Source of the DNA: an uncultured Planctomycetaceae bacterium
GTDB taxonomy: Bacteria; Planctomycetota; Planctomycetia; Planctomycetales; Planctomycetaceae
DNA: 64,000 nucleotides
Assembly (NCBI GenBank): GCA_963813715.1
Contig: CAWFAK010000007.1
Coordinates: forward strand, 704,001-768,000
Direction of reading: 5' to 3'
Part shown: positions 1-64,000 of the stretch, in pieces
Layout of the letters: every line of letters starts with the position of its first letter
Numbering within the stretch: position 1 is the stretch's first letter
Made by a program: the position numbers and the translations under genes
The notes under the pieces: model-generated
What the model was told of the DNA's origin: nothing
The model's input: the letters and a program-made list of their open reading frames with translations, nothing else
The model's database searches: none

Positions 1-365
1 CGCCTCCACCGTGGGTTGCCGTCGACGTTCCGCGACAGTCGAAGCCGGGCCAGACGCGGCGCGTCCACGCGCTCGATCCGGCGGCGGTCGAACGTCAATC
101 GCGCCATGCCCGCGAGGCCCTGTTGAAGCTGACGCCCGAAATCGTCACTGCTGCCGAGGGCTTCGCCGACGAGGTGATTTTCATTCCCGTTAGTGCGATT
201 GGTTGGAAAACGCAGTGGAGCGAATCGTCGAAGCAGCTGTCCATTCGCCCGGCCGATACCGAGCCTCACTGGGCGACGGTCCCCTTCGTGTACGCTCTTT
301 CGCGCACGACTCCCGGACTGGTTCCGCTGATCACCAGGAAGAGCAAGGACCGCCAAACCGGTTGA
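1..365 (+). CDS. C-terminal fragment of a probable TRAFAC-clade (double-GTPase-type) GTPase, 5' truncated by the window edge
   Basis: Frame 3 is open from base 3 (PPPWVAVD...ALLKLTPEIVTAAEGFADEVIFIPVSAIG...WATVPFVYAL). 'FIPVSAIG' resembles a G5-type motif, and the gene lies directly upstream of a GAP1-N2-like gene. Confidence 0.55.
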   Translation, partial: PPPWVAVDVPRQSKPGQTRRVHALDPAAVERQSRHAREALLKLTPEIVTAAEGFADEVIFIPVSAIGWKTQWSESSKQLSIRPADTEPHWATVPFVYALSRTTPGLVPLITRKSKDRQTG

Positions 366-417
366 TTCGACCGTGCCGATCGCGGCAGTGCGAATTCTTT
401 CGCGGGGCCGTAGGACT

Positions 418-3062
418 GTGACACAGGAACTACTCTACACGTCGGCAGCGCAAGGCTTGGACCCAGGGAGCCGCGGTTTTTGCACCGTTGTCCGCACGCG
501 GGGCATGCCGGCGCCGCTGGCACCGCTGCTTGGAGTCGCTGAGCGGTTATCGCCCAGCCTTTGCGCTGACCGACCCGCGTGCTGCCGCAAAACCCGGTCA
601 ACTATTCGCACGTGCGTGTGGCGGCCGGCGGAAAAACTATAGCGTCTTGTCGCGCGTGGCCGATTACGGTCTGGATTACAGTCAGCGGACCAACAAGATC
701 GCCCACCACATCGTGTTGGCAAGCGACGAGCGGCCCGAGGCCGGGCCTGCCTGGTTGCTGGCTCAACCCGGCTTTATGGACGCCCGCTGGGACGGCCAAC
801 CGCGCACGCTGCCAGCCGGACGCCGCGTACCGACCGGAGCCGAGCGGCCCACTGCGTGCCCCACCTGGGCCGCCGTCACGGGCGATGCCGGCTGGGCGGG
901 CGTGCTGGCGGAGAGCTGGCTCACGGGTACGGCTACCTACCTGATATTCGAGCCCGGGACCGACACGCTCGGGCTGATCCGCGAAGCCATCGCACTCTTG
1001 CCGCCACGCAAACGCTGGGAGGCCACTTTCGCGACCTATTACACCGGCATGCCCAGCAGCGCGACCTGCAGTTGCCGATGCGTCCTGACCGACTCGCAAG
1101 AACGCCATTCAGGCGCATCGCCTGCCGAATGTGCTGCGCATCGATTTGACGCAAAAGTTGCCCGCCGACCGAAGTGGCGACCTAGTCAATGTCGCCCGCA
1201 CGGGCCCCCTGAAAAGAACTCCCACCGGCCGTTCGCAGCCGGCGCCTGCTTCGCTGCCTCACACTTCCGAAAGCGAGAGCGTGCCGTTCGCGATCCCCTT
1301 GGCAGGCACGACGCCGAGAACGCGCGAGGGCATATTACTGCAAAATGTGCCTGCGGGGCCGCCTCCTCTCGAGCCACGCATCCGCAAAGTCGAAGACAAG
1401 AAACGCGTCCCCGTTTGGGTTTGGTTGATTGCGTCGCTCTCGGCCGCCGCAGTGGTTTTCGGTTCCATTTTTCTGTACGCCGTGAACCATCCACGGCAAG
1501 CGCCAATCCAAGTGGCAGGCGGTGATGCAACAATCGGCGAGGCCAAAAAACAGGCGCCTCAACCTGTGAACGCCGGCGAGGAAAACAAGAATAAAACGAC
1601 GGAGGAGCGGAAGGATCATAAAGCACCGGCGTCCGCGAAAGCTGTCGCCACGCCACCATCGTCGACGTCAGCGAGGACCAGCGTCGCCGCCAAGGCCGGA
1701 GCGGCCGGTCCCGAAGCTGCCAATCAAGCCTCACCCACGAACTCTACGGTCGCGAAAGACCCAAAATCGGTCGAACCCCTACCCTCCACATCCCAGTCGG
1801 CAAGCGGAAAGCCAAATCCCCAGTCGACGAGCAAACCGCTCACAGTGGCGGGCATTGCTGCAAATGCCGCTCGGCCGGACGACCCAAAGAAGCCTCCTAG
1901 GCCGCCAGCCCGTACGGATCCACGGGAGACTCAAAACCCGGCCCATGGTCTTAACGCTGCCAGCGCTCCCCTAAGGCTGCCAAGCGTCTTACTGTTGCCT
2001 TCAGACCTCAAGCCCAAACAAGAGGCTACGCTGATTGCGGGAGCGGACAGCCCGGGGCAATCACGTCCGTGGTCGCTGTCGCTTTGGCTCCCGAGCGACG
2101 GCAAACAGAGCCTCAAAGTGTCGAAAGGCTCCGATACCTCGGTCGCGCTTTGTCAGGCAGCAACCGGCTCGGACGATCTTGTCAGGTTTCGGTTGAATGA
2201 TCGGACGCGCGAAATCACGATCACAGCTTCGACTCCGAGAGCCGAGGCGATCAAAGCCTTGTACTTTTGTGTTTTGTGCGTCGGCCAGGGTCACGAGCGC
2301 AAGACGTTCCAATTCTTTCGCCCATCTGTTGCGGCACCCGGTTCTCCTGCCCCAGAACACAAGCGACCTTCCTGGACAATCCCGGTCTCTGGACCGATTC
2401 AAGAGATGCCTCCTCTTGCCGTGGAAGTCGCCACGGTTCAGTTAACAAGTAAGACGTCTCAAACGACGTACGCATTTCGTCCCGAGATGGCCCAGGACAA
2501 GAAAGGAGGAGCGCTGCTGGCCTCACTGATGTCGTCAGAACTCAACCAACAACTCCTTGCGGTCACCGGCTCCAAGTCCGAACGAGCAGACATCAACCTT
2601 GCTCTACATGTAAAACAAACTGCGACATCCGTCGATTTCTGGTTCGGCTCAGAGGATATGAAGAGGCTTTTCACAGCAGTCACGAATGTCCAGACCAGTC
2701 GCCTCATCGACATCATGGTCAACTACCGTGACCCGAGCCCCGACCAATTGAAAAAGCAACACGATGAAGCCGCTAGAAACATTAAGAGGCAAAAAGGCAA
2801 TGAACGGCAAAAGGTCAGCGCGGCTCTCAAGAGCTTTCGAGACAAGCTCCAGGAGCCGCTCGATCCGGCGAAGCTAAAGAGCTTTCAACGGATTCTTGGT
2901 GACCTCGATCGCCTGCAGAATGACCTCGAACGAACCGACGGATTGCAAAACGACCTCAACGCCGCAGTGCTTAAAGGCGCGCGGTTGTTCTATCACGTCA
3001 GTGACCAGGACGGCCAAATACAAAGAAACTATGTCGTCAAACTCGAGAGCGATCTAGACTGA
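418..3062 (+). CDS. GAP1-N2/GAP1-M-like protein with TM helix, Pro/Ala-rich linker and C-terminal extracytoplasmic domain (apparent frameshifts near 530, 590, 635 and 1110)
   Basis: GTG at 418 after AGGAC. Joining frames gives TQELLYTSAAQGLDPGSRGFCTVVRTRGM..ESLSGY..NPVNYSH..DYGLDYSQRTNKIAHHIVL (GAP1-N2-like), then EAIALLPPRKRWEATFATYY (GAP1-M-like), then ORF 1131..3062 with TM WVWLIASLSAAAVVFGSIFLYAV. Confidence 0.65.
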
Positions 3063-3091
3063 ACCTAAGCCGACTTTCAAGCTAAGAAACT

Positions 3092-6004
3092 ATGTCCGAT
3101 CTGCGACGCATCGTCGATGAAATCCGTTTCTACCTCGACTCCAACGAGGCGGAGATGACGGAGTCGGTGCGCGAGGCGGCCAGTGATTATGCCGAGGCTT
3201 GTCATCAGGCGAATCAGCGGTTGCGGCGGTGCGGCGAGTTTTTGAATCGCAACCTGCGTTCCGAGGCGATCCAGCTCTCCGAAGCAGAGCCCGACCTGTT
3301 GGAGGCCGTTTCCACCCTCGATTTCGCCGGCCGCGAAAATTGGGACTCGGTCGTCAGTCTCTATAACCTGCCGACCGTCGAGCCGCTGTTGATGGAGGTG
3401 GCTGAGGCACTCAACGAAGCGTATGCGTTGCAGGAGCCGGTGAAGAAGCTCCTCGACAAGCATCGCTTCCTGGCGCTGTCGCGGGCTCCTCTCAAACAGC
3501 GGTTGGCCGTCTTGTGGAAGCTCGTCGAGCAGGACCCGACGATCGGCAGTTGGGAGACGGATGCCAGCGAGATGGAGCGGGTCCGGCTCCGCGAGATCGA
3601 GGCCGAGACCCGCGATGCGGTCAAGCACGTCGACGCCTCCGGCATGAGCGCGATCGCCGAAGAGCTCGAGCACGGGAAGTGGATCGAAGCGATCTCGCAA
3701 CAATTCAAGACGGCCATCGCCCAGTCCGCTCGCGAGATCACGCGGCGGGACGCACGGACGCATGTCGAAATCGTAGCGGCCGCCCTCCAAACGGCCCTGG
3801 CCGAATCCGCCTTGGAACGGGCCCGTCAGCTCAAAACTCAATGGGACGATTTGCAGGAAGCGGCCGATCTCGACGGCTTCGATCCCGTTTCACTTCGTGC
3901 TCAACCGACGCTCCGCTGGGTCGCGGAAGAAGACGCGAAGGAGGCCACGCGTCAAAAGTTGGAGAAGGCCGTCGCCTCGTTCCGGCAGCTACTCGGAGAT
4001 GAGCGCACGCCCCGCGACACGCTCGAGAGCTCGCGCGCGGCCCTGCTCCGCATTGATCCGGCGATCCCCCCGCCGCTCGAGGAACGCTTCCGTGAGCGCG
4101 TGCAGCGGATCGAACGGCGTGACAAATTCCGACGCGTGTCGATCATCGGTGCCAGCGTCGCGTCGGTGCTGGTGCTTGCCGGTCTGAGTGGGCTCTTGGT
4201 TCGGCGGTCGTTGCAGAACGCCGAGACCAGCCGCCTGGCCGACTCGCTGTCACAATCGGTCGCCGAGGGGAAGCTCGTCCAAGCGCGGGATTTCGCGAAC
4301 GAGCACCTCGACCTGGCCGGCGACGCACACTGGGAGAAAGCAGTCAACAACTTGACCGACGCGGAAGGTCAGGAAAAACTTCGCGCGGCCGACTTCTCCG
4401 GCCAGCTCGCCTCCGCCGCCAAAGCTGGGGATTACGCCGAGGCCCGTGCCAAGCTCGACAAAGCGGTGCGCCTCGCCCGGACGGAGGATGAAAAATCGCA
4501 GGCGGAGCGGTTAAGCGGGCAGGTGGAGGAACAGCACCGCAAGGACGTGACGACAAAAACCAGCGAGCTGCAGCAGCGCTTCGACGCGATCACCGCCGAC
4601 CTCCATCGTGCCCAGACCATGCACAATGTCTCCGCGCCCGCGGCGGACATCGCCGCCCTACTCTCACAGATTGGCGAGCGGTTGACCGCGCTTCGTCAGG
4701 CTGCCAGCGGCTTGGAGGGGGATTACGGATCGCGGATTGGCGTGCTCGAAACCGAGTTGAAGTCGATCAAGGATCTGGTTCACGCGGACAGCCAGAAGGT
4801 GGCGGCGCTCGACGCGATCAAACACGCCTCGCTGATTCATGCGGCCGAGGCTGACTCCGGCAAGCAAGTGAGCGACTACATTGCCGCCCTTGCCGCATTC
4901 ACGCAGGCGTTTCCCGACGATCCGCGCACTCCCGACTTTCAAGAGGTGCGGAACGAGGCGGCGCTCTACGCAGGTATCTGCGCCTGGCAGAACATGGCCG
5001 CCCAATGGAAAACGCTCAATCCCGGCGATTTAAACGATGCTCGCAAGCGGGCCGGCGAATGCGCAGAGTTTCTCAAGCAGCATGCCCAGTCGCCGGCGGC
5101 CCCACTCGTGCAACAGTATGCCGCCTTCGCGGAGGCCGTGCAGCGTCGCGAGAGCGACGGCCTGGTCACCAAGCTGCACGACTTGTTCGCCGGCCCGCTG
5201 ATGCACAATGTTCACGTCCTGCGGGACAACGAGAGCAACGCATACTATCTGAAGAACGCGGTCGACCTTTCCGGCAAGCGCTTCGCGAACGTCAAATACT
5301 TGAGCGGTTTCGGCGGCGAGGAAAAAAACAAGACCCTGCCCACCGACACGCTGACGAAAGCCGTCTCTGATCCGGCGCCGCAAAGCCCTCTCTCTGACAA
5401 GGCCCTCATTGAGCTGGCGCAACTCTCGGTCGAAAACTGGGAGCCGAGCATCGGTCATCTGGCGCATCTCGTGCTCGAGACGGACAAGCTCGACCCATTT
5501 CTCCGCTACGCGCTGTTACGGTACGTGCTGGAGTACGGGGCGGCCGGCAGCGATCTCCTCAATCCCGGGCTGCAGCAGCCGCTTGGGGTGTTGCACAACG
5601 GCTTGGACCTTTCGACCCCTTGGATGCTGCCGGATAGCGCGGCCGCAAAAAAAGCCCGCCCCGAAGCCGAGCAGGTGGTGTTCCGCATCATCGACCTCGA
5701 CAAAGCCTGGACCCAGGCCGACCGCCGTCGCGAACAGCTCGCCCAAGCGTTCTTTTGTCCTTGCCTGTTCATCGGCCGGTTGTCCCGCAACGCCGAGGGA
5801 CAATGGGGCTGCGTGACGCGCTGGACGGCAGACGGCAACTACGATCTGGTTGTGGCCGTTCCCGGAGCGAACGGCGAGCCGTCACGCTGGGAGCCGATTG
5901 GGACCGTCAAGGACGGCAAGGTAACGATCGCGCGCCAGGAACGGGCCACCGTGCTCCGCGAGGGGCGACTCATCCTTGCCCGCCCACCGGAGGCCGCCAA
6001 ATGA
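3092..6004 (+). CDS. Large alpha-helical/coiled-coil single-pass membrane protein (hypothetical)
   Basis: 970-aa ORF, Ala/Glu/Leu-rich helical pattern, one TM segment (VSIIGASVASVLVLAGLSGLLV). The stop overlaps the next ATG (ATGA). Confidence 0.85.
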   Translation: MSDLRRIVDEIRFYLDSNEAEMTESVREAASDYAEACHQANQRLRRCGEFLNRNLRSEAIQLSEAEPDLLEAVSTLDFAGRENWDSVVSLYNLPTVEPLLMEVAEALNEAYALQEPVKKLLDKHRFLALSRAPLKQRLAVLWKLVEQDPTIGSWETDASEMERVRLREIEAETRDAVKHVDASGMSAIAEELEHGKWIEAISQQFKTAIAQSAREITRRDARTHVEIVAAALQTALAESALERARQLKTQWDDLQEAADLDGFDPVSLRAQPTLRWVAEEDAKEATRQKLEKAVASFRQLLGDERTPRDTLESSRAALLRIDPAIPPPLEERFRERVQRIERRDKFRRVSIIGASVASVLVLAGLSGLLVRRSLQNAETSRLADSLSQSVAEGKLVQARDFANEHLDLAGDAHWEKAVNNLTDAEGQEKLRAADFSGQLASAAKAGDYAEARAKLDKAVRLARTEDEKSQAERLSGQVEEQHRKDVTTKTSELQQRFDAITADLHRAQTMHNVSAPAADIAALLSQIGERLTALRQAASGLEGDYGSRIGVLETELKSIKDLVHADSQKVAALDAIKHASLIHAAEADSGKQVSDYIAALAAFTQAFPDDPRTPDFQEVRNEAALYAGICAWQNMAAQWKTLNPGDLNDARKRAGECAEFLKQHAQSPAAPLVQQYAAFAEAVQRRESDGLVTKLHDLFAGPLMHNVHVLRDNESNAYYLKNAVDLSGKRFANVKYLSGFGGEEKNKTLPTDTLTKAVSDPAPQSPLSDKALIELAQLSVENWEPSIGHLAHLVLETDKLDPFLRYALLRYVLEYGAAGSDLLNPGLQQPLGVLHNGLDLSTPWMLPDSAAAKKARPEAEQVVFRIIDLDKAWTQADRRREQLAQAFFCPCLFIGRLSRNAEGQWGCVTRWTADGNYDLVVAVPGANGEPSRWEPIGTVKDGKVTIARQERATVLREGRLILARPPEAAK

Positions 6005-6879
6005 CTGCCGATGCCTCCGCCGAGGACACGGGCTTCGAGCCAACCACCTATTTCGTGCGCATCCGCGGGAAAATCCACGGCCCGTTCGACGTGGAAAAAC
6101 TGAAGAAGCTGCACGCGCGGGGCCAGTTCAGCCGGGCCCACGAAGTCTCGCGGGACAAACGCTCGTGGCAGCCGGCCGGAACGCTGCCCGAGCTTTTCGG
6201 CGCGCCCGAGCTGCGCCTGCCCCAAGCGGGAGACAACGTGTTCCTGCCGGAAATCGAAGAGACGGGCGACTCGTATCAACAAACTTCCGCGCCGCCGGGA
6301 ACGGCCAAATGGTACTACAGCGTCGGGGACGAGAGGCACGGCCCGGTTCCGCTCATGGACCTGCGGCAACTCGTCGTCAACGGACAAATGTCGCCGCACG
6401 ACCTCGTCTGGAAAGAGGGACTCGAGGACTGGGTGCCCGTCGCCAATCAACCTGAGTTCCAGGCGCAAATCGGCGGTGGCGGCAACCGCTTTCAGCAATA
6501 TGCTCCGGCGATGCACGGCATGGCGGCCGCCGTGCCCCACCACCTGACTCGGACAAGCGGTCTGGCGGTGGCCAGCGTCACGCTGGGAGTGATCGGACTG
6601 TTTCCGGCAGCCTGCACTTTGTTTGTGCTCATTCCCCAAACGGCGGCGATGGCCATCGCCAGCGTGGTCCTGGGATTCGTCGGGCTCTTTCTCGGAGCCA
6701 GCAATATCTTCGCGATCATTTTTGGAGCGGCCGCGATGAAAGACATCGGCCGCGCACGCGGGTACGTGACCGGTTGGGGCCTGGCTCTCGCGGGCCTGAT
6801 CATGGGTTCGATCGGCGCCCTCGGTTGGATGTTTTGGTTGCTCTTCTGGCTGCACGTGCTGACGTCCCCTTTTGCCTAG
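6001..6879 (+). CDS. Tandem GYF_2 (DUF4339) domain protein with C-terminal DUF4190-like membrane domain
   Basis: Two GYF-like motifs (YFVRIRGKIHGPFDVEKL; WYYSVGDERHGPVPLMDL...LVWKEGLEDW), then TSGLAVASVTLGVIG...GWGLALAGLIMG TM helices. Confidence 0.8.
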   Translation: MTADASAEDTGFEPTTYFVRIRGKIHGPFDVEKLKKLHARGQFSRAHEVSRDKRSWQPAGTLPELFGAPELRLPQAGDNVFLPEIEETGDSYQQTSAPPGTAKWYYSVGDERHGPVPLMDLRQLVVNGQMSPHDLVWKEGLEDWVPVANQPEFQAQIGGGGNRFQQYAPAMHGMAAAVPHHLTRTSGLAVASVTLGVIGLFPAACTLFVLIPQTAAMAIASVVLGFVGLFLGASNIFAIIFGAAAMKDIGRARGYVTGWGLALAGLIMGSIGALGWMFWLLFWLHVLTSPFA

Positions 6880-7003
6880 CGAGACCACCGATTTTGTATT
6901 GGATGCGAACCCTCGTTGCGTGAAAGACGGACCATGAGTCGCTGAGGCAAACGAGCCCACTTGGGCAGCGGCGGCGGGCGATCGATCAAGCCAGGCCAAA
7001 CGA

Positions 7004-8554
7004 ATGACGGATCAATGGTACTACCGGCAGACAGCGGCCGAGTTTGGACCCTATACGGGAGCTCAACTGCGGCAGCTCGCCCAGTCCGGCCGGATCACGG
7101 CGGCGACCCTGGTCCGGCCGGCAAAGAATGGCGACTGGATCCTCGCGTCGCAGGTGAAGAGTCTGTGGGTGGCGGACCGACCGAAAGCCGCGCGTCTCGC
7201 CAACGTGCCGCCGCCGCTACCACCCCGCCCTTCCAGCTCGGCGGCGCGCGCGACGGTTCCGGGCGACGGTCAGCCCGTCGCGCCCGCTCGCCCTCAACGG
7301 AAGAGAACGGCGATCGTGATCGGAACGTGCATCGGCGTTGCCCTCCTCGTGGCCGGCTTGCTCGTCTACCTGGCCGCGGGCCGAGCGAAAAGAGCACTTG
7401 CGGCGACCGCCGGTGCGTCGGATATCGCCGAACCGTCCCCGGTTGCCGTCGCGGAACAGGCGGGGCCGTCGCCCGCCGAGGCGGCTCTCCCGGCAAACAA
7501 CCCCGCCGCAGGGCATGGCGGCGGGTTGTCGACGGAACAGATCGTCGCGAGATGCGAGTCGGGCGTCGCACTGATCAAGGGGCGGGTTTCCAGCGGTACC
7601 GGCTTCCTGATCGCGCCGGACGTCCTGGTGACGAACAAGCATGTGCTTTCACATGAATTGATCGACCTGGTCGAGGTCTATTTCCCGTCCGCGAAGGCGG
7701 CCGAGCAGGGCCCTTTCAAGCCGACGCTGTTGCTGGACGACGAGAAGCAGGACCTCTCGGTGCTGCGGGTGAAAACCAACCTCAACCCCGTGACGCTCGC
7801 GCGAAACTATCAATTTCGACGCGGGCAGGAAATCACCGTGATCGGCAGTCCGGGACTGGGCGGAGGAGCGCTCTTGCAGAACGCTGTCAGCCGAGGGGTG
7901 ATGAGCACGGAAATTACAATCCACGGACTCCCGTATTATCAAGTCGGCATTTCCATCAACCCGGGCAATTCCGGCGGCCCCGCCTTCGATTCGGATGCAC
8001 AGGTCATCGGCGTGGTGACGCTCAAGGCGTCGGACAAAGAGGGCCTGGGCTTCTGTATTCCCGTGGCCGAAGTCCGCCGGTTGCGCGATCGGCTGCAAAC
8101 TGTGACCCAGCACGAGATCGACCTGATGCAGGCGACTCATCGCCTTCGCGTCACCTACCGGTCGATCGCCCTGTTGGGGCAGGCCTACAAGTCCGGAATG
8201 CGGCTCTACGTTTCCGCAATGCAATCCGCGATTGACCAGCAACAGGGACCCGACGCAGGCCTTTCGGCCGTGCAGGACAAGGTGCAGTCCAAGCTGCAGT
8301 CCATCGATCACGTGCTGCTGGGCGTGCTGCGAAACGAGATTCCGCACATCACGAGCGATCCGAACGTTTCCGAACCGATCCGCCAGAAGCTGGCCGACTT
8401 CTGGGCAAACTACCTCGAGATGAAGAGTTACGTCGATAATCCCCGCGGCAGTTACCTCACCTACCAGGCCAAGTGCAACGAACTGTCCGATAGTCACGAC
8501 CGCCTGTCGGAGTCGATCAAGGCGATGCTCGGCCTGGGCGACGAAGAGGATTGA
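7004..8554 (+). CDS. GYF_2-TM-trypsin-like (S1) serine protease with C-terminal helical domain
   Basis: WYYRQTAAEFGPYT (GYF), TM segment, catalytic triad motifs VTNKHV / DLSVL / INPGNSGGP. Confidence 0.85.
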   Translation: MTDQWYYRQTAAEFGPYTGAQLRQLAQSGRITAATLVRPAKNGDWILASQVKSLWVADRPKAARLANVPPPLPPRPSSSAARATVPGDGQPVAPARPQRKRTAIVIGTCIGVALLVAGLLVYLAAGRAKRALAATAGASDIAEPSPVAVAEQAGPSPAEAALPANNPAAGHGGGLSTEQIVARCESGVALIKGRVSSGTGFLIAPDVLVTNKHVLSHELIDLVEVYFPSAKAAEQGPFKPTLLLDDEKQDLSVLRVKTNLNPVTLARNYQFRRGQEITVIGSPGLGGGALLQNAVSRGVMSTEITIHGLPYYQVGISINPGNSGGPAFDSDAQVIGVVTLKASDKEGLGFCIPVAEVRRLRDRLQTVTQHEIDLMQATHRLRVTYRSIALLGQAYKSGMRLYVSAMQSAIDQQQGPDAGLSAVQDKVQSKLQSIDHVLLGVLRNEIPHITSDPNVSEPIRQKLADFWANYLEMKSYVDNPRGSYLTYQAKCNELSDSHDRLSESIKAMLGLGDEED

Positions 8555-8601
8555 GGCGTTCGCGAGCACTTGCCCTCGCTTGTTCCCACCGATTGGCAAC
8601 C

Positions 8602-9450
8602 ATGAAGCTATCCCTTTCCGTACGCGTAGCCGAGGCGCCCTGCAAGACTCGTCTCAACGCTCCCTTCGCGGACGTCGTTGCGCTCGCGGCCGAGTACGGT
8701 TACGGTGCAATATGCATGCGGGCCAGCGCCGGCGGCGTGGGCACTCCGCGTGAGGAACTCGCGCGAATGCGTGACCAGGTCGAGCGCGCCAGTCTCGTCA
8801 TTTCGATGGTGACGGCGGACTCCGACGTACCGCTCAACAACGAGTATGGTCCGGATAGTCTGCGCAACATCGGCCCCAGTTTGGATGTGGCCGAGGCGCT
8901 CGGCTGCGATCTGATCCGTGTCTGCCTCAAGTGCGAGGCGGACGTTGAACCGGCCAAACGAGCCGCCGACCTGGCCGCGGTACGAGGAATTCGGCTGGCC
9001 CACCAGTGCCATACGACGACGCTCTTTGAAGAGGTCGAGCCGTCGATCGCGCTGCTGGAGCAGATCGACCGCCGCAATTTCGGGCTGATTTATGAGCCAA
9101 TCAATCTGTTGATCTGCGGACAGCCCTACGGTTTGAAAACGCTCGAGGCGTTTGCACCCTACCTGATGAACGTCTACTTGCAGAATCATCGACTCGATCC
9201 CAACGGACCGGCCTCACTCGAGACCTGGTGCCTGGGGGTGCGGCGCTTTCATCACATCCCGCTCTGGGAAGCGGGCGGCGTCGATTTTGCCGAAGTCATT
9301 CAAGCGTTGCGGGCGATTGGCTACACCGGCTACGTCACCGTGCACCAGGCCTACGCTGAGCTGATGGGCCCCCGTGAAGCGGCCGCCAAGAGCGCCGAAT
9401 ATCTGCGCGGGCTCGGAGGGTTCAGCCCGCCCGGGAGCGACAACCCCTGA
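8602..9450 (+). CDS. Sugar phosphate isomerase/epimerase family (xylose-isomerase-like TIM barrel)
   Basis: AAEYGYGAICMR, AEALGCDLIRV, GGVDFAEVIQALRAIGYTGYVTVH motifs. Confidence 0.75.
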   Translation: MKLSLSVRVAEAPCKTRLNAPFADVVALAAEYGYGAICMRASAGGVGTPREELARMRDQVERASLVISMVTADSDVPLNNEYGPDSLRNIGPSLDVAEALGCDLIRVCLKCEADVEPAKRAADLAAVRGIRLAHQCHTTTLFEEVEPSIALLEQIDRRNFGLIYEPINLLICGQPYGLKTLEAFAPYLMNVYLQNHRLDPNGPASLETWCLGVRRFHHIPLWEAGGVDFAEVIQALRAIGYTGYVTVHQAYAELMGPREAAAKSAEYLRGLGGFSPPGSDNP

Positions 9451-9455
9451 ATCGG

Positions 9456-10859
9456 TCAGGAGTGCTCGGCTGCGGCTGCAATCGGGCACAGGCTGTTGAG
9501 ATATTCTTCGAGATTTGTGAATCCATCCCCGTCCCGATCGCCATTGCGGTCGCTGGGATCGTCTGGATTGAGTCCGTGGCTGCGTTCCCAGTCGTCGGGC
9601 ATCCCATCGCCATCGCTATCCAGGGCCGCCAGCGTGCTGCGAAGTTGGGGCCATCCGCCCACCTGGTCCTGAGAGTCGATGAGTCGGCCCGTGCGGTCGC
9701 GAACTCCCTTCACCAGCCGCTCGTCGGCGGCGTCGCGATGGAGCGACGCCCCGGCGTGTTGCAGGACGCTTTGAAAGGCTTCCATTGCCGACTGCGTCTT
9801 CGGCAAGGCCCCGTCGACGTCGAACTCGCGATCGACGCGAATTCGGTCAAGCGACATGCGGCGATAACCGCCGTCGGCCCAGCGATCGAAGGTGATCGCC
9901 AGGTAGTTGTTCTCAGTGAAGGCCGCGTTACCCTCAAACGCGTTGCCGCTGAGAAACGCCTTGAGCTGGTCCTCGGTTCCGGTCTTCGTCGCCAACGGAT
10001 GATTGCGTTTGGGCGTGTCGGGGCCGGGAAGATAGCAGTTGTTGATGAAATTGATGTGAGCGTCGCCCAGGTTGGTGGCACCACTCAGGTTGTACACGAC
10101 ATTGTCGCGGTAATCGACGATCATGCCGGGCAGCGTTTTCTCGCCGCTGGCCAGAGTCGGGTGGCGATCGCGGCTGCTGGCGAACAGGTTGTGATGAATC
10201 GAAATGTTGCCGGTGAGGTCGCGGAACGACGACAGCATCGCGTGGGTTCCCTTGGTGTGGAGACTGTGATTGAGGCACTCCGCGTAGATCGACCATTGCA
10301 GCGTGAAGTTACTTCCGCGACGCAAGTCGTGATTGCTGTCGATCCCCCAGGTCGAAGTGATGTGGTCGAAGATGACGTGGTCGACGTCGTTCGTAGTGAT
10401 GGCGTCCGGGTCGCCGTGCGGCTTGTGCTGGTCACCCAGGCGGACGCGCAGGTAACGGACGATAATGTGCGAGGCCTTTCTGATCTCGAACGTCCAATCC
10501 TTCAGACACACGCCATCGCCCGGGGCAGTTTGCCCGGCAATCGTGAGAAAGGATTTGTTTACGACGAGCGGCTTCTTCAATTCGATCGTGCCCGACACGT
10601 CAAAAACGATAGTCCGCGGACCGGAGGCCGAGCGCATGCCGTGACGCAACGATCCGGGCCCGTCGTCGTTCAAGTTCATGACGTGATAAACGTCGCCGCC
10701 GCGCCCGCCGCGTGTGAATCGGCCGAATCCTTCGGCTCCGGGGAAGGCGAGCTGCATGGGTGCGTCCGCATGCGCCGAGCGAAGCCCCGTCAACAGCAGG
10801 GCGAGAACCAGCATCCAAGTGATAAAAGGGGCCCAGCGTTCGCGAACTGTCAGGGGCAC
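9456..10859 (-). CDS. Secreted pectate lyase (PL1-like) with C-terminal Ca-binding DxDxDG repeats
   Basis: Signal-like N-terminus, then AFPGAEGFGRFTRGGRGG..DDGPGSLR..PRTIVFDVSGTIEL..TIAGQTAPGDG; C-terminal DSDGDGMPDDWE..DRDGDGFTNLEEYLN. Start is GTG 10859 or ATG ~10814. Confidence 0.85.
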   Translation of the reverse strand: MPLTVRERWAPFITWMLVLALLLTGLRSAHADAPMQLAFPGAEGFGRFTRGGRGGDVYHVMNLNDDGPGSLRHGMRSASGPRTIVFDVSGTIELKKPLVVNKSFLTIAGQTAPGDGVCLKDWTFEIRKASHIIVRYLRVRLGDQHKPHGDPDAITTNDVDHVIFDHITSTWGIDSNHDLRRGSNFTLQWSIYAECLNHSLHTKGTHAMLSSFRDLTGNISIHHNLFASSRDRHPTLASGEKTLPGMIVDYRDNVVYNLSGATNLGDAHINFINNCYLPGPDTPKRNHPLATKTGTEDQLKAFLSGNAFEGNAAFTENNYLAITFDRWADGGYRRMSLDRIRVDREFDVDGALPKTQSAMEAFQSVLQHAGASLHRDAADERLVKGVRDRTGRLIDSQDQVGGWPQLRSTLAALDSDGDGMPDDWERSHGLNPDDPSDRNGDRDGDGFTNLEEYLNSLCPIAAAAEHS

Positions 10860-12290
10860 GAGGAATCTCCGGGCGGCAGCTTGCGTTGAGCTTCTTTCCA
10901 GATCGGCCCGTAGACTTCCTTGTCGAACGGCGGGCAACCCGTTGGGAATTGGCCAGCGGGATGAGCCCGGTTGCGCATCAGGTTGGTGCAATACGAGAAG
11001 GTTCGGCAGGTTCGACCATGATCGAGGCCGCCCTGCTCCTTGAGATTGCGCAAAATCGGGCTGCGCCAACGTCGCACGACCCAGTCCGACGATTGCGACT
11101 GAACCGTCGGTGACATTGGCCACCGCCGCCTGCAGCGCAAACTCCTGCAGCCAACTGTAGCCGCTGCCGACGACGGGCAGCTCGGGAACGGCCGCTTGAA
11201 CCGCGCGGGCCAGGCGAAAATGGCGGAGAACGCCCAACAGCGGATGTTCGGGCGCGTCGTAACCGTCGACCGGTGGATAATCGGCCGGCCGGACCACGTG
11301 CGGATTGACGTAGGGGTTGCCGGCGGTGACGTTGAGCAGGCTCACGCCGGCATCACGCAGGCGCTGTGCCAGCTCCAGGGGCTCTCGCAGATCCTCGATC
11401 TGGTGATCGTAGGGGTTGGTGCCGAACACATTTTCGAGCGGCAAGTGGTGCGGCGCCGGCTCACCGGCGGCTCCCACGGTTCCCTTGCGGTAGGCAATGC
11501 CGTCGTAGGCGTTGAATCGCGTGGCGACGATCAAAGACGGCAGCTCCTCGCGAATGCGAGCAACGATTTCCCGAACAAGCCGCGTCCGGTTCTCAAAGCT
11601 TCCGCCGAATCGGCCTGGCCGATTCCGGGCGGTCAGCAACTCCGAGAGCAAATAGCCGTGACACTGCTTGAGGTCGATGAAGTCGACGCCAATCCGGGCC
11701 GCGAGGCGTGCCGCGGCGACATATTGGTCGGCGATGCGTGCGAGGTCCTCGTCGGCGGCGAGCGGAAAGGAGTCATCGACTGGCCGGCCGCTGGCCTTGT
11801 CGATCGTGAGCGGATCGCGGATAGGATCGTGTGAAACCAGGAGCGTGCGGCGATATCCGTAGCGGCCCGAGTGCGTGAGTTGCAGACCGATCACCAAATC
11901 GTCGGCACTGCCGCACACTTCGCGATGAGCGCGGCGGCAACGGTTCAGCATGTCCTCGATCGACGCGGCTGTTCGGTCGCAGAGCCAAAGCTGACGGGGA
12001 TTGGCGCGCGCTTCGTCGCTGATCGCCGTCGCTTCGCCCCAAATCAGCTTGGCGCCGCCGCTGCCGAAGCGGACGTAGCGGCGGAAAGTCAACTCGTCGG
12101 GTCGGCCGTCGAGCGTGCCGTCGCAACCCTCCATCGGCTGAACGGCGAGGCGGTTGCCGCAGCGCTTGGGGCCGATTGCAATCGGTTGAAACAGGGCCTC
12201 GTATCGCTGGGAAAGCGACAGAGTGTGACCGAGGTGTGCGGCTTCGCTCGTCAGAGCGGCGGGCGTTTTGTAACGAAAGAAGCGGGCCAT
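10850..12290 (-). CDS. NADH:flavin oxidoreductase (Old Yellow Enzyme family), apparent frameshift near 11045
   Basis: NRLAVQPMEGCDG, GLQLTHSGR, DFIDLKQCHGYLLSELL, FGGSFENRTR. The C-terminus (CRTFSYCTNLMR...GCPPFDKEVYGPIWKE) is in the 10850..11140 frame. Confidence 0.85.
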
Positions 12291-12390
12291 GCAGCGAAAA
12301 ATCTTAGCCTCGGGTTGCCCCTCCGCCAACTCCTTCGCTTGTTGCCCGTTGGCGGCCGCATGCCTGAGCTCGGCACCGGACCACTCGCGC

Positions 12391-12463
12391 AAAAAAAACG
12401 CTGCCTGGGCTGACGTTGGCAAAGGGCCCATCTCTACCCAATGCCAACACAGTCCCAGGCAGC
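12391..12463 (-). terminator. Probable intrinsic terminator/attenuator hairpin
   Basis: GCTGCCTGGG..GTTGGCA / TGCCAAC..CCCAGGCAGC inverted repeat followed on the minus strand by G and T8. Confidence 0.65.
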
Positions 12464-12576
12464 TTTCAATTAAATGTCAAGGTTTTTGATAAGGCACCGA
12501 TCAACGAACCTGAAAGGGGATCCGCTGTCGCCGGTCGCTCGGCCCAGGGCGGCGGTTGACCTAGGACCCGGAAAAC

Positions 12577-13179
12577 TCATGTGTCCGCACAAAATTCCCG
12601 ATCGATGGCAATCACCATCCGCGCGGTTTCGGGTAATTTCCGGCTGTTTTCTTTCGAGATTTTTTGCAGACGCTTGTACGCCTCTTCTTCGCCCAGCCGG
12701 CCGCGCCGCATCAGCACGCCCTTGGCGCGCTCGACCTGTTTTCGCTCTTCCAGCGACTGCCGCAACGCGGCCGCCATATCGCAAACAGCCCGATGCTCCC
12801 GAAAGCGGCGCATCGCCACGGCGACGGCCACTTCGAGATCGATCTGCTTGATGGGTTTGATCAGGTAGGCCAGCACGCTGGTGCGCAATGCCCGGCTGAT
12901 CAGTTCGGTTTCTCCAAACGAGGTCACCAGAATGACGGGCGTGGCTTGGCGCCGGTTGATCGTCGTCGCCGCCTCGATTCCGTCCACGCCCGGCATCTTC
13001 ACGTCGGTGACGATGAGATCCGGCGGACTCGTGGCGCACGCGTCGATCAATTCCTGCCCCGTGCTGCAACTGGCAGTCACGGTATGGCCCATTCCTTCCA
13101 GCAGATCTCGCACGAATTCGAGGATTGCGGGGTCGTCATCCGCGACGGCCACACGCAATCCGTCCCCCGAGGGAATCAT
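12577..13179 (-). CDS. ANTAR-domain response regulator (AmiR/NasT/PdtaR-like)
   Basis: Receiver motifs VADDD, DLIVTDVKMPGVDG, YLIKP; ANTAR motif LEERKQVERAKGVLM..EEEAYKRLQKIS. Confidence 0.9.
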   Translation of the reverse strand: MIPSGDGLRVAVADDDPAILEFVRDLLEGMGHTVTASCSTGQELIDACATSPPDLIVTDVKMPGVDGIEAATTINRRQATPVILVTSFGETELISRALRTSVLAYLIKPIKQIDLEVAVAVAMRRFREHRAVCDMAAALRQSLEERKQVERAKGVLMRRGRLGEEEAYKRLQKISKENSRKLPETARMVIAIDREFCADT

Positions 13180-14246
13180 GGAATCGCCCTTTTGAGGACA
13201 ACAACGACGGCCGCTCCCGGACCATCGCCAAAGAAGATTTCGCCGCCATGTGCTTCCACGATTTGCCTGGCGATCGTTAGCCCCAATCCAAGTCCACGCG
13301 GTTTGGTGGTGAAAAAGGGGACGAACACCATCTTCTTGTGCTCATCGGCGAGGCCGGGGCCGCGATCGCGGATGACGATCCGCAGAGCCGGCGATCCCGA
13401 AATCTCTGCCTCTTCGTACAACGCTTTGATCTCAGGACCGTCGGGACACGCGGCCAGCGAGTTCTCGAAGATGTTGCGAAACACCTGGCGGACGGCGAAA
13501 GCGTCGATCTCGCAACAGGTGTCGTCAGCCAGTTGCATTTCCAAAAGCTCGAGGTGCGGCATGTCCGGCTGCGTGAGCGCCTCCCTCCAAGCGGCGCGAA
13601 CGACGTTACGCGCATCGACCGTTAGGGGCTGCAGCACCCGCGGCCGCACGAATTCCAACACGGTTTCATGCAGACGATGAAGCTCCTCGGTCCCCGAGGC
13701 CAGCTTGGCGATCCCACACTGCACCTTGTCGACGTCGTGGGAATGCTTTTTCAGCTGGTGCACTGCCGCTTCCATGCGTTGCAACGAATTTCGGCTCTCG
13801 TGAGCGATTGTGGAGACGGCCTGCCCGATGGCCGCCAACCGCTCCATCAGTTCCCATTGAGTGGTGGCGCGGTCGTGCGACGTGTTGTCCTGCGCCAGCA
13901 AAGTCCAGAGCACGCGCCGCTCGAATCGCACCGGGGCGATCGTCGCCTGGACGGCAACCGAATGCCCGTCTTTCCGCAACAAGCGGAAAGGACGCGGGCT
14001 CTCGAGCTCGATGCCGAACCCCTCCGCCTCGTCACTTTGAATGGCAGCTAGAAACGAAAGCTCACATTCGCGCGGCAAGAGAGACAACATGTCGCGGCCA
14101 AGCAATTCGTTCGGGCCGTACAGCAGCAACCCCTCCGCGGCCGGGTTCGCCGCCTCGATCCGTCGATCTTCGCCGAACGTGACAATCGCGTCGTTGCCAG
14201 TCGAGCGGACTGAGTTCGCCAAAGGCAGTCTGAGAACGGAGCTCAT
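13176..14246 (-). CDS. Cytoplasmic PAS-domain sensor histidine kinase
   Basis: PAS (ANPAAEGLLLY..RKDG), H-box AHESRNSL, N-box NIFENS, DRGPG, PFFTTKPRGLGLGL. ATG at 14246; stop overlaps the regulator start. Confidence 0.85.
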   Translation of the reverse strand: MSSVLRLPLANSVRSTGNDAIVTFGEDRRIEAANPAAEGLLLYGPNELLGRDMLSLLPRECELSFLAAIQSDEAEGFGIELESPRPFRLLRKDGHSVAVQATIAPVRFERRVLWTLLAQDNTSHDRATTQWELMERLAAIGQAVSTIAHESRNSLQRMEAAVHQLKKHSHDVDKVQCGIAKLASGTEELHRLHETVLEFVRPRVLQPLTVDARNVVRAAWREALTQPDMPHLELLEMQLADDTCCEIDAFAVRQVFRNIFENSLAACPDGPEIKALYEEAEISGSPALRIVIRDRGPGLADEHKKMVFVPFFTTKPRGLGLGLTIARQIVEAHGGEIFFGDGPGAAVVVVLKRAIP

Positions 14247-14334
14247 AGTTCGTGTCAGCGTCCTGCGGCTCTTCGGGGCATAAGCATCGTGGAGGGTGAT
14301 TGTCCTGCTATGACTCAACCGTCCGTGCACGATT

Positions 14335-15960
14335 TCACTTGGAGATTCGGAACAAGTCGTCCGAGGGCGTGTCGTTGAAGTCGACGTACATTCGCGTAGT
14401 CTTCGCCCGATTTCCCGAGACGTCACGGAGAATGACCGTTGGGTACCAGAAGCCGCGCGGCGACTGGTCGAAATCCTTGAATCCAACGTCGGGAGGCTTA
14501 GACGCAGCGGCGATTTGCTCCGCACCTGCCGACGGGTCGCGATAGACGATCTTGACCGCGACACTGCCCATGCTGGGATTCAGCCAGTATGTCGCGTCCA
14601 GTGCAATTGGCTTCCGAATGGTTGGATCCAAAGAAACGTCCACCTTGATTAATTCCTGATTGCCAACCGTTTGATGGTTAACCTCAAAGTGGCGGTCTAG
14701 TGCCCTGAAAGGGAAGGTTGGACGGCAACACAGCTCAGGAACGTTAAGAGTCTGCCCCAGGAAGTCCGCCTGAGAATCCTCTTTCACCGGAAAGATCTGA
14801 AGAGGTCCGTCGCTGGAGACCTTCTCTCCCCATGTAAAAACGCCGATGGTGTGACCATCGCAAATTGCGACGGGGCTAAATCGAAATTGTTTCTTGTTCG
14901 CATGCCAGGCCTTCAGCGCCTCGTTTTGGTCCACGGGCAAAACGAATTGCGCGTCTGCGGGCTTGACGTCGTCTATGCGCCACTTATTACCCCGGCGCAG
15001 CACCCGTTTCGGATCGCACCGACTCAACGGCCGAGGGGTATCGAATCTCGCGGTGACGGACAACGCTGAATAGTCGTCGAAGCCCTCCCGGCCTTCTTGC
15101 AGCGTTTGAGCAATGTCCGGCAATTCACCCGATTCATCGACGTCCCTCGCTTGGACCCCGACTGGAATCCCCAGCGACGATCGGTCCGCCAAGCCCTTGA
15201 TTGGGTAGTCGAAGTAGCAGGTCGTCGTGTGCGACGCGGCTTCAGTGATCGCAAGAGAATACGGCAGTGAAGACCGCTTATCGATCGTGAGAACGAGCGT
15301 GATTGCCCCACGGTCGGCGGGCCGCACGACAATCTGATATTCGTCGCAGGGTTTTCCGTCGATCATTTGGCTTTTCAGACTCCATCGCTCGATCCGCTCG
15401 TCCGGCAACAGCGACGGAGCAGAGGGAGATCGCCGAAATACCGCGGCTAGGTTTGATACGGACGAGAGTTCCTGCGTCAGTCGCGCGTTCCCTGGCCGAA
15501 CGGCACGGTAAAGGATTTTGCGCTTCTCGTCATAACGTAAGAACACATTGTTCGTGTAATCGAAGAGCAAAGCGGTCGTCGATAGCCTGCCTCCGATCAC
15601 GTCCAGACCCGGCGATACCCACAACTCGCCTTTTTCGACGTTGTCTCGCACGATGCGCGCGTGAATGCACGCTTGCGCACGGGCCCTCCGGATCGCAGAC
15701 GCCCAGGCCGGTTCGCTGTTGAAAAACCAAACGGTCCCCAAGACCACTGCCGATAGGCCAACCGCAAAGACTGATGCGAGCATGATTCGATGTTTCGAGC
15801 GCATGCGGAGGGGCTGGACAGCCACGGCCACGCTTAGCAGTCGACTCCGCAAATCTGCGGCGTACTCCGCCGACGGGCCGGACCGCACTCGGCTTTCGGA
15901 AAGCGCCGTCTTCAGCACTTCCATTTCCTCCGCGTCAAATTCGTCGGGCCGAGTGCTCAT
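14335..15960 (-). CDS. Putative anti-sigma factor: single TM with a large periplasmic LolA/RseB-like region
   Basis: Coupled (ATGA-type overlap) to the ECF sigma gene. Short cytoplasmic helix (PSAEYAADLRSRLL), TM, then beta-rich region (IDGKPCDEY..LTIDKRSSLP; YWLNPSMG..GFWYPT..PSDDLF). Confidence 0.65.
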   Translation of the reverse strand: MSTRPDEFDAEEMEVLKTALSESRVRSGPSAEYAADLRSRLLSVAVAVQPLRMRSKHRIMLASVFAVGLSAVVLGTVWFFNSEPAWASAIRRARAQACIHARIVRDNVEKGELWVSPGLDVIGGRLSTTALLFDYTNNVFLRYDEKRKILYRAVRPGNARLTQELSSVSNLAAVFRRSPSAPSLLPDERIERWSLKSQMIDGKPCDEYQIVVRPADRGAITLVLTIDKRSSLPYSLAITEAASHTTTCYFDYPIKGLADRSSLGIPVGVQARDVDESGELPDIAQTLQEGREGFDDYSALSVTARFDTPRPLSRCDPKRVLRRGNKWRIDDVKPADAQFVLPVDQNEALKAWHANKKQFRFSPVAICDGHTIGVFTWGEKVSSDGPLQIFPVKEDSQADFLGQTLNVPELCCRPTFPFRALDRHFEVNHQTVGNQELIKVDVSLDPTIRKPIALDATYWLNPSMGSVAVKIVYRDPSAGAEQIAAASKPPDVGFKDFDQSPRGFWYPTVILRDVSGNRAKTTRMYVDFNDTPSDDLFRISK

Positions 15961-16544
15961 AGGCGTGCACCCCCCTGTTGAGGTGCTGGTGCAAAATAAG
16001 GCCCCAGCAACGTCCGCAAGCGCGTCCGAGCGCGCGATAGCGACGACTCGACGGCTTTAGCCGTTGTTTTCATCGCCGTCGCTATCTCCTGAACCGAACG
16101 ACCATCGACATATTTCTGTCGCAGGACCACCTGGTGAGATTGTGGAATGGCCGTGAACGCCGCCCGCACGAGTTGCAATCGCTCGACACGCTCCATCACC
16201 TCTTGCGGAAGAAGGAGGGCGTCGTCAGCCAGTTCGATCGACTCCGCGTTCTCCGATACAAAGGCGCTCGACAAGCGGCGAAAATGCTGCGCCACTTGCA
16301 ATCTGGCAATGCCAAACAGCCAATCGCGCAACTCGCCTCTCGCAGGATCGAACCCTTTAATGCTGGAAATCGCCTGCAGCCAGACTTCCTGGTTCAGGTC
16401 CTCGCATAACGTCCTGTCGCCGTCCACGAGATGGCTGACGAAGGCGTAGATTTCGTTCAGATGCGCGTCATACAACGCCCTCCACGCTGCTCGATCGCGA
16501 CGTGCGAGCAATTGCAGAAACGCGTCATGCGACGAAGCTGGCAT
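15957..16544 (-). CDS. ECF (sigma-70 family) RNA polymerase sigma factor
   Basis: AWRALYD, EDLNQEVWL, WLFGIAR (region 2); DGRSVQEIA..AVESSLSRARTRL (region 4). Confidence 0.9.
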   Translation of the reverse strand: MPASSHDAFLQLLARRDRAAWRALYDAHLNEIYAFVSHLVDGDRTLCEDLNQEVWLQAISSIKGFDPARGELRDWLFGIARLQVAQHFRRLSSAFVSENAESIELADDALLLPQEVMERVERLQLVRAAFTAIPQSHQVVLRQKYVDGRSVQEIATAMKTTAKAVESSLSRARTRLRTLLGPYFAPAPQQGGARL

Positions 16545-16740
16545 TTGGCTGTCGTACTCGGCTGCTGCTGATCGGTCGACCAGACTCTATTTGCGCGAGA
16601 GCGCGGAATCCTTCGCACAATTTACGAAAAAGACGAAAGTCGGTCGCATCCCGGCTTATCCGTGCAAACCGGCTCCGTCAGGAGACTTCCCACAGGTAGC
16701 TAGGCGTACATGCGGGTAAACACTCACCCGAGGTCTTCTT

Positions 16741-18052
16741 CTAGCTGGGCGCCGGCGATCGTCGGCGACGCCACAAAAGTCCAGTCCCCAGGACGACCAG
16801 TGCCCCGGCATTAAGCAACAGCAAGTGGCGCCAGATGCCACGGCCACCTACTCCGGCAGGAAAGGGCTGTATTTCTCCATTGATAATCGGATTGGCCCGC
16901 GCGATTGCCTCGTCGAGCAAGTGTTCGCCGTGCGGAACGAAATAGGACCTATTGAGAATCAGATCCTGGACGTTAGTGCCGGGGGGGAAGTCGAGCTCGA
17001 AAACGTCATCCGGAACATTGTTGACGTTGATGTTCTCGATCGTAACGGTGTGCACCTCCGTCAGCATCCCCTGCGTATTCGCGGGCTCCAGCGATCCTGC
17101 AAAATCGAGCCGATAACACCGGTGCGGCAGCCAGATGGTGTCACCATATTGGCGCAAATCCTTGTTGGCATAGACGAACGCAAGCACGGGCATGCTGCTG
17201 AGGTTCCGCATTTGAAACCACAGCCGACGCCGCATCGCGAAGCCATTCTCCGTATCGATCCAGATGGTGTCGGCCCCGTTCGTGACCACGTGACACGGAA
17301 AACCGTCGACCTCCTGGAGAGTCGGTAGCACTCGATAGACGGATGGCAAGCTCAGTGCGGTAGGCACGTACCAGGCCGACTCACGTTGTCGAGCTGCGTT
17401 GGCCCCCGTCGGAATTGAAATTGAGTCGAAGTACCACACCAGCCGTGAATCCACCGCGTCAAGTTTCGCTGGATGGATGTGGCCAAGCGAACGGGTTGGC
17501 TCGAAGGCTTTCATTTGCGTGCCATTGAAGGCGTAATCGAACTCCGGCAATGGCCTCGTTCGCCGCTTACTCGCTGAGTTCTCTGCAGTCTTAATCGCAA
17601 ATCGGCCGGGCGTGGTCTCGCGAATATGGGTGAACCGCTTCTCGCCCTTCATCGCGACGCGCGCTTTCGAACGAGAAGTTAGCGGGGACCGCATGCTTTT
17701 GTCGCTTTTGCGAAATCACACGAGCCGTTTCAACCTGCCTCTGTAATGAATATTGGAACGACACTTCGATACTCTCGACGCGGCCCGCCAAGCCATCTGG
17801 CCGTCGTAGAGTTCCTTTAGGGAATGCGTGGCTTTTCTGTTCGCTTGCCGCACGTTTTGCCATTCGAGGTGATCCAGCCCTCGTTGGACTTCTTCGTAAC
17901 TACCGACTTGTCCGGAAAGGCCGACGTATCGCGTCGGCGACTTCCAATCTTGCGCGTGCGGTGACAAACCCGTCCAACATGACCACCAGGACCCCCATGC
18001 CGCCAAGCTTGAGAATCCCCAACCATGCCAATCGTCTCGCCTCGACTCCCAT
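16741..18052 (-). CDS. Exported LolA-like beta-rich protein with C-terminal TM anchor and basic tail (about 3 apparent frameshifts in the 5' part)
   Basis: ATG ~18052 gives a signal-like MGVEARRLAWLGILKLGGMGVLVV. The reading continues through three frames into ORF 16741..17694 (EVDGFPCHVV..IWIDTENGFAMRR..INVNNVPDDVFELDFPPGT..LLLLNAGALVVLGTGLLWRRRR). Confidence 0.6.
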
Positions 18053-18158
18053 CGGCCCGCACTCCTCCAGGTTTCCGATTCGCTTTTTGGCGCACTGACA
18101 GACTTGTTCGCCTTCAACAGCCCGGTTGCAGTATTTCAGCGGACTCGCGAGGGCTTGG

Positions 18159-19373
18159 CTATTTCCGGTCGCGAGACGGTCTCATCCGCTCGTCGGAATT
18201 GCGCGCGACCTCTGCCAGAACGGTCGGGTGATCCGTCAACAAGGCCCGTTGGAGCACGCAGGCGGCGTGCGAATAAGCACAGTAGTCCCTTTGGATAGTC
18301 GTCGAGTCCGATCGCTTGAGCGCATCGATCAAAAACTGGAGGGCGTGCGAAACACAAACGCTCGATGGCCTCAAAGAAACGGGCACGATCTGGATCCACT
18401 CGAGCTGATGTCCGGTAATCCGCACCAGGTCCTCGCCGCGAATCGTCTCGGCGGCTCGGTTGTCCGTGACAGTCGAAACACGGTTCGCCCAAAGAGGACT
18501 CCAGGCGCCGTTGGGCAGCTGCGAGCTTTCGAGCAAGCGACTGGATCGCGACAAGTAGACCTCGCATCGTCGCCGGAGATCCGCCGAGATACTGCGGGAG
18601 GCGTGTCGCAATAGGAAGGCCAGCGTCAATTGCTTGTGAGTTCCTCCACAGGAACCGCTGTCGAGCGGCAGCGCAAGAATGGCCTCAGCCATCGATTCAT
18701 AGGAACAGGTCTCACCGAAGCGATTTTCCCACTGCGGTTCGTCCGGCAAATATCCGCAGAAGGCGACCAGCGACCAACAGACTTCCTGGCTCGCGTCAAA
18801 ACTGCGGCGCGACGCATCGAGGAGTTCGCCGACCGTAAACGAGCCGAAATTGCTCTCAACGGATAAGCCCAAAGGGACACCAATCTCCGCACACGTAGCG
18901 AGGAATTGGTCGACATGATGTTCGTACTCCCAGTGGTCCTGGACATTGGGGGCGGTGCGCTGCCTCACATCCCAGCCATAGGGGGAACGGAAGAACAAAG
19001 GCGGCGACCTGGGAAACGTTCGACGAAAGTCTGCCTGACCGAGCACGCGACCCACTTCGCGCTGCAATTCGAGGTTGGCTGGAAAGGCACCCGCCAGACC
19101 CTCGAAGCGCCAGCGGTGAAAGTAATCCGACGCTCGTAGCGGCTGAGTCACGACGTATTTGGTAATAGCCTCCGCAGCCGAGACCTTCACCTCGGCGGCG
19201 AAAATGGGATTCGGCGAGGGTGGAGCGATTTGCCCAAGTTCTGTCGGGCTCTTGGGAACTCCGGAAGGACCGAGCCACATTTTGACCCCTAGAGTCGCGG
19301 CGACTCCCACGACAGCCATAGCGACAACTAAAGATGCCACCCGGTTAGTGGTCCTCAACCTGTCGGAGATCAC
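18159..19373 (-). CDS. Membrane-anchored putative alpha/alpha-toroid (prenyltransferase/cyclase-like) protein
   Basis: GTG overlaps the upstream stop. N-terminal TM, then motifs EHHVDQFLA, SCGGTH, QLPNGAW (QW-like), TGHQLEW, CAYSHA. Confidence 0.55.
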   Translation of the reverse strand: MISDRLRTTNRVASLVVAMAVVGVAATLGVKMWLGPSGVPKSPTELGQIAPPSPNPIFAAEVKVSAAEAITKYVVTQPLRASDYFHRWRFEGLAGAFPANLELQREVGRVLGQADFRRTFPRSPPLFFRSPYGWDVRQRTAPNVQDHWEYEHHVDQFLATCAEIGVPLGLSVESNFGSFTVGELLDASRRSFDASQEVCWSLVAFCGYLPDEPQWENRFGETCSYESMAEAILALPLDSGSCGGTHKQLTLAFLLRHASRSISADLRRRCEVYLSRSSRLLESSQLPNGAWSPLWANRVSTVTDNRAAETIRGEDLVRITGHQLEWIQIVPVSLRPSSVCVSHALQFLIDALKRSDSTTIQRDYCAYSHAACVLQRALLTDHPTVLAEVARNSDERMRPSRDRK

Positions 19374-20227
19374 GCGCGGTGACCTCCGGGCGCCGGATCC
19401 GCGGGCAGAATGGACACGCGGATTGGGTATGTTAAGACCTCGCCGTCGACCGTAACCCGGACCGGCAACAGAACGTCCTGCCGCTTTTGAGCGACGTTGT
19501 CCTGCGGATTGACTCCCAGCGTGAACGAGCACTCTCGTCGCACATAATTTGACGTTTCGACGGACGGCCCAACGCGGATGTCCTGGACGACGAGTACGGA
19601 TTCCAGTCCGGTCCCGCCCAGTGGCACATCAACCTTTGGCTCGCTCGAAGAGGCCTTGAGAAACAGGGTGCCGACGATCGACGCGGTTCGCGCGACCTTG
19701 GCACGGCCGCCGATCATGTACGTGTAGTTTGGAAAATTGGCGCCGAGTTCGATGGCGTGGACACTGAGCGCTTCCGCCCAGGACCCGCCCTCTGCCTCGA
19801 CGTAAACCCGTGCATCCGCCGGGCCGGCGTGGCGCGGCCTGGACCGCATCATCATATGCACACTGGTCGATGCGCCCGCGACGAGCGTCTCCTGTTCCAA
19901 GCGCGCTTCGGTGCACCGACAAGTCGGCGATCCGAGATGCAACCGAACCGTCGAGTTACCCTGATTTTCGATGCGGAAAAGCCCCTCGGCAGCGCCGTCA
20001 CGCGGCAACACACCAAGATCGGCTTCGGTATTCCACGCAACCAGCCGGAGTGCATCTGGCGATGGTGTTCTCGCGACGATTCTGTCAGCGGACGACGCCG
20101 ATCGTTGAACGGAGCGGCCGACATTCGCCGGCAGAGCCGAGCATCCCAATGTCAGACAGCTGACTAACAGACTGGCGAGCGATTGGCGCGGCGCCGCAAA
20201 AACGCAGGTCGATGGCAAAGCGCCCAA
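19370..20227 (-). CDS. DUF1573-like Ig-fold lipoprotein (start uncertain)
   Basis: Lipobox-like LLVSCLTLGC; DLGVLP..FRIENQGNSTVRL..PTCRCT motif typical of DUF1573. Confidence 0.65.
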   Translation of the reverse strand: MGALPSTCVFAAPRQSLASLLVSCLTLGCSALPANVGRSVQRSASSADRIVARTPSPDALRLVAWNTEADLGVLPRDGAAEGLFRIENQGNSTVRLHLGSPTCRCTEARLEQETLVAGASTSVHMMMRSRPRHAGPADARVYVEAEGGSWAEALSVHAIELGANFPNYTYMIGGRAKVARTASIVGTLFLKASSSEPKVDVPLGGTGLESVLVVQDIRVGPSVETSNYVRRECSFTLGVNPQDNVAQKRQDVLLPVRVTVDGEVLTYPIRVSILPADPAPGGHRA

Positions 20228-20853
20228 CGTGCGAGCGGAAAGCCGCCAATCGACACCGACGCTGCGATGACACACCACAGAGCGACTTCCAACCTGCGAT
20301 GCGAAGACATCTTGCGCGATTCGGGCAAGATCAGATAACCACTCCAACAGCGGACGAATTGACTGCGAGACACCGTTTCGATCGAAGCGGCATAGTTCGG
20401 TTCGATGTAGCGCACTGAACGGTCATCAATCTGCAGCACGAGCAGGAAGTGCCCGATGGCATTGTTGGTTTCGCGACGGGGCAAGACGTGCGCGATTAGT
20501 GGAGTGGCGAAATGATCGAGATCCCGCGGTTTCGCTCGCAAAACCGTTGCCGAAACCCCCAGTGCCGCTAATCCCTCTTGTAGGCCAAGCAAGGAACTCC
20601 CGCCTTTTTCGATCGGAATAGCGGCAACGGCGTCGTCGTAGGTGATTTCGCTACCAAGAAGGCGTGCCAGCATATAACCGCAGGCCACGCCGCAGCTTTG
20701 GGCTTCGCGCCAATGGTGATTATGCGCTGCCCCCCGTGCATCGACCTGACGAGAACCGCCAGTACTCGCCTCTCCGTGAGTTCGAATGAAGGTGATTGCA
20801 CTTGCGACGATTGCAATCAGAGCCCAGCGGCGATGGAAGGTCGTAGAAAGCAT
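20164..20853 (-). CDS. Stand-alone C39-like cysteine peptidase with N-terminal signal and C-terminal TM
   Basis: QSCGVAC (catalytic Cys), GSSLLGL, PLIAH..GHFLLV..VRYIEPN, FVRCWSGYLI. No ABC-transporter domains. Confidence 0.8.
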   Translation of the reverse strand: MLSTTFHRRWALIAIVASAITFIRTHGEASTGGSRQVDARGAAHNHHWREAQSCGVACGYMLARLLGSEITYDDAVAAIPIEKGGSSLLGLQEGLAALGVSATVLRAKPRDLDHFATPLIAHVLPRRETNNAIGHFLLVLQIDDRSVRYIEPNYAASIETVSRSQFVRCWSGYLILPESRKMSSHRRLEVALWCVIAASVSIGGFPLARWALCHRPAFLRRRANRSPVC

Positions 20854-20960
20854 GAGAGCGGCTCGGCGGCTAGGCAGACAGTATTTCTGAGGTCGGCTCT
20901 GGGCAATTCAATAACGCCGTTACCAACCAGCAAGCATGCCACGCGATATGGGGGACCTTC

Positions 20961-21407
20961 TCAAGTCCCACTGCATCCCTGTTGGTCGAGATCAAAAGGC
21001 GCCGGACCGCACTCGACACTTGAGGAATTCAGGCATTGGCAGCAAGGCATGATCACTCCCGTAACCGAGCAAAACGTTTCGGTGCAAGTTGCTTGCGTCG
21101 CCGAGTCACACGCGTCTTGCACCAACGCGCCAGTAAATGTCCCGGATCCGCCATAGCTCGAGGTGGCACCGCACGCATATGAACATAATCCGTCGCAGTC
21201 CGAAGTCGCAGATGTGCAGGTGTCAGTCGCAGAATCCGTGCAAGCGCTATTCGACGTCGATTGATACGAGCCACACTGCCCTCCGCGAATGCTCGCCGCG
21301 GTCGTGGCTGAAACCTCGACGACGTCCCCCGGCAATCGATCCGCTGACGGGAGAATGGCAAGGGCCGCAGATGCGAGGGCAAAGGCAAAGACTGAGACGC
21401 GAGACAT
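20961..21407 (-). CDS. Secreted Cys/Ser/Thr-rich precursor protein with double-glycine-type leader
   Basis: GAGGAG RBS; Sec-like signal MSRVSVFAFALASAALAIL; EVSATTAASIRGG| motif; 105-aa core with 14 Cys. Confidence 0.8.
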   Translation of the reverse strand: MSRVSVFAFALASAALAILPSADRLPGDVVEVSATTAASIRGGQCGSYQSTSNSACTDSATDTCTSATSDCDGLCSYACGATSSYGGSGTFTGALVQDACDSATQATCTETFCSVTGVIMPCCQCLNSSSVECGPAPFDLDQQGCSGT

Positions 21408-21760
21408 TTTTCTACTCCTCCAGAAACCGAAGTTCCTTACGGATCGTCAAATCTTGGAGCACGTAGGCAGTCCACTGACGCGGTAGCCACCGTTCAGCCG
21501 AGCGCAATGGCACGACGTTCGACGGTCGAGGCGTCAACGAAATCTCGGTTGGATCGGAACTCAGCTAATGATCCAGGCGTAGATCGCCCGGAGCATTGGT
21601 GATTCCTATTCCTGCGCAAAGGCCGCGCACGCTTTGCCGGCGCCTTGGACAAGGCTCGGCGGCACGAAGATGCGCTCATCCGAAAGAAGCAGCCCGCGGC
21701 GACGACCAACCAGGGTCGTTCGCGCCATTTCCGTCCAGCCATTGGTCCGGAACTGGGAAC

Positions 21761-21810
21761 ATCCTGATGCGATGATCTCGGAATGTCAAACAAAAACGAC
21801 AAAAAAATCG
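21761..21810 (-). promoter_or_regulatory. Candidate sigma-70 promoter for the precursor operon
   Basis: TTGACA (21789-21784)-N17-CAGGAT (21766-21761), preceded by T-tracts resembling an UP element. Confidence 0.4.
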
Positions 21811-21919
21811 GGGAAGCTGGAAAGTTATCGAGCAATCATTTTCCACCCACCATCACGAGCGACGACCAACACTCCACTGGATTCCACGAGATGCCAATTG
21901 TTCGGAGAGCGTCTCCAAT

Positions 21920-22189
21920 CTACTGATCACCCGGATGAGTTGACCGCGCAACAACATCGACGATGTCGCCGATGGTGCGCAAACCGATCGCCTGTTCGTC
22001 CGAGATCTGCATCCGCCACCGGTTCTCCAGCTCGAACCGCAACTCGAGAAGATCCAAAGACGCCAGGCCAACGTCCTCGATGATGTGTGATCCTTCCGTG
22101 AGATCAGTGAGCTTGGCTCGACCGTTGGAGGCGAGAGCTAACGCCGGCTTCAGTTGCTCGATGATCCGACATCGTTCGTCTTCGCCCAT
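21920..22189 (-). CDS. Acyl carrier protein
   Basis: Small acidic protein with EDVGLASLDLLELRFELE..ISDEQA..LRTIGDIVD (phosphopantetheine Ser in LASLD). Confidence 0.85.
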   Translation of the reverse strand: MGEDERCRIIEQLKPALALASNGRAKLTDLTEGSHIIEDVGLASLDLLELRFELENRWRMQISDEQAIGLRTIGDIVDVVARSTHPGDQ

Positions 22190-22343
22190 TGATGCAAATC
22201 CAGTCACAGATTAAGTTCCTGCCCGCGCGGTCGGGAACTCGTTCGAATGAGCCCGGTAGTATTCAAATCCTACCCCGCGCATAATTCAACGACCTCGCCT
22301 CGCTTGAAACTCGCCCCATCGTGGGACACGGCCACTCCTCGCC

Positions 22344-23768
22344 ATGCCGTTCAATTCCCTGGTTTTCCTCCTGTTCTTCCTGATCGTGGCACTCGTGCAC
22401 TCCCTGCCGCTGCCGGTGATCGTCCGCAAGCTTAACTTACTGATCGCGAGCTACGTGTTCTACGCGGCCTGGGACGTGCGCTATCCCCTGCTGTTGGCCT
22501 TCTCCACGCTGGTGAACTTTGGTGCCGCCGCTCTCATTCAAAATTGCGAAGGAAAGACTCAGACACGGCGCACGGTGCTGTGGATCAGCGTGCTTTTAAA
22601 CTTCGGTCTGCTGGCCTGCTTTAAGTATGGCAATGAGTTTCTCTCGGCCTGGGGACTGCTGGCAGACCGACTGCGAATCGCTGAACCTCCGCAGGTTACG
22701 ATTCTGCTGCCAATCGGACTGTCGTTCTTCACGTTTCAGGCCATGTCCTACACGATTGACGTCTATCGCCGCCAATTCCGACCGACGTCGTTGTTGGACC
22801 TGGCGATCTTTGGCTCGTTCTTCCCCGTGCTCCTGGCCGGGCCGATTTTGCGAGCCGGGCAGTTCATTCCGCAGTGCACCCCGCCGCGACGGGCCACGGG
22901 TCGTGAGTTCTGCTGGGGACTCTCGCTGCTCACCCTGGGCCTGTTCTTGAAGGTCACGCTAGCCGATCATTTGCTTGCGCCGATCGCACAACAGGTGTAC
23001 GACCTCAGTCTGCGACCCGACACGCTCAGCTCCTGGACAGGCACACTGGTCTTCGCGGCTCAGGACTATTGCGACTTCGCGGGCTATTCGACGTGTGCGA
23101 TGGGCATTGGCCTATGCCTTGGCTTCGTGCTGCCGGCCAACTTCCGCTCCCCATTGGCATCGATCGGCTTTCGCGATGTATGGCAGCGCTGGCATATCAC
23201 GCTCGTCGTCTGGATGCGCGACTATGTCTTCAATCCTCTAGGCGGCGTCTTCAAAGGATATGCCCGCGCCGCACTCAATGTGATAATCGTGATGCTCCTC
23301 ATCGGAGTTTGGCACGGCGCGACGGCCACCTTTTTGATCTTTGGCTTTCTGCACGGATCGTTCTTGATCGGCGAGACATTGCTGCAACGTACGCGGCTGC
23401 GTCGACTGCCTGTCTGGGCAACGCCGTTCGGGAAGTTCGTCCTCTGGGCGGTCACTATCATGCTGTGCCTGGTCGCGTTCGTCTTCTATCGGGCGGCCAA
23501 CCTCGAGCAGGCTCGTTGGATATTGGCGTCCATGGCCGGCTTCCCCAGCGGTGTCGGGAGCTTCGGCCTGACGGATCACGATCTGTTGATCGGACTCGTC
23601 ACTGTCGAGTGTCTGATCGTCGCCCACTGGGTCGTGCGCAACCAGAATCTCGAAACGGCCGTCGCACGCATCCCTTGGTGGAGCGTTTCGTTCGGACTCG
23701 CGGCGATGTTGGTGGCCATCACACTGAGTTCGGGCGAATCGCAGACCTTTTTGTATTTTCAGTTCTGA
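22344..23768 (+). CDS. MBOAT family O-acyltransferase (AlgI/DltB-like)
   Basis: MPFNSLVFLLFF, ASYVFYAAWD, LPIGLSFFTFQAMSYTIDVYR, YCDFAGYS, WQRWHITL, IGVWHGA, FLYFQF. Confidence 0.92.
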   Translation: MPFNSLVFLLFFLIVALVHSLPLPVIVRKLNLLIASYVFYAAWDVRYPLLLAFSTLVNFGAAALIQNCEGKTQTRRTVLWISVLLNFGLLACFKYGNEFLSAWGLLADRLRIAEPPQVTILLPIGLSFFTFQAMSYTIDVYRRQFRPTSLLDLAIFGSFFPVLLAGPILRAGQFIPQCTPPRRATGREFCWGLSLLTLGLFLKVTLADHLLAPIAQQVYDLSLRPDTLSSWTGTLVFAAQDYCDFAGYSTCAMGIGLCLGFVLPANFRSPLASIGFRDVWQRWHITLVVWMRDYVFNPLGGVFKGYARAALNVIIVMLLIGVWHGATATFLIFGFLHGSFLIGETLLQRTRLRRLPVWATPFGKFVLWAVTIMLCLVAFVFYRAANLEQARWILASMAGFPSGVGSFGLTDHDLLIGLVTVECLIVAHWVVRNQNLETAVARIPWWSVSFGLAAMLVAITLSSGESQTFLYFQF

Positions 23769-23810
23769 GAGTTTTCCGCTGCTCCAAACTGTCATGACCT
23801 CAACGGACTC

Positions 23811-24873
23811 ATGAGTTCATCCGCAACGACGCCCGGGACAACTCCGACCACGCCGTCCGGCACGGCGCGCGAGGACACGTCGCGACGGTTGCCGGAAGCG
23901 CGGGTCTACCTCTTGGGTCTCGTACTGTTCGTCGGGATGATCGGTGCGCTGGAGGTATACTGGCGGGGACGAGCGTTCGAACCCAACGTTCCGGATTCCC
24001 CGGACCTGTGGGCCTATCACTGGTCCCGAGTCGTCGGCAACGATCCCAATCTGATCGTCGCCATCGGCACGTCGCGCATTCGCACCGCTGTGCGGCCGGA
24101 CGTGATTCAGGAGCGTCTCCCTTCCCAACGACTAATTCAACTGGGAGTGAACGGGCCCTCCGGATCGCTCGGTCTACTGGCCGAAATCAGTCGCATTCCG
24201 CATTTCCGCGGTCTCGTTCTCTGCGACTTGCTTCCGCCCCTGATGGCACCCGAGCAAGGGCGTGAACAGGTCGCCATGGCTCGTAGGCCGAATACCACGG
24301 CACACACTTTGAATACCTACTTGCGTTCGTTGCTGTGTGACCGACTGGTCGTCCTCAACTCGGCATTATCCGTTCGCAATTGGTTTGCACAGCGCGACTC
24401 GTTTCGTCCGGAGAGTGTCGGTCCGCGCCTGCGGGTCCACGCGGATCGGACTCTCGAGATTAGTTATCCCACGGACGAAGCGCTCGAAGACGATTCGTGA
24501 GAACCGTTTTCGCGACTACGCCGGCCGCTACTCAAAGGCCCGTCGTTACAAGAACATGGACGAATTCCGGGAAGCGATCCGCGACGTGGCCGACTCGGTG
24601 GCCCGCATAAAACAAAACGGCGGCAAGGTCGTGTTCTTGCGGTTACCAGCAGCCGGCGCCCGACTGCAACTCGAAGAAGCGACCTATCCTTCTGCGCTCT
24701 ATTTCGGGGTGTTGGCAGAAACAACTTCCGCGCCCTGGATCGACTTTCGCGAGCTCTCGCACGAAGACGATCTCGACTGCCCCGATGAGTCACATCTATC
24801 CGCGGACTCCGCCCCGGTCTTTACAAGTCGCCTCGTCGAAAGGCTGCGCCGCGGCTCGCTCCTGGGCCAATAG
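23811..24873 (+). CDS. Membrane-anchored SGNH/DltD-AlgJ-like protein (apparent frameshift near 24490)
   Basis: N-terminal TM, IGTSR (block I), and in the shifted frame GGKVVFLRLP and CPDESHL (DxxH). Directly follows the MBOAT gene. Confidence 0.7.
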
Positions 24874-25345
24874 TTTGCCAGGACTCAGCTGCGCAAAACT
24901 CGGTGGCCGCACGAAATCGGTCGCGCCGCCGACGGCAAAAAGTGCATCGCTCGACGAGAGTCGTCCCTGGGGACAACCCTCGGGTCGCAAGTCGGTGCTT
25001 GGCGCTGGCACCAGGCTGGGACACAATAGTTGGAAGGCGGTTTTCTTCGCCGCGGAAGGACCGACGCAGGTAATGCGCAAATTTTGAAACCATTGCAGGG
25101 TGACCGGCGTCGAACAAGGTAGGGCAGGACCTCCGCGAACCTGACCGCGCGCCTTGGGCCAAACACCCAGGACAATTTTCGCCTCTCGCAGCGTCTATTA
25201 GGGCGGAAACTTCCGAACGGAGAGGCGGATTGACCGCCCGATCCGTCCGTAGCCCGAGATCCGGGAGGAAACCTTCAGGGAATCCGAAGGTACCCGGCGT
25301 AGAATCATCCGGACTCGAGACCCCAGCACAGAGAGAGTGCATCCG

Positions 25346-26377
25346 ATGGACCAAGTCGCGGCTTCGACTCTGCCGGCCGAGCGGCTCAGCGAGAACGACG
25401 TTCAGGCGATCGATGACCTCCGCTCGACTTATTCGCGGTTACGCAGCGAATTGGGACGGGTGATTGTTGGCCAGCACAACGTCATCGAGCGGCTCGCGCT
25501 CTGCCTTTTCGCCCGCGGGCATGCACTGCTACTCGGCGTGCCCGGCCTGGCCAAGACGCTCTTGGTCAGCAAGCTGGCCGAAACCATGTCGCTGAAATTC
25601 AGCCGCATCCAGTTCACTCCCGACTTGATGCCGATGGACATCACCGGGACCGACATCCTGCAGGACCAAGCGGGCGGAAAGCGGGAGTTTCAGTTCGTGC
25701 ATGGGCCGGTCTTCGCGAACATCGTGCTGGCCGACGAGATCAACCGCGCCCCACCGAAGACGCAGGCCGCCATGCTCGAAGCCATGCAGGAGCACAAGGT
25801 GACGGTGGTCGGCAAGCCGTTTCGACTGGAACCGCCGTTCGTGGTGCTGGCGACTCAGAACCCTGTCGAGCAGGAAGGCACCTATCCGCTGCCCGAAGCG
25901 CAGCTCGATCGTTTCATGTTCTTAATCGAGCTCGACTATCCCTCGGAAGCCGAGGAAGTGCAGATCGCCCGCACGACCACCGGCGACGCGCTGCCCGAAC
26001 TCAATCATCTTCTGAGTGCGGCGGACATTATCCAGCACCAAAATCTGGTGCGCCGCGTACCGGTGCCGGATCACATTTATAAGTATGCGGCTCGGCTCGT
26101 TCGCAAAACGCGTCCGAATGGCGCCACCGCGCCGGCCTGGCTCAAGCCCTTGGTTGCGTGGGGCGCGGGACCGCGAGCCGTGCAGTATCTGATCCTCGGA
26201 GCCAAGGCGCGTGCCGCCCTCTTGGGGAGTTACATGGTGCGGCTGGAGGATATCCAACAAGTCGCCGCGCCCGTGCTGACGCACCGCGTGATCACGACGT
26301 TCACCGCGCAGTCCGAGGGGATCGACGCTCGGCAGATCGTTCGCCGCCTGATCGAAGAGACCAGCACGGAAGAGTGA
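25346..26377 (+). CDS. moxR: MoxR family AAA+ ATPase
   Basis: GVPGLAKT, RIQFTPDLMPMD, LADEINRAPPKTQAAMLEAMQE, ATQNPVEQEGTYPLPEAQLDRF. Confidence 0.95.
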   Translation: MDQVAASTLPAERLSENDVQAIDDLRSTYSRLRSELGRVIVGQHNVIERLALCLFARGHALLLGVPGLAKTLLVSKLAETMSLKFSRIQFTPDLMPMDITGTDILQDQAGGKREFQFVHGPVFANIVLADEINRAPPKTQAAMLEAMQEHKVTVVGKPFRLEPPFVVLATQNPVEQEGTYPLPEAQLDRFMFLIELDYPSEAEEVQIARTTTGDALPELNHLLSAADIIQHQNLVRRVPVPDHIYKYAARLVRKTRPNGATAPAWLKPLVAWGAGPRAVQYLILGAKARAALLGSYMVRLEDIQQVAAPVLTHRVITTFTAQSEGIDARQIVRRLIEETSTEE

Positions 26378-27297
26378 GGGTTTCGGTGCTTTTCGACCGC
26401 CGTGCCCGTAGTTTTCTCGATGCCGCCGCCCTATCCCGGTTGGCCGCGGTGCCGTTGTTCGCCCGTCTCCCGATGCAGGGAACCGTGTCGGGGCGGCATC
26501 CCAGTCCGCATCGCGGCTCGAGCGTCGAGTTTGCCGAGTATCGCAAATACGTTCCCGGCGACGATTTGCGGCGATTGGATTGGCGGGCCTACGGCCGCTC
26601 CGACCGGTTCTACGTCAAGGAATTCGAGGCCGACACGAACCTCCGCTTGTGCCTCGTACTCGACACCAGCGGTTCGATGGGTTTTGGTCCGGCCAGCGCA
26701 ACAAAGCTCGACTACGCCCGCCGCGTCGCCGGCGCACTCGGTTACCTGGCCATTCAGCAGGGAGACGCTGTCGGACTCTCGTGTGTGGCCAATGGCCTCG
26801 TGCGGAACATTCCGCCCAAGCGCAACCCGACACACCTTATCGCGCTCTTCGACTTGCTCGAACAGGCCAAGCCCAGCGGTGAAACGCAACTCGCTCCGGT
26901 GCTTCATGAACTGGCCGAGACGATCCGCCAACGAGCGATGATCGTCATTATCTCGGACCTGTTCGTCGAACCAGAGCTGCTCGGCAGCTGCTTCCAGCAT
27001 CTGCGCTTCCGCCGACACGACGTGGTCGTCTTTCATTTGCTCGAATCTCAAGAGATCGACTTCGAGTTCCGGCGGCCCATGCGGTTTCTCGACATGGAGG
27101 GGGGCACGTCGATCTTCGCCGACCCCAACGAGATTGCCGACCGCTATCACCGGGCGCTCAACACCTACCTAACGGAACTGAAACGCGTCGTGCTGGAATC
27201 GTCGGTCGATTACCGACGCGTCCTGCTTAACGAGGACTATGAGCGGGTCCTGACTCGCTTTCTGATCGGCCGCGCCCGAGGAAGGGGCGCGCAATGA
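26374..27297 (+). CDS. DUF58 domain (vWA-like) protein
   Basis: GRHPSPHRGSSVEFAEYRKYVPGDDLRRLDW, DTSGSM, IISDLF. GTGA overlap with the moxR stop. Confidence 0.92.
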   Translation: MRVSVLFDRRARSFLDAAALSRLAAVPLFARLPMQGTVSGRHPSPHRGSSVEFAEYRKYVPGDDLRRLDWRAYGRSDRFYVKEFEADTNLRLCLVLDTSGSMGFGPASATKLDYARRVAGALGYLAIQQGDAVGLSCVANGLVRNIPPKRNPTHLIALFDLLEQAKPSGETQLAPVLHELAETIRQRAMIVIISDLFVEPELLGSCFQHLRFRRHDVVVFHLLESQEIDFEFRRPMRFLDMEGGTSIFADPNEIADRYHRALNTYLTELKRVVLESSVDYRRVLLNEDYERVLTRFLIGRARGRGAQ

Positions 27298-29282
27298 GTT
27301 TCCTGCAGCCCTGGATGTTGTTCTCGCTTCCGCTCGCGCTCCTGCCGGTCATCATTCACCTCATCAACCAGCGGCGGTACCAGACGGTTCGCTGGGGGGC
27401 GATGATGTTCCTGCTCACCGCGAACCGCATGGCGCGCGGATTCGCCCGGTTGCGGCAGTGGCTGATCATGGCGGCGCGCATGCTGGCCATCGCGGGGCTG
27501 ATCTTCGCCGTCAGCCGCCCACTCGCCAGTGGCTGGCTCGGCCTGGCGGCCGGCGGCCGGCCCGATACGACGATCATCCTGCTCGACCGCTCCCCGAGCA
27601 TGCAGCAAAAAGGGAGTGGCGGAGGCGACTCGAAGCTGGCCACCGGCGTCCAACAACTCGCGCAAACTCTGGCAACGCTCAAGTCGGCTCACTGGGTGCT
27701 GATCGACAGCACGACCAGGAAACCGGTCGAACTCGATTCGCCCGAGTCGCTGTTGAAGTCGCCCGCGGCCGAAGCGACCAGTGCCGCCTCCGATATTCCG
27801 GGCCTGCTCGAAGCGGCCTGTGATTACATCCAAACTAACAAGTCAGGGCGGACGGACATCTGGATTTGCTCCGATCTCCGCCAGAACGACTGGAATCCGA
27901 AAAGCGGACGTTGGCAGGCCATTCGCGAGTCATTGCTGGCGCTGCGGCAGGGAATCCGCATCAATCTGTTGGCCTATCCCGAAGCGGCCGACGGCAACGT
28001 CTCGGTGCGGGTTTCGGATGTCCGCCGCGTGCAAAATGGACCAGCCGCCGATCTCGTCCTTTCGGTGCGGCTGGCGCGGGAAGGCGAAGATCAGTCGCGA
28101 GTTTCGATTCCCCTGCATTTCGAGATCGACGGCGCTCGCTCGGAGGCGACCGTCGAAATGGACAAGTCGCCCTACGAGTTGAAGGATTACCGCATCCCGC
28201 TGGAATCCAAGCAGCCGCGCAGCTGGGGCAAAGTGACGATCCCCGCCGATCTCAACCCGGCCGACAATGATTTTTACTTCGCCTTCGAGAAGCCGGTTGC
28301 TCGACACGCCGTCGTGGTGGTCGAAGACAACCAAGTCGCCAAAGCGCTGCAACTGGCGGCGGCGATACCTCCAGAGCCGGGCATCCAATGTTCGGTGGAA
28401 ATCGTCGCCCCCGAGCAAGCGCCAAATGTCGAGTGGGAAAAGGTGGCCCTCTTGATGTGGCAAGGTCCGCTCCCCGAAGGAGACGCCGGGCGCCACGTCC
28501 AGGACTTCATCAAACGCGGGGGTTCGGCCATCTTTCTGCCTCCGCGCACGCCTAACGACCAGGAGTTTTTTGGGGCTCGGTGGAAAGCGTGGAATCCGGC
28601 GGGCAGCAAGGACTCGTTGATCGCAAATTGGCGCAGCGACCAGGATTTGCTCGCCAACACGCAAAGCGGCGCGCGGCTTCCGGTGGGGCAACTCCAAGTC
28701 CATCGCTACTGTATGCTGACGGGGGACTTTACGCCGCTGGCGAGCCTGCAAGGCGGAACACCGCTCTTAGCCCGGGCCGCGCAGAATCACAGCGGCGCGT
28801 TTTTCTTTGCGACAACCACCTCCCCGGCCGATTCGTCGCTGGCGACAGACGGCGTCGTGCTCTATGTCCTTGTCCAACGCGCGATGGCGGCCGGCGCTTC
28901 GGCCCTCGGGACGACTCACCAACTGAACGCCGGAGAAACACTTCCCGCCTCTCTACCCGATTCGTGGCAACGCTTGGCAGGCCCCGAAGACGCGCGGTCG
29001 GGCGCGTACTCCGTTCATCGCGGGGTCTACCTCGCCGGCGATCAGCTACTCGCGCTCAACCGTCCCGCCCAAGAGGACCAAGCGACCGTTCTCGACGACG
29101 GACGTGTCGCCGACCTGTTTGATGGGCTGAATTTCATCCGCGTCGATCACCGGGCCGGGCACATCGGCATTCTGATCGCGGAGATTTGGCGGCCGTTTCT
29201 CGCCGCCATGATTATCGCGCTGATTGCCGAGGCCGCACTCTGCATGCCTCGCACGGCAGCCAAAGCAGGGAGACCGGCATGA
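27294..29282 (+). CDS. BatA N-terminal domain + vWA protein
   Basis: MSFLQPW..LPVIIHLINQRR..WGAMMFL (BatA), DRSPSM MIDAS motif, C-terminal EIWRPF TM. Confidence 0.88.
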   Translation: MSFLQPWMLFSLPLALLPVIIHLINQRRYQTVRWGAMMFLLTANRMARGFARLRQWLIMAARMLAIAGLIFAVSRPLASGWLGLAAGGRPDTTIILLDRSPSMQQKGSGGGDSKLATGVQQLAQTLATLKSAHWVLIDSTTRKPVELDSPESLLKSPAAEATSAASDIPGLLEAACDYIQTNKSGRTDIWICSDLRQNDWNPKSGRWQAIRESLLALRQGIRINLLAYPEAADGNVSVRVSDVRRVQNGPAADLVLSVRLAREGEDQSRVSIPLHFEIDGARSEATVEMDKSPYELKDYRIPLESKQPRSWGKVTIPADLNPADNDFYFAFEKPVARHAVVVVEDNQVAKALQLAAAIPPEPGIQCSVEIVAPEQAPNVEWEKVALLMWQGPLPEGDAGRHVQDFIKRGGSAIFLPPRTPNDQEFFGARWKAWNPAGSKDSLIANWRSDQDLLANTQSGARLPVGQLQVHRYCMLTGDFTPLASLQGGTPLLARAAQNHSGAFFFATTTSPADSSLATDGVVLYVLVQRAMAAGASALGTTHQLNAGETLPASLPDSWQRLAGPEDARSGAYSVHRGVYLAGDQLLALNRPAQEDQATVLDDGRVADLFDGLNFIRVDHRAGHIGILIAEIWRPFLAAMIIALIAEAALCMPRTAAKAGRPA

Positions 29283-31477
29283 GCGTCTCCCGGGCCCTGA
29301 CCTTTCTCTGGACACCGGCGTCGCTGACCGCATCGATCCTGGCCGTGCTTTTGGCGGCCGGTTTCTGCTTTGCCGCCGCGCGTCGCAACGCGTTTCGGCC
29401 GGCATTCATCGCGCTCGAACTCTTTCGCTTCGCCATCGTTTGCTTGGCCGTTTTGCTCTTCAACCAGCCCGAGTGGATCGAAGAATTCCGCCCCGAAGGA
29501 AAGCCCTCCGTCGCCGTCCTATGGGATGGCTCCCCCAGCATGGAAACCCGCGACGTTGTGGTGCCCGGCCGCGCCGGGACCGCGCCGGTCGCGCGGCACG
29601 AGGCTATCACGGCGCTCACCACTCCCAGCTCCTGGAGCGATCTGCAGGAACGCATGGACGTCTTCATCGAGCCGTTCGCCTCGGAGAGACCGGGGCGCGG
29701 AACGAACCTTTACGATCCGCTGGCCCAGGCTCCCGACAAGTTCCGCAATCTGCGGGCCGTCGTCCTCGCTTCCGACGGCGACTGGAATATCGGCAAGGCC
29801 CCGGTGCAGGCGGCCGACAATCTGCGGCAAAAGGGCATTCCCATTTTTGCAGTTCCGGTCGGCAGTCCCACGCGCCTGCCCGACGTCGAAGTGCTCAGCG
29901 TCGACGCGCCGACCTTTGGCGTTGTCGGCAAAGCGGTGCGGATTCCGTTCACGATCGACAGTTCGCTCTCCCACGAATATGTGACGACTGTCACGTTGCG
30001 GACGTCGAGCGGCGAAGAGCTCTCCAAGGAAGTGCACATTGCTCCGATGGGCCGCACCAGCGACTGGGTTCTCTGGAAGCCGACGGCGATTGGCGATTTC
30101 ACGGTCACGCTCGACGTGCCGCCACATCCGGAGGAAACGCTGACGGACAACAATCGCAGGGCCGCGCCAATCGCCATCCGAGAAGAAAAGCTCCACGTGC
30201 TCGTAGTCGAGTCGTATCCGCGGTGGGAATACCGCTACCTGCGCAATGCTCTGTCCCGCGACCCGGGCGTGGAAGTCGCCTGCCTGCTCTTTCATCCCGG
30301 ACTGAGCAAGGGGGGAGGGGGCAACAAGGATTACATCAAGGCGTTCCCATCGCGACTCGACGAGCTGTCGAAATTCGACGTCGTGTTTTTGGGAGACGTG
30401 GGCGTCGGCGACGGGCAGCTCACGGTTGAGCAATGCCGGCTACTGAAGGGTCTGGTCGAGCGCCAGGCGAGCGGCCTGGTCTTCATGCCCGGCTGGCAGG
30501 GACGCGAATTCTCCCTGTTGGACACGGAACTTGGCGACCTGTGTCCAGTGGTGCTCGATCCAGCACAGCCGACCGGATGGGGTTTGCGCACGCCGAGCCA
30601 CTTCGAGTTGACCGACCTCGGCCGCCGCAGTCTGCTGACGAAGCTGGCCGACACGCAGGACGACAATATCGAAGTCTGGGAGGGATTGCCCGGCTTTCAG
30701 TGGTATGCACCGGTGCTGCGAGCCAAGGCTGGCAGCGATGTCCTGTGCGTGCACAAGGACGTTTCCAACGAGTTCGGGCGATTGCCCCTGCTGGCGACAC
30801 GCACGTTCGGCGCCGGCAAGGTCCTGTTCATGGGAACCGACGGAGCGTGGCGCTGGCGGAAGGGGGTCGAGGACAAATATCACTATCGTTTCTGGGGCCA
30901 AGTCGTCCGCTGGATGGCCTATCAGCGGAACATGGCGAAGGGCGAAACGATGCGGTTGTATTACGTCCCAGATCAGCCGCAGATCCGGCAGACGGTCACC
31001 TTCGATGCCAATGTCATGGAAAAAGGGGGCGAGCCGTTACACGGCGGACGCGTCAGCGGCCGGATCACGGCCCCGTCGGGCAAGGCCGAAACGATTCGCT
31101 TCGCCTCAGTGGGAGAAGAGTGGGGCATGTTCTCCGGCCGCTACACACCGGAAGAAGCCGGTAAGCACCAGGTGCACCTGTCCTGCGTGGAGACGGGGGC
31201 CTCGCTCGACGCATCATTCTTCGTTCAGGGCGATGCGGTCGAGCGTCCGGGACGTCCCGCGCGTCCGGAGGTTTTGGAGGAATTGGCCCGCGTGACTCGC
31301 GGTCGGGTGGTTCCGGCAGACCAGTTGAAGCAGATCGTGCAATCGCTGGTCGAGTTGCCCGAGACGCCACCGTCGGTCCGCCGCGTCCCGTTGTGGAGCC
31401 ATCCGTTGACCATCGGCCTCTTGGTGACGTTGCTGGGAGTATTCTGGTCGGTGCGAAAGATTTACGGGTTGATTTAA
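29279..31477 (+). CDS. vWA + Ig-like + GATase1-like (DUF1355) membrane protein
   Basis: DGSPSM, SDGDWN, PRWEYRYLRNALSRD, FDVVFLGDV, GAGKVLFMGTDGAWRWR, C-terminal TM. Confidence 0.85.
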   Translation: MSVSRALTFLWTPASLTASILAVLLAAGFCFAAARRNAFRPAFIALELFRFAIVCLAVLLFNQPEWIEEFRPEGKPSVAVLWDGSPSMETRDVVVPGRAGTAPVARHEAITALTTPSSWSDLQERMDVFIEPFASERPGRGTNLYDPLAQAPDKFRNLRAVVLASDGDWNIGKAPVQAADNLRQKGIPIFAVPVGSPTRLPDVEVLSVDAPTFGVVGKAVRIPFTIDSSLSHEYVTTVTLRTSSGEELSKEVHIAPMGRTSDWVLWKPTAIGDFTVTLDVPPHPEETLTDNNRRAAPIAIREEKLHVLVVESYPRWEYRYLRNALSRDPGVEVACLLFHPGLSKGGGGNKDYIKAFPSRLDELSKFDVVFLGDVGVGDGQLTVEQCRLLKGLVERQASGLVFMPGWQGREFSLLDTELGDLCPVVLDPAQPTGWGLRTPSHFELTDLGRRSLLTKLADTQDDNIEVWEGLPGFQWYAPVLRAKAGSDVLCVHKDVSNEFGRLPLLATRTFGAGKVLFMGTDGAWRWRKGVEDKYHYRFWGQVVRWMAYQRNMAKGETMRLYYVPDQPQIRQTVTFDANVMEKGGEPLHGGRVSGRITAPSGKAETIRFASVGEEWGMFSGRYTPEEAGKHQVHLSCVETGASLDASFFVQGDAVERPGRPARPEVLEELARVTRGRVVPADQLKQIVQSLVELPETPPSVRRVPLWSHPLTIGLLVTLLGVFWSVRKIYGLI

Positions 31478-31604
31478 CGCTTGAGAGGCCGATCCCGGAC
31501 GAGTGTCGGGGCCGCTGAGCGGAAGAAATACTGAAGTCCCTGCGGGGATCGGTTACAGTAATGCAGAGCGATACGAGGCGCCGCGACGATTTTAGGAGAG
31601 TCCG

Positions 31605-34600
31605 ATGAGCCTTGTGCGAACGACCGACCGTTTGGAACTGCCCGAGACCCTGCAGAACCAGCTGTACGATTTCCGCAAGCTGGTCTGGACGATCAAGATG
31701 ATCGAGGCGGTCTGTGGGGCCGCTGCCGGTGTTCTGGTCGCCTTTCTGGCGCTGTTCGTGCTCGACCGCTTGGGCGAGACACCCGGCTGGGCGCGGTTGT
31801 CCCTCTTCGGTCTGACGGTTGTCAGCTGCGCCTGCGTTCCGCTCGCCCTGCACCGCTGGGTTTGGCGCAATCGGCGATTGGAACAACTGGCTCGCTTGCT
31901 TGACCCGCAAGCATCCGCTTGTCGGCGACCAGCTGCTCGGCATTATCGAGCTCGTGCGGAACGACTTCGAGCAAGCGCGCTCGCCTCAATTGTGCGTCGC
32001 CGCGATCCGCCAGGTTGCCGAAGATGCGCAAAAACGCGACTTCCGCGATTCGGTGCCCAATCCGCGGCACCGTTTGTGGGTCGCGCTGGCCTTGATTCCG
32101 CTCGCGGCCTCGATCGCCCTTCTGACGATCTTTCCCTCCGCCGGAATTAACGCCTGGACCCGGCTACTGGCCCCTTGGCGCACGACGCCCCGCTACACGT
32201 TCGCCGCGGTCGACAAGCTGCCCGATCCCGTTGTGGTGGCGCATGGCGAGCCGATCTCACTGGCCGTGCATCTCGCCCAGCAAACGATCACAAAGCCCGG
32301 TGAAGCCTTCGCGCGGGTTGATGAGCGTGCGTCGGTCGCAGCGCCGCTCCGCGAGGGCAGTTACGCCTTCGATCTGCCGCCGCAAATCGCGCCGGCCGCG
32401 CTGCAGTTGGCCGTCGGCGACTGGCGTCAGCGAGTCCGTATCGAACCGATGGCGCGTCCCGAATTGACGTCGGTGACCGCCCAGGTTTCGCTGCCAGCGT
32501 ACCTGGGACTGCCCAAGGCGCAAACGAAGGACGTCCGCAGCGGAACGATCTCGCCGGTCAACGGCAGCCGGATTCAAGTTGCGGCCACCGCGAGCCGTGA
32601 ATTGGCCAGTTCGCAGGTCAACGGCCAAGCTCAGGACCCCGCGGGCAGCACGTTCACGAGCCCGCCCGTCGAAGTCAAAGGCACCGGTAAGCTCCAGCTG
32701 CAGTGGCAGGATCGACTTGGCCTCACGGGGAAGGAGCCGTTCAATTTGGCGATTGCCGGCCATGAGGACGAGGCTCCGTCGCTCGTATGCGAAGGGTTGC
32801 CGCGGCAAAAAGTCGTGCTCGACTCGGAAATGCTGAGTTTCAAAGTGCACGCGCGGGATGATTTCGGCGTGAAGCGCGTCGGCATTGAATGGCTCGGGCT
32901 GGAAGAGGCGGCCATCACCAAACCCGCAAAGGGCGAACGCGTGCTGGCAGCGGGCGGCAACGACAAAGAGTCTCTCGACGTGGGCGGTACGTTTTCGGCC
33001 AAGTCGTTCAGTATTGAACCGCAGCTAATTCGTGCCCGCGTCTTCGTGGAGGATTACCTTCCCAATCGCAAACGGGTCTATGCACCTGCATCGTTTTTGT
33101 ACGTGCTGAACCCCGAACAACATGCCATCTGGCTGACTGAGCAACTCAATAAGTGGCACCGGCAGTCGCTCGAAGTTCGCGATCGCGAAATGCAGCTGTA
33201 CGAGACGAACAAGCAGCTCCGCGCCCTCTCGCCGCGCGAGTTGGACCAGCCGGAAACCCGCCGCCGTATCGAGACGCAGGCCGGGGCCGAGTGGGCGAAC
33301 GGCCGACGCTTGGGGAACCTCGTCCGCACGGGCGAAGACCTCGTGCAGCAGGCCACGCGCAATCCCGAGTTCGGCGTCGGACATCTCGAAAAGTGGGCCG
33401 AGATGTTGCAAATTCTCAAAGAGATCTCTGCCAACCGAATGCCGTCGGTCGCCGACTTGCTCAAGCAGGCCGCCCAGGCGCCGCAGATGGCCGGCAATCA
33501 ATCGTCCAAAAAGTCCGCGATGGTGGGCGAAGTCAGGTCGCTCGCTCCGGGCAAACCGGGCAGTACCAAGCCCGACACCCAGAAGCGGCAAGCCGCGCCC
33601 CAAGTAGTCGACCAGGAATCGCAACAGCAGCCGCCCGGGAAGGATGACAAGGGGAAACCGGCGCCTCCCAAGAACCCGTCCAGCCCGCGGCTGACTTTGC
33701 CTATGACGACACTTGCCGGCAAGGGCTCTCCGCCAGAGAGCAAAGAAACCCCGGCCGCCCAGAAAATGGACGAGGCCATCAAGAAGCAAGAGGACTTGCT
33801 GGCCGAATTCGAGAAAGTAGCCGACGAGCTGAAGAAAGTCCTGGCGGAGCTCGAAGGCAGCACTCTGGTCAAACGTCTCAAGGCTGCGTCGCGGTTTCAA
33901 ATCAAGGTCGCCGGCCGCCTCGGCGATCAGGTGAACGACCTGTTCGGCTTGCGGCGGCGCGATCTGCCGGAAGCGCAGCTCAATGCGTTGGGCCAGGTTT
34001 CTGAGTCGGAGACCAAGGAGGGGGACAAGATCTCCCTGATCATGGACGACATGGACGCCTACTATGACCGCCACCGCTTCGTGAAAATCAAATCGGTTCT
34101 GGACGACATGCGCAAGCAGGACGTGGTCGGGAACCTCCGCGAGCTCGCCGGCGATCTCAAAACCGAAAAGGGACTGTCGATCGCCCAGGCTGAATACTGG
34201 TCGGACGTGCTCGATCGCTGGGCCGAAGATCTGGTCGACCCCGCCTGCTGCGGCGCATGCCCCGGCTGCAAATCGAAAGGGAGCCTCCCCCCGTCGGTGG
34301 TACTGGAAGTGTTGCAGATCCTCGAGGGTGAAATGAACCTTCGCGAAGAGACGCGCAGTCGCCGAACAGGCGCGTCCCTCGCTCGCGGTCGACGATTACA
34401 AGCACGAAGCCGGCCGACTGTCGACGACGCAAAACGTGTTGCGCGATCGCGTGGTGAAAGTTGTCGCGCGAATTCGCCAGCTGCCCGACGCGGAGAGCGA
34501 TTTTGCCAAAGAGTTGCACCTGCTCGAGACCGTAGAAGGAGTCATGCAAGAGACGCGGGACATCCTGGCCCGGCCCAACACGGGCAAAGCCGCCATCGGC

Positions 34601-34891
34601 GCGGAGACGGATGTCATCGAGCTGTTGCTGCAGTCGAAGCGGTTCAATCCCAAAGCCGGCGGAGGCGGCGGCGGGTCAAATCCCGGGGGCGGGGGCGGCG
34701 GCACCACGCACGACTCGGCGCTGACGCTGCTTGGCACGGGCGTCAACGCCAAAGAAGTGCGCGAGGATCGGGGCGTGTCGCAAACGACGGGCGAGCGCGG
34801 CTCCACGCTGCCCGAGGAATTCCGCGCGGGATTGGACGAATATTTCAACCAGCTGGAGCGCGGCGCCGGCGATAAGGCGTCGACGCCATGA
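31605..34891 (+). CDS. Large membrane-anchored coiled-coil protein (DUF4175-like; apparent frameshifts near 31900 and 34360)
   Basis: N-terminal TMs in ORF 31605, body in ORF 31819 (DEAPSL, ARDDFGV), C-terminus in ORF 34436 ending LPEEFRAGLDEYFNQL. Confidence 0.7.
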
Positions 34892-35986
34892 ATCGGTTCA
34901 CGGTGCTCCGTGAATCGTTGCTCGTGTTCGTCCTGGCAACGATGGGTGTAGGGCTGCGCACCGATCAGCCGACTGCGGCGCATGGCGCCGGAGAAGCGGC
35001 CGTGGCCAAGCTTCTTGCCGCAAAGGTCGACCTCGAGGTCGATTCGCGCCTCGAAGACGTGGCGCCGATGCTGGAAAAACGCTTCGGTATTCCCGTCCGC
35101 CTCGACAAGAACGGCTTACGACGGGCGCACGTCGATCCCCGCACGCGGATCACCGTTTCGTTCAAGCAGGTTCCGCTCGGGGTGGCGCTGTGGCAGATCC
35201 TGCGACCGCTCAAGTTGCAGTATCGTGTCGTAGATGGGTCCGTCGTCGTCGACGACGTCGGCATCCCACTTGACGAACCGCGTCCGAGACCGGCTCGGCC
35301 TGTCATGATCGAACGGCAAGGCGCTGGCCGCGTTTTGCCGATGCCGCAGGCAGGATTCGCACCGGCGGCACGCGTCAGAGACTTCAACGACGACGCCGCG
35401 GTCCGCGGCCAACTGCGGCTGGTGTTGCAGCTCGAACTGAAATTCATCAAGCACCTCTGTTCGCCAACGGCCGAGCAACTGGAGCTGATCAAACAGGACG
35501 GGCTCAAACAGATCGTGGGCGAGGAGCTGGATCACAACGATCCCGAATCGCTGCGGAAGGCAATCAGCGACCCGCGACACGCGGTTGAGAGCCGGATGGT
35601 TGATCTGGTCCGCGCCCGCCTGTCGCCAGCGCAGGCCAACCGTTTCCACAGCGAAATCAAGAAACGAACGGCGAACCTGCGGCAGGTCTCCGCGCAACCT
35701 CGTGGTGGCCATCGACCAGGAACTGTCGCTGACGGAATGGCAGCGTCAGAAAATCACCGAGGAATTGACGGATAACTGGGACGATGCCTGGACCATGACC
35801 GTCGTGCTTGGCTCCTCCAGCAACTCCGCCTTGATCCCCGCCGTGCCCGACGAGCTGATCGTTCCCTATTTGGACGCCGCCCAGCGGTCCCAGTGGGACG
35901 GCCTGCCCAAGCGAGGTAACATGGTCCTGGGCGTTCGCACCAGCGCGTTTTTGGGAATGAGCCCTCCGGCGGACGATGAGGAGTAG
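34888..35986 (+). CDS. Exported hypothetical protein with N-terminal STN-like domain, paralog 1 (apparent frameshift near 35690)
   Basis: Signal-like N-terminus; ITVSFKQVPLGVALWQILRPLKLQY; C-terminus in ORF 35585..35986. Confidence 0.7.
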
Positions 35987-35990
35987 TCGC

Positions 35991-37214
35991 ATGCGTCGCG
36001 CGCATTCCTCGCCTGTCAAAACGGATATCCCTCTCCCAGGCCCGACTTCAACCGCGCAAGGACGTGGACGCGGGTTCGACCTCACCGCGTGTCAGGTGCA
36101 AGTTGTCAACATCTGTGGGGCGTTTCTGGCGATCGTACTTGCCGGTCCCGGAATGCTGCTGCCCGCCGACCAAGCGGGCCCGCGCCGTGCCAATCATGGC
36201 AACGAGGCTGTCCGCCAGGCCCTTGCCGCCAAGGTCGACATCGATGTGCTGAATCTGCCATTGCGGGAATTTGTCCCCTACATGGCGAAGCGTCTCGGTG
36301 GCCCGGTTGTGCTGGGTAAAGCGGCCCTGCGCCGCGCCGAAGTGAATCCCGCACTGGAAATCACGGCCTCATTCAAGCAAGTTCCGCTCGGCGTGGCGCT
36401 GCGGCAGATTCTGCGACCGCTCAAGCTCGAGCACCGCGTGGTCGACGGCGGGCTGCTGATCGAAGATGTCGGCGAAGTGCCGGATGAACTTCCGAGACCG
36501 GCCACGCAAATTCGTGTCGGGCAGGTCGCCCTAGAACGCCAGGCGTGGGAACAGGTGCTGCGGTTCAACCGGCAAAAGGCGAAAGGGATCGACGCGCTCG
36601 TTGATCTCAAGGTGCTGACACCGCTTGTGCAAGTGCGGACCTTGCTGCGACTCGAACTCGATTTCGTCCGCAGGGCATGTCAGCCGCGGCCCCAACAGGA
36701 ACAGCGATTGCAAAACACGGCCTGGCAGCAAGTTGGCGAGGCACTGGCAAACTGGCAGACCGACAACGGGGCTCCCGTCCCAAGCTACGCGCGAGAGGTC
36801 ATTCAGGACGAGGTACTGTCCGCCGTGCGAACGACCTTGTCGCCTGCGCAAGTCGCGCGCTACGAAGCGGAAGCCGCCAAGCGCAAGGCATTCCGGAACC
36901 TGGCCTGTGCCCGCAATCTCCTCGTGACGCTCGACGGCGAGCTCCTCTTGACGCCCAAGCAGCGTGAAGAACTCTGCACCGCCCTCTCGCAAAACTGGGA
37001 CGATGCCTGGACCGTTAGCCTCGCCATGACGTCGACGAACGAACGAGGCCTGATTCCCGCTGTCCCGGACGAGTTGATGATGCCCCACCTGGACGCGCTG
37101 CAATGCCTGCTTTGGCGACGACTGCCGAAAACGGGAAAGCTCATTTGGCGCCTCGACCAGACCGCTTTTCTGGGACTGCCGCCGCTCGACGCGGACGATT
37201 TGGACGTTCGATGA
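35991..37214 (+). CDS. Exported hypothetical protein with STN-like domain, paralog 2 (start uncertain)
   Basis: ITASFKQVPLGVALRQILRPLKLEH; NWDDAWT..LIPAVPDEL shared with paralog 1. Confidence 0.75.
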   Translation: MRRAHSSPVKTDIPLPGPTSTAQGRGRGFDLTACQVQVVNICGAFLAIVLAGPGMLLPADQAGPRRANHGNEAVRQALAAKVDIDVLNLPLREFVPYMAKRLGGPVVLGKAALRRAEVNPALEITASFKQVPLGVALRQILRPLKLEHRVVDGGLLIEDVGEVPDELPRPATQIRVGQVALERQAWEQVLRFNRQKAKGIDALVDLKVLTPLVQVRTLLRLELDFVRRACQPRPQQEQRLQNTAWQQVGEALANWQTDNGAPVPSYAREVIQDEVLSAVRTTLSPAQVARYEAEAAKRKAFRNLACARNLLVTLDGELLLTPKQREELCTALSQNWDDAWTVSLAMTSTNERGLIPAVPDELMMPHLDALQCLLWRRLPKTGKLIWRLDQTAFLGLPPLDADDLDVR

Positions 37215-38117
37215 ATCGCATCCACCGTTACGCCCGTCGACTCGGATTCGCGGCCGCGCTTGTGGCCGTCGCGGGGATGGGGGCTGCGCGCGAATGGTGA
37301 CGACGACGATCTGGTCGAAATCAAGCCCCAGCCGCGGCAGATGGTATTCCGGGCGGTCGGGCAAATTCAGATTTCCGACCGCAATATCGACGCGTGGGTT
37401 TACGGCAACCAATCCCGCGGCCCCGAATGGATTGAGGCATCGCTCAAACAGCGCGTGGATGAAATTGTCCGGATCTGCCGGCTCACGGACGTGCAGAAGG
37501 AAAAGCTGACCCTCGCCGGCAAGGGCGATATCCAGCACTTCGAAAGCCGCGTCGACGAGCTGCGAGCGAAATGTAAATCGGGCAAGATCCAGGCGGACCA
37601 GTACAATCAGCTATACCAGTCGTCTCAGCCGTTGCGCGCCGCGCTCCAACAAGGTCTCTTTGGGGGCGGCTCTCTCTTCCACAAGACGCTGCTCACGACG
37701 TTGCGGCCCGAGCAGACGGCCCTTTGCGAACAGACCGACCGCGATCGGCGGACATTTCGGTACCGCGCGCGTATCGAATTATTAGTAGCACAGTTGGACG
37801 CCATCCTGGGCCTCCGCGACGAGCAACGCCGCCAGCTCGTCCAATTGATTCTGGATAAAACGCGTCCGCCGCGCGTGTTCGGCCAATCAGACCGTTTTCT
37901 GGTGCTGGTACAAATGTCGCATCTGCCCGAGGAGTCGCTGAAGTCCTTGCTCGATCCCGGACAGTGGCGGGAGTTGCAAAGGCAGCTGGCCAATGCCCAG
38001 CGCATGGTGCGGGTGCTCAAACAAAGCGGCGTTGTGTTCGACGACGGCACGGAACCGGACAAGAGGGGCGACGTCAACCCGGCGATTCTGATCCCTGACA
38101 ACCGTCCGCGGAGTTAA
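37211..38117 (+). CDS. Exported helical hypothetical protein (apparent frameshift near 37285)
   Basis: ATG 37211 signal peptide MNRIHRYARRLGFAAALVAVAG, continuing in ORF 37260..38117 (LTDVQKEKLTLAGKGDI). Confidence 0.7.
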
Positions 38118-38172
38118 TGCGTATTTTGCGTGGAGCCCCAGAGCGCACGATTTGAAACCACGAGAGATCAAG

Positions 38173-39273
38173 ATGCACTCGACGGAATTTGCACGAGGTG
38201 AGGCCGAACGTCCCCGCCGCCGCTCAGCGGCAATCTGCGGGGCAATCGCGGCGATCAGCGTCCTCTGCGTGCCGATGGCAGGCAGCCGACTATTGGCCCA
38301 GCCGCCGGGCGTGCGCGTCGGCGAAGTTGTCCCGCGGGACGTGCGCGAGCTCTACGATCGTGGCCTCAACTTCCTCGCCAGCACGCAGCGCGAGGACGGC
38401 GGCTGGCCCAATTCGATGCAGGACGGAGCCGGAACGGTCGGCATGGGCCTGATGGTGTTTCTCGCGTCGGGCGAAGATCCGAACTTCGGCCTTTATAGCG
38501 TCCACGTGCGGCGGTCGCTGCGTTACATCATTTCCGCGCAGGATCCCGAAACCGGGTTTCTGGGCCAAAGCATGTACCACCACGGATTCGGCATGCTGGC
38601 CCTGGCCGAGGCCTATGGCACCGTCGACGACCGCAATCTCTGGCCGCAAGGCAAGAATGTGCGAACGATCGGCGCCGCCTTGGAGTTGGCCGTGCGGGCC
38701 GCCATCACGTCGCAAAAGAACAATTCTCAGGGCGCATGGCGTTACTCGCCCGATTCCACCGACGCCGACACCTCCGTCAGCGGGGCGGTGCTCGTAGGGC
38801 TGCTCGCGGCTCGCAACGCCGGCATCGAAATCCCCGATCAGTCGATCGACAAGGCCATTTCCTTTTATCGACAGATGACCTCGTCCTCCGGGCAAGTCGC
38901 GTACGCGGGCCTGGGAGGATTCGACGAATCGCTCGCGCGAGTCTCGATCGCCACGCTCGTCTACTCGGTGGCGCGGCGGAAAGACCTGGCGGAATACAAG
39001 GCCACGCTCGGCTTCTTGAAAGACCGCGCGGAGGGATCGCCCGACCAGGGCCGCGGCTACGAAGACTACACTCGCTACTACGAGGCCCAGGCCCTGTTCC
39101 AGGGAGACGTCGAAGCCTGGGACAAGTGGAACAAGTTGCTCGTGCGCAAACTGAAACAGGCTCAGCAACGGGATGGCAGCATCGAGGGACAGTTCGGCGT
39201 CTCGACGTCCACCTCCTTATCGCTGTTGGCCGTAGCCGTCAATTTCCGTTTCTTGCCGATTTACGAACGCTAG
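38173..39273 (+). CDS. Prenyltransferase/squalene oxidase repeat protein
   Basis: QREDGGW, MYHHGFGMLALAEAYG, GAWRY..DTSVSG, QQRDGS repeats; N-terminal signal. Confidence 0.88.
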   Translation: MHSTEFARGEAERPRRRSAAICGAIAAISVLCVPMAGSRLLAQPPGVRVGEVVPRDVRELYDRGLNFLASTQREDGGWPNSMQDGAGTVGMGLMVFLASGEDPNFGLYSVHVRRSLRYIISAQDPETGFLGQSMYHHGFGMLALAEAYGTVDDRNLWPQGKNVRTIGAALELAVRAAITSQKNNSQGAWRYSPDSTDADTSVSGAVLVGLLAARNAGIEIPDQSIDKAISFYRQMTSSSGQVAYAGLGGFDESLARVSIATLVYSVARRKDLAEYKATLGFLKDRAEGSPDQGRGYEDYTRYYEAQALFQGDVEAWDKWNKLLVRKLKQAQQRDGSIEGQFGVSTSTSLSLLAVAVNFRFLPIYER

Positions 39274-39296
39274 TCCGAACGCTAGGACTCCGCCTG

Positions 39297-42061
39297 ATGT
39301 CGAACGTCCTCTTTTCGCGACAATTGCCCGCGGGGGCCGCCCGCGCCGTTCGGTGCCTGGTCGGCAGCGCGGTTTGCCTCTTGACTGCCGTGGCCGGCGG
39401 GGCTGAACCGTCGTCGACTCCCGGTCCGAGCGCCGTTTTGTATCTCAACAGCGGCTACATCCGCGGAGAACTGCGAAATTCCCCCACACCCGAGAAGTTG
39501 CGTTGGCAAGGCGCGGATTTCGTCGCGCCTTTCGAATTCGACATTCACCGGATCGACGCCGTTTACTTCCCCGACCCGATGAAGGCCGAGCGTCCGCGAG
39601 GCGACTATTGCTTCGAGCTTTCGGCGGGAGACGTCGTATTCGGATCGCTGGCCAGCCTCGACGACCACGAAGTCGAACTCGACGTCCCCATGCTCGGCCG
39701 CCTGCGCGTGCCACGAAGCCACCTGCAGCGGATGACTCGCAAGCTCGAAGACGGCGGCATGATCTATCGCGGGCCCAACGGGTTTGCCGACTGGAAACTG
39801 TCCTCAACGAGCGCCTGGCACAACGATCAAGGACAGCTCTGGACAGATCAGAACGACTCCTCCGCCCAAAGCACACTGAAGCTCCCGCCGCGCTGCGCCA
39901 TCGAGCTGGTCCTCTCGTGGAGCGCCAAACCGAACTTCGCGCTCGCGCTGGGGATGGGCTACCGCATCGAGGCCTGGCAGCGCGAGCTGGTGCTGGTTGG
40001 CGAAACCGAACATCAGGCCGATCTCGCCTCGCTGCAGCCGCTGGATTACGACGCGGGGCGGATTCACCTGTTCCTGTTTCTCGACCAGCAGTCTGGCGAA
40101 TGCATCGTCTACTCGTCCAAAGGCGCGCCGCTGGCCAACATGAAGCTGACGGGTTCTCAGGGGCGCGGGTCAACGAATTGCGGCTGACCAATAACCGCGG
40201 CGACATTCACCTGGAACGACTCCGCATCGACCATTGGAACCGCGGTCGTCCATTGGCGGGCGAGACCGTCGACAAACCCCGCGTGTGCCTTGCCGACGGA
40301 TCGATCAAATACAGCGAGGTGGCGAAGTTCGACGCAGCGGCCAAGACCTTCGTGATCAGAGGCGGCAAGGAATCTCCCGTTCCGGCTGATCGCGTGGTCG
40401 ATATCTATCTGGGAAAAACGAGCGATCAGGGCCCGCGGCCGCTGACGGTCGACTATCAGGATTCGTCACGGTTCAGCGGCAAGCTGCTGCGGATCGAAAA
40501 CGAAATAATCTCGCTCGAGTCGCCCGCCGCCCGCGAAACGCTGCATCTGCCACTCAAAGGTTTGCGTTCGCTGATCGTCCACCAGAGCGCAGCCGAGAAA
40601 AAGAACGAGCCCGAAGCCGGCGGCACCCTGGAAATGGAAGGCGTGCGCTTGCCCGGAACCCTGGTTGGGGGGCGTGAAGTGGCAAATGCCAGCTGCCTCG
40701 TCTGGCGGCCGCGAGGTTGCGAGGTCGGCAGCGCGCTCAAGCCGAACGTCGACGGGCGGATTGTCTTTCGCGACGTCGCGACCCCGCCCGCCAATCGGGA
40801 ACGGCGCGTCTCACGTCGCAATGCCGGTGCCGCCGCCGCGTCCAGCTCTTCGTCGGAAGACGATTCGCAGCCGCGGCAGGCGCTCACCAAAGCTCTGTAC
40901 CTGCGCACGGGCGACATGGTCCCCTGTGAAATTACGCGGATCGACGAAAAAGGGGTCTCGTACAAAACGCCTCTCGCGGATTCGGGCGTCATCGCGAACG
41001 ACAAGATCAAGGCGGTCGTGCTTACGCTCGACGGCCGCGGACCGGTCGAGCTCACCAAGGACAAACGCGATCGTCTGCTGACCCTGCCGCGGATGTACAA
41101 GGACAATCCGCCCACCCATCTCATCCGTTCGTGCGACGGCGATTATCTGCGCGGGCGCGTCATCGAGATGGACGACCACAAGCTCGTGGTCGAATTGCGG
41201 ACGAAACCCAGGGAGTTGCCCCGGGACCGCATCTCGCGAATCATCTGGCTACATCCCGACGAACTAGAAGGCGCGGCGGCGGCGAAGAAAAAGACAAACA
41301 CGGGACCGCGGCCTCTGGTGCAAGCCGTTCACGACAACGGCACGCGTCTGACCTTCCATCCGACTCAATTCAAAGATTCGATCCTGTCCGGTGTGAGCGA
41401 CGCGCTCGGCGCCTGCCGGATTGCGCTGGAATCGGTCGACCAACTGTTGATCGGCAATACGATCGACGAAGCGGTGACCAAGACCGCGTATCAACAGTGG
41501 CGGCTGCGAAACGCGCAGGAGCCCAAGTTCGTCACGGCCGACGCCAATGCGCCCCGCGGCGGCGCCGATGGCATGGATTCCGCCCTCGTCGGCAAACCGG
41601 CGCCCGATTTCGAGCTGGATCTGTTGAGCGGCGAGCATTTTCGCTTGTCCGATCATCGCGGAAAAACGGTCGTGCTCGACTTCTTCGCCACCTGGTGCGG
41701 GCCCTGTCTGCAAACGATTCCGCACGTCGCCCAGCTCCATCACGATTCAGCCGGTAGCGGGCTGAAGGTGGTGGCCGTCAACCTCGAGGAAACTCCCCAG
41801 CAGATTCAGGCCTTGCTCAAGCGGCTCAAGCTGGAGATTCCCGTCGCGCTCGATCGCGACGGAGCCATTGCCGCTCGCTATGGCGTGAACGCGATCCCGC
41901 AAACGATCATCATCGATCACGACGGCAAGGTGGTGCGTCACTTTATCGGCGGCGGGACGCATTTCGCCAAAGACCTGGTCGACGCGGTGCACGGCGTCAC
42001 CTCGCCGGCTTCACCGAAGCCGCCGGCAACAATGCCGACCACGCGTCCCAAGGGGACGTGA
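39297..42061 (+). CDS. Large exported protein with C-terminal TlpA-like thioredoxin domain (apparent frameshift near 40170)
   Basis: Signal peptide in ORF 38736 frame; C-terminal GKPAPDFEL..VVLDFFATWCGPC..YGVNAIPQTIIID. Confidence 0.8.
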
Positions 42062-42136
42062 TCGGGCACGCAGCTCTGCGTCCGGCCGAGATTAAGTCGT
42101 GGTCCGCGCGAGGAGCGCTTGCGCGTGTTGCCCGCG

Positions 42137-43735
42137 CTAGGCTTCGCTGTGGAGAGCCGCTTTGAGCGACTGCGTCTTTTCCGACAAGAGCGCGACCTGG
42201 CGCTCGAAGTTATTTCGGGAGACCCGGATCCGATCGAGGATCTTCTCGCTGTTGGACTGAATGGTCTTTGTCCACTTTTCGATCTCCTCCAGCGAGCCCG
42301 CTTGTTTTTCGACCATCAGAATGGCCCGCTCGATGTCGGTGAAGTCGACTTTCACCGATTGCTCCTCGATTCGCTGACGTACGCAGAGGGCGCGAGCCAA
42401 GAGGAGCGCCGCGAAAATAGGGGTCGCTCAGCGCATCTTCGGCATCCCACGCCACGAAGATGTCGTTGCCAATCCGTTGCAGCGGATCGAGGCCTTCGGG
42501 CGCCGTGCGCTTGGAGTAAACGAACACGCCGACCAAGGCGCCGCGGTTCTTGCGGGCCAGCTCGATGTATTCCCGGGCGTCGGCCAGCTGGTACTGCTGC
42601 ACCTCCTTGGCTTCGATCACGATTCGCTGTCCCGGTGCCGCGCTTTCCGGTCCCAACTCGATCAGGGTATCCCCCTTCTTGCAGTTGTTGATCAGCCCCG
42701 TCGTGGTCCCGACGCACGTGGCGATATCGCCGCGCCCCTGCGATTCATGCTGAATGAAGGCGAAGACCGCCTGATCGAATTCGTCGCCGTGCCGCGTCGA
42801 GCGTTGAATCTCCTGGCGGCGCGTGGCCATGCCGGCCAGCACTTCGCGGATTTCGGATTGAAACCGCTGGCTGTCCTGCCGATGCTCGTTGATCAGCGTC
42901 TGCAGCTCGCTTTTCATTCGGGCCAGGGCCGAGCCATCATTGTCGAGCGAAAACTGGCTGGCGATCTTCTGATGGGCGTCGTCGACCCGATGTACGAGCT
43001 TGCTGAGCGCGGAGTCCTTTTCATCGAGCGTGAACTCGCGGACCATCCGGTCGATCTTCACCTGCAGATCGCCCGAGAGCGAATTCTGTTGCTGGCTCAG
43101 TTCGGCGATGAATCGCGTGAGAGCCCCCTCCTTGTTATCAAGCGAGAACTGATTGAGCACCTGATCGCGCTGCGACTCCGAGTTGTTGCTCGACCGCCTC
43201 GCGAATCGCCGCCAGCACGCCCCGCGACTGGTCCGGGCTGAGCACGCGCATCAGCGGACTTTCCGCGCCGACGTGGGCCGAAAGCGTTTTGGTCAGCTGA
43301 GAGTCGCGATCGCCGATTTGGCGACGCAGCATCGTTTCCAGCTCGCCGTCGCGCCCGATCAGCCGATCGATCCGCTCCTGCAACCGGCCGTCCTTCGGGT
43401 CGAAATACTGCTTGAGCGAGTCGGCCACGCACTCGTGAACCGTCTGAGCGTGGCTGCCCAGTTTGCTGTTTAGCTCCGACAGCAGCCGTTCACTTTCGCG
43501 GCGGACGAGATCAGCGTCGATTTGACCACGGGCCTGCCGCAGCGCCAGGACGCCAATCCGTAAGGCGTTCAATGCAAATCGCTCGCGCGGCTCCCCTTCG
43601 CGAAAGGTCGTCAATTCGCGGATCGTGTCGGGGTCATCGACCTTCAGCTCCAAGCGGCAAACCGAAGGGCAAATGGCCTTCCGTGGCGACAACTCGGGGG
43701 AAGAGTTCGCGCGGAACATTGAGGGCCTCCGACAT
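42137..43735 (-). CDS. Coiled-coil protein with C-terminal PD-(D/E)xK-like domain (RmuC/DUF2130-like; about 3 apparent frameshifts)
   Basis: AAGGAG RBS before ATG 43735; joined frames 43138..43770, 42210..43160 and 42137..42400; KKGDTLIEL..IVIEAK motif. Confidence 0.6.
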
Positions 43736-43975
43736 GGCATTCTCCTTAATTGCCTGCCATTCCGTTCCATCAGGCTGTCTGTCCAGAGTATCTCACCCGC
43801 TCACCAATGAGCAACGTATGCACACTAAATCCAAGTTGGCGATCGGTCCCGGACTCGCCCGCCCGACGTTGCCAGAGAACAGTCCACCGCGTATCCTAAA
43901 CACATTGACATCCGTTGATGTTCCCGCCTCGCTGCCTGCCTGATTTGCCCGCCGAACTGCTTGGTCTGACAGCGG

Positions 43976-46463
43976 ATGAAGCTGCCAATGACCCGCCCGC
44001 CGCTCGCGTTTTGCTGCTTCGCGGTTGCTGCCGCCCTATGCTGGCTGCCCGCTAACACTCCCGCCGCTGGCCCGCAGCTTCCCGCAAATCAGGTCGAATT
44101 CTTCGAATCGAAAGTCCGCCCCGTGCTCGCCGGCACATGCCTCAAGTGCCACGGCGTTTCCACGCATAAGGGAGGCCTGCGGCTCGACTCGCGCGATGCG
44201 GCGCTCAAAGGCGGCGATTCGGGAGCGGCCGTCGTGCCCGGCAATCCCGACGCCAGCCCCATGATCGAGGCGATCAACTATCGTGGGCTCGAGATGCCGC
44301 CGACCGGCAAGCTGAAGCCACGCGAGATCCAGGCGCTCGTCGAGTGGGTGAAGATGGGCGCCCCCTGGCCCAAGGAAGACGGCAAATCCGCGGGACCGTC
44401 GCGCGGCGATTTCACCATCACCGACGAAGACCATCACTACTGGGCCTTTCAACCGATCGGCCACCCGCAACTCCCGGCCGTGCGCAAAAAACTGGGTAGC
44501 CAATCCGATCGACGCCTTCGTGCTGGCCAGCCTCGAAGAAAAGGGCCTGGCGCCGAACCCGCCGGCCGAGCCTCGCGTGCTCATCCGCCGAGTGTTCTTC
44601 GATGTCATTGGGTTGCCGCCGACTCCCGAAGAGGTCGACGTCTTCGTCAAGAATCCTTCGGACGAAGCCTACTCGCGGCTGATCGACGGGCTCCTAGCGC
44701 GAAAGGAATACGGCGAGCGCTGGGGCCGACATTGGCTCGACGTCACGCGGTTTGCTCAAACCAACGGCTACGAACGAGACGCGGAAAAGCCTGAATCGTG
44801 GCGCTACCGCGATTACGTCATCGATGCGTTTAACGCCGACAAGCCCTACGACCGGTTCATCACCGAGCAGCTGGCCGGCGACGAACTTGACGAGCCCACT
44901 CCCGAATCGATCATCGCCACGGGCTTCTATCGACTGGGTATCTGGGACGATGAGCCCGATAACCAGGATGCAGCGGCGTGGGACGAAGTGGATGAAATGG
45001 TCCGCACGACCGGCGCGGCGTTCCTCGGGCTCACGCTCGGCTGCGCCCGCTGCCACAATCACATGTTCGATCCGATTCCCCAGGAAGACTACTATCGCCT
45101 GGCAGCATTCTTCCGCAACGTCGAACCGTACGGCAAGGCGCTGAGTCGCACGCATCTCGGCACGAACGACGCGGGCATTTTGACTCCGGTTGGCACGCAC
45201 GCGGAGTTTGCGGCATGGGAGGCGCGGCGGAATGAGCTGTCGCCCCAAGTCGCGCGGGCTAAAGCGAAACTCGCCAAGCTGCCCAAAAACGCGGAGCACA
45301 AGGCTGAACGCCAGCGTCTCGTCAATGAGCTGACCCGGCTGAAGAAACAGCAAGAAGCGGTCCCTCTGGAACGCGCGCTTTCAGTCCGCGAATGCGGCCC
45401 GCCCCTCCGCGAGACACGCGTGCTGATTCGCGGCAATGTCGCCACGCCGGGGAGGCACGTCGAACCGCGGTTTCTGACGATTCTGGGAGGCAAAACCCCG
45501 CAGGCGATTCCCACATCTTTCACCGGCCGCTCGGGGGAACACTCGCTCAAACCGATGCTGGTGGAAGCCGGGGTGCGCCCGACAATGGGCCTGCGTCGCG
45601 CCCTGGCCAACTGGATCGCCAGCGCGGACAACCCGCTGACCGCGCGCGTGATGGTCAATCGCATCTGGCAAGAGTATTTCGGCCGGGGCATCGTCCGCTC
45701 GACCGACAACTTTGGCCGCGCCGGCGTCCCGCCCACGCATCCCGAACTGCTGGCATGGCTGGCGCGCGACTTTGTCGACGGTGGCTGGCGGATCAAGCGG
45801 ATGCACAAACTGATCCTCCTGTCGCGGGCCTACCGCATGTCGTCAGCCGCGACTGATGCGAAAGACGTCGCGGTCGACGCGGATAATGATTTCTTCTGGC
45901 GTCAGAATCTGCGACGGCTGGATGCCGAGGCGATCCGCGACTCGATGCTGGCAGTCAGCGGACGGCTGAATCTTGCCGCTGGCGGCCGTGGCATCTTTCC
46001 GCCCCTCTCGAAGGATGTGCTCGCCACGCAATCGCGGCCCGGTATGGGCTGGGGGCAAAGCAGCGTCGAGGAACAGTCGCGTCGCAGCGTCTACATTTAT
46101 CTCAAGCGGACCTTGATGGTGCCGTTTCTGGAAACCTTCGATTACACGAATACGGCCGAATCGGTCGGCATCCGCCCGACCACGACAGTGGCGCCGCAGG
46201 CTCTGCTCTTGCTCAACAGCGAGTTCACCGACGAGCAAGCGCGGAACTTAGCGGAGCGGGTGCGCCGCGAAGCGGGCAACCTCCCCGCTGCGGAAGTCGA
46301 TCGGCTGTTTCGTCTGGCGCTCGGTCGCTTGCCGACGCCGCGCGAGGCGAAAATCTCTCTCGAGCTGCTGCAAAAGCCTCCCGGGCCCGATGGAGTGGCC
46401 GATCCGCTGCGGGCACTGTGCCTCGTGGTGCTGAATCTGAACGAGTTTGTGTACTTGGACTGA
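43976..46463 (+). CDS. Planctomycete cytochrome c (PSCyt1)/DUF1549/DUF1553 protein (apparent frameshift near 44490)
   Basis: FFESKVRPVL..CLKCH..GGLRLDSR; YGERWGRHWLD; GCARCHNH; NPLTARVMVNRIWQ; PTHPELL; LNLNEFVYLD. Confidence 0.92.
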
Positions 46464-46554
46464 CGGTACCCGCAGTCACCACATGGAACTGTCGGCCCGC
46501 TCGGCGATCGATTTGTTCAGGCGGAAAGTCTGTTAGAATGCGACGGGGGATTTG

Positions 46555-48060
46555 ATGAGCGACCGTTCAACTCAGCCAGGAACTCCGACCGGCGGCTTCT
46601 GCGGACGCACGCGCCGTGAGTTTCTCTGGGAAACGGGAGCCGGCTTTACCGGCGTGGCGCTCGCCGCCCTGCTGGACCGCGACGGATTCTTTGGTGGGCG
46701 CGCGCTCGGCGGCAGCACGCCTCCGGGGCGCTCGCTGGATCGTCCCCTCGCCCCTCTGCCGGCCCCCTTTCCCGCGAAGGCCAAGCGGTGCATCTTCCTG
46801 TTCATGTACGGCGGTCCGTCGCAGATGGACCTCTTCGACTACAAGCCCGCGCTGCAAAAACGCCACGGCAAAACAGTCAACGTCGAAGTGCGGCGAGGTT
46901 TTGTCGTGCCGCAAACGCTGTTGGCCTCGAAGCGGCGTTTTGAGCGTCACGGTCAATCGGGCCAATGGTGCTCCGATGCGCTCCCCTGCATTGCTCGGCA
47001 CATGGACAAGCTGGCGGTCATTAAATCGCTGCAGATGGATTCGTTCGCCCACGCGTCGGCCCTCATTCAGATGAACTCGGGCCGCGTGCTGCAGGGGCAT
47101 CCGTGCCTGGGCTCCTGGGTGAATTACGGGCTGGGCACGCTCAACGAAAATCTGCCCGGCTTCGTGGTGATGCTCGATCCGCGAGGCGGACCGATCGCCG
47201 GGGCCGCCAACTGGATGAGCGGCTACATGCCGGCGGCCTACCAAGGCACCGTACTGCGCTCGACCGGTCAGCCGATCCTCAACCTGGCTCCGGCCAGCCG
47301 CATCGACCGGACGTGGCAGCGGGCGCAGGTCGAAACGATCAACGCGCTCAACGCCGAACACCTGGCGACGCGCCCGGGCTATTCCGAGCTGCAGGCGCGA
47401 ATCTCCGCCTACGAACTGGCGTTTCAACTGCAGTCGACGGCCCCCGAAGCGCTCGACCTTTCGGTCGAAACACAGGCTACGCAGGAACTGTACGGCCTGC
47501 ACGATCCCAAGCCGCCGCACAAGCTGTCGTTAGGCAGCGGTCCGTTCGGCCGGCAGTGTTTAATCGCCCGGCGATTGATCGAACGCGGCGTGCGTTTCGT
47601 CCAGATTTATCACGGTGGCGGACACAACGACGAGAACTGGGACGCTCATTCCAACGTCGACAACAACCTGCAAATCCACTGCCCCGAAATCGATAAGCCG
47701 ATCGCCGGTCTGCTCACCGACCTCGAGCAGCGCGGGCTCCTTGACGAGACCTTGGTGATTTGGGGAGGCGAGTTCGGCCGCCAAGCCGTTTCGCAGGCAG
47801 GCCTTGGCCGCGACCATAATCCCAAGGGCTTCACGTATTGGATGGCCGGCGGCGGGATCAAGCCGGGAATCAGTTACGGAGAGACGGATGAAATCGGCCA
47901 CGAAGCGGCGGTTAACACGCGTCACATTCGCGATCTGCATGCGACCATTCTGCACACGATGGGTTTCGACCATCGGAAGCTGTCGTTTTTCCACAACGGC
48001 CTGAATCAACGCCTGACCGGCGTGATCGAGGCCGAACCGATTCATGAGATTCTTGCATAG
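46555..48060 (+). CDS. DUF1501 domain protein (sulfatase-like, Tat signal)
   Basis: TRREFL, IFLFMYGGPSQMDLFDYKP, ARRLIERGVRFVQ, WGGEFGR, GRDHNP. Confidence 0.93.
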   Translation: MSDRSTQPGTPTGGFCGRTRREFLWETGAGFTGVALAALLDRDGFFGGRALGGSTPPGRSLDRPLAPLPAPFPAKAKRCIFLFMYGGPSQMDLFDYKPALQKRHGKTVNVEVRRGFVVPQTLLASKRRFERHGQSGQWCSDALPCIARHMDKLAVIKSLQMDSFAHASALIQMNSGRVLQGHPCLGSWVNYGLGTLNENLPGFVVMLDPRGGPIAGAANWMSGYMPAAYQGTVLRSTGQPILNLAPASRIDRTWQRAQVETINALNAEHLATRPGYSELQARISAYELAFQLQSTAPEALDLSVETQATQELYGLHDPKPPHKLSLGSGPFGRQCLIARRLIERGVRFVQIYHGGGHNDENWDAHSNVDNNLQIHCPEIDKPIAGLLTDLEQRGLLDETLVIWGGEFGRQAVSQAGLGRDHNPKGFTYWMAGGGIKPGISYGETDEIGHEAAVNTRHIRDLHATILHTMGFDHRKLSFFHNGLNQRLTGVIEAEPIHEILA

Positions 48061-48103
48061 GCCACCCCTGATCTGGCGGCACCGTCTTTCGGAGTTCCTC
48101 ACG

Positions 48104-48853
48104 ATGCACAACCGAGTTCATAGCACGCTCGCTGCGCGCGCCGTTTTGGCGGCAGCAGGACTGCTCGCCCTGGCCCCAGGGACGCGCGGGGACGACCCGC
48201 CATCCGAACATGCCCTCAATGTCCCTCCGCCCGGCTACGTCGCCCTCTTCAACGGCAAAGATCTCACAGGCTGGAAGGGGTTGGTTCTGAACCCCAAGCA
48301 GCGTGCCGCGATGTCGGCCGAAGAACATGCGGAGCGGCAAAAGGAGGCCGACGCACGAATGCACAACCATTGGAAGGTCGTCGACGGCGCGCTGATGTTT
48401 GACGGGGCGCCGTTTAACGTGTCGGGCCCGCTTTGCACAATCAAGCAGTACGGTAATTTCGAGATGCTGGTGGACTGGAAGATCAGTAAGGGCGGCGATA
48501 GCGGCATTTATCTCCGCGGCTCACCCCAGGTGCAGATCTGGGATCCTGATGAACCGTCGCAGCAGAAAAACGGTGCCGGCAAGGGCTCGGGGGCGCTGTG
48601 GAACAACGCGATAAACGAGCGGTTCCCTCTCGTACGGGCCGACAACCGAATCGGTGAGTGGAACAGTTTCAAAATTCGGATGGTCGGTGACCGTGTCAGT
48701 GTCTGGCTCAACGGCAAGCTCGTCACCGACAACGTGGTGATGGAGAATTACTGGGACCGCAAGAAGCCGATCTATCCCCGCGAGCAGATCGAGCTGCAAA
48801 ACCACAATCATCCGCTTTACTTCCGCAACATCTTCATCAAGGAGCTGCCCTAG
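48104..48853 (+). CDS. DUF1080 (3-keto-disaccharide hydrolase family) protein
   Basis: LFNGKDLTGW, GDSGIYLRG, GEWN, IELQNH..FRNIFIKEL. Confidence 0.9.
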   Translation: MHNRVHSTLAARAVLAAAGLLALAPGTRGDDPPSEHALNVPPPGYVALFNGKDLTGWKGLVLNPKQRAAMSAEEHAERQKEADARMHNHWKVVDGALMFDGAPFNVSGPLCTIKQYGNFEMLVDWKISKGGDSGIYLRGSPQVQIWDPDEPSQQKNGAGKGSGALWNNAINERFPLVRADNRIGEWNSFKIRMVGDRVSVWLNGKLVTDNVVMENYWDRKKPIYPREQIELQNHNHPLYFRNIFIKELP

Positions 48854-48854
48854 G

Positions 48855-49208
48855 ATGCCGTCGGTCGACTGGTACTATCACCGTCCCGGCTGTACGACGT
48901 GCGGGAAGTCGCAGGCATTTCTCGAGAAGAAGAAGCTCGACGTCAAGGAGCAGGTCAACGCTGCCAAAATCCGCTTCGAGCCCAAGCAGGCGCTCGAGCT
49001 CGTGCGCCAGGCGAATCGGGTGATTGTGGCCAAAGGGAAAAAGGTCGTCGACTTCGACATGAAGCGCGATCCGCCCGATGATGAAACGCTGCTCAAGCAC
49101 ATCATCGGCCCGAGCGGCAAACTCCGCGCACCCGTCATTCGCCGCGGCTCGACTTTGTTGATCGGCTTCGCCGAGGACGAATTCGCCGAAGTGCTCGGCG
49201 CGAAGTAA
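48855..49208 (+). CDS. ArsC/Spx-like thioredoxin-fold protein
   Basis: HRPGCTTCGKS CxxC motif; GPSGKLRAPVIRRG..LIGF. Confidence 0.75.
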   Translation: MPSVDWYYHRPGCTTCGKSQAFLEKKKLDVKEQVNAAKIRFEPKQALELVRQANRVIVAKGKKVVDFDMKRDPPDDETLLKHIIGPSGKLRAPVIRRGSTLLIGFAEDEFAEVLGAK

Positions 49209-49229
49209 ACCTTCTTGGAGGCGGCTGCG

Positions 49230-49964
49230 GTGCAACTAGCCGGTCGGGTCGCCATCGTGACGGGCGGAGGCAAGCGGATTGGCCGCGCTCTCTGCCTCAC
49301 TCTCGCCGATGCTGGCTGCTCGGTGATGGTGCACTACTCGCACTCGGCGGAGGAGGCGCGCGGCACGGTCGAGCAGATCACCGCTTTGGGCGGGCAGGCC
49401 GACTGCGTCGGCGCCGACTTCGGCGATCCGCACCCGGCGATTCCGCAAGTCATCGGCGCCGCCTACGAGCGGTTCGGCCGCGCGGATATTTTGATCAACA
49501 GCGCGGCCATTTTTGAGCCAGGCTCGCTCGCGTCGACCACCGAGTCGGACTGGGACCGGCAATTCGCGATCAATCTCAAGGCCCCCGCCTTCCTGTGCCG
49601 CGAGTTTGCCGCGCGGCATCAGCCGGGAGTGCCAGCGGCCATCGTGAATATTGCCGACTGGCGCGGTCTCAAACCGCTTCCCGGGCACTTCTCTTACACG
49701 TTAACCAAGGCCGCGCTCATCGCCATGACGCGGATCCTGGCGATAGAACTGGCACCGGACATCCGCGTTAATGCCGTGGCTCCCGGGTCGATCCTGCCGC
49801 CCCCCGGCGCGGGCCCGGACTATCTCGAACACTTAGCGAAACAAGTCCCGCTCAAGCGGCACGGCGACCCGAGCGACGTGACGAGTGCCGTGCTTTATCT
49901 GCTGCGATCCGACTTCGTGACAGGCGAAGTGATCGCCGTCACCGGCGGCGAGCAACTTCAGTGA
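49230..49964 (+). CDS. SDR family oxidoreductase, pteridine reductase/FolM-like
   Basis: TGGGKRIG, VHYSHS, INSAAIF, YTLTK, IRVNAVAPG. Adjacent to folB and folK. Confidence 0.8.
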   Translation: MQLAGRVAIVTGGGKRIGRALCLTLADAGCSVMVHYSHSAEEARGTVEQITALGGQADCVGADFGDPHPAIPQVIGAAYERFGRADILINSAAIFEPGSLASTTESDWDRQFAINLKAPAFLCREFAARHQPGVPAAIVNIADWRGLKPLPGHFSYTLTKAALIAMTRILAIELAPDIRVNAVAPGSILPPPGAGPDYLEHLAKQVPLKRHGDPSDVTSAVLYLLRSDFVTGEVIAVTGGEQLQ

Positions 49965-50136
49965 CGCCTACCCAGATCGAGTGCACCGGTGCCCGAACGC
50001 AGCGGTGCCTTTGAAATTCACTCTGGCGTACGCCTCGAACCGGGCCGAAAATAGAGAACGGTAGTTGCTGCGGCCGGACAGCGCCCAATCCGAGTCGTCC
50101 AGCGTGGCCCTTGCCGTAGTTCGCCGAGTCATCCCG

Positions 50137-50499
50137 ATGTCCGACAAGATCCGCATCAATGGCCTGTTTCTGCGCACGATCATCGGCATCAACCACGATG
50201 AGCGCGAGCACAAACAGGACGTGTTGATCAACCTGTCCCTCAGCGTCGACACGCGGCCCGCCGCTCGCACCGATCAAATCGAGGACGCGGTGAATTACCG
50301 GACGATTACCAAGAACGTCATCGATCTGGTGGAGAATTCACGTTTTTTTCTAGTCGAGCGGATGGCCGACGAGATCGCCCGGCTGTGCCTTCGCGATTCG
50401 CGCGTGGATGCGGTGCGGGTCAGTATCGAGAAGCCGGCCGCCCTGCGGTTTGCCCGCTCCGTCGGCGTGGTGATCCGGAGAACCCGAGCGGATGTCTGA
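50137..50499 (+). CDS. folB: Dihydroneopterin aldolase
   Basis: DKIRINGL..IIGINHDER..KQDVLINL..VNYRTI..LVERMA..VSIEKP. Confidence 0.92.
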   Translation: MSDKIRINGLFLRTIIGINHDEREHKQDVLINLSLSVDTRPAARTDQIEDAVNYRTITKNVIDLVENSRFFLVERMADEIARLCLRDSRVDAVRVSIEKPAALRFARSVGVVIRRTRADV

Positions 50500-51031
50500 G
50501 CGCCGGGCCAACCGCGCCTACCTGTCGCTCGGTTCCAATATCGAGCCGGAGCAAAATCTCCCGGCCGCTGTTCGCGAGTTGGCAGCATTCGGCCGCATTC
50601 TGGCGGTGTCTAACGTTTGGGAATCGGCCCCGTTCCGTGTCGGTGACACAGAACGCCCCGACCGACAAGCCGACAAGAACTTCTTGAATGCGGCCCTGGT
50701 CCTCGAAACGCCGCTGTCGCCGCCGGAACTTTACGAGCAGGCGATTTCGTCGGTCGAGCGCCGGCTGGGACGCGTGCGAGATCCCCACGACAAGAACGCG
50801 CCGCGGACGATCGATGTCGATCTTTCGCTCTTCAATGATGACGTGCTCGAGTTCGCCGGCCACCGCGTCCCGGACCCAGAAATCCTGATCCGGCCGTTCG
50901 TCGCCATTCCGCTGGCCGAGGTCGCTCCAGACTATGTGCATCCGATCGAGCGACGGCGCCTCGCCGACATCGCGGTCGCTTGGTTGAACAATTCCGGTCT
51001 ACTACCGCGGGCCGACGTCAAGCTGGAGTAG
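50492..51031 (+). CDS. folK: 2-amino-4-hydroxy-6-hydroxymethyldihydropteridine diphosphokinase
   Basis: AYLSLGSNI, FLNAA, ERRLGR, APRTIDVDL, RPFVAIPLAEVAP. Confidence 0.95.
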   Translation: MSERRANRAYLSLGSNIEPEQNLPAAVRELAAFGRILAVSNVWESAPFRVGDTERPDRQADKNFLNAALVLETPLSPPELYEQAISSVERRLGRVRDPHDKNAPRTIDVDLSLFNDDVLEFAGHRVPDPEILIRPFVAIPLAEVAPDYVHPIERRRLADIAVAWLNNSGLLPRADVKLE

Positions 51032-51081
51032 GACCGAGAGCGAGAACGCTACCAGCGGGAATCGCCAGAAACGTGAACCGC

Positions 51082-51699
51082 TTACCAGCCGTACGGAGCC
51101 CCATAGTACACGCTATAAGACAATGGCGTGCCGTAGGTGTTGTCGAACTGGTACGGCGCGACGTAGCCGTACTGCGGCACGTTCGGTTCGCCCGTGGCCG
51201 GGTACGGCATCTGGTTGAGCATCAGCCCCAGGGTCGCCTCACTGCGGTAAGAGGGATGGGCCACATACTCGGCGCGGCTGAACGGAACCGACCGATAGAC
51301 CTCGGCGTAACTGGGACGCCGCATCGGTCCAGCCGGGTGCGCGCTCCCAGGGATGATGCGGAGGCCGTCGGCGGCCGACGACTGCGGCGCTGCTGCTGCC
51401 GGAGGATTCGCCTGCGGCGCCGACTTCGTCCCCGGTTCGTACGGCGGGGGCGCGGGCTGAGACGGTGACGCCGGATGAGACGGGGGCGTCGCCTGTGCCA
51501 GCGTCAGCTTAGTGGCCGGTAGAATGCGGATCGTCCACGCATCCTTGTCCGCAGCCACGGCCGCGGACGACAAGGCGACCCCGACACACAAAGCGACGCA
51601 CAGGCGAGGAACCGAAATCCGCCGGACGAGCCCCACCGTGTTGTGCGCACGGGGGGCCGTCAGGCGGACTGGAATCCCGGAATTCTCAGGCACCGTCAT
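51082..51699 (-). CDS. Exported Pro/Tyr-rich hypothetical protein
   Basis: GGAG-like RBS context, hydrophobic signal LCVALCVGVALSSAAVA, motif YAEVYRSVPFSRAEYVAHPSYRSEATL. Confidence 0.6.
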   Translation of the reverse strand: MTVPENSGIPVRLTAPRAHNTVGLVRRISVPRLCVALCVGVALSSAAVAADKDAWTIRILPATKLTLAQATPPSHPASPSQPAPPPYEPGTKSAPQANPPAAAAPQSSAADGLRIIPGSAHPAGPMRRPSYAEVYRSVPFSRAEYVAHPSYRSEATLGLMLNQMPYPATGEPNVPQYGYVAPYQFDNTYGTPLSYSVYYGAPYGW

Positions 51700-51929
51700 A
51701 GGAGACTCTGCTTCAGAAGGGTTGGATTGTTTTGTCCGGATTGATTTCATTTTGCCGATTATTCTCATTTTACCTATCTTTACTGAGCGCGGTCAACGGG
51801 TTGGTTGACGTTCTGTGCGATCGCGGCTTAATCCGTCGACGTCGTTGACCGTGCTCAAGCACAACGTCTAAAGTAAATGCTCACCATGATTTGAAGCTCG
51901 TGGGCGTCATCCCAATCAGGACATCCGAG

Positions 51930-53315
51930 TTGGCAGCCAAAGCCTGGGGCGGTCGATTTCAGCAGGCCACCGATCCCCGCGTCGAGCGGTTCACCGAGTC
52001 GATCAGCTTCGATCGCCGTCTGGCCGCCGTCGACATTCGCGGCTCGAAGGCCCATGCGCAGATGCTGGCCCAGTCTGGCCTGATTACAAACGCCGAATGC
52101 CAGAAAATCCTCGCCACGCTGGACGAGATCGGGGCCGAGATCGAAGCGGGAACCTTTCCGTTCTGCACCGAGCTCGAAGACATCCATATGCACGTCGAGC
52201 AGGCGCTGATCGCCCGCACCGGCGACGTTGGCCGCAAGCTGCATACGGGCCGCAGCCGCAATGATCAGATTGCGACTGACCTCAAGCTCTTCGTGCGGGA
52301 CGCGGCCGCCCGAATTGACGCCTTGCTCGAGGGTCTCCAGCGAGCGTTCGTCGCCCGCAGTACGCGCGACGTGGACGTGGTCGTTCCCGGCTACACGCAT
52401 CTCCAACGGGCCCAGCCTGTGATGGTCGTGCATTACTGGCTGGCTTACTGCGAGAAACTTCAGCGCGACCGCGGTCGTATCAGCGACGCCGTCATGCGGC
52501 TCAATTTCTCGCCGTTGGGAGCGGCGGCCCTCGCCGGCACATCGCTCCCCATCGATCGCGAGCTGACTGCGAGGCTGCTCGAGTTCACCGGCCCTGCGGC
52601 CAACAGTCTCGACATCACCGGCGATCGCGACTTTCTCGTCGAGTTCTTGTTCGCGCTCTCCCTCATCGCCGTGCATCTGAGCGGCTGGGCTCAGGAGTGG
52701 ATTTCCTGGTTCTCCACCGAATTCGGCTTCCTGAAGTTGCCCGACTCGCTGACGACCGGCTCCTCGATCATGCCGCAAAAGCGCAATCCCGACGTGCTCG
52801 AGCTGATTCGCGGCAAGTCGGCCCGCGTGGTCGGCGCCCTCACGCAGGGACTGTTTTTGCTCAAGGATTTGCCCCTGGCGTACAACCGCGACTTGCAGGA
52901 AGACAAGGTGCCGCTTTTCGAGGCCTACGACACGCTGTCCGCGTGCCTGGAGCTGGCGGCCGAGCTTGTCGCGGGCGCGGAATTGCAGCGTGAGCGGATC
53001 GCCTCCCGGTTGGAGGAAGGATTCCTCGACGCGACGGCGCTGATGGAATACCTGATTCGCCGCGGCGTGCCGATGCGCACGGCGCACGAGACGGTGGGCA
53101 AGCTGGTCGCCGCCTGCGAAGCCGAGCGGACTCGCCTCGCGCAACTGCCGCTCGAACGCTTGCAAGCGGTCTGTGACAAGATCGGGCCGGACGTCGCCGG
53201 AGTGCTCGGCGTCGAAAACGCGATGAAGGCCCTTTCGAGCTTCGGCTCCGGCGGACGCGGGCCTGTGCTCGAGCAGCTGGCCCGCTGGCAGGCGAAGCTC
53301 GGCATGCATGCGTAA
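51930..53315 (+). CDS. argH: Argininosuccinate lyase
   Basis: [51 protein letters not shown]. Confidence 0.97.
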
Positions 53316-54137
53316 CATCCGGCTCACGCTGGCGTACGACGGCACCGGCTATGTCGGCTGGCAGATTCAGCCCAACGGAATTTCGGTGCAATCAGTGGTC
53401 GAAGCGGGCATTCGCGAATTCAGCGGAACCAAGCCGTCGCTGATCGCGGCGGGCCGGACGGACGCCGGCGTGCACGCGCTGGGCCAGGTCGCCAACTTCC
53501 AGACCGAGTCCGCCATCCCTTGCCAGGGATTTCGCGCGGGGCTGCAGGCGTATCTGCCTCGCGACATAGTGGTGGTCGACGCTGATGAAGTGCCACTCGA
53601 CTTTCATGCGACGTACGCGGCCAAGCGGAAGCGGTATCGCTACGTGATTCAAAACGCCCGCGCGGCTCATCCCTTCTTACGCAATTACGTCTACGAGTAT
53701 CATGCCCACCTCGACGAGCAAGAGATGCACGCCGCCGGCCAGGTCTTCGTCGGCACGCACGACTTTCGCGCCTTCGAGACGCAGCACCCCAACACGGCCA
53801 GCAGCGTGCGGACCGTGTTCGAGCTGAACGTCCGCCGCTTGGCCGAATGGACGGCCTGGAATGCCGGCCGGCCGGCGCGCCTGAGGAGCCCAACTCCGAT
53901 TTGCCGGCGGCTAACCCGGTAGGAGAATTCGTCGCGATCGACATCGTCGCCAACGGCTTCCTCTATAACATGGTCCGCACCATTGCCGGGACGTTGATCC
54001 GCGTCGGCGAGCATAAGTGGGATGCGGCCCACGTGGATGAGATCCTCGAGCATGGTTCGCGTCCTCAGGCGGGCCCGACCGCCCCCGCGTGCGGCCTCTA
54101 TTTGGTCCGAGTCGAGTATGACGAGGCACGCACGTGA
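53308..54137 (+). CDS. truA: tRNA pseudouridine(38-40) synthase (apparent frameshift ~53860-53920)
   Basis: [32 protein letters not shown]; the C-terminal [17 protein letters not shown] lies in a different frame. Confidence 0.92.
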
Positions 54138-55294
54138 AATTTCGCGTCGTGCATTTCATCACGCGGTTGATCATCGGCGGCGCGCAAGAGAACACTCTGC
54201 TGACGGTCGAAGATCAGCATCGTCTGTACGGCGACGAGGTGACGCTCATCTCCGGCCCGGGACTCGGTCCCGAGGGAACGCTGGTCGAGCGGGCCCAAAG
54301 CGGCGGCCTCGACCTGCGGATCATTCCCGAACTTCGACGGAGCATCCATCCCTGGCGTGACTGGCGCAGCTATCGCCGATTGCTCGCGCTGCTGCGGGAA
54401 ATTCGGCCGCAAATTGTCCACACGCATAGCTCGAAGGCCGGGATCCTCGGACGCCTGGCGGCGAGCCGTCTCGGCATTCCGGCCGTGCACACCATCCACG
54501 GCGCCTCATTTCATTACGGCCAGAATCCGCTCGCCTATCAAAGCTACATCCTGGCCGAGAAATGGGCCGCGCGGCACTGCCGAAAGTTCATCAGCGTGTG
54601 TGACGCCATGACCGATCAATACGTGCAAGCCGGCATCGCGCCGCGCGATCGGTTCGTCACGATCTACAGCGGCATGGAGGTCGAGCCGTTCCTCAACCCG
54701 CCGCGACCGCGCGACGAAGTCAGGCGGCAGTTGGGATTCGGTCCGGAGCACGTGGTCATCACGAAGGTGGCGCGGCTGTTTCATCTCAAAGGGCACGAGT
54801 GCGTGATCGCGGCGGCCGGCCGAGTCGCCCGCGAACATCCCCACGTCCGTTTCCTGTTCGTGGGGGACGGCATTCTCCGCGACCAGTTCCAACGTCAGAT
54901 CAAAGAAGCCGGGCTGAGCGACGCGTTCGTGTTCACCGGCCTCGTTCCTCCGCAGCAAGTCCCCGAGTTGATCCAGGCGTCCGACGTGATCGTGCATACC
55001 AGTCTCTGGGAGGGATTGGCACGCGTGCTTCCGCAAGCTTTGATCGCCGGGAAACCGGTGGTCAGTTATGACGTCGATGGAGCGAGGGAGGTCGTGATTC
55101 CCGGACAGACCGGATACCTGCTTCCACGGCAGTCCGTCCATGATTTGTCCGCGGCGCTTTGTGAATTAGTGGCGGACCCCGCGCTGCGCGAACGACTCGG
55201 ACGGACCGGACGCGAGCGGTTTGTCGAACAGTTCCGCCACGAGACGATGACTCGTCGCATTCGCGAGGTCTACGAATCCCTCCTTGCGGGATGA
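54134..55294 (+). CDS. Glycosyltransferase family 4 protein
   Basis: ITRLIIGGAQ, HTHSSKAGILGR, KGH, WEGLARVLPQAL. Confidence 0.9.
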   Translation: MKFRVVHFITRLIIGGAQENTLLTVEDQHRLYGDEVTLISGPGLGPEGTLVERAQSGGLDLRIIPELRRSIHPWRDWRSYRRLLALLREIRPQIVHTHSSKAGILGRLAASRLGIPAVHTIHGASFHYGQNPLAYQSYILAEKWAARHCRKFISVCDAMTDQYVQAGIAPRDRFVTIYSGMEVEPFLNPPRPRDEVRRQLGFGPEHVVITKVARLFHLKGHECVIAAAGRVAREHPHVRFLFVGDGILRDQFQRQIKEAGLSDAFVFTGLVPPQQVPELIQASDVIVHTSLWEGLARVLPQALIAGKPVVSYDVDGAREVVIPGQTGYLLPRQSVHDLSAALCELVADPALRERLGRTGRERFVEQFRHETMTRRIREVYESLLAG

Positions 55295-55455
55295 CCGGCC
55301 TTGCTGGTCGTTGCGGAGCCAGGTGGCCAACTCGATCAGTTTTACCGGAACGCCGTTTGCTTGCCCATCCTCCCTTGTCACCGCAGGGGTCCAGCGGTCA
55401 GACTGGTAACTCAACCTCGGGTTCGTCGGCTACGGTCAGCAACAGGGAGTCATCG

Positions 55456-56583
55456 ATGCCTACACGACGGTCCGCTCTACGGCTCTTCCTCTTCTCTGCG
55501 TCGGTGTTCACTGCGTCGCTGTTCGCTGACCCATCCGGGAGCCTCGGGACGCCGGCGTCCGCCGCCGATCATCCGGTAATTACCAGCCTCGACGACGTCG
55601 ACGCCGACTACGCCTTCCAGGGCGAGTACTACGGAACGCTGGCCCGGACGGGGGGAGGCCCGTGGGAAACGATCGGGCTGCAAGTCGCCGCCCGCGGAGC
55701 CGGCGAGTACATCGCCACCTATTATCCCGGCGGCCTGCCGGGCCTCGGCTGGCTCGGCGAGCCGCCCATGCACCTCCGCGGACGCCGCGAACCGGATCGC
55801 CTGCAGCTGTTCGGTGGCAATCTTGGGTTCATCGTCTCGGACAACATGGCCTGGCGGATCGACGAGAATCAGGAAATTCACAGCTGGGTCAACAAGGTCA
55901 ACCGCATCAGCCCCACGCTGGGCCAGTCCCCACCGCTCGGCGCCGTGGTACTCTTCGATGGCCGGGCGTCCGATTCGCTCGACAACGCTCAGCTGACCGC
56001 CGACCGTCTGCTGAAGGAAGGCGCTTCGGCCCGCGAGACTTACCAGGACTACTTCCTGCACGTCGAATTCCAGTGCTCATACATGCCGGACGACCGAGGC
56101 CAGGCCCGTTCCAACAGCGGCGTTTACCTGCAATCGCGCTACGAGATCCAGATTCTCGACTCGTTCGCTCTCGCGGGCCTGTCGAATGAGTGCGGCGGCA
56201 TTTACAAGTTCCGGCGGCCTGACGTGAATATGTGCCTGCCACCGCTCATCTGGCAGACCTACGACATCGACTTCCGCGACGCCCGTTTCGACGTGGCCGG
56301 TATGAAGACCGAAGATGCGATGGTCAACGTCTGGCAGAACGGCTATCCGATCCACGAACAGATCGCCATTCCGCACCCGACCGGCCATGGCAAGCCGGAA
56401 TCGCCCAACCTGCTGCCGATTGTCTTCCAGCAGCACGGGAATCCGGTCCGCTTCCGCAACATCTGGCTGGTGGTCAACACCAAGGACACCCCGCACTACA
56501 TTCCGCAGTTACCCCTCAAGGTCTACCAATTCCCGGGTGACTCTTACGGCACTGTTTGGCTGCACGTTCCCCACGCGCATTAA
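55456..56583 (+). CDS. DUF1080 domain exported protein
   Basis: Signal peptide; AVVLFDG, LHVEF, NSGVYLQSRYEIQILDS, WQTYDIDF, VRFRNIW. Confidence 0.85.
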   Translation: MPTRRSALRLFLFSASVFTASLFADPSGSLGTPASAADHPVITSLDDVDADYAFQGEYYGTLARTGGGPWETIGLQVAARGAGEYIATYYPGGLPGLGWLGEPPMHLRGRREPDRLQLFGGNLGFIVSDNMAWRIDENQEIHSWVNKVNRISPTLGQSPPLGAVVLFDGRASDSLDNAQLTADRLLKEGASARETYQDYFLHVEFQCSYMPDDRGQARSNSGVYLQSRYEIQILDSFALAGLSNECGGIYKFRRPDVNMCLPPLIWQTYDIDFRDARFDVAGMKTEDAMVNVWQNGYPIHEQIAIPHPTGHGKPESPNLLPIVFQQHGNPVRFRNIWLVVNTKDTPHYIPQLPLKVYQFPGDSYGTVWLHVPHAH

Positions 56584-56613
56584 CGGACGGGCGGCCACTT
56601 AGCTCTGAAATAA

Positions 56614-56666
56614 CGGGTCCGGACGCGTCCTCAATCTGTGAAAGCGTCCGGACCCGACTCTTTTTC
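56614..56666 (+). terminator. Inverted repeat: intrinsic terminator or REP-like element
   Basis: CGGGTCCGGACGC-N17-GCGTCCGGACCCG (13-bp perfect stem) followed by ACTCTTTTT. Confidence 0.55.
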
Positions 56667-56775
56667 TGCGAGCCGCTGGACAGTCCGTTCCACCCGGCGG
56701 CACGCCGATTGCTTTAGCTGACAGCCGACGGCATTAAAATCATGCCCGCTTGCCCACGCACCCACGCCGCCGACA

Positions 56776-57711
56776 GTGGCGAAGTCTTCTGGAGCGCGCG
56801 GCAGGCTCGCCCACCACGCAATCCGGCAGACTTCATTCGTGAAAAATCAAACCAAGGCGAAAGCCAAGCCAGCGAAGGCGTCCGCGAAGGCCGCCACGCG
56901 GCTCCCCTCCGAAAAAACGGCGCGACGCAACGGAGTGGCTGAGTCGAAACAGGGACTCGATCAGGCCCGTGACGGAGCGCCTCATCGCATCCTGGTGATC
57001 GACATCGGCGGCACCAAGGTCAAGGTGCTGGCCTCGGGCGAAACCGAGGTTCGCAAGACCGAATCGGGCCCGACGTTCTCGCCGAGCAAACTGGTGGAGA
57101 CAGCCAAGGAACTGGCCAAGGGCTGGAAGTATGACGCCATCTCACTCGGGTATCCGGGGCGGGTGGGTCCCGCCGGCCCGAGCTCGGAGGCGGGCAATCT
57201 CGCGCCCGGCTGGGTCGGTTTCGATTTCGCGGCCGCCTTTCAAATGCCGGTCCGCGTCCTGAACGACGCGGCCATGCAGGCCCTCGGCAGCTACGAAGGG
57301 GGCCGCATGCTGTTCCTCGGTCTCGGGACGGGGCTCGGATCAACGCTCATTTCGCAGAACGCCATCGTGCCGCTGGAACTGGGCGGCCTGCGCTATTCCC
57401 GGACTCAAACACTCGGCCAGATGCTGGGGCGCGATGGACTCAAGCGGATCGGGAAGAAGGCGTGGCGCGCAGCGGTCGCGGCTATCGTCCACGAATTCCT
57501 GGCCGCCTTCGAGGTCGAATACGTCGTGTTAGGGGGCGGGAATTCCAAGGAAGTCAAGGACCTGCCGGCAGGGGCCCGCATCGGGCACAACCAGACGGCC
57601 TTTCGCGGCGGCTTTCGCCTCTGGAATTTGGAGGACGTGAAGACCCTGTCGCCCGGCGAGATTCCCGATTGCCCCGGACCGCCCTCCCCGGCCGATTGGC
57701 GAATCCTTTAA
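56776..57711 (+). CDS. ppgK: ROK family polyphosphate glucokinase-like protein (start may be GTG 56839)
   Basis: IDIGGTKVK, NDAAMQALGSY, LFLGLGTGLGS, ELG, VVLGGGN. Confidence 0.75.
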   Translation: MAKSSGARGRLAHHAIRQTSFVKNQTKAKAKPAKASAKAATRLPSEKTARRNGVAESKQGLDQARDGAPHRILVIDIGGTKVKVLASGETEVRKTESGPTFSPSKLVETAKELAKGWKYDAISLGYPGRVGPAGPSSEAGNLAPGWVGFDFAAAFQMPVRVLNDAAMQALGSYEGGRMLFLGLGTGLGSTLISQNAIVPLELGGLRYSRTQTLGQMLGRDGLKRIGKKAWRAAVAAIVHEFLAAFEVEYVVLGGGNSKEVKDLPAGARIGHNQTAFRGGFRLWNLEDVKTLSPGEIPDCPGPPSPADWRIL

Positions 57712-57759
57712 TCTCTCGGAACTGGATCGGGACTGTGCCTGGCCGCGGTCGTTTAGTCC

Positions 57760-58446
57760 TCACTTGGCCAGCTCAAACGTGCTCTCCTTGGCGAGCAGAC
57801 GATCGATAACCTCGACGACACCCCGGCTGGCCGGCTGCTCGGTGACGAACGCGGCCGCTTCCTGCAGCAAGGGCACTGCGTTGCTCACGGCGATTCCCAG
57901 CCCCGCAGTCGACAAGAGCGAATGGTCGTTCTCGCCGTCGCCGATCGCGACAACTTCCGATGGCGGGATCATCATCCGCTCAAGCACCGTCGTCAGGCCG
58001 GTCCCCTTGTTGACGGCCGAGGGGAGCACCATCACGGCCCCCTTGTTGAAAATCACCTGCAACTCCAAGCCCAGGTCGCGGATCGTTTGCAGGACGATGT
58101 GCTCATTCGGCTGAACGGTCGCCACGATCGTTCGTCCGACGGAGAGCGGCGTCACGCCCCGTTCCCTGAGCAGCGCCACAAAAGCATCGGGTGGCGGCGG
58201 CGCGAGCGCTTCTTCGACCTTCGTTGCCGGGCGATAGAGGGTCGCGCCGTTTTCCGTCACCACGTACTCGAAGAGCGATAGATCACTAAACGTCTGTTGA
58301 ATGTCGATCAGCTCGCGGCCCGTCACCAGGATCAGCTGGCGACCCGAAGCACGCAACTGACGCAACGCCTGTGCCGTGCGTGCATCGACTTTTCCGTCGT
58401 CGGCAAGAGTGCCATCGTAGTCGCTGGCGAGAACGCGATATCGCAT
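57760..58446 (-). CDS. HAD-IIB (Cof-like) hydrolase
   Basis: DYDGTLA, VTGR, ENGA, NKGTGL, IGDGENDHSLL. Confidence 0.88.
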   Translation of the reverse strand: MRYRVLASDYDGTLADDGKVDARTAQALRQLRASGRQLILVTGRELIDIQQTFSDLSLFEYVVTENGATLYRPATKVEEALAPPPPDAFVALLRERGVTPLSVGRTIVATVQPNEHIVLQTIRDLGLELQVIFNKGAVMVLPSAVNKGTGLTTVLERMMIPPSEVVAIGDGENDHSLLSTAGLGIAVSNAVPLLQEAAAFVTEQPASRGVVEVIDRLLAKESTFELAK

Positions 58447-58704
58447 CCTTATCCCGCGAATTGGCCCGTGGGTGTTCGTTCTGATCCAATTCTTGGTTAC
58501 TGATCCAATTGTCGGTGACGCGTAGATGCAATTGCCGGACCAAAAGTGGCCCCTCGAACATGGGCTTATGACCATTTTCTGCCCAAGCGCGCATTCTCCC
58601 CCGGTTCATTCTGCCCAAGCTCAGAACGAGAGCCGCATGGCCACACAGCCTTTCCGATGCCGGCTAGCCTCAGGTAGAAGAGATTCGCGAGGTCTAAAAG
58701 TGTC

Positions 58705-59355
58705 ATGAGCAAACACGTGAGGCTTTCTCCGGAAGTGGCCGAGGTCGCGCTCGCCCATTTGAGCGCCGTCGATCCCGTCATGCGGCACTTGATCGCGTCG
58801 ATCGGACCGTTCGGCCTGAAGCCGTTGCGCAATCGCTTTCACACTCTCGTGCGTTCCATCGTCAGCCAACAGATCTCCACGAAGGCGGCCGACTCGATTC
58901 GCCGAAAGCTCGAAGCGACGGTCGAGCCCTACGGCGGCCTGACGCCGGAGGCAATCCTGAAACTGTCGACTGCGAAGATGCGTAAAGCGGGCCTCTCGCC
59001 CCAGAAGCAAACCTATCTGCGCGATCTGGCCGAACGGGTCCATCAGCGGCAAGTGCGCTTGGATCGTCTGCATCGCCTGCCCGACGAGGAAGTGATCGCC
59101 GAGCTGATTCAAGTGAAGGGCATCGGGCGCTGGACCGCGCAGATGTTCTTGATCTTTACCCTGGCGCGGGCCGACGTGTTTCCGCACGACGATTTGGGTG
59201 TGCGCGCGGCCATCAAGCGTTTCTATCGCCTCGAAGAGCTGCCCGACAAAGAGACCGCGCACCGCATCGCCGAGTCGTGGCGGCCGTATGCCACCGTCGC
59301 CAGCTGGTATTGCTGGCGGAGCCTTGCGCTGCCGGCAGAGTCTGTCGCGCCCTAG
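58705..59355 (+). CDS. alkA: DNA-3-methyladenine glycosylase II family protein
   Basis: SIVSQQIS, GLSPQK, HhH motif VKGIGRWTAQM, DDLGVR, WRPYAT. Confidence 0.88.
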   Translation: MSKHVRLSPEVAEVALAHLSAVDPVMRHLIASIGPFGLKPLRNRFHTLVRSIVSQQISTKAADSIRRKLEATVEPYGGLTPEAILKLSTAKMRKAGLSPQKQTYLRDLAERVHQRQVRLDRLHRLPDEEVIAELIQVKGIGRWTAQMFLIFTLARADVFPHDDLGVRAAIKRFYRLEELPDKETAHRIAESWRPYATVASWYCWRSLALPAESVAP

Positions 59356-59511
59356 CCTTTGGCCTCGATCAGCGGCTGACAGGAAATCACGGCAGAGCGC
59401 GCGGATTGGGTCAAGTTTGAGGACTCTGCAGACCGATAACGCGCCTGGGCCGCCCTCGCATTGCCGCACTGCGTTCGCGTGCGCGCAGTCTCTTCGCCCG
59501 GAGAAGCAAAA

Positions 59512-60303
59512 GTGAAATCGCTGCGGCTCTTGCTGGCGATCGTGCTGTTGGTCCTCGCGGGTGATTCGTTTGCCGGTGGCAACAAGCCACCGAAACCGGC
59601 GACCAAAGACAAGCCGGCAACGGAACCTCTGCCGAGCTTCGACCTGGTGACCAAGCAGGTGCAGCAAGTGCTGGCCCTCGACCCCGACTATCAAACGGGA
59701 GACCTGCTGACGGCGCCCAAGGTCGAGCGCGTGCTGAGCAAGCTCGAGAAGATCAACTGGAAGGTCGCCGACGCGCGCGAGATCGTGAAGCTCGTCCTCT
59801 CCGACAACGACTGGATGGCCGAGCGACTGTCGACTGCCGAAGGCCGCGATTTCATGCGGCACATCGCCCGCTTGCCCGGCGGATACGATCGGGTCGATCG
59901 CCTCCGCGACATGCCGAACGGTCAATCGAATGTCTCCGACTTCATCGACTCGCCCGGCGGCTACACGATGATCGAGTATATGACCACCACGCGCGGGGGC
60001 GAGAACCTGGGCGACCAATTGTCGGACGCCGTCAATGGGGCCGATTTCAACAAGCCGACCGGCCGCATCTACACCGAACGCGAGCTGCTGAAGCGATTGA
60101 AAATCAGCTACGACTTCGAAGTGGACCGCCGCAAGGGGCTGGAGCCCAAGCCGACGACGAAGCCGGGCAAACCCGAGTCCAAGACCAAATGGAAGTCGAA
60201 GGGCCCGTGGAAACCGAATCGCACAGCCCGCCCGCAACCCATGCCCGACGCCGAAGAGCCCATGGCTCCCACGGAATTTCAGGACGGCGTGCCCCAGTCG
60301 TAA
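59512..60303 (+). CDS. Exported hypothetical protein
   Basis: GTG start with signal KSLRLLLAIVLLVLAGDSFA; strong coding-type codon usage; motif DFNKPTGRIYT. Confidence 0.7.
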   Translation: MKSLRLLLAIVLLVLAGDSFAGGNKPPKPATKDKPATEPLPSFDLVTKQVQQVLALDPDYQTGDLLTAPKVERVLSKLEKINWKVADAREIVKLVLSDNDWMAERLSTAEGRDFMRHIARLPGGYDRVDRLRDMPNGQSNVSDFIDSPGGYTMIEYMTTTRGGENLGDQLSDAVNGADFNKPTGRIYTERELLKRLKISYDFEVDRRKGLEPKPTTKPGKPESKTKWKSKGPWKPNRTARPQPMPDAEEPMAPTEFQDGVPQS

Positions 60304-60364
60304 GGCGGCTGTCTTGTCGTCAGGTTCTTGCCCGCTCCGGTCGGCTCTGATAGCGTAGACCCGG

Positions 60365-61405
60365 TTGTCGGCACGAAGCGCTCTGGTGAGACGACTCCTC
60401 TCTGCGGATTTCCGGCGATGCACAGAATCTCGGGCTGTCGCCCCGCTTATTGTCGTTGGTGTCGCAGTCTTCGCCGCCGGGGCTGCGTTTCTGTCGGCCG
60501 AACCGCCTTCAGCCGTATCCTTGGCCCAGAAAGACGCCGACGCGAAGCCCGCTGAGGCTAAACCGAGCAGTAGCAAGAAAGCGGCGATTGGCCGTGTGCA
60601 TCCGGGTGACAAAGACGCGCCCGTGCGTTTGCCCCGCTGGTGGAAGGCAAGCGAGCCGGTGCCAATCGTCAAATCGAATTGCGTCCGCTGCCATCTCACG
60701 GCCGGTCGCGAGTTGACGGCTCCGGCGCAGGACTTCGCCCGCAGTGTGCACGACCTGCACGGGATGACCTGTTCCGACTGTCACGGCGGCAATCGGGACA
60801 AGGATGAGTCGGCTCACGAACCAGAATTCGGCTTCATCGGCACCAAGCTCAGCGCCCACATGGCCGGTTGCGCCGAGTGCCACGACGAGCAAGCCGAGAC
60901 GGTGAAGTCGGGGCCGCACTATTGGGATTTCTCCAAGCAGGTGAATCTTAAGTACCCCGTCTGCAGCGACTGCCACGGTCATCACGACGTGGAAAAGCCG
61001 CCGGCCGAGTTTTCCCTCAAAACCGTCTGCCGCGAGTGCCATCTCAATTTCGAGCACGACATGCCCCACGCGGCCGCGGTAGTGATCGAGAACGACCGGC
61101 TGTGGGACGTGATCCGCAAAGTGCAGGAACGCAACGTCAAGAACGAAAAGCCGGTCCCCGATCAGTTCCACCAGGATCTGGAGGCGGCCCGCCACCTGAC
61201 GGCCGAGCTGATCCATCCGGCCCACAAGATCACGGAAAAGCAGGCCGCCGAGCTTAATGTTCACGTGCAGACGGTGCGCGGACGACTCGAACGGTGGCTG
61301 CTTGAAGACGCTGCTCATTCCACCACAAAGTCTCCGACAGCGCACGCTCCCGCTTCCAAAACAGCTCCCTCAACTCCAGCAGATCGGTCGAAAGATGCAC
61401 CCTAA
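60365..61405 (+). CDS. Pentaheme c-type cytochrome (true start possibly ATG 60418 with a frameshift)
   Basis: Five CxxCH motifs (CVRCH, CSDCH, CAECH, CSDCH, CRECH) and a signal-like hydrophobic segment. Confidence 0.85.
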   Translation: MSARSALVRRLLSADFRRCTESRAVAPLIVVGVAVFAAGAAFLSAEPPSAVSLAQKDADAKPAEAKPSSSKKAAIGRVHPGDKDAPVRLPRWWKASEPVPIVKSNCVRCHLTAGRELTAPAQDFARSVHDLHGMTCSDCHGGNRDKDESAHEPEFGFIGTKLSAHMAGCAECHDEQAETVKSGPHYWDFSKQVNLKYPVCSDCHGHHDVEKPPAEFSLKTVCRECHLNFEHDMPHAAAVVIENDRLWDVIRKVQERNVKNEKPVPDQFHQDLEAARHLTAELIHPAHKITEKQAAELNVHVQTVRGRLERWLLEDAAHSTTKSPTAHAPASKTAPSTPADRSKDAP

Positions 61406-62603
61406 CTGCCCACGGTTCGGACGTCGTGACTTTCTGGCAGCCGGTGGTGCCTTGGCACTGGGCGGGTTGGTGCCTGCGGGCGTGCACGCGGGCGAAAAGG
61501 CGGCTGTTGCGTCGACGCCCGCGCCGGCGGCGCCGATCGACCCCAAACACAAAGCGCTCGTCGGCATCGCCCGCGGCTCGAGCATCGAGGATTCGGTGAA
61601 GTCGGCCGTGGCGTTGGCCGGCGGTCTCGACTTCATCAAGCCGGGCCAAACCGTGCTGATCAAGCCGAACGTCACCGGGGCCGCCAAATTCCCGACGACG
61701 ACGAACCCGGAAGTTTTGTACGCGGTGATCAAGCTCGTCGCAGCGCGGGGACCGAAGCAGATCTACGTCTCCGACCGCAGCTTCTCGCCGGCCTTCAGTA
61801 CAGCCGCGCCGAAGACGATCGACGTGATGCGCTACGTGGGACACATCGCCGCTATCGAGCAGGCCAAGAAAGACGTCAAAGCTCCGGTGATGGCCCTGGG
61901 CCTGGAATCGGCAGCGGGCGAGCTGGAGCGTCTGGGACGTCCGAAGGGGACGCCAGTTTGGCGGAAAATCAACCCGGCCAACGCGAAGCACTGGCCCAAC
62001 GGCTTCGAGCAGGCTGAACTGCTTTTTGCGGTCGACCACGTGATCAACGTGCCGGTGATCAAAACGCATTTTCAGGCATGGTTCACCATGTCGATGAAGG
62101 CCTTTGTCGGCATGAGCCATCATCGCTCGCGCTTCGAGTTTCACCGGTCGCTGGCGGGCGATTTCAGTCTCTTCCACCAGAAGTCCCGCCGGCGCCGCCG
62201 CCGCGGCATCGTTCCCGACGTGGCGGCCGAAGACGCGGCCGTGGCTCCGTTCGTCAATCGCATCGCCGAGCTCAATCTGGGCCTCAAGCCGGCGCTCAAC
62301 ATCCTGGACGGCTCGAACTCGTTCGTGTTCGGCGGCCCCTCGCAGGGGGACACGGCCCAGCCGAAAGTCATCGTCGCCAGCACCGACCGCATCGCCGCCG
62401 ACGCGACGGGCATCGCCGTGCTTAAAAACATCGGCACGGAGCCGCGGCTGCAGAACCGGCCGATCTGGAGCAATCCGTTCCTGCGTCACGCCATCAAGAT
62501 CGGCCTGGGCGTCGGCTCGCCCGCGCAGATCGTGCTGAAAGACGCCGGCATCCCCGCGGCCGACATCGAGCGGATCCGCACGCTCTTGTTGCAGACTGCG
62601 TGA
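61395..62603 (+). CDS. DUF362 domain protein with Tat signal
   Basis: GRRDFL; VLIKPN..TTNPEV; INVPVIKTH; NILDG; ASTDRIAADA. Confidence 0.88.
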   Translation: MHPNCPRFGRRDFLAAGGALALGGLVPAGVHAGEKAAVASTPAPAAPIDPKHKALVGIARGSSIEDSVKSAVALAGGLDFIKPGQTVLIKPNVTGAAKFPTTTNPEVLYAVIKLVAARGPKQIYVSDRSFSPAFSTAAPKTIDVMRYVGHIAAIEQAKKDVKAPVMALGLESAAGELERLGRPKGTPVWRKINPANAKHWPNGFEQAELLFAVDHVINVPVIKTHFQAWFTMSMKAFVGMSHHRSRFEFHRSLAGDFSLFHQKSRRRRRRGIVPDVAAEDAAVAPFVNRIAELNLGLKPALNILDGSNSFVFGGPSQGDTAQPKVIVASTDRIAADATGIAVLKNIGTEPRLQNRPIWSNPFLRHAIKIGLGVGSPAQIVLKDAGIPAADIERIRTLLLQTA

Positions 62604-62800
62604 CGGACGCCACGAGCGAAGTTCGCAAGCTGCCCGTCAATCCTTCGTCGCCCAGGCGTCCGCGTAAGAAGCGCGGTAGGCCCGATAGACGGCAGGATAC
62701 TTTGCCTGTAGCGTCTGCAGCGTGATCGCATTCGCCATCCGCTCGCCCTTGATGCTGAAGATCGAGAAGGTTACCTCTCTCGCTCCGGCATAGTGCACCG

Positions 62801-63646
62801 TCAGGATCTCCTCGCGGCCTTTGAGCGAGACGATGGGCTGCGGGCTTGGCGTGGCGACGTGCTGCTCGACTTTTCCGACTTTTCTTCGCTCTTCGGACTC
62901 GAGCCGTCGTTCTTGCCGGCGCTCGGTTTCGCCGCGGTCCGCTCGCCGGTGAAGTCGATCGTCCCCTTGTTGTCCCCGAGTTCGAAGGCGAGGTTCCCCT
63001 TGAGCGAATTTCCTTCGAGCGTGGCCTTGTAAACTCCCTTGAATTTCTGGCCGTCGCGGTCGACCGCAATTTGCCAGCTCAGGTCGTTGCCCTGCAGCTT
63101 CAGTTCCTGGGCCGGCTGCTCGCCCAAGCGGCCGGTATACGTCCCCTTCAGCTTCTCCCCGTCGGCCGTTAGTTTCAGGGTCGACTCGATCGAATCGCCG
63201 TTAGCCTCGATCTTGAGTTTCCAGGTCCCCACAACGTCGTCCAGATCGACGCCCCGCTTCGCTGTCCACGGGAGCGGGACCGAGTTGTCCTCGACGATCA
63301 CGTCGATGTCGCCATTGATTTCGTCCTGGCTCAGCTTGCCGTGAAATTTGGCGTGAATCTTCTGGTCGTTGAATTTGCCGTCGGCCTCGAACGAGAGCTC
63401 CCCCTTCTCGAACTTGCCGTTGGAAATGGGGACCGTTTGTCCGCTGCGGCGGTAGGTGCCGGTGACCTTGCCGTCCTTGTTGACGAGCTTGAGCACGCTG
63501 CGGTTGCTTTCCCCCTCGAGCTCGCGCGACCAGACCCAGGTCCCCGTCGGATCGTTCTTGGCATCCGCCCCCCGGCTGTAACTGGCGGGCCCCCACGCCA
63601 GCACCAACGTCAACAACGACCAGGCCAAGCTTCGTCCGTGCATCAT
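62801..63646 (-). CDS. Exported hypothetical protein with two repeated beta-barrel domains
   Basis: AAGGAG RBS, signal peptide, internal repeat (TGTWVW..LKL..GKVTGTY..WTAKR / VGTWKL..LKL..EKLKGTY..FTGER). Confidence 0.75.
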   Translation of the reverse strand: MMHGRSLAWSLLTLVLAWGPASYSRGADAKNDPTGTWVWSRELEGESNRSVLKLVNKDGKVTGTYRRSGQTVPISNGKFEKGELSFEADGKFNDQKIHAKFHGKLSQDEINGDIDVIVEDNSVPLPWTAKRGVDLDDVVGTWKLKIEANGDSIESTLKLTADGEKLKGTYTGRLGEQPAQELKLQGNDLSWQIAVDRDGQKFKGVYKATLEGNSLKGNLAFELGDNKGTIDFTGERTAAKPSAGKNDGSSPKSEEKSEKSSSTSPRQARSPSSRSKAARRS

Positions 63647-64000
63647 CTCGCTCCTTTGAGTGGATTCGATTTCCCGAATCCGCGCGCCCGTTGCGTCGAA
63701 CGTGAAGTCGCCGCTTCCGAAAAAATCGTATCGCTTGGTTCCCGTCGGAAGCAAGGCGACTTGGCCATTAGCGTGACGTGTCGGGTGGCAAATTGAATCG
63801 TGTTCGCGCCTCTTGTAGGATCACGGCGTCGCGCGTTGCCTCGTGCTTTCGAGCCGCGTTTGTCAGATCGTCTCCGCTTGTCCGCAAGGTTACGCCATGC
63901 GTTTGCTCGCCCAATCCTCGGATGCACGGGGCATCCGTCACCTACTGTCGGCAACGTTGGTCTGCGGCGTTGTCTCGCTCGGCCCCTTGACTGTGCGGGC

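Follow-up and report, generated by a model that had tools for sequence, protein, structure and literature searches.

Double-glycine leaders and C39 peptidases are familiar from the ABC-driven export of bacteriocins, quorum signals and RiPPs, where the leader is cut on the cytoplasmic side of the membrane. The locus described here raises the question of whether such a leader can be read on the opposite side, by a C39 peptidase without an ABC exporter. It lies at 14335..21407 on the minus strand of the window (the whole 64,000-nucleotide stretch of soil planctomycete DNA that we analyzed), and the coordinates below are positions in the window.

A row of six co-oriented genes

As the original prediction stated, the genes at 14335-21407 are all co-oriented (ORF list). 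It counted seven of them; we find six, because in each of 6 related loci C39 and DUF1573 share one reading frame of about 490 aa. The row comprises a precursor, a C39-DUF1573 fusion, a toroid protein that we call g4, a LolA-fold protein that we call g5, an ECF-type sigma factor and a putative anti-sigma factor. Overlapping stop and start codons had also been reported, and two are found: ATGA at 15957-15960 joins sigma to anti-sigma, and GTGA at 19370-19373 joins the fused gene to g4, the TGA of the former overlapping the GTG start of the latter. Every product except sigma had been said to carry a signal peptide or membrane anchor, and each of them does have at least one hydrophobic segment in a Kyte-Doolittle scan; our topology and signal calls rest on hydropathy (Kyte-Doolittle) and charge.

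In the assembled window, the reading frame is disrupted in two of the six genes. The C39-DUF1573 gene is split by the lack of one base at approximately 20185, and g5 has indels at 17951 (2 bases), 17778 and 17665, all three within 290 bases. If these four indels were real, the fused gene and g5 would be pseudogenes and the system would be dead in this strain, as the 1-base gap and the cluster of breaks in g5 could suggest. However, each of the four indels falls in a GCGC-type run, two further public runs (X1 and X3) have contigs that read unbroken at all four places, and JGI contigs with 99.6% identity also read through the sites. The assembly, with 82.6% completeness in only 18 contigs, would moreover fit widespread indel errors. 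We consider it unlikely that the system is dead. Metatranscriptome contigs from three libraries of three studies cover 30, 22 and 16 of 30 bins, which is a hint of expression only, as RNA-library contigs can hold DNA, and one that spans several genes does not prove a single transcript.

The precursor has a double-glycine leader behind a hydrophobic N-terminus

The precursor gene (20961..21407, 148 aa) has a Shine-Dalgarno-like GGAGG upstream of its ATG, and its 23 database relatives mark it as a real, conserved gene. We aligned 20 of these 23 with the window sequence (alignment A1). The protein begins with a Sec-type hydrophobic N-terminus (residues 1-21, approximately 21345-21407), continues with a double-glycine leader that ends in I-R-G-G (residues 22-43, approximately 21279-21344), and ends with a core of 105 aa that has 14 conserved cysteines (residues 44-148, 20964-21278). 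The leader is not at the very N-terminus, since a hydrophobic segment (residues 3-22) comes first. In A1 the motif at the presumptive cut site, I/V-R/K-G-G-Q-C-G, shows little or no variation; of the cysteines, 13 are invariant and the 14th is nearly invariant.

Across the window's family and other genera the leader follows the pattern V-[ST]-x-x-E-A-x-x-[IL]-x-G-G in register, with hydrophobic residues at -12 and -4, S or T at -11 and G-G at -2/-1; most relatives have E at -8, where the leader of the window has T. It matches, also in register, the class II bacteriocin leader consensus LSXXELXXIXGG, as tabulated in PMC1538908. The precursor matches no Pfam or NCBIfam family at E ≤ 0.1, known double-glycine leader models included, and no PDB sequence at E ≤ 1. 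A search of the cluster with Pfam and NCBIfam found no known modifying enzyme for the core peptide; by inference only, g4 and DUF1573 are candidates for that role. The product could be a bacteriocin-like mini-protein, rich in disulfides, that is secreted or resides in the envelope and evolves under diversifying selection, although we propose this with considerable doubt.

A C39-DUF1573 fusion with a predicted periplasmic peptidase domain

The gene downstream of the precursor (19370..20853) encodes a membrane-anchored, predicted periplasmic C39 peptidase fused to DUF1573. The intact form (L009:8610-10094) has 494 aa, in the order signal/TM1, C39, TM2, basic loop, TM3, DUF1573 and a C-terminal part without an assigned family. 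The C39 domain (approximately 20314-20706), already recognized in the original prediction, matches PF03412 at 66.5 bits (E = 2.7e-18; cut-off 22), and the intact fused form scores 64.2 bits. The Ig-like DUF1573 domain, with its C-R-C motif (approximately 19760-20032), had been assigned to a lipoprotein of its own. The domain itself is there (PF07610, E = 1e-7, 32.3 bits against 26.1; 31.3-39.9 bits in intact orthologs), but we rejected the separate lipoprotein, since the hydrophobic stretch ascribed to it corresponds to TM3 of the fused protein. C39 and DUF1573 are the sole domains matched in the 494-aa protein, which shows no ABC membrane domain or ATPase. PF03412 and PF07610 are both present in 13 of 22 database relatives, and the fusion is limited to this genus among the genomes searched.

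Peptidases of the C39 family have Asp as their third catalytic residue and, upstream of the catalytic Cys, an oxyanion Gln. By alignment, the catalytic Cys and His of PCAT1 (4ry2) have their counterparts in Cys54 and His135 of the fused protein, both of which are invariant in all 13 subfamily members. The third catalytic position is Glu in this genus (Y-I-E-P) and Asp in most other genera in alignment A7 (Glu in locus L112), and six residues before the catalytic Cys the oxyanion Gln is absent and W-R is conserved. Both departures, like the T at -8 of the window's leader and the lack of a match to known leader models, weigh against the reading that we favor below. We predict that the C39 domain faces the periplasm and is tethered to the membrane. 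Because the loop between TM2 and TM3 is basic, DUF1573 would sit on the same side as C39. In A7 all eight single-domain homologs have a C-terminal span followed by basic residues.

A complex prediction for the C39 domain and the leader scored 0.44, against 0.01 for the best control (run agreement at least 57%, partner pLDDT at least 48, self-made input alignments). The mark for such predictions is reached by 116 of 157 solved complexes and by 2 of 215 mismatches, and passes at or below 0.60 are weak; the predicted complex thus lends weak support to recognition of the leader, and may reflect likeness to solved PCAT-substrate complexes.

A search of the assembly (82.6% complete) for an ABC-fused C39 or PCAT found none; it contains two C39 matches only, with open frames of 247 and 289 aa. 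None of 40 sampled relatives has an ABC domain at E ≤ 1e-4. The family is large, with 485 representatives at 50% identity matching at E ≤ 1e-30.

Leaders of the same kind recur beside C39 genes in other genera

We surveyed 18 loci outside this genus, each with a short non-ABC C39. In 12 of them an adjacent small ORF combines a hydrophobic N-terminus, a GG-type leader and a Cys-rich core unrelated to that of the window; the usual leader ending is G-G, with a single locus showing G-A and a single locus showing G-Q. The remaining 6 are either short contigs or the ends of contigs. The original prediction named homologous C39/DUF1573 clusters without a Cys-rich double-glycine ORF as a finding that would refute it, and what we see in these 12 loci is the opposite. 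We also searched 600,358 bases (6294 ORFs) with a composite pattern, a hydrophobic stretch followed by [ED][AG]xx[ILMVFT]xG[GA] and at least 5 Cys. It has 9 matches, every one within about 2 kb of a C39 gene, and none away from C39 genes in the same bases. In the cases seen, cores range from 54 to 105 aa and from 6 to 14 Cys. Natural fusions also occur–for example, C39 with rhodanese, beside MauE, and a double C39 with a g5-like domain (P0159; hhalign probability 97.5, E = 5.7e-12).

A periplasmic C39 without an ABC exporter has a precedent in FapD of the Pseudomonas Fap amyloid system, for which a signal-sequence swap and a C38A mutant showed Sec export and activity in the periplasm (PMC5557850). 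According to that paper, its target is not a canonical double-glycine leader peptide, and its substrate was not identified. By analogy, the C39 of the window could be a protease that matures other envelope proteins, with g5, g4 or the anti-sigma factor as possible targets; the small Cys-rich proteins would then be secreted neighbors or cofactors instead of the substrate. The fusion of C39 with g5-like domains would fit such a role, as would the second C39 of this genome, which is FapD/FilB-like (3e-26 and 4.6e-23, below the cut-offs) and lies beside a gene matching FapF (3.5e-12). But the C39 of the window does not match the FapD and FilB models (NF058616, NF050078) at E ≤ 0.01 and differs in this from FapD and from the stand-alone FilB/PA2778-type C39 peptidases that NCBIfam names, and its cluster has neither a FapF-like barrel nor amyloid subunits. 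In addition, the double-glycine leader stands in register before unrelated cores in the 12 loci, and its strict pattern occurs nowhere else in 600 kb. We regard other envelope proteins as quite unlikely to be the target.

We think it probable, instead, that the locus processes double-glycine leaders in a periplasmic form of the reaction that depends on Sec. The original prediction of Sec export followed by extracytoplasmic maturation by C39, with no PCAT, draws support from these 12 loci and from the failure to find a PCAT in the 82.6%-complete assembly. It also held that no pathway of this kind had been characterized. For the gene set and the substrate we likewise found no published description, but for the enzyme the statement needs qualifying, as FapD is a characterized periplasmic C39 (PMC5557850).

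Two membrane-anchored proteins accompany the peptidase

The g4 protein (18159..19373, 404 aa) is an N-terminally anchored (alpha/alpha)6-toroid, a fold whose enzymes include GH105/GH88, terpene cyclases and thioester domains. Residues H86, H153, E197, C242, G244, H246, G289, H322 and H369 are invariant in its family (alignment A4, 21 sequences). The alpha/alpha-toroid fold proposed earlier holds at the fold level: in VIA-align the AF2 model (pLDDT 85.1) matches (alpha/alpha)6 barrels, with Z 17.8 to GH105 4xuv and Z 16.1 to squalene cyclase 1gsz, and Z declines from 17.8 to 12 over 50 rows with no gap setting one family apart. Foldseek with the same model returned nothing at E ≤ 0.001, and g4 has no Pfam family. 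Genes like g4 adjoin C39 in 9 of 13 order-level loci. For the best matches of g4 elsewhere, tblastn found no C39 in 9 of 10 fetched loci; since most relatives elsewhere lack C39, g4 may be a looser associate of the module.

The g5 protein (16741..18052; 437 aa when intact, L009:11412-12722) has a LolA fold between N- and C-terminal membrane helices. Its earlier description as a LolA-like anchored protein stands as to fold (Foldseek match to 3buu, E = 1e-7), whereas the start proposed at 17694 is really at 18052. With the AF2 model (pLDDT 75.8), Foldseek gives 26 matches at E ≤ 0.001, including 3buu, LolA3 (9tp6), LolB and RseB, with the LolA type on top. Pfam and NCBIfam searches with g5 gave no family match. 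Genes like g5 adjoin C39 in 9 of 18 loci; in the g5 alignment, 3 of the 21 rows were placed by position rather than score.

An ECF sigma factor adjoins the module in this genus

The ECF-type sigma factor (15957..16544, 195 aa) is assigned, in agreement with the original prediction, by Sigma70_r2 (E = 1.5e-12), Sigma70_r4_2 (1.2e-7) and TIGR02937 (78.5 bits against 42.9). The ATG of the putative anti-sigma gene (14335..15960, 541 aa) overlaps the TGA of sigma, and its product is predicted to have a 57-aa cytoplasmic N-terminus, one membrane span (58-80) and about 460 aa in the periplasm. Its earlier naming as an anti-sigma factor derives from position and single-span architecture; in Pfam and NCBIfam it matches no family, and none of the recognized anti-sigma domains such as ZAS or RskA. 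The C-terminus resembles the g5 family (hhalign of alignment A6 against A5, probability 85.9, E = 5.3e-6, 54 columns).

Could the module be chiefly for signaling, with C39 or the freed core controlling the anti-sigma factor by regulated proteolysis or ligand sensing, so that the cluster is an ECF signaling unit and not a product pathway? The translational coupling of sigma to the putative anti-sigma at the 3' end of the row is in keeping with this, as is the likeness of the anti-sigma C-terminus to g5, among whose LolA-fold matches are RseB and MucB, partners of anti-sigma factors. The arrangement recalls the RseB/MucB-RseA/MucA-sigma-E systems, in that the genes for an ECF sigma and a single-span anti-sigma lie next to one for a periplasmic LolA-fold protein. 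Unlike RseB/MucB, however, g5 is anchored at both ends, has no sequence-family match, and belongs to the C39 module in genera without a nearby sigma. Using the sigma and anti-sigma of the window as tblastn queries, we found no match beside the module in the 18 other-genus loci, and Pfam scans of 8 of these (L066, L102, L105, L106, L108, L110, L112 and L078) found no sigma domain. Signaling therefore cannot be the core function, and we rate a chiefly signaling module as very unlikely. Because the ECF pair adjoins the module in this genus only, among the loci examined, we see it as an add-on to a leader-processing module and not part of its core. Through this pair the module is probably coupled to transcription, given the likeness of the anti-sigma sensor part to g5.

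Comparison with PCAT exporters and bufferins

The PCAT/AMS exporters (PCAT1, ComA, LahT) share PF03412 and the aligned catalytic Cys and His with the C39 of the window, and their substrates share the LSXXELXXIXGG register. The combination of a conserved leader with variable cores is likewise the logic of bacteriocin and RiPP families. In contrast to PCATs, the protein has no ABC transporter domains and no ABC-fused C39 was found in the assembly; the C39 is predicted to be periplasmic and membrane-tethered, and has no Gln where the oxyanion residue normally lies; the leader follows a Sec-type signal instead of starting the protein; and the partner genes encode (alpha/alpha)6 toroid and LolA-fold proteins. 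Bufferins are small, Cys-rich, periplasmic RiPP precursors with a Sec signal that are modified by MNIO enzymes in the cytoplasm. We know of no double-glycine leader or C39 in bufferin systems, and by Pfam there is no MNIO-type enzyme in the present cluster.

A model for leader processing in the periplasm

In the model that we propose, Sec would insert or export the 148-aa precursor by means of its hydrophobic N-terminus. The C39 domain of the three-span membrane protein would then recognize the leader, V-S-x-x-[E/T]-A-x-x-I-R-G-G, on the outer side of the cytoplasmic membrane, and cleavage after G-G would free the 105-residue core with its 14 cysteines. The core would fold through disulfides, perhaps aided by the fused DUF1573 with its C-x-C, and the membrane-anchored g4 toroid and g5 LolA-fold proteins may act on the product or hold it. 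The ECF sigma/anti-sigma pair would be an addition in this genus only. The gene models, domains, folds, leader motif and recurrence of the module are observed, and from them we infer the topology, the cleavage site, the disulfides, the roles of g4, g5 and DUF1573, and the regulation.

More broadly, and tentatively, this may be one instance of a widespread Sec-dependent pathway of Planctomycetota that has gone undescribed. In such a pathway, hypervariable, disulfide-rich mini-proteins would stay at the membrane, held there by a double-glycine leader, until cut loose by a C39 that faces the periplasm. Lineage-specific fusions for oxidative folding (DUF1573 with C-x-C, or rhodanese with MauE) would take part, and toroid, LolA-fold and often PMT-type glycosyltransferase partners would finish the product or carry it. 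With a LolA-like sensor joined to the anti-sigma factor, the pathway would report to an ECF sigma in this genus.

The proposal is directly testable, because the precursor and peptidase genes are adjacent and small. If it is true, mining rules that demand a PCAT beside a double-glycine peptide miss a whole class of secreted Cys-rich products, and for FapD-like periplasmic C39 enzymes there would be a model whose substrate can be identified. A leader code would be read in the periplasm by a large membrane-anchored C39 family of 485 clusters, and the planctomycetes would be a candidate source of new disulfide-rich, possibly glycosylated, mini-proteins.

Gene structure of the cluster

The row of minus-strand ORFs at 14335-21407 of the window was originally predicted to hold seven genes, with the C39 peptidase and the DUF1573 protein encoded separately. 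Both domains were recovered in a library scan (Peptidase_C39, PF03412, E = 2.7e-18; DUF1573, PF07610, E = 1e-7), but in 6 of 6 related loci, taken from public genomes and metagenomes, they form a single ORF of approximately 490 amino acids. Because C39 and DUF1573 are one gene in the relatives, our corrected model of the cluster has six genes: the precursor, the fused C39-DUF1573 peptidase, two genes that we call g4 and g5, an ECF sigma factor (Sigma70_r2/r4_2 and TIGR02937, above cut-off, in agreement with its original name) and a putative anti-sigma factor. Overlapping stop and start codons, as predicted, are seen at two junctions (GTGA at 19370-19373 and ATGA at 15957-15960), and the other intergenic gaps are 107, 106 and 196 bases.

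Relative to the related loci, the window is missing one base from a GCGCGC run at ~20185, in the fused gene. In a nearly identical locus, L009 (99.57% identity to the window over 13,941 columns), g5 encodes 437 amino acids from a start equivalent to position 18052, as against 317 in the ORF listed for the window, where the gene has indels at 17951, 17778 and 17665. Taken at face value, these four indels would be real mutations that break both genes, which we consider improbable: contigs from two public sequencing runs, X1 (DNA) and X3 (an RNA library), have an unbroken reading at 4 of 4 places. We infer instead that the breaks in C39-DUF1573 and g5 are assembly errors at GCGC-type runs.

The window differs by seven indels in all from the 99.57% identical metagenome contig (17665, 17778, 17951, 20185, 22296, 22325 and 24486), and the four within cluster genes sit in GCGC-type runs. 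The pattern resembles a systematic error of assembly, which may have split further genes in this genome. On the minus strand at 9456-12431 there is a 991-residue ORF whose two halves seem unrelated by eye: the N-terminal one is oxidoreductase-like, the C-terminal one looks secreted, and a hydrophobic linker connects them. It could be another fusion made by the assembly.

By Pfam scan, the cluster is flanked downstream by a histidine kinase with an ANTAR response regulator, and upstream by an ORF with a weak PP-binding match and a divergent MBOAT gene. The upstream ORF is ACP-like (E = 0.0019, below cut-off) and lies, within 21920-24500, next to the MBOAT gene and a 229-residue ORF without a family. 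These three genes accompany the cluster in close relatives, and we take their layout to resemble a Dlt/AlgI-type acyl-transfer set.

The precursor and its leader

The precursor ORF, g4 (as a 457-residue ORF), g5 (as the 317-residue ORF) and the last ORF have no Pfam or NCBIfam family, and the precursor also had no match among PDB sequences, which were searched with a profile. PADLOC gave no match to the six cluster proteins. In the ESM Atlas we found only unnamed Planctomycetota clusters, whose Pfam-bearing neighbors (~0.8) serve as leads only. The precursor has 23 database relatives of about 148 residues each and no paralogs in its own genome (other matches, E ≥ 0.2), and its profile, run against 201 genomes of the order, matched two, both of this genus and one of them the window's own.

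We aligned the window's protein with 20 of the 23 relatives. The hydrophobic stretch at the N-terminus is variable. Around the predicted cut site a block (A-A-x-I/V-R/K-G-G-Q-C-G) is invariant or nearly so, and 13 cysteines are invariant with a 14th nearly invariant. Counting back from the G-G, the leader has V at -12, S, T, P or A at -11, A at -7 and I or V at -4; position -8 is E in most relatives and T in the window. The leader is in the same register as the class II bacteriocin consensus, given in a table of PMC1538908 as LSXXELXXIXGG.

A C39 peptidase predicted to face the periplasm

In alignment, Cys54 and His135 of the peptidase fall on the catalytic Cys and His residues of PCAT1, a peptidase-containing ABC transporter (PCAT), and are invariant in 13 subfamily members. 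At the third catalytic position this genus has Glu and most of the other aligned genera have Asp; no Gln was seen at its usual place ahead of the catalytic Cys in the C39 alignment. Hydropathy and charge give the order N-terminal signal-like segment, C39 domain, TM2, Arg-rich loop, TM3, DUF1573, and 8 of 8 single-domain homologs aligned have basic residues after the span that follows the C39 domain. The C39 domain would thus be on the periplasmic side of the membrane. When the C39 domain was modeled in complex with the leader, the score was 0.44 as against 0.01 for the best control, which is weak support for an interaction.

As originally claimed, there appears to be no PCAT: none was found in the assembly (completeness 82.6%), whose only two C39 domains are each in a short ORF. 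At E ≤ 0.001 a profile of the C39 subfamily matched 17,620 representatives, of which 485 remained at E ≤ 1e-30; the best 150 were mostly proteins of 360-525 residues with two matched stretches or of ~200-260 residues with one. All of a sample of 40 representatives had Peptidase_C39, none had an ABC domain and 2 had DUF1573.

The half of the protein made up of DUF1573 and the C-terminal part had no match in a PDB sequence search. Selenoprotein forms of DUF1573 carry a U-G-C motif, according to a table in PMC9312934; the window's domain has C-R-C in the matching region, where the two motifs may correspond, and this likeness gave rise to the idea of a redox role. In a search of 401 genomes of the phylum the fused protein had no close relative beyond the genus, where C39 or DUF1573 matched only weakly (best E = 4.9e-9).

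Double-glycine ORFs beside C39 genes in other genera

A distant C39 gene in another genome, G004, lies in a row of similar order to the cluster: a g4-like gene, a 122-residue ORF, a double C39 with membrane spans, and two proteins anchored by their C-termini. The 122-residue ORF encodes a signal, then the leader V-S-A-A-E-A-A-T-I-L-G-G, then eight cysteines. A search of 201 genomes of the order with this C39 protein as the query gave short non-ABC C39 ORFs in 17 of them, representing 9 of 62 genera.

The original prediction was open to refutation if homologous C39 clusters lacked a Cys-rich ORF with a GG motif. Such an ORF is present at 12 of the 18 loci outside the genus, as a small protein that has a hydrophobic N-terminus and, in the same register, a leader (ending in G-A in one case and G-Q in another), and whose unrelated core has 6-14 cysteines. 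No precursor was seen at the remaining six loci, but each of these is a short contig or the end of one, so the absence says little. The control, a strict composite pattern, matched 9 ORFs out of 6294 across 600,358 bases, and every match was within about 2 kb of a C39 gene. A strict regular expression for the leader had matched only one locus (L066) of the first set, so a looser composite pattern was needed. The proposed route, Sec export followed by C39 maturation outside the cytoplasm without a PCAT, has therefore passed this comparison of predicted proteins.

Partner genes of the module

By TBLASTN, g4-like genes adjoin C39 in 9 of 13 order-level loci, and g5-like genes in 9 of 18 loci. The folds originally guessed for both proteins were upheld. 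The g4 model is an (alpha/alpha)6 toroid (pLDDT 85.1) whose best VIA-align match is a GH105 enzyme (Z = 17.8), with a match list that declines gradually by way of GH88, terpene cyclases and thioester domains to transcobalamin; Foldseek found nothing at E ≤ 0.001. Because the matches are graded across families, we assign the fold alone. Five His, one Cys and one Glu are invariant in the g4 family, which suggests an active or metal site. All 15 genomes sampled from the taxonomic family contain g4 relatives, with 1-5 matches each, mostly distant from C39 genes, and in TBLASTN searches 9 of 10 loci of the best g4 relatives lacked C39, g5 and sigma genes, so a g4 gene alone is no marker of the module. 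The protein g5 has a fold of the LolA superfamily (pLDDT 75.8, Foldseek E = 1e-7); in its alignment, 3 of the 21 rows were picked by position only.

Natural fusions tie the parts of the module together. C39 is fused to DUF1573 in 13 of 22 relatives; elsewhere in the phylum, in a different family, a C39-rhodanese fusion adjoins a MauE gene; and a protein of 923 residues combines two C39 domains with a C-terminus like that of g5 (probability 97.5). A candidate of 881 residues, P0119, gave no support for a g5 fusion (probability 20 against the g5 profile). The rhodanese fusion is at locus L078 (7637-11067, plus strand), where a precursor is followed by a LolA-like protein, a C39 domain fused via two membrane spans to rhodanese, and a MauE-family membrane protein; it is a second instance in which the peptidase carries a redox-type domain. 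In many relatives the C39-like domain is present twice, or a second C39-like gene stands in tandem, as at L066 8891-10078 (minus strand). The second copies at L110 10918-11538 and L112 9158-9931 have no Pfam match, and the second copy may be a C39-like domain without catalytic activity.

PMT/PMT_2-type GT-C glycosyltransferase genes adjoin the module in 5 of 7 other-genus loci scanned (L102 12886-14649, L105 4992-7619, L108 7711-9441, L110 14084-15946 and L112 12347-13960), and the Ser/Thr-rich cores are possible targets of glycosylation. In the window's genome there are 23 PMT_2-type matches, none of them in the window.

Regulatory genes and expression

At none of the 18 other-genus loci did the window's sigma and anti-sigma factors, used as TBLASTN queries, have a match beside the module. 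The anti-sigma factor is similar at its C-terminus to the g5 family (probability 85.9, 54 columns). A scan for sigma-70-type promoters gave 0 sites, an ECF-type -35/-10 motif search upstream of the sigma and precursor genes gave no match, and terminator-like sites are scattered uninformatively within genes. Contigs from three metatranscriptome libraries cover the cluster, a hint of expression only. One spans the DUF1573 part, C39 and the precursor, and another the anti-sigma, sigma and g5 genes, which proves neither transcription nor one shared transcript.

Four orthologous loci retain a GCGC...GCGC inverted repeat just upstream of the sigma start (~16560-16600, minus strand), a candidate operator or 5' hairpin. 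At 220-290 bases ahead of the precursor gene, a block of ~75 bases (~21625-21700, minus strand) is also conserved in DNA sequence across four orthologous loci. A multi-stem fold is predicted for it, with a covariation term of only -0.06, compensatory change in 2 of 23 pairs and no Rfam match; Rfam gave no match at E ≤ 0.1 over 14000-22400 of the window.

Relation to known systems

The window's genome has a second C39 gene, at L016 9633-10424 (plus strand), encoding a signal-bearing protein of 263 residues that resembles FapD (3e-26) and FilB (4.6e-23), both below curated cut-offs. Its neighbor (7938-9554, plus strand) resembles the FapF amyloid transporter (3.5e-12, also below cut-off), and on these similarities the pair may be a Fap/Fil-like fiber system in a planctomycete.

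FapD is described in PMC5557850 as a C39 peptidase able to work in the periplasm. The cluster's C39 differs from FapD and FilB in matching neither model and in its partner genes. With PCAT-type C39 peptidases it would share its chemistry, differing in that it has no transporter and is predicted to lie on the other side of the membrane. A full-text literature search, covering few of the subscription journals, found no description of this gene set. The cluster is a real and recurrent variant of double-glycine processing, apparently an undescribed one, and its predicted biogenesis route is well supported by comparison among genera.

What the first reader, a model, noticed from the sequence alone, without database searches (positions are those of the whole stretch)
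20164..20853. Stand-alone C39 peptidase with apparent extracytoplasmic topology
Seen: N-terminal signal-like segment (RRWALIAIVASAITFI), catalytic QSCG and GHF motifs, Glu at the usual Asp position (YIEPN), a C-terminal TM, and no ABC domains. Inference: a membrane-tethered periplasmic leader peptidase, the opposite topology to PCAT C39 domains.
Basis: partly seen in the sequence, partly recalled or inferred. Interest (0 to 1): 0.7.

Follow-up and report, generated by a model that had tools for sequence, protein, structure and literature searches.

The report
Membrane-tethered periplasmic C39 leader peptidase
The C39 peptidase is real, but it is the front half of a longer membrane protein split by a one-base assembly error, and it probably sits outside the cytoplasm where it trims a double-glycine pro-piece off the secreted cysteine-rich protein encoded next door.

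Summary
The 229-aa ORF (20164-20853, minus strand) is a genuine Peptidase_C39 domain: Pfam 66.5 bits against a cut-off of 22, with Cys54 and His135 aligned to the PCAT1 catalytic residues and a predicted fold matching PCAT1, ComA and LahT150.

It is not stand-alone. Contigs from 4 of 4 independent soil metagenomes carry one extra base behind 20185. That base joins the ORF to the downstream DUF1573 ORF as one 494-aa protein: signal/anchor, C39, TM, Arg-rich loop, TM ending in a lipobox-like Cys, DUF1573, Ig-like domain. Three short-read relatives have the intact fusion.

Sequence evidence favours an extracytoplasmic C39 domain:
- charge bias in 60 of 62 family members;
- an even number of TMs before an invariant lipobox Cys;
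- one relative with a direct C39-DUF1573 fusion.

No PCAT was found in the genome.

The upstream gene (20961-21407) encodes a signal peptide, a leader with invariant GG and hydrophobic residues at -4/-7/-12, and a 14-Cys domain. Similar precursors lie beside related C39 genes in 10 of 12 loci from other genera, where about 0.2 would be expected by chance.

The likely mechanism is Sec export followed by periplasmic GG cleavage. Periplasmic FapD is a precedent, so this is a new variant. No cleavage or topology experiment exists.

The parts
19370..20853 (-). Full gene as it exists in the population: a 494-aa protein with signal/anchor, C39, TM-A, Arg-rich loop, TM-B with lipobox-like Cys, DUF1573 and a second beta-sandwich. 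In this assembly it is split into two overlapping ORFs (20164-20853 and 19370-20347).
   Evidence: 4 of 4 metagenome runs have one extra base behind 20185. With it the frame is open over 1485 nt. Intact 495-507-aa frames occur in L027, L028 and L029.
20164..20853 (-). The flagged 229-aa ORF, which is the N-terminal part. Its last ~20 residues and its stop codon are out of frame.
20776..20829 (-). N-terminal hydrophobic segment (res 9-26) preceded by Arg8-Arg9: either a Sec signal peptide or a signal anchor.
   Evidence: Kyte-Doolittle scan. 49 of 68 short family members have such a segment in their first 45 residues.
20314..20706 (-). Peptidase_C39 domain (res 50-180). Key codons: Trp48 at 20710-20712, Cys54 at 20692-20694, His135 at 20449-20451, Glu151 at 20401-20403.
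   Evidence: Pfam, PDB alignment. C54 and H135 are invariant in 70 sequences; W48 and Asp at position 151 are present in >=90%. Fold match to PCAT1, ComA and LahT150.
20230..20292 (-). TM-A (res 188-208), followed by a loop of net charge +5.
   Evidence: AF2 of the G062 orthologue gives helices 188-218 and 226-240.
20185..20186 (.). Site of the 1-nt deletion in this assembly (frameshift).
   Evidence: table 4: 'put in behind 20185: C' in X1, X2, X3 and X4.
20141..20182 (-). TM-B ending in the lipobox-like LTLGC. The Cys codon is at 20141-20143.
   Evidence: The Cys is invariant in 23 of 23 fusion proteins and the Gly before it is present in >=90%. Linkers of 20 fusions were read.
19760..20032 (-). 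DUF1573 Ig-like domain, followed by a second beta-sandwich that runs to the stop at 19370.
   Evidence: PF07610 E 1e-07. AF2 strands 271-373 and 378-482 in the orthologue. Foldseek gives hydin/ASH-type Ig and 2qsv.
20961..21407 (-). Candidate substrate gene, 148 aa: signal-like N-terminus, pro-leader VVEVSATTAASIRGG (GG codons at 21279-21284), then a 105-aa domain with 14 Cys.
18159..19373 (-). 'F404', a 404-aa protein with an N-terminal TM helix and an (alpha/alpha)6-toroid domain. Its GTG start overlaps the TGA stop of the C39-DUF1573 gene (GTGA).
16741..18117 (-). Conserved fourth gene of the genus-level cluster. It is one ~440-aa frame in relatives but is spread over three frames here. No family match.
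14335..16544 (-). ECF sigma factor (15957-16544) and a putative anti-sigma protein (14335-15960), syntenic in all relatives of the genus.

Best explanation
The flagged ORF is the protease domain of a ~494-aa inner-membrane protein, split in this assembly by a 1-nt deletion. Its layout is an N-terminal signal or anchor, a C39 papain-like domain, a two-helix membrane hairpin whose second helix ends in a lipobox-like Cys, then DUF1573 and a second Ig-like domain. Both soluble parts face the periplasm (inferred). The gene upstream encodes a pro-protein with a Sec-type signal sequence, a ~20-residue pro-leader ending in an invariant Gly-Gly, and a 14-Cys domain. The proposed pathway is Sec export of the precursor, then cleavage behind the Gly-Gly by the membrane-tethered C39 domain (Cys54/His135/Glu151), which releases the disulfide-rich product. 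The leader would be recognised as PCAT leaders are, through hydrophobic residues at -4, -7 and -12. No ABC transporter takes part. The co-conserved (alpha/alpha)6-toroid membrane protein F404 is an accessory of unknown role. Shown here: domain identity, the fused gene, the conserved gene neighbourhood and the leader motif. Inferred: topology, catalysis, the cleavage site and the fate of the lipobox.
For: Domain identity:
- Pfam 66.5 bits against cut-off 22.
- C54, H135 and E151 align with the PCAT1 catalytic residues.
- C and H are invariant in 70 family sequences.
- The AF2 model of the intact orthologue matches the PCAT1 peptidase domain (TMt 0.75, rmsd 1.8), ComA (0.81) and LahT150 (0.77).

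Fused gene:
- 4 of 4 metagenome runs carry the extra base, giving a 494-aa open frame.
- 3 of 3 relatives from many-contig MAGs are intact.
- 20 of 30 long homologues are C39+DUF1573, and none of the 34 scanned has an ABC domain.

Topology:
- 60 of 62 short homologues with a C-terminal TM have a net-positive tail, mean +3.2 against +0.7 before the TM.
- All 20 fusion linkers read show two hydrophobic segments, a basic loop and a Cys; that Cys is invariant in 23 of 23.
- L016 fuses C39 to DUF1573 with no TM between them.

Substrate:
- GG, Q, C and G are invariant in 21 family members, as are V at -12 and A at -7, and I/V sits at -4.
- The -4/-7/-12 rule for double-Gly leaders is stated in PMC10885120 (passages read).
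- Signal+GG+Cys-rich ORFs lie beside the C39 gene in the window and 4 of 4 orthologous loci, and in 8 of 12 (filter 1) or 9 of 12 (filter 2) loci from other genera of the family. The union is 10 of 12, and the two misses are 3.5- and 4.6-kb contigs.
- The background for each filter is 14 hits in 7.49 Mb, so about 0.2 is expected in those 110 kb.
- The canonical pattern [VLIMA]x3[EQ][ALIVM]x2[ILVM]xG[GAQ] occurs in 9 of 11 of the family-f1 precursors, against 276 hits in 9.8 million background residues.

No PCAT:
- Only 2 PF03412 matches in the genome, in open frames of 247 and 289 aa.
- 6 ABC_membrane matches, none on the window's contig. The 724-aa one has no C39 domain.
Against: - No experiment exists: cleavage, localisation and expression are untested.
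- Complex prediction could not be run.
- The usual oxyanion Gln six residues before the Cys is Trp48 here, and Trp in >=90% of the subfamily. The third catalytic residue is Glu here, not Asp. Activity could therefore be altered or lost.
- In this particular protein the charge bias is weak: +3 before TM-A against +5 after it.
- The window's own precursor has Thr, not Glu/Gln, at -8, and only 13 of 21 family members fit the full pattern.
- The leader pattern and the two precursor filters were written after seeing examples, so they are partly circular.
- Outside this bacterial family the link is weak. In 40 short-C39 loci sampled across the phylum, filter 1 hit 1 and filter 2 hit 4 (0.6 expected). 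F404 was found in 0 of 40. Most of those loci have other architectures.
- Related genomes are not independent samples.
- The genome is 82.6% complete, so a PCAT could lie in the missing part.
Confidence: 0.55

Rival explanations
1. The split is real in this strain. A 229-aa stand-alone C39-TM protein and a separately translated DUF1573 lipoprotein starting at TTG 20218 or 20227 work as two polypeptides.
For: TTG codons at 20227 and 20218 in the DUF1573 frame would give an N-terminus that looks like a lipoprotein signal peptide. P0003 is a 218-aa form ending just after TM-A. The invariant internal lipobox suggests that even the fused form may be cut into two parts.
Against: 4 of 4 near-identical (>=99%) metagenome contigs from four studies have the extra base. 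The same window shows further split genes: 23811-24873 in two frames and 16741-18117 in three, each a single frame in relatives. G166, another few-contig genome of low marker completeness, is broken at a different site. P0002 is a version of this very gene shifted at yet another site.
Confidence: 0.07
2. The domain is a non-catalytic C39-like binding module, like the CLD of HlyB-type transporters. It holds or chaperones the GG pro-proteins in the periplasm rather than cutting them.
For: Gln is replaced by Trp at the oxyanion position and Asp by Glu at the third position. Clearly inactive paralogues exist in the family: the second L010 copy has Asp for Cys and Tyr for His, and the L008 fusion has Gly for Cys.
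Against: Cys54 and His135 are invariant across 70 diverged sequences averaging 23% column identity. They are also invariant in 23 fusion proteins, which is hard to explain without catalysis. CLDs lack the Cys (recalled; the abstract of PMC11026475 in the listing only names the domain).
Confidence: 0.12
3. The peptidase is extracytoplasmic and active but has another substrate, for example its own linker or DUF1573 part, F404, or envelope proteins. The GG motif of the neighbouring protein would then be structural.
For: The substrate of the periplasmic C39 FapD is still unclear and lacks a canonical leader (PMC5557850). Across the phylum most short C39 genes have no such neighbour.
Against: The leader carries the -4/-7/-12 hydrophobic spacing of true double-Gly leaders. 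The leader is conserved while the mature parts of different genera are unrelated in sequence. The neighbourhood enrichment is about 45-fold over background.
Confidence: 0.15
4. The C39 domain is cytoplasmic, as in PCATs. The N-terminal hydrophobic stretch is not a translocation signal, and the enzyme cuts the precursor before export.
For: The N-terminal h-region is short (14-18 residues). For this one protein the charge difference across TM-A is small. No topology predictor or experiment was available.
Against: This would place DUF1573 and the lipobox Cys in the cytoplasm too, because the number of TMs between them and C39 is even or zero. Tails are positive in 60 of 62 members. The substrates carry Sec-type signals and 5-16 Cys. 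No exporter is encoded nearby.
Confidence: 0.06

Closest known systems
C39 peptidase domain of PCAT/AMS transporters (PCAT1, ComA, LahT)
   Same: Same Pfam family and fold. The catalytic Cys and His are aligned. The presumed substrates end their leader in GG or GA with hydrophobic residues at -4, -7 and -12 (rule from PMC10885120).
   Different: There is no ABC membrane or ATPase domain in the protein, the window, or fused to any C39 in the genome. Predicted orientation is periplasmic rather than cytoplasmic. Trp replaces the Gln six residues before the Cys, and Glu replaces Asp. The substrates carry an extra Sec-type signal sequence ahead of the leader.
FapD, the periplasmic C39 peptidase of the Pseudomonas Fap amyloid system (PMC5557850)
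   Same: It has a Sec signal, acts in the periplasm, has no ABC domain, and needs its active-site Cys (passages read).
   Different: FapD is soluble, sits in a fap operon with the FapF barrel and amyloid subunits, and has no known canonical GG-leader substrate. Here the enzyme is membrane-tethered and fused to DUF1573. It is paired with a canonical-looking GG leader on a Cys-rich protein and with F404. No fap-like genes are nearby. FapD itself was not compared by sequence here.
C39-like domains (CLD) of RTX type 1 secretion ABC transporters (HlyB)
   Same: Same fold family, and a proposed role in handling a substrate before or during secretion.
   Different: CLDs lack the catalytic Cys and are cytoplasmic (recalled). 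Here Cys and His are invariant.
DUF1573 (PF07610) Ig-like proteins of Planctomycetota and Bacteroidota
   Same: The C-terminal half matches the family and has the Ig-like fold, including similarity to the P. gingivalis protein 2qsv.
   Different: It is joined to a protease through a membrane hairpin with an internal lipobox-like Cys. The function of DUF1573 is unknown.

Membership tests
Peptidase C39 (Pfam PF03412 / MEROPS C39) | Score above the curated Pfam gathering threshold | tested here: met
   66.5 bits against 22, E 2.7e-18, residues 50-180.
Peptidase C39 (Pfam PF03412 / MEROPS C39) | Catalytic Cys and His at the aligned positions | tested here: met
   C54 and H135 align to the PCAT1 Cys and His. 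Both are invariant in 70 of 70 family sequences.
Peptidase C39 (Pfam PF03412 / MEROPS C39) | Asp as the third catalytic residue | tested here: not met
   Glu151 (YIEPN) aligns to the Asp of PCAT1. Glu is kept in the genus; Asp is present in >=90% of the wider subfamily. This is a conservative change.
Peptidase C39 (Pfam PF03412 / MEROPS C39) | Oxyanion-hole Gln six residues before the Cys (position recalled from ComA/PCAT1 work; a 'Q-C-H motif' is named in the abstract of PMC13642728, listing) | tested here: not met
   Trp48 occupies that position, and Trp is present in >=90% of 70 subfamily sequences. The genome's second C39 (L003 8633-9424) has Gln there.
Peptidase C39 (Pfam PF03412 / MEROPS C39) | Papain-like C39 fold | tested here: met
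   AF2 model of the G062 orthologue (C39 part pLDDT mostly 85-96). Foldseek: 7n87 TMt 0.75 rmsd 1.8; 5xe8 0.81; 6mpz 0.77.
Peptidase C39 (Pfam PF03412 / MEROPS C39) | Cleavage behind a Gly-Gly type motif | not testable with these tools
   Only the candidate site was found.
PCAT / AMS bifunctional ABC transporter | C39 domain fused to an ABC transmembrane domain and an ATPase | tested here: not met
   No ABC domains in the protein or in 34 homologues. The two C39 frames of the genome are 247 and 289 aa. The 724-aa ABC exporter has no C39.
PCAT / AMS bifunctional ABC transporter | Cytoplasmic peptidase domain | tested here: inconclusive
   Sequence markers point to the periplasm. No topology experiment or dedicated predictor was available.
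FapD-type periplasmic C39 | Sec signal and no ABC domain | tested here: met
   N-terminal RR plus hydrophobic segment 9-26; no ABC domain.
FapD-type periplasmic C39 | Encoded in a fap operon (FapA-F) and soluble | tested here: not met
   The neighbours are the Cys-rich protein, F404, an unknown gene and an ECF sigma, with no Fap families among the Pfam hits. The protein has two further TM helices.
DUF1573 (PF07610) | Score above the Pfam gathering threshold | tested here: met
   32.3 bits against 26.1 for the 19370-20347 ORF. 20 of 30 long homologues also match.
Bacterial lipoprotein (Lgt/Lsp substrate) | Lipobox [LVI][ASTVI][GAS]C after a basic n-region and an h-region | tested here: inconclusive
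   LTLGC follows an Arg-rich loop and a hydrophobic helix, and the Cys is invariant in 23 of 23. However, the signal is internal, not N-terminal. The lipobox consensus is recalled, and lipidation is untestable here.

The most novel reading that the evidence does not exclude
Planctomycetes of this family run a 'PCAT-less' double-glycine pathway. Disulfide-rich pro-proteins cross the membrane by Sec. Their GG pro-leader is then removed in the periplasm by a membrane-tethered C39 protease that uses Trp in place of the oxyanion Gln. The protease itself is made as a polyprotein, and its invariant internal lipobox lets Lgt/Lsp split it into a membrane protease and a DUF1573 lipoprotein. The (alpha/alpha)6-toroid protein F404 is an obligatory third component.
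Probability: 0.3. Interest if true: 0.75.

Novelty: new variant of a known kind. Interest (0 to 1): 0.6.

Why it matters
Double-glycine leaders and C39 peptidases are textbook partners of ABC exporters, with cleavage coupled to transport on the cytoplasmic side. This locus gives a sequence-defined, testable case in which the same recognition logic appears to work after Sec export, on the other side of the membrane, on proteins about 100 residues long and rich in disulfides.

The enzyme family is large. 1297 50%-identity clusters score E<=1e-3 and 299 score E<=1e-10, and the best 150 are almost all short, double-C39 or DUF1573-fused forms. It is essentially unstudied.

If the model is confirmed, it would:
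- add a maturation route for secreted peptides in Planctomycetota;
- supply a natural soluble-side GG protease with an unusual active site (Trp/Cys/His/Glu-or-Asp);
- give DUF1573 and F404 a first functional context.

There is also a practical lesson: this assembly carries indels that split genes, so 'stand-alone' domains in it need checking.

Tried and rejected
It never ran, so there is no binding test.
- **The search for related loci with the wide alignment A2**: Rerun with the five close sequences, A3.
- **Substrate family**: no Pfam or NCBIfam match for the Cys-rich protein even at E<=10. The ESM Atlas gave no usable hit, and its own model has pLDDT 0.31.
- **F404**: no Pfam match. Foldseek's best E was 4.4e-3. 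VIA-align shows only a generic (alpha/alpha)6 toroid (GH105, squalene cyclase, thioester domains; Z 13-17.6). A LanC-like role was considered because the precursors are rich in Cys, Ser and Thr. It was dropped: no LanC chain appeared among the listed matches, and no dehydratase is encoded nearby.
- **Promoter/terminator scan of 16500-22400**: 0 promoter-like sites, and terminator-like sites near the shuffled expectation. Uninformative.
- **Phylum-wide generalisation**: precursor filters hit 1 of 40 and 4 of 40 loci, and F404 hit 0 of 40. The cassette cannot be claimed for short C39 proteins in general.
- **DNA alignment with G062 and G166** could not place the indel, because the linker is too diverged. 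The metagenome contigs did place it.
- **Earlier notes of this scan**: nothing near the locus.
- **Literature**: searches for 'periplasmic / stand-alone / standalone / secreted / extracellular / membrane-anchored C39' found only the FapD paper. Searches combining Planctomycetes, C39, DUF1573, double-glycine and cysteine-rich found no description of this system. These cover only the held open-access library.
Full report
**Observation**

The ORF lies on the minus strand of 20164-20853 and encodes 229 aa.
- RRWALIAIVASAITFI at residues 8-23;
- QSCG at 52-55;
- GHF at 134-136;
- YIEPN at 149-153;
- a hydrophobic stretch at 188-208.

Pfam gives Peptidase_C39 at E 2.7e-18, 66.5 bits against a cut-off of 22, over residues 50-180. 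NCBIfam matches only the N-terminal 130 positions of the 708-position bacteriocin ABC model. phmmer against the PDB finds five PCAT1 sequences. It aligns C54, H135 and E151 with the Cys, His and Asp of PCAT1.

**The ORF is not a whole gene**

The closest database relatives already hinted at this. P0004 and P0005 continue in frame from the C39 C-terminus, through two hydrophobic segments, into a DUF1573 domain. In the window the DUF1573 ORF (19370-20347; PF07610, 32.3 bits against 26.1) overlaps the C39 ORF by 184 nt in another frame.

- Three related loci from many-contig MAGs (L027, L028, L029) carry one intact frame of 495-507 aa.
- The window and G166 are both few-contig assemblies with low marker completeness (82.6% and 87%). 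Each is broken, but at different places.
- Twenty soil or peat metagenome runs from 16 studies hold the stretch. In the four that were laid (four studies, contigs >=99% alike), all four have an extra C behind + strand 20185.
- With that base the region 19370-20853 is a single 494-aa frame.
- The window has other genes split the same way. 23811-24873 is in two frames and 16741-18117 in three, and each is a single frame in relatives.
- P0002 is this same gene shifted at yet another site.

The split is therefore best read as an assembly indel.

**Anatomy of the full protein**

- Hydrophobic segments lie at residues 9-26, 188-208 and 225-243, and the loop between the last two has net charge +5.
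- The third segment ends in LTLGC.
- An AF2 model of the intact G062 orthologue (23-sequence alignment, mean pLDDT 79) shows an N-terminal helix, a confident C39 domain, two long helices (188-218 and 226-240) and two beta-sandwich domains.
- Foldseek matches the C39 part to the PCAT1 peptidase domain (7n87, TMt 0.75, rmsd 1.8), ComA (5xe8, 0.81) and LahT150 (6mpz, 0.77). It matches the C-terminal part to hydin/ASH-type Ig domains and to the P. gingivalis protein 2qsv.

**The family**

An exhaustive search of 1.84 billion representatives gives 1297 proteins at E<=1e-3 and 299 at E<=1e-10. The best 150 are almost all ~200 aa, ~400-450 aa with two C39 stretches, or 450-500 aa.

- Of 30 long proteins scanned, 20 are C39+DUF1573. 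None of the 34 scanned has ABC domains.
- In 70 aligned short members C54 and H135 are invariant.
- Trp at the position six residues before the Cys, and Asp at position 151, are present in >=90%. The window's genus has Glu at 151.

This is a distinct C39 subfamily in which Trp replaces the usual oxyanion Gln.

**Topology (inferred)**

1. 62 of 68 short members have a C-terminal hydrophobic segment. 60 of those 62 have a net-positive tail behind it, with mean +3.2 against +0.7 in the 15 residues before. 49 have an N-terminal hydrophobic segment.
2. In all 20 fusion linkers read, C39 is followed by a TM, a short basic loop and a second TM ending in a lipobox-like Cys. That Cys is invariant in 23 of 23 aligned fusions. 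A lipobox Cys has to face outward, so the loop is cytoplasmic and C39 lies outside.
3. L016 joins C39 directly to DUF1573 with no TM, so the two domains share a compartment.
4. The presumed substrates carry Sec-type signals and many Cys.

For this one protein the charge contrast is modest, +3 against +5. No experiment or dedicated predictor was available.

**The neighbour as substrate**

The gene upstream (20961-21407) encodes a signal-like N-terminus, then VVEVSATTAASIRGG, then 105 residues with 14 Cys.

- 23 homologues were found, all unannotated.
- In 21 aligned members G42, G43, Q44, C45, G46, V32 (-12), A37 (-7) and 14 Cys are invariant, and -4 is Ile or Val.
- Hydrophobic residues at -4, -7 and -12 are the stated recognition rule for double-Gly leaders (PMC10885120, passages read).

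A script looked for ORFs with a signal-like start, a GG two residues after a hydrophobic residue, and a Cys-rich rest.
- It found exactly one ORF in the 64-kb window, this gene.
- It found one in each of 4 orthologous loci.
- It found 9 ORFs in 8 of 12 loci around more distant C39 genes of other genera.
- The whole genome gives 14 hits in 7.49 Mb, so about 0.2 would be expected in those 110 kb.

A second filter (G[GA] followed within three residues by Cys) hit 9 of 12, with the same background of 14. The union is 10 of 12, and the two misses are contigs of 3.5 and 4.6 kb. One filter-2 hit, in L033, is the C39 gene itself.

The mature parts differ between genera, but the leaders share V/L(-12)...E/Q(-8)-A/L(-7)..I/L/V(-4).G-G/A/Q. 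That pattern occurs in 9 of 11 of the family-f1 precursors and 13 of 21 members of the window's family. The background is 276 hits in 9.8 million residues. The pattern was written after seeing the sequences, so that figure is partly circular.

**Third component**

The next gene (18159-19373) starts at a GTG overlapping the stop codon of the fusion gene.

- A profile built from five orthologues finds it beside C39 genes in 7 of 12 distant family loci.
- It has an N-terminal TM helix and invariant His, Cys, Glu and Trp positions.
- It has an (alpha/alpha)6-toroid fold: AF2 pLDDT 78.5 and pTM 0.75, VIA-align Z up to 17.6, and Foldseek only weak.
- Its role is unknown.

**Limits**

Across the phylum 96 of 401 sampled genomes have a C39 match, many of PCAT length. 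In 40 short-frame loci, filter 1 hit 1 and filter 2 hit 4, and F404 hit none. Most of those loci have other layouts, such as a multi-TM N-terminus with C-terminal C39, lipoprotein-type C39, or PCAT fragments. A relaxed look found further GG or GA precursors beside same-layout genes in L030, L039, L104, L105, L073 and L072. The cassette can be claimed for this bacterial family and a few others, not for short C39 proteins in general.

**PCAT search**

The genome has only two PF03412 matches, in frames of 247 and 289 aa. The second is another signal-bearing short C39, this one with the canonical Gln and Asp. Six ABC_membrane matches exist, none on the window's contig, and the 724-aa one has no C39 domain. 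The window itself has no ABC genes among 35 ORFs scanned. Because the genome is 82.6% complete, a PCAT is 'not found' rather than 'absent'.

**Comparison with known systems**

The system resembles PCAT peptidase domains in fold, in the Cys/His pair and in leader logic. It fails the defining ABC fusion, and probably the cytoplasmic location. FapD shows that a Sec-exported periplasmic C39 can be active (C38A abolishes FapC secretion). However, FapD's substrate is unclear and its genetic context is different (PMC5557850). Four literature searches found no description of this membrane-tethered, DUF1573-fused subfamily or of signal-plus-GG precursors.

**Verdict**

What is new is a conserved three-gene cassette that makes periplasmic GG processing directly testable.

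Noticed in passing
L003:8633-9424 (G000:C5, + strand): The genome's second short C39 protein is 263 aa. It has an N-terminal signal-like segment and the canonical Gln six residues before the Cys, plus His and Asp. It sits directly after a 538-aa ORF (L003 6938-8554) that may be an outer-membrane protein. It has no GG/Cys-rich neighbour and no F404.
   Followed up: partly
window 23811-24873 (+) and 16741-18117 (-): Two more genes look frame-split in this assembly. 23811-24500 and 24337-24873 form one ~404-aa frame in G062. 16741-17694, 17591-17863 and 17716-18117 form one ~440-aa frame in relatives. This fits frequent indel errors.
   Followed up: partly
window 20489 (- strand): Database protein P0002 (173 aa, listed as the window's own) equals residues 1-121 of the C39 ORF and then continues in another frame of the same DNA. 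A differently shifted version of this gene is therefore on record.
   Followed up: yes
window 21485: 2 of 4 metagenome runs have 'GC' inserted behind 21485, in the intergenic stretch upstream of the Cys-rich gene. This is either a strain difference or another assembly error.
   Followed up: no
window 21920-24873: A divergently placed cluster holds an acyl-carrier-like protein (21920-22207, -), a DltB/AlgI-type MBOAT (22344-23768, +) and an unknown ~400-aa protein. It is syntenic with the C39 cassette in all relatives of the genus. A link to the cassette is untested.
   Followed up: no
L011:805-2001 (-), L010:827-2055 (-), L008:1979-3439 (+): Variants within the family. L011 has two C39-TM units in one protein. 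L010 has an active copy followed by a copy lacking Cys and His. L008 has an inactive C39 (Gly for Cys) fused through a TM to an F404 domain.
   Followed up: partly
L081, L093, L098, L091 (phylum sample): Other Planctomycetota carry short C39 proteins that start with a lipoprotein-type signal (for example LAGC), or that have four or five N-terminal TM helices before a C-terminal C39. Extracytoplasmic or membrane-embedded C39 layouts appear common in the phylum.
   Followed up: no
G000:C17:302464-302805 (-) and G000:C12:280963-281442 (-): Two further small ORFs elsewhere in the genome have a signal-like start, a GG, and very Cys-rich tails (14 and 18 Cys). No C39 gene was noted beside them.
   Followed up: no
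window 19300-21500: Near-identical DNA is held by 20 soil or peat metagenome runs from 16 studies, so the organism or close strains are widespread in soils.
   Followed up: partly

Follow-up and report, generated by a model that had tools for sequence, protein, structure and literature searches.

A candidate pre-pro-protein with Sec-type and double-glycine leaders in series, encoded beside a predicted periplasmic C39-DUF1573 protease in an uncultured planctomycete

In the sections of PMC10885120 drawn on here, double-glycine (GG) leaders are set apart from Sec signals as a different way out of the cell, and C39 peptidases figure as cytoplasmic components of ABC exporters. The LahT150 structure, as presented in the corresponding sections of PMC6363468, shows C39 peptidases reading hydrophobic leader residues at positions -4, -7 and -12. 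A C39 peptidase that leaves the cytoplasm through Sec and works in the periplasm has also been described: FapD, whose substrate is not identified in the sections used of the report (PMC5557850), where its authors call the periplasmic C39 class uncharacterised. In our literature search, which covered sources other than subscription journals and supplements, FapD was the only periplasmic C39 found, no paper dealt with Sec-plus-GG precursors or with a C39-DUF1573 protein, and DUF1573 and C39 occurred together in 0 papers. Here we analyse a 64-kb stretch of DNA (the window) from an uncultured Planctomycetaceae bacterium in which, side by side, a small Cys-rich precursor and a C39-DUF1573 fusion protein are encoded. 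With moderate confidence we read the precursor as a pre-pro-protein that would mature at the outer face of the cytoplasmic membrane in two stages, Sec export and then a periplasmic cut at GG that releases a disulfide-rich protein of 10.4 kDa.

The precursor gene is a minus-strand open reading frame (ORF; 20961..21407) with an ATG start and a product of 148 aa, and a Shine-Dalgarno-like run, GGAGGAG, lies 7-13 nt 5' of the start. By hydropathy, residues 1-22 (21342..21407, minus strand) form a candidate Sec-type signal or signal-anchor, MSR followed by 16-17 hydrophobic residues, with a clear positive n-region and h-region; residues 4-20, preceded by Arg3, are the sole strongly hydrophobic stretch in the precursor (Kyte-Doolittle 2.2-2.35), and no Tat motif of the RR-x-F-L-K type was seen in it. 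The double-glycine pro-leader that follows, assigned from conservation over 25 homologues, spans residues 23-43 (DRLPGDVVEVSATTAASIRGG; 21279..21341, minus strand), of which residues 31-43 read EVSATTAASIRGG and end in IRGG. The remainder, residues 44-148 and the stop codon (20961..21278, minus strand), is by composition, mass and Cys conservation the predicted mature product: an acidic, Cys-rich core of 105 aa (computed monoisotopic mass 10,395.98 Da, unmodified minus 14 H) with 8 Asp, 2 Glu, 32 Ser+Thr, 11 Gly, 0 Lys and 0 Arg, and with its 14 Cys at positions 45, 56, 64, 71, 75, 79, 100, 108, 113, 122, 123, 125, 133 and 145. An earlier note on this DNA had described the hydrophobic N-terminus, the ELSxxELxxIxGG-type spacing and the 105-aa core with 14 Cys and no Lys or Arg, all of which are borne out by analysis of the ORF. 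The near-invariance of the Cys and their even count would fit seven disulfides in the core, and its acidity and freedom from Lys and Arg reasonably argue against a classical cationic bacteriocin. An AlphaFold2 model of the precursor, built from 25 sequences, was unusable (mean pLDDT 40.4, pTM 0.28). Two alternative readings of the DNA in and around this gene were rejected: initiation at a TTG codon for Leu25, yielding a leader of the classical kind with no signal, would rely on a codon that is not conserved and would discard a hydrophobic N-terminal segment present in 25/25 homologues; and for a small ORF in the conserved block 5' of the precursor, no frame is open across all five lineages. 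Positions 20800-22400 gave no match in Rfam.

Database searches returned 23 precursor homologues at E<=0.01 and, among 1.84 billion proteins, 6 more distant cluster representatives at E<=0.001. In an alignment of 25 sequences (A2), the most distant of which is 28% identical to the window protein, G42, G43 and 11 Cys are invariant and two more Cys are at least 90% conserved; the number of Cys is 14 in 22/25 sequences, the core is without Lys and Arg in 19/25, and the M-[ST]-R-hydrophobic pattern recurs at the N-termini. The earlier note had proposed two leaders in series, to be doubted if homologues did not conserve the IRGG motif. That comparison, now made, supports the proposal: G-1, G-2, I or V at -4, and V or L at -12 are each found in 25/25 homologues, accompanied by Ala (small, not Leu) at -7 in 24/25, Arg at -3 in 21/25 and Glu at -8 in 14/25, and the core begins with Gln at +1 in 21/25 and Cys at +2 in 23/25. 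The leader thus has the double-glycine features, GG at -2/-1 and hydrophobic residues at -4, -7 and -12, but differs from the classical kind, which starts at Met1, has no Sec signal and is exported by an ABC transporter, in the hydrophobic segment that stands before it. A scan for ORFs with a hydrophobic N-terminus, hydrophobic residues at -12, -7 and -4, GG and a core with at least 4 Cys found the precursor as the only match in the 64-kb window, with none in the reversed sequence and 0/30 in block shuffles; a looser pattern gave one match in each of 2/30 shuffles. There is no paralogous precursor in the window's own genome, where other matches have E>=0.2. Within the order, the family occurs in 3/300 other genomes, all of the same genus (3/7 congeners), and a sample of 401 genomes of the phylum, the window's own included, added to that genome only a 36-residue match (E 0.002), which was set aside.

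Directly downstream of the precursor gene lies a gene for a fusion of Peptidase_C39 and DUF1573. Its first part (20186..20853, minus strand) encodes a hydrophobic segment, the C39 domain (PF03412, residues 50-180, E 2.7e-18; score 66.5 bits, cut-off 22) and a transmembrane helix; its second (19370..20185, minus strand) encodes an Arg-rich loop, another transmembrane helix, a DUF1573 Ig-like domain (PF07610, E 1e-7; score 32.3 bits, cut-off 26.1) and a C-terminal beta-rich region. Compared with L007 and L008, the window has lost one base between 20185 and 20186, inside a run of GC repeats, and this deletion separates the two parts; C39 and DUF1573 share a single ORF in six related contigs (L005-L010), with a product of ~490 aa, and in L035, and the intact L006 protein scores 64.2 bits for PF03412 and 31.3 bits for DUF1573 (residues 275-365). 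In an alignment to PCAT1 chains (E 8.7e-6), Cys54 and His135 of the window's C39 domain coincide with the catalytic Cys-His pair. An invariant Glu151 occupies the position of the triad Asp of ComA, LahT and PCAT1, and Trp48 stands in place of Gln six positions ahead of the catalytic Cys, as in the C39 protein of genome G004; a role for this Gln is itself doubted in the part of PMC6363468 consulted. The C39 domain is under purifying selection (dN/dS 0.10, L006 against L008). This gene was overlooked in the earlier note, and it provides the strongest evidence for the two-leader reading.

From N- to C-terminus the fusion protein consists of a positive N-terminus, the hydrophobic segment, C39, a helix, the Arg-rich loop, a second helix and DUF1573, a layout shared by the G004 C39 protein; in the L006 protein the first helix falls below the scan threshold. 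In L006, L008 and L005 the interhelix loop is devoid of acidic residues and carries a charge of +4 to +5; in L035 its charges are +3/-1. Because of these hydrophobic segments and charges, taken with the positive-inside rule, the C39 and DUF1573 domains are both predicted to lie outside the cytoplasm. The fusion protein is without ABC domains (TIGR01193 score 29.7 bits against a cut-off of 523.85). In the window's own genome, which is 82.6% complete, only two C39 matches were found, in open frames of 247 and 289 aa, and no C39-ABC exporter; a tblastn search of 50,697 phage records with the fusion protease gave no match.

In the two-step maturation that we favour, the N-terminal hydrophobic segment (residues ~1-22) would send the 148-aa precursor through the Sec translocon and be either cleaved or kept as an anchor. 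The pro-leader of ~21 residues would then offer V-12, A-7, I-4, G-2 and G-1 to the membrane-anchored, periplasm-facing C39 domain for a cut after Gly43, a step that we infer from the motif, the adjacency of the genes and the topology. The freed 105-aa core would start at Gln44, which may cyclise to pyroglutamate and so lower the computed mass to 10,378.96 Da, and would fold in the oxidising periplasm with up to seven disulfides, as an acidic 10.4-kDa protein free of Lys and Arg. An order of Sec first and GG second requires a protease outside the cytoplasm, and the predicted C39 topology matches. Features that count against the two-step reading include Glu151 for Asp, Trp for Gln, Ala rather than Leu at -7, and the Pro at -3 of the potential signal peptidase site.

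This Pro bears on whether the signal is removed at all. Past the hydrophobic segment, precursors of the window clade have a single A-x-A-like site (ILPSA before D), with Pro at -3, so that their cleavage by signal peptidase I is uncertain. If the signal-anchor stays uncleaved, the precursor might remain fixed in the membrane and expose its core to the periplasm, and the only protease would be the membrane-bound C39 domain, shedding the core at GG; both protease and substrate would be tethered to the membrane, which would favour their encounter. Most other homologues, however, have acceptable A-x-G or A-x-A sites at residues ~21-23 (e.g. ALG before Y, TSTA before N), and we regard release from an uncleaved anchor as unlikely, if still well worth keeping in view.

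A more radical departure from two-step maturation is that GG marks no cleavage site, the product being a plain Sec-secreted Cys-rich protein and the C39-DUF1573 protein acting on another target, or as a chaperone or dock. It would be in keeping with FapD, the one studied periplasmic C39, which has no known GG-leader substrate in the sections used of PMC5557850, and with the non-canonical triad of the window's C39 domain (Glu for Asp, no Gln at -6); moreover, the locus L079 contains a second C39-like gene without the catalytic His, so that non-catalytic versions exist in such loci. Yet GG and the -4/-7/-12 pattern are kept throughout the family, in contrast to the freely varying stretch between the signal and -14, Cys54 and His135 are retained in all five sequences of alignment A4 that cover them, and the same leader is found on unrelated cores beside such peptidases. 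An N-terminal hydrophobic segment and a leader with V-12, A-7, I/L-4 and GG stand before two such Cys-rich cores from two other genera, both next to genes of C39 proteins predicted to face outward: one in G004 (L055) with 8 Cys, also adjoining a homologue (E 9e-17) of the toroid protein described below, and one in G692 (L079) with 7 Cys. A signal-bearing candidate was present at 3/16 short C39 loci, two of the three belonging to the window precursor family, compared with 0/14 ABC-type C39 loci. Since the other 13/16 short loci have no signal+GG precursor within 1.5 kb, a GG-tagged neighbour need not be the target of every outward-facing C39 protein. We consider it improbable that GG is left uncut in the window's precursor.

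The third gene in the series encodes a ~404-aa protein (p457; 18159..19373, minus strand) with an N-terminal hydrophobic anchor and, in its AlphaFold2 model (mean pLDDT 81, pTM 0.78), an (alpha/alpha)6-toroid domain. The best fold match is to GH105 (4xuv_B, Z 17.8, rmsd 3.5 A over 269 residues); GH88, terpene cyclases and thioester domains come next, at Z 13-18 overall with none prominent, and VIA-align shows a generic (alpha/alpha)6 toroid. There was no sequence match in Pfam, NCBIfam or PDB; the profile of p457 returned from PDB squalene-hopene cyclase alone (E 0.3), the Pfam SHC model run on the window's own genome did not match the p457 locus, and Foldseek gave nothing at E<=0.001. All 58 database relatives are annotated 'hypothetical', and among 35 sequences H153, Q156, E197, W200, C242, G244, H246, Q285, H322 and E325 are invariant.

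Such a protein, or the adjoining pair of MBOAT and ACP genes, might modify Ser, Thr or Cys of the core before release in the manner of a RiPP pathway. LanC cyclases are alpha/alpha toroids too, the toroid protein accompanies a precursor in two genera (its homologue in G004 is directly upstream of the precursor), and its invariant His, Cys and Glu suggest a catalytic or metal site. Against modification stand the generic nature of the fold matches and the presence of a paralogous toroid branch in genomes without the precursor. The earlier note had allowed for thioether chemistry or O-acylation of the core, while seeing no LanB, LanM or rSAM gene in the window. That absence holds among the 63 window ORFs of at least 230 aa compared with Pfam, where no Lan, rSAM or YcaO family occurs, and thioether chemistry is thus left unsupported. 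O-acylation was rejected because of linkage: MBOAT and ACP lie outside the co-diverging module delimited below, and both L008, in which part of them is deleted, and L005, which lacks them, retain the precursor. We judge RiPP-like modification to be decidedly improbable. That the N-terminus is no export signal and a cytoplasmic C39 domain cuts a core then moved by a separate ABC exporter, as is the rule for all characterised GG-leader peptides in the parts of PMC10885120 and PMC6363468 consulted, is scarcely credible here, given no ABC or HlyD gene in the window (Pfam, ORFs of at least 230 aa), no C39 in a long open frame in the window's own genome, a charge distribution that places the C39 domain outside, and classical leaders, such as that of a PCAT-linked peptide in L017, that begin at Met1 without a hydrophobic segment.

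Three more genes complete the locus. In the window, the homologue of a ~440-aa protein (p317; 16741..18052, minus strand) that has a hydrophobic segment at either end is broken by frameshifts and lies in several frames; in L006, L008, L005, L035 and L034 the frame is intact, at 440-480 aa from stop to stop. The protein has no Pfam match and no similarity to the 541-aa protein described next, but resembles weakly some proteins beside other outward-facing C39 genes (E 6e-7 to 8e-7 in L025/L057; a weak pairwise E of 0.004 with a 428-aa protein in L055). An ECF-type sigma factor of 195 aa (15957..16544, minus strand; Sigma70_r2 E 1.5e-12, Sigma70_r4_2 E 1.2e-7) is followed by a 541-aa putative anti-sigma factor (14335..15960, minus strand), the start of its gene overlapping the sigma gene stop. 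The latter assignment is from position and topology only: the protein matches no family and is predicted to have a cytoplasmic N-terminus of ~55 aa, one transmembrane helix (59-75) and an outside domain of ~460 aa. A sigma-70 promoter scan of 14000-22400 gave 0 sites, terminator-like sites were uninformative, and no shared ECF-type promoter motif was seen by eye.

Comparison with the near-identical strain L008 delineates these genes as a unit. DNA identity is 96-100% in the flanks and 60-90% between ~21,430 and ~14,300, with sharp borders that enclose six genes, from the precursor to the gene of the 541-aa putative anti-sigma factor, the last, with the ECF sigma gene inside. Synonymous divergence (dS) is 0.37-1.5 in this island compared with 0.014-0.023 in the flanks, and island dN/dS is 0.13-0.27. 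The highest dS values are those of the core of the candidate ligand (1.5) and the outside domain of the 541-aa protein (1.4; 1.43), the other island genes having 0.37-0.75. Positive selection on the core was considered and ruled out by its dN/dS of 0.13. The six-gene unit appears to be inherited and exchanged as one block. In four congeners without the precursor, the C39 part of the fusion and the ~440-aa protein have only partial and weak matches (E no better than 1e-4), the toroid protein has only paralogues of 24-27% identity and, in one genome, the anti-sigma gene has a single 25%-identical match. Synteny inside the one genus is weak evidence alone, because collinearity extends over the whole region.

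For the mature protein, the likeliest role is that of a strain-specific extracytoplasmic effector, which could serve as a signal to the anti-sigma factor or act as a non-cationic antagonist. Polymorphic pheromone loci, such as comQXP in Bacillus and comCDE in pneumococci, have a sharply bounded, old allelic block over peptide, processing enzyme and sensor, and bacteriocin/immunity loci show similar divergence islands. A pherotype-like system is one tentative reading of the island, which we think rather unlikely: the Sec-exported protein, cut from its pro-leader, would be a disulfide-knotted, protease-resistant 10-kDa ligand, and its recognition by the outside domain of the 541-aa anti-sigma factor would switch on the ECF sigma factor. 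Matched strain-specific pairs of ligand and receptor would predict the oldest alleles in the core and the sensor domain, as is seen in dS.

A C39 protein predicted to face outward, beside a GG-tagged, Sec-targeted candidate substrate, an arrangement that recurs with unrelated cores, offers a testable substrate-enzyme pair for the periplasmic class. It also suggests that Planctomycetota, whose secreted peptides have received little study, have a family of secreted proteins predicted to be rich in disulfides. Should the connection to the ECF sigma/anti-sigma pair prove functional, ECF signalling would gain a new type of input. A periplasmic GG-specific protease could serve for traceless removal of tags in the periplasm.

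Among known systems, the pheromone loci comQXP and comCDE resemble the window's island in its sharp bounds and in old allelic divergence within near-identical flanks; they differ in that the window's sensor would be an ECF anti-sigma factor rather than a histidine kinase, in signalling that is itself putative. Cytolysin and lichenicidin, in the portion of PMC10885120 consulted, likewise undergo two successive N-terminal cleavages, one of them extracellular, but there GG is cut first, inside on the PCAT, and a secreted serine protease follows, whereas here Sec export would precede the GG cut. With the PCAT/AMS systems (ComA, PCAT1, LahT; parts of PMC6363468 and PMC10885120) the locus shares PF03412, GG with hydrophobic -4/-7/-12, and a substrate gene adjoining the peptidase gene. 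Unlike them, it has no ABC transporter, its peptidase is predicted to be periplasmic, is fused to DUF1573 and has Glu for the triad Asp and Trp for Gln, and its substrate carries a Sec-type signal and a core of protein size (105 aa) in place of a short peptide. In the Pseudomonas Fap amyloid system, FapD (sections of PMC5557850) is a periplasmic C39 exported by Sec that has no ABC domain; the window's protease likewise has none and is predicted to be periplasmic. FapD is soluble, without DUF1573, and belongs to an amyloid-secretion operon, whereas no amyloid or porin family was found by Pfam among the window neighbours; and while FapD has no known GG-leader substrate in those sections, the window's protease has a GG-tagged candidate substrate encoded next to it.

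The open reading frame at 20961-21407 (-), with a ribosome-binding-like GGAGGAG run close 5' of its ATG, encodes a 148 residue precursor in three parts: residues 1-22, the only strongly hydrophobic stretch by hydropathy, which comprise Met-Ser-Arg and then 16-17 hydrophobic residues; residues 23-43, DRLPGDVVEVSATTAASIRGG; and a 105 residue core (44-148) with 14 Cys, 8 Asp, 2 Glu, 32 Ser/Thr, 11 Gly and neither Lys nor Arg. This translation and composition bear out the earlier note, which had described a hydrophobic signal, a double-glycine motif and a 14-Cys core free of Lys and Arg. Searches returned 23 precursor homologs at E<=0.01 among 5.8 billion clustered proteins, and 6 further, more distant cluster representatives at E<=0.001 among 1.84 billion. 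In a 25-sequence alignment with identity down to 28%, both leader glycines are invariant and position -4 (counted from GG) is Ile or Val in 25/25, so that the IRGG motif singled out earlier does hold among homologs; -12 is also fixed (Val or Leu, 25/25), as is Ala at -7 (24/25), while the sequence from the end of the hydrophobic segment to about -14 varies freely. Of the core Cys, eleven are invariant and a further two at least 90% conserved. Positions -4, -7 and -12 are the same leader positions whose residues (Val-4, Leu-7, Leu-12) are taken up by the hydrophobic groove of LahT150, a C39 protease domain, in the account given in PMC6363468. A scan for a hydrophobic N-terminus, the -12/-7/-4 residues, GG and a core of at least 4 Cys matched one open reading frame in the window (the precursor) and nothing in either the reversed sequence or 30 shuffles; the double-leader pattern is not chance.

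The next gene downstream (20164-20853), overlooked in the earlier note, encodes a Peptidase_C39 domain (Pfam E 2.7e-18, 66.5 bits against a cut-off of 22). In a search of solved structures this domain aligns with the peptidase domain of the ABC exporter PCAT1; in this alignment Cys54 and His135 take the positions of the catalytic Cys and His, and Glu151 that of the triad Asp. The window frame ends after 229 residues and is followed, in another frame, by a DUF1573 open reading frame; in related loci L005-L010 (six contigs, near-duplicates among them) and L035 the two are a single open reading frame of about 486-496 residues. Compared with the otherwise identical L007, the window lacks one base between 20185 and 20186, in a GC-repeat run, and the gene for a ~440 residue protein is likewise scattered over several frames in the window (16741-18117) with an intact 440-480 residue frame in five related loci. 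Because of this single-base difference and other such breaks in the window assembly, we regard the interruption as probably an assembly indel and consider the two parts to be one C39-DUF1573 fusion protein. The window assembly also seems indel-prone at overlapping open reading frames 23811-24500 and 24337-24873, where L005 has one of 345 residues; a frameshift in the DUF1573 part also occurs in congener G205, a single-contig assembly.

The fusion protein runs from a positively charged N-terminus through a hydrophobic segment, C39, a transmembrane helix, a loop and a second helix to DUF1573. Its first transmembrane helix is found in L008, L005 and L035 and falls under the scan threshold in L006; the loop between the helices has 3-5 basic residues (Arg/Lys) and no more than one acidic one. 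From this charge layout, under the positive-inside rule, we infer that the C39 and DUF1573 domains both lie outside the cytoplasm, a placement that would match a substrate reaching that side through Sec and would be at odds with the ABC-exporter arrangement, in which C39 is classically cytoplasmic. The 63 window open reading frames of at least 230 residues include no ABC, HlyD, Lan, radical-SAM or YcaO gene, confirming the earlier statement that LanB, LanM and radical-SAM genes are absent from the window and leaving the suggested thioether chemistry unsupported. The genome (82.6% complete) has only two C39 matches, whose open frames span 247 and 289 residues. On its contig 5, at about 1,472,600-1,473,400 (locus L089, 6633-7424), lies a second signal-bearing short C39 protein, of 263 residues, with the canonical Gln six residues before Cys; tblastn found no module genes in the 14-kb stretch surrounding it. 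Leader conservation and the adjoining, apparently outward-facing C39 gene strengthen the original reading of a Sec signal followed by a double-glycine leader. The precursor would thus be exported by Sec and cleaved after Gly43 by a C39 domain predicted to be periplasmic, and its core may form seven disulfides; any function of the mature product is likewise an inference.

The same design recurs with unrelated cores. G004, from another genus of the family, yields clean open reading frame calls because of its 43% GC. Its operon comprises, in order, a homolog (26% identity, E 9e-17) of the ~404 residue protein encoded at 18159-19373 (-) in the window, a 122 residue precursor with a hydrophobic N-terminus, VSAAEAATILGG and an unrelated 8-Cys basic core, a 395 residue protein (Pfam E 1.9e-24) of the same signal-C39-helix-basic loop-helix layout, and two further secreted proteins. 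G692 encodes a 112 residue precursor (signal, ...AIAEELVGG, 7-Cys core) directly upstream of a 243 residue C39 gene of predicted outward orientation. A second C39-like gene 3' of the first (225 residues, PF03412 E 3.4e-6; tandem pair at 721-2133 of L079) lacks the catalytic His and may encode a non-catalytic partner. V-12, A-7, I/L-4 and GG are common to the window, G004 and G692 leaders. PF03412 occurs in 55 of the 121 genomes of the family, with separate short C39 genes and then DUF1573 genes in L038, L084 and L087. Among the 30 best PF03412 loci, a signal-bearing GG/Cys-rich neighbor lies within 1.5 kb in 3 of 16 short C39 loci (two of the three being the window precursor family) versus 0 of 14 ABC-type loci. 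Short C39/DUF1573-type genes in G515 (L025/L057) and G351 (L020/L058) are followed by small polytopic membrane proteins of 154-159 residues, which by eye look similar to MauE/DoxX-type proteins. In G420 (L017, 2385-2954) a GG-leader peptide of the classical kind, which lacks a signal (its leader ends ...SVNGG and its 45 residue core has 4 Cys), adjoins a ~810 residue ABC-type C39 protein, in contrast to the Sec-bearing precursors.

Several points count against cleavage at GG by a periplasmic C39 peptidase. The triad Asp is replaced by Glu; Trp stands in place of the Gln six residues before Cys, although the role of that Gln is doubted in the account in PMC6363468; and -7 is Ala, not Leu. A signal-bearing GG/Cys-rich neighbor is absent from most of the short C39 loci. 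FapD of the Pseudomonas Fap amyloid system, the only studied periplasmic C39, has no known substrate as described in PMC5557850. Against the Sec-signal cleavage step, the only signal-peptidase-like site in the window clade carries Pro at -3.

Gene order (precursor, C39-DUF1573, ~404 residue protein, ~440 residue protein, ECF sigma factor at 15957-16544 (-), 541 residue protein at 14335-15960 (-)) is kept in every long-enough related locus, but this synteny alone says little because all loci come from one genus in which the region is wholly collinear. Stronger evidence comes from a divergence island in L008 and from congeners that lack the precursor. L008, from a near-identical strain, shares 96-100% DNA identity with the window on both flanks, and 60-90% over a span that begins exactly at the first codons of the precursor (~21,430) and ends at the stop codon of the 541 residue protein gene (~14,300). 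Synonymous divergence is 0.37-1.5 within this block versus 0.014-0.023 in the flanks, with the highest values in the core of the precursor (dS 1.54) and in the 541 residue protein's outside domain (dS 1.43). Because dS is high relative to the flanks and dN/dS within the block is only 0.13-0.27, the block is an old allele that was brought in whole by exchange and is maintained under purifying selection, rather than a fast-evolving region. Four congeners without the precursor have no more than weak partial matches to the ~440 residue protein and to the fusion (in its C39 part), only paralogs of 24-27% identity to the ~404 residue protein, and a single match (25% identity, in one genome) to the 541 residue protein. 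One of them, the very closely related G193, whose flanking proteins are 90-99% identical, has a ~11-kb deletion that cuts into genes at both ends (contig 21, locus L052, versus window ~12,900-24,200). It runs from within an ANTAR response-regulator gene to a point within the gene at 23811; the losses include the entire precursor module, a PAS histidine kinase gene and both the MBOAT and ACP genes.

The latter lie upstream of the precursor: an acyl-carrier-like protein (21920-22207, -; NCBIfam ACP models E 2e-11, below cut-off), a DltB-like MBOAT (22344-23768, +; PF03062 E 5e-22; TIGR04091 147 bits, below cut-off) and a third gene with no family match (23811-24873, +), an arrangement that resembles a Dlt/Alg-type O-acylation set. 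Because the MBOAT and ACP genes fall outside the divergence island, are truncated or partly deleted in L008 and are absent from L005, the O-acylation of the core once considered loses its basis.

No sequence-family match was found for the ~404 residue protein. Its model is confident (mean pLDDT 81, pTM 0.78) and forms an (alpha/alpha)6 toroid whose best fold match is GH105 (Z 17.8, rmsd 3.5 A, 269 residues), with GH88, terpene cyclases and thioester domains also matched, none prominently and at identities of 5-14%. It has invariant His, Cys, Glu and Gln across 35 sequences and an N-terminal anchor, and may be an enzyme or binding protein working outside the cytoplasm. The ~440 and 541 residue proteins have no family match; the latter is a putative anti-sigma factor, judging from its start/stop overlap with the sigma gene and its single-helix topology. 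An ~80 nt non-coding block (21626-21703), which lies some 220-300 nt 5' of the precursor's start codon, is conserved in five of five lineages, even where precursor identity is only ~55%. A coding role was rejected, no frame being open across the five lineages. The block has no Rfam match, can form a ~50 nt imperfect hairpin with slight covariation (1 compensated pair), and may be a regulatory site or 5'-UTR element. Unrelated to the precursor, 488-1525 (+) encodes GAP1-N2 and GAP1-M (GTPase-associated protein 1) domains (E 1e-12 and 5e-11).

A search of openly accessible literature turned up no account of precursors that combine Sec and GG, nor of C39-DUF1573 proteins. What the analysis contributes is an acidic core family with 14 Cys, a fusion of C39 to DUF1573, a toroid protein that recurs as a partner, and a divergence island of six genes linking the system to an ECF sigma/putative anti-sigma pair; the system offers a candidate substrate-enzyme pair, open to testing, for periplasmic C39 peptidases. 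The window peptidase resembles FapD in its predicted periplasmic location. As proposed, the system would work like the leader-removal step of PCAT/AMS systems, but on the opposite side of the membrane and uncoupled from transport; it falls outside that class because it has no ABC domain and its substrate bears a Sec signal.
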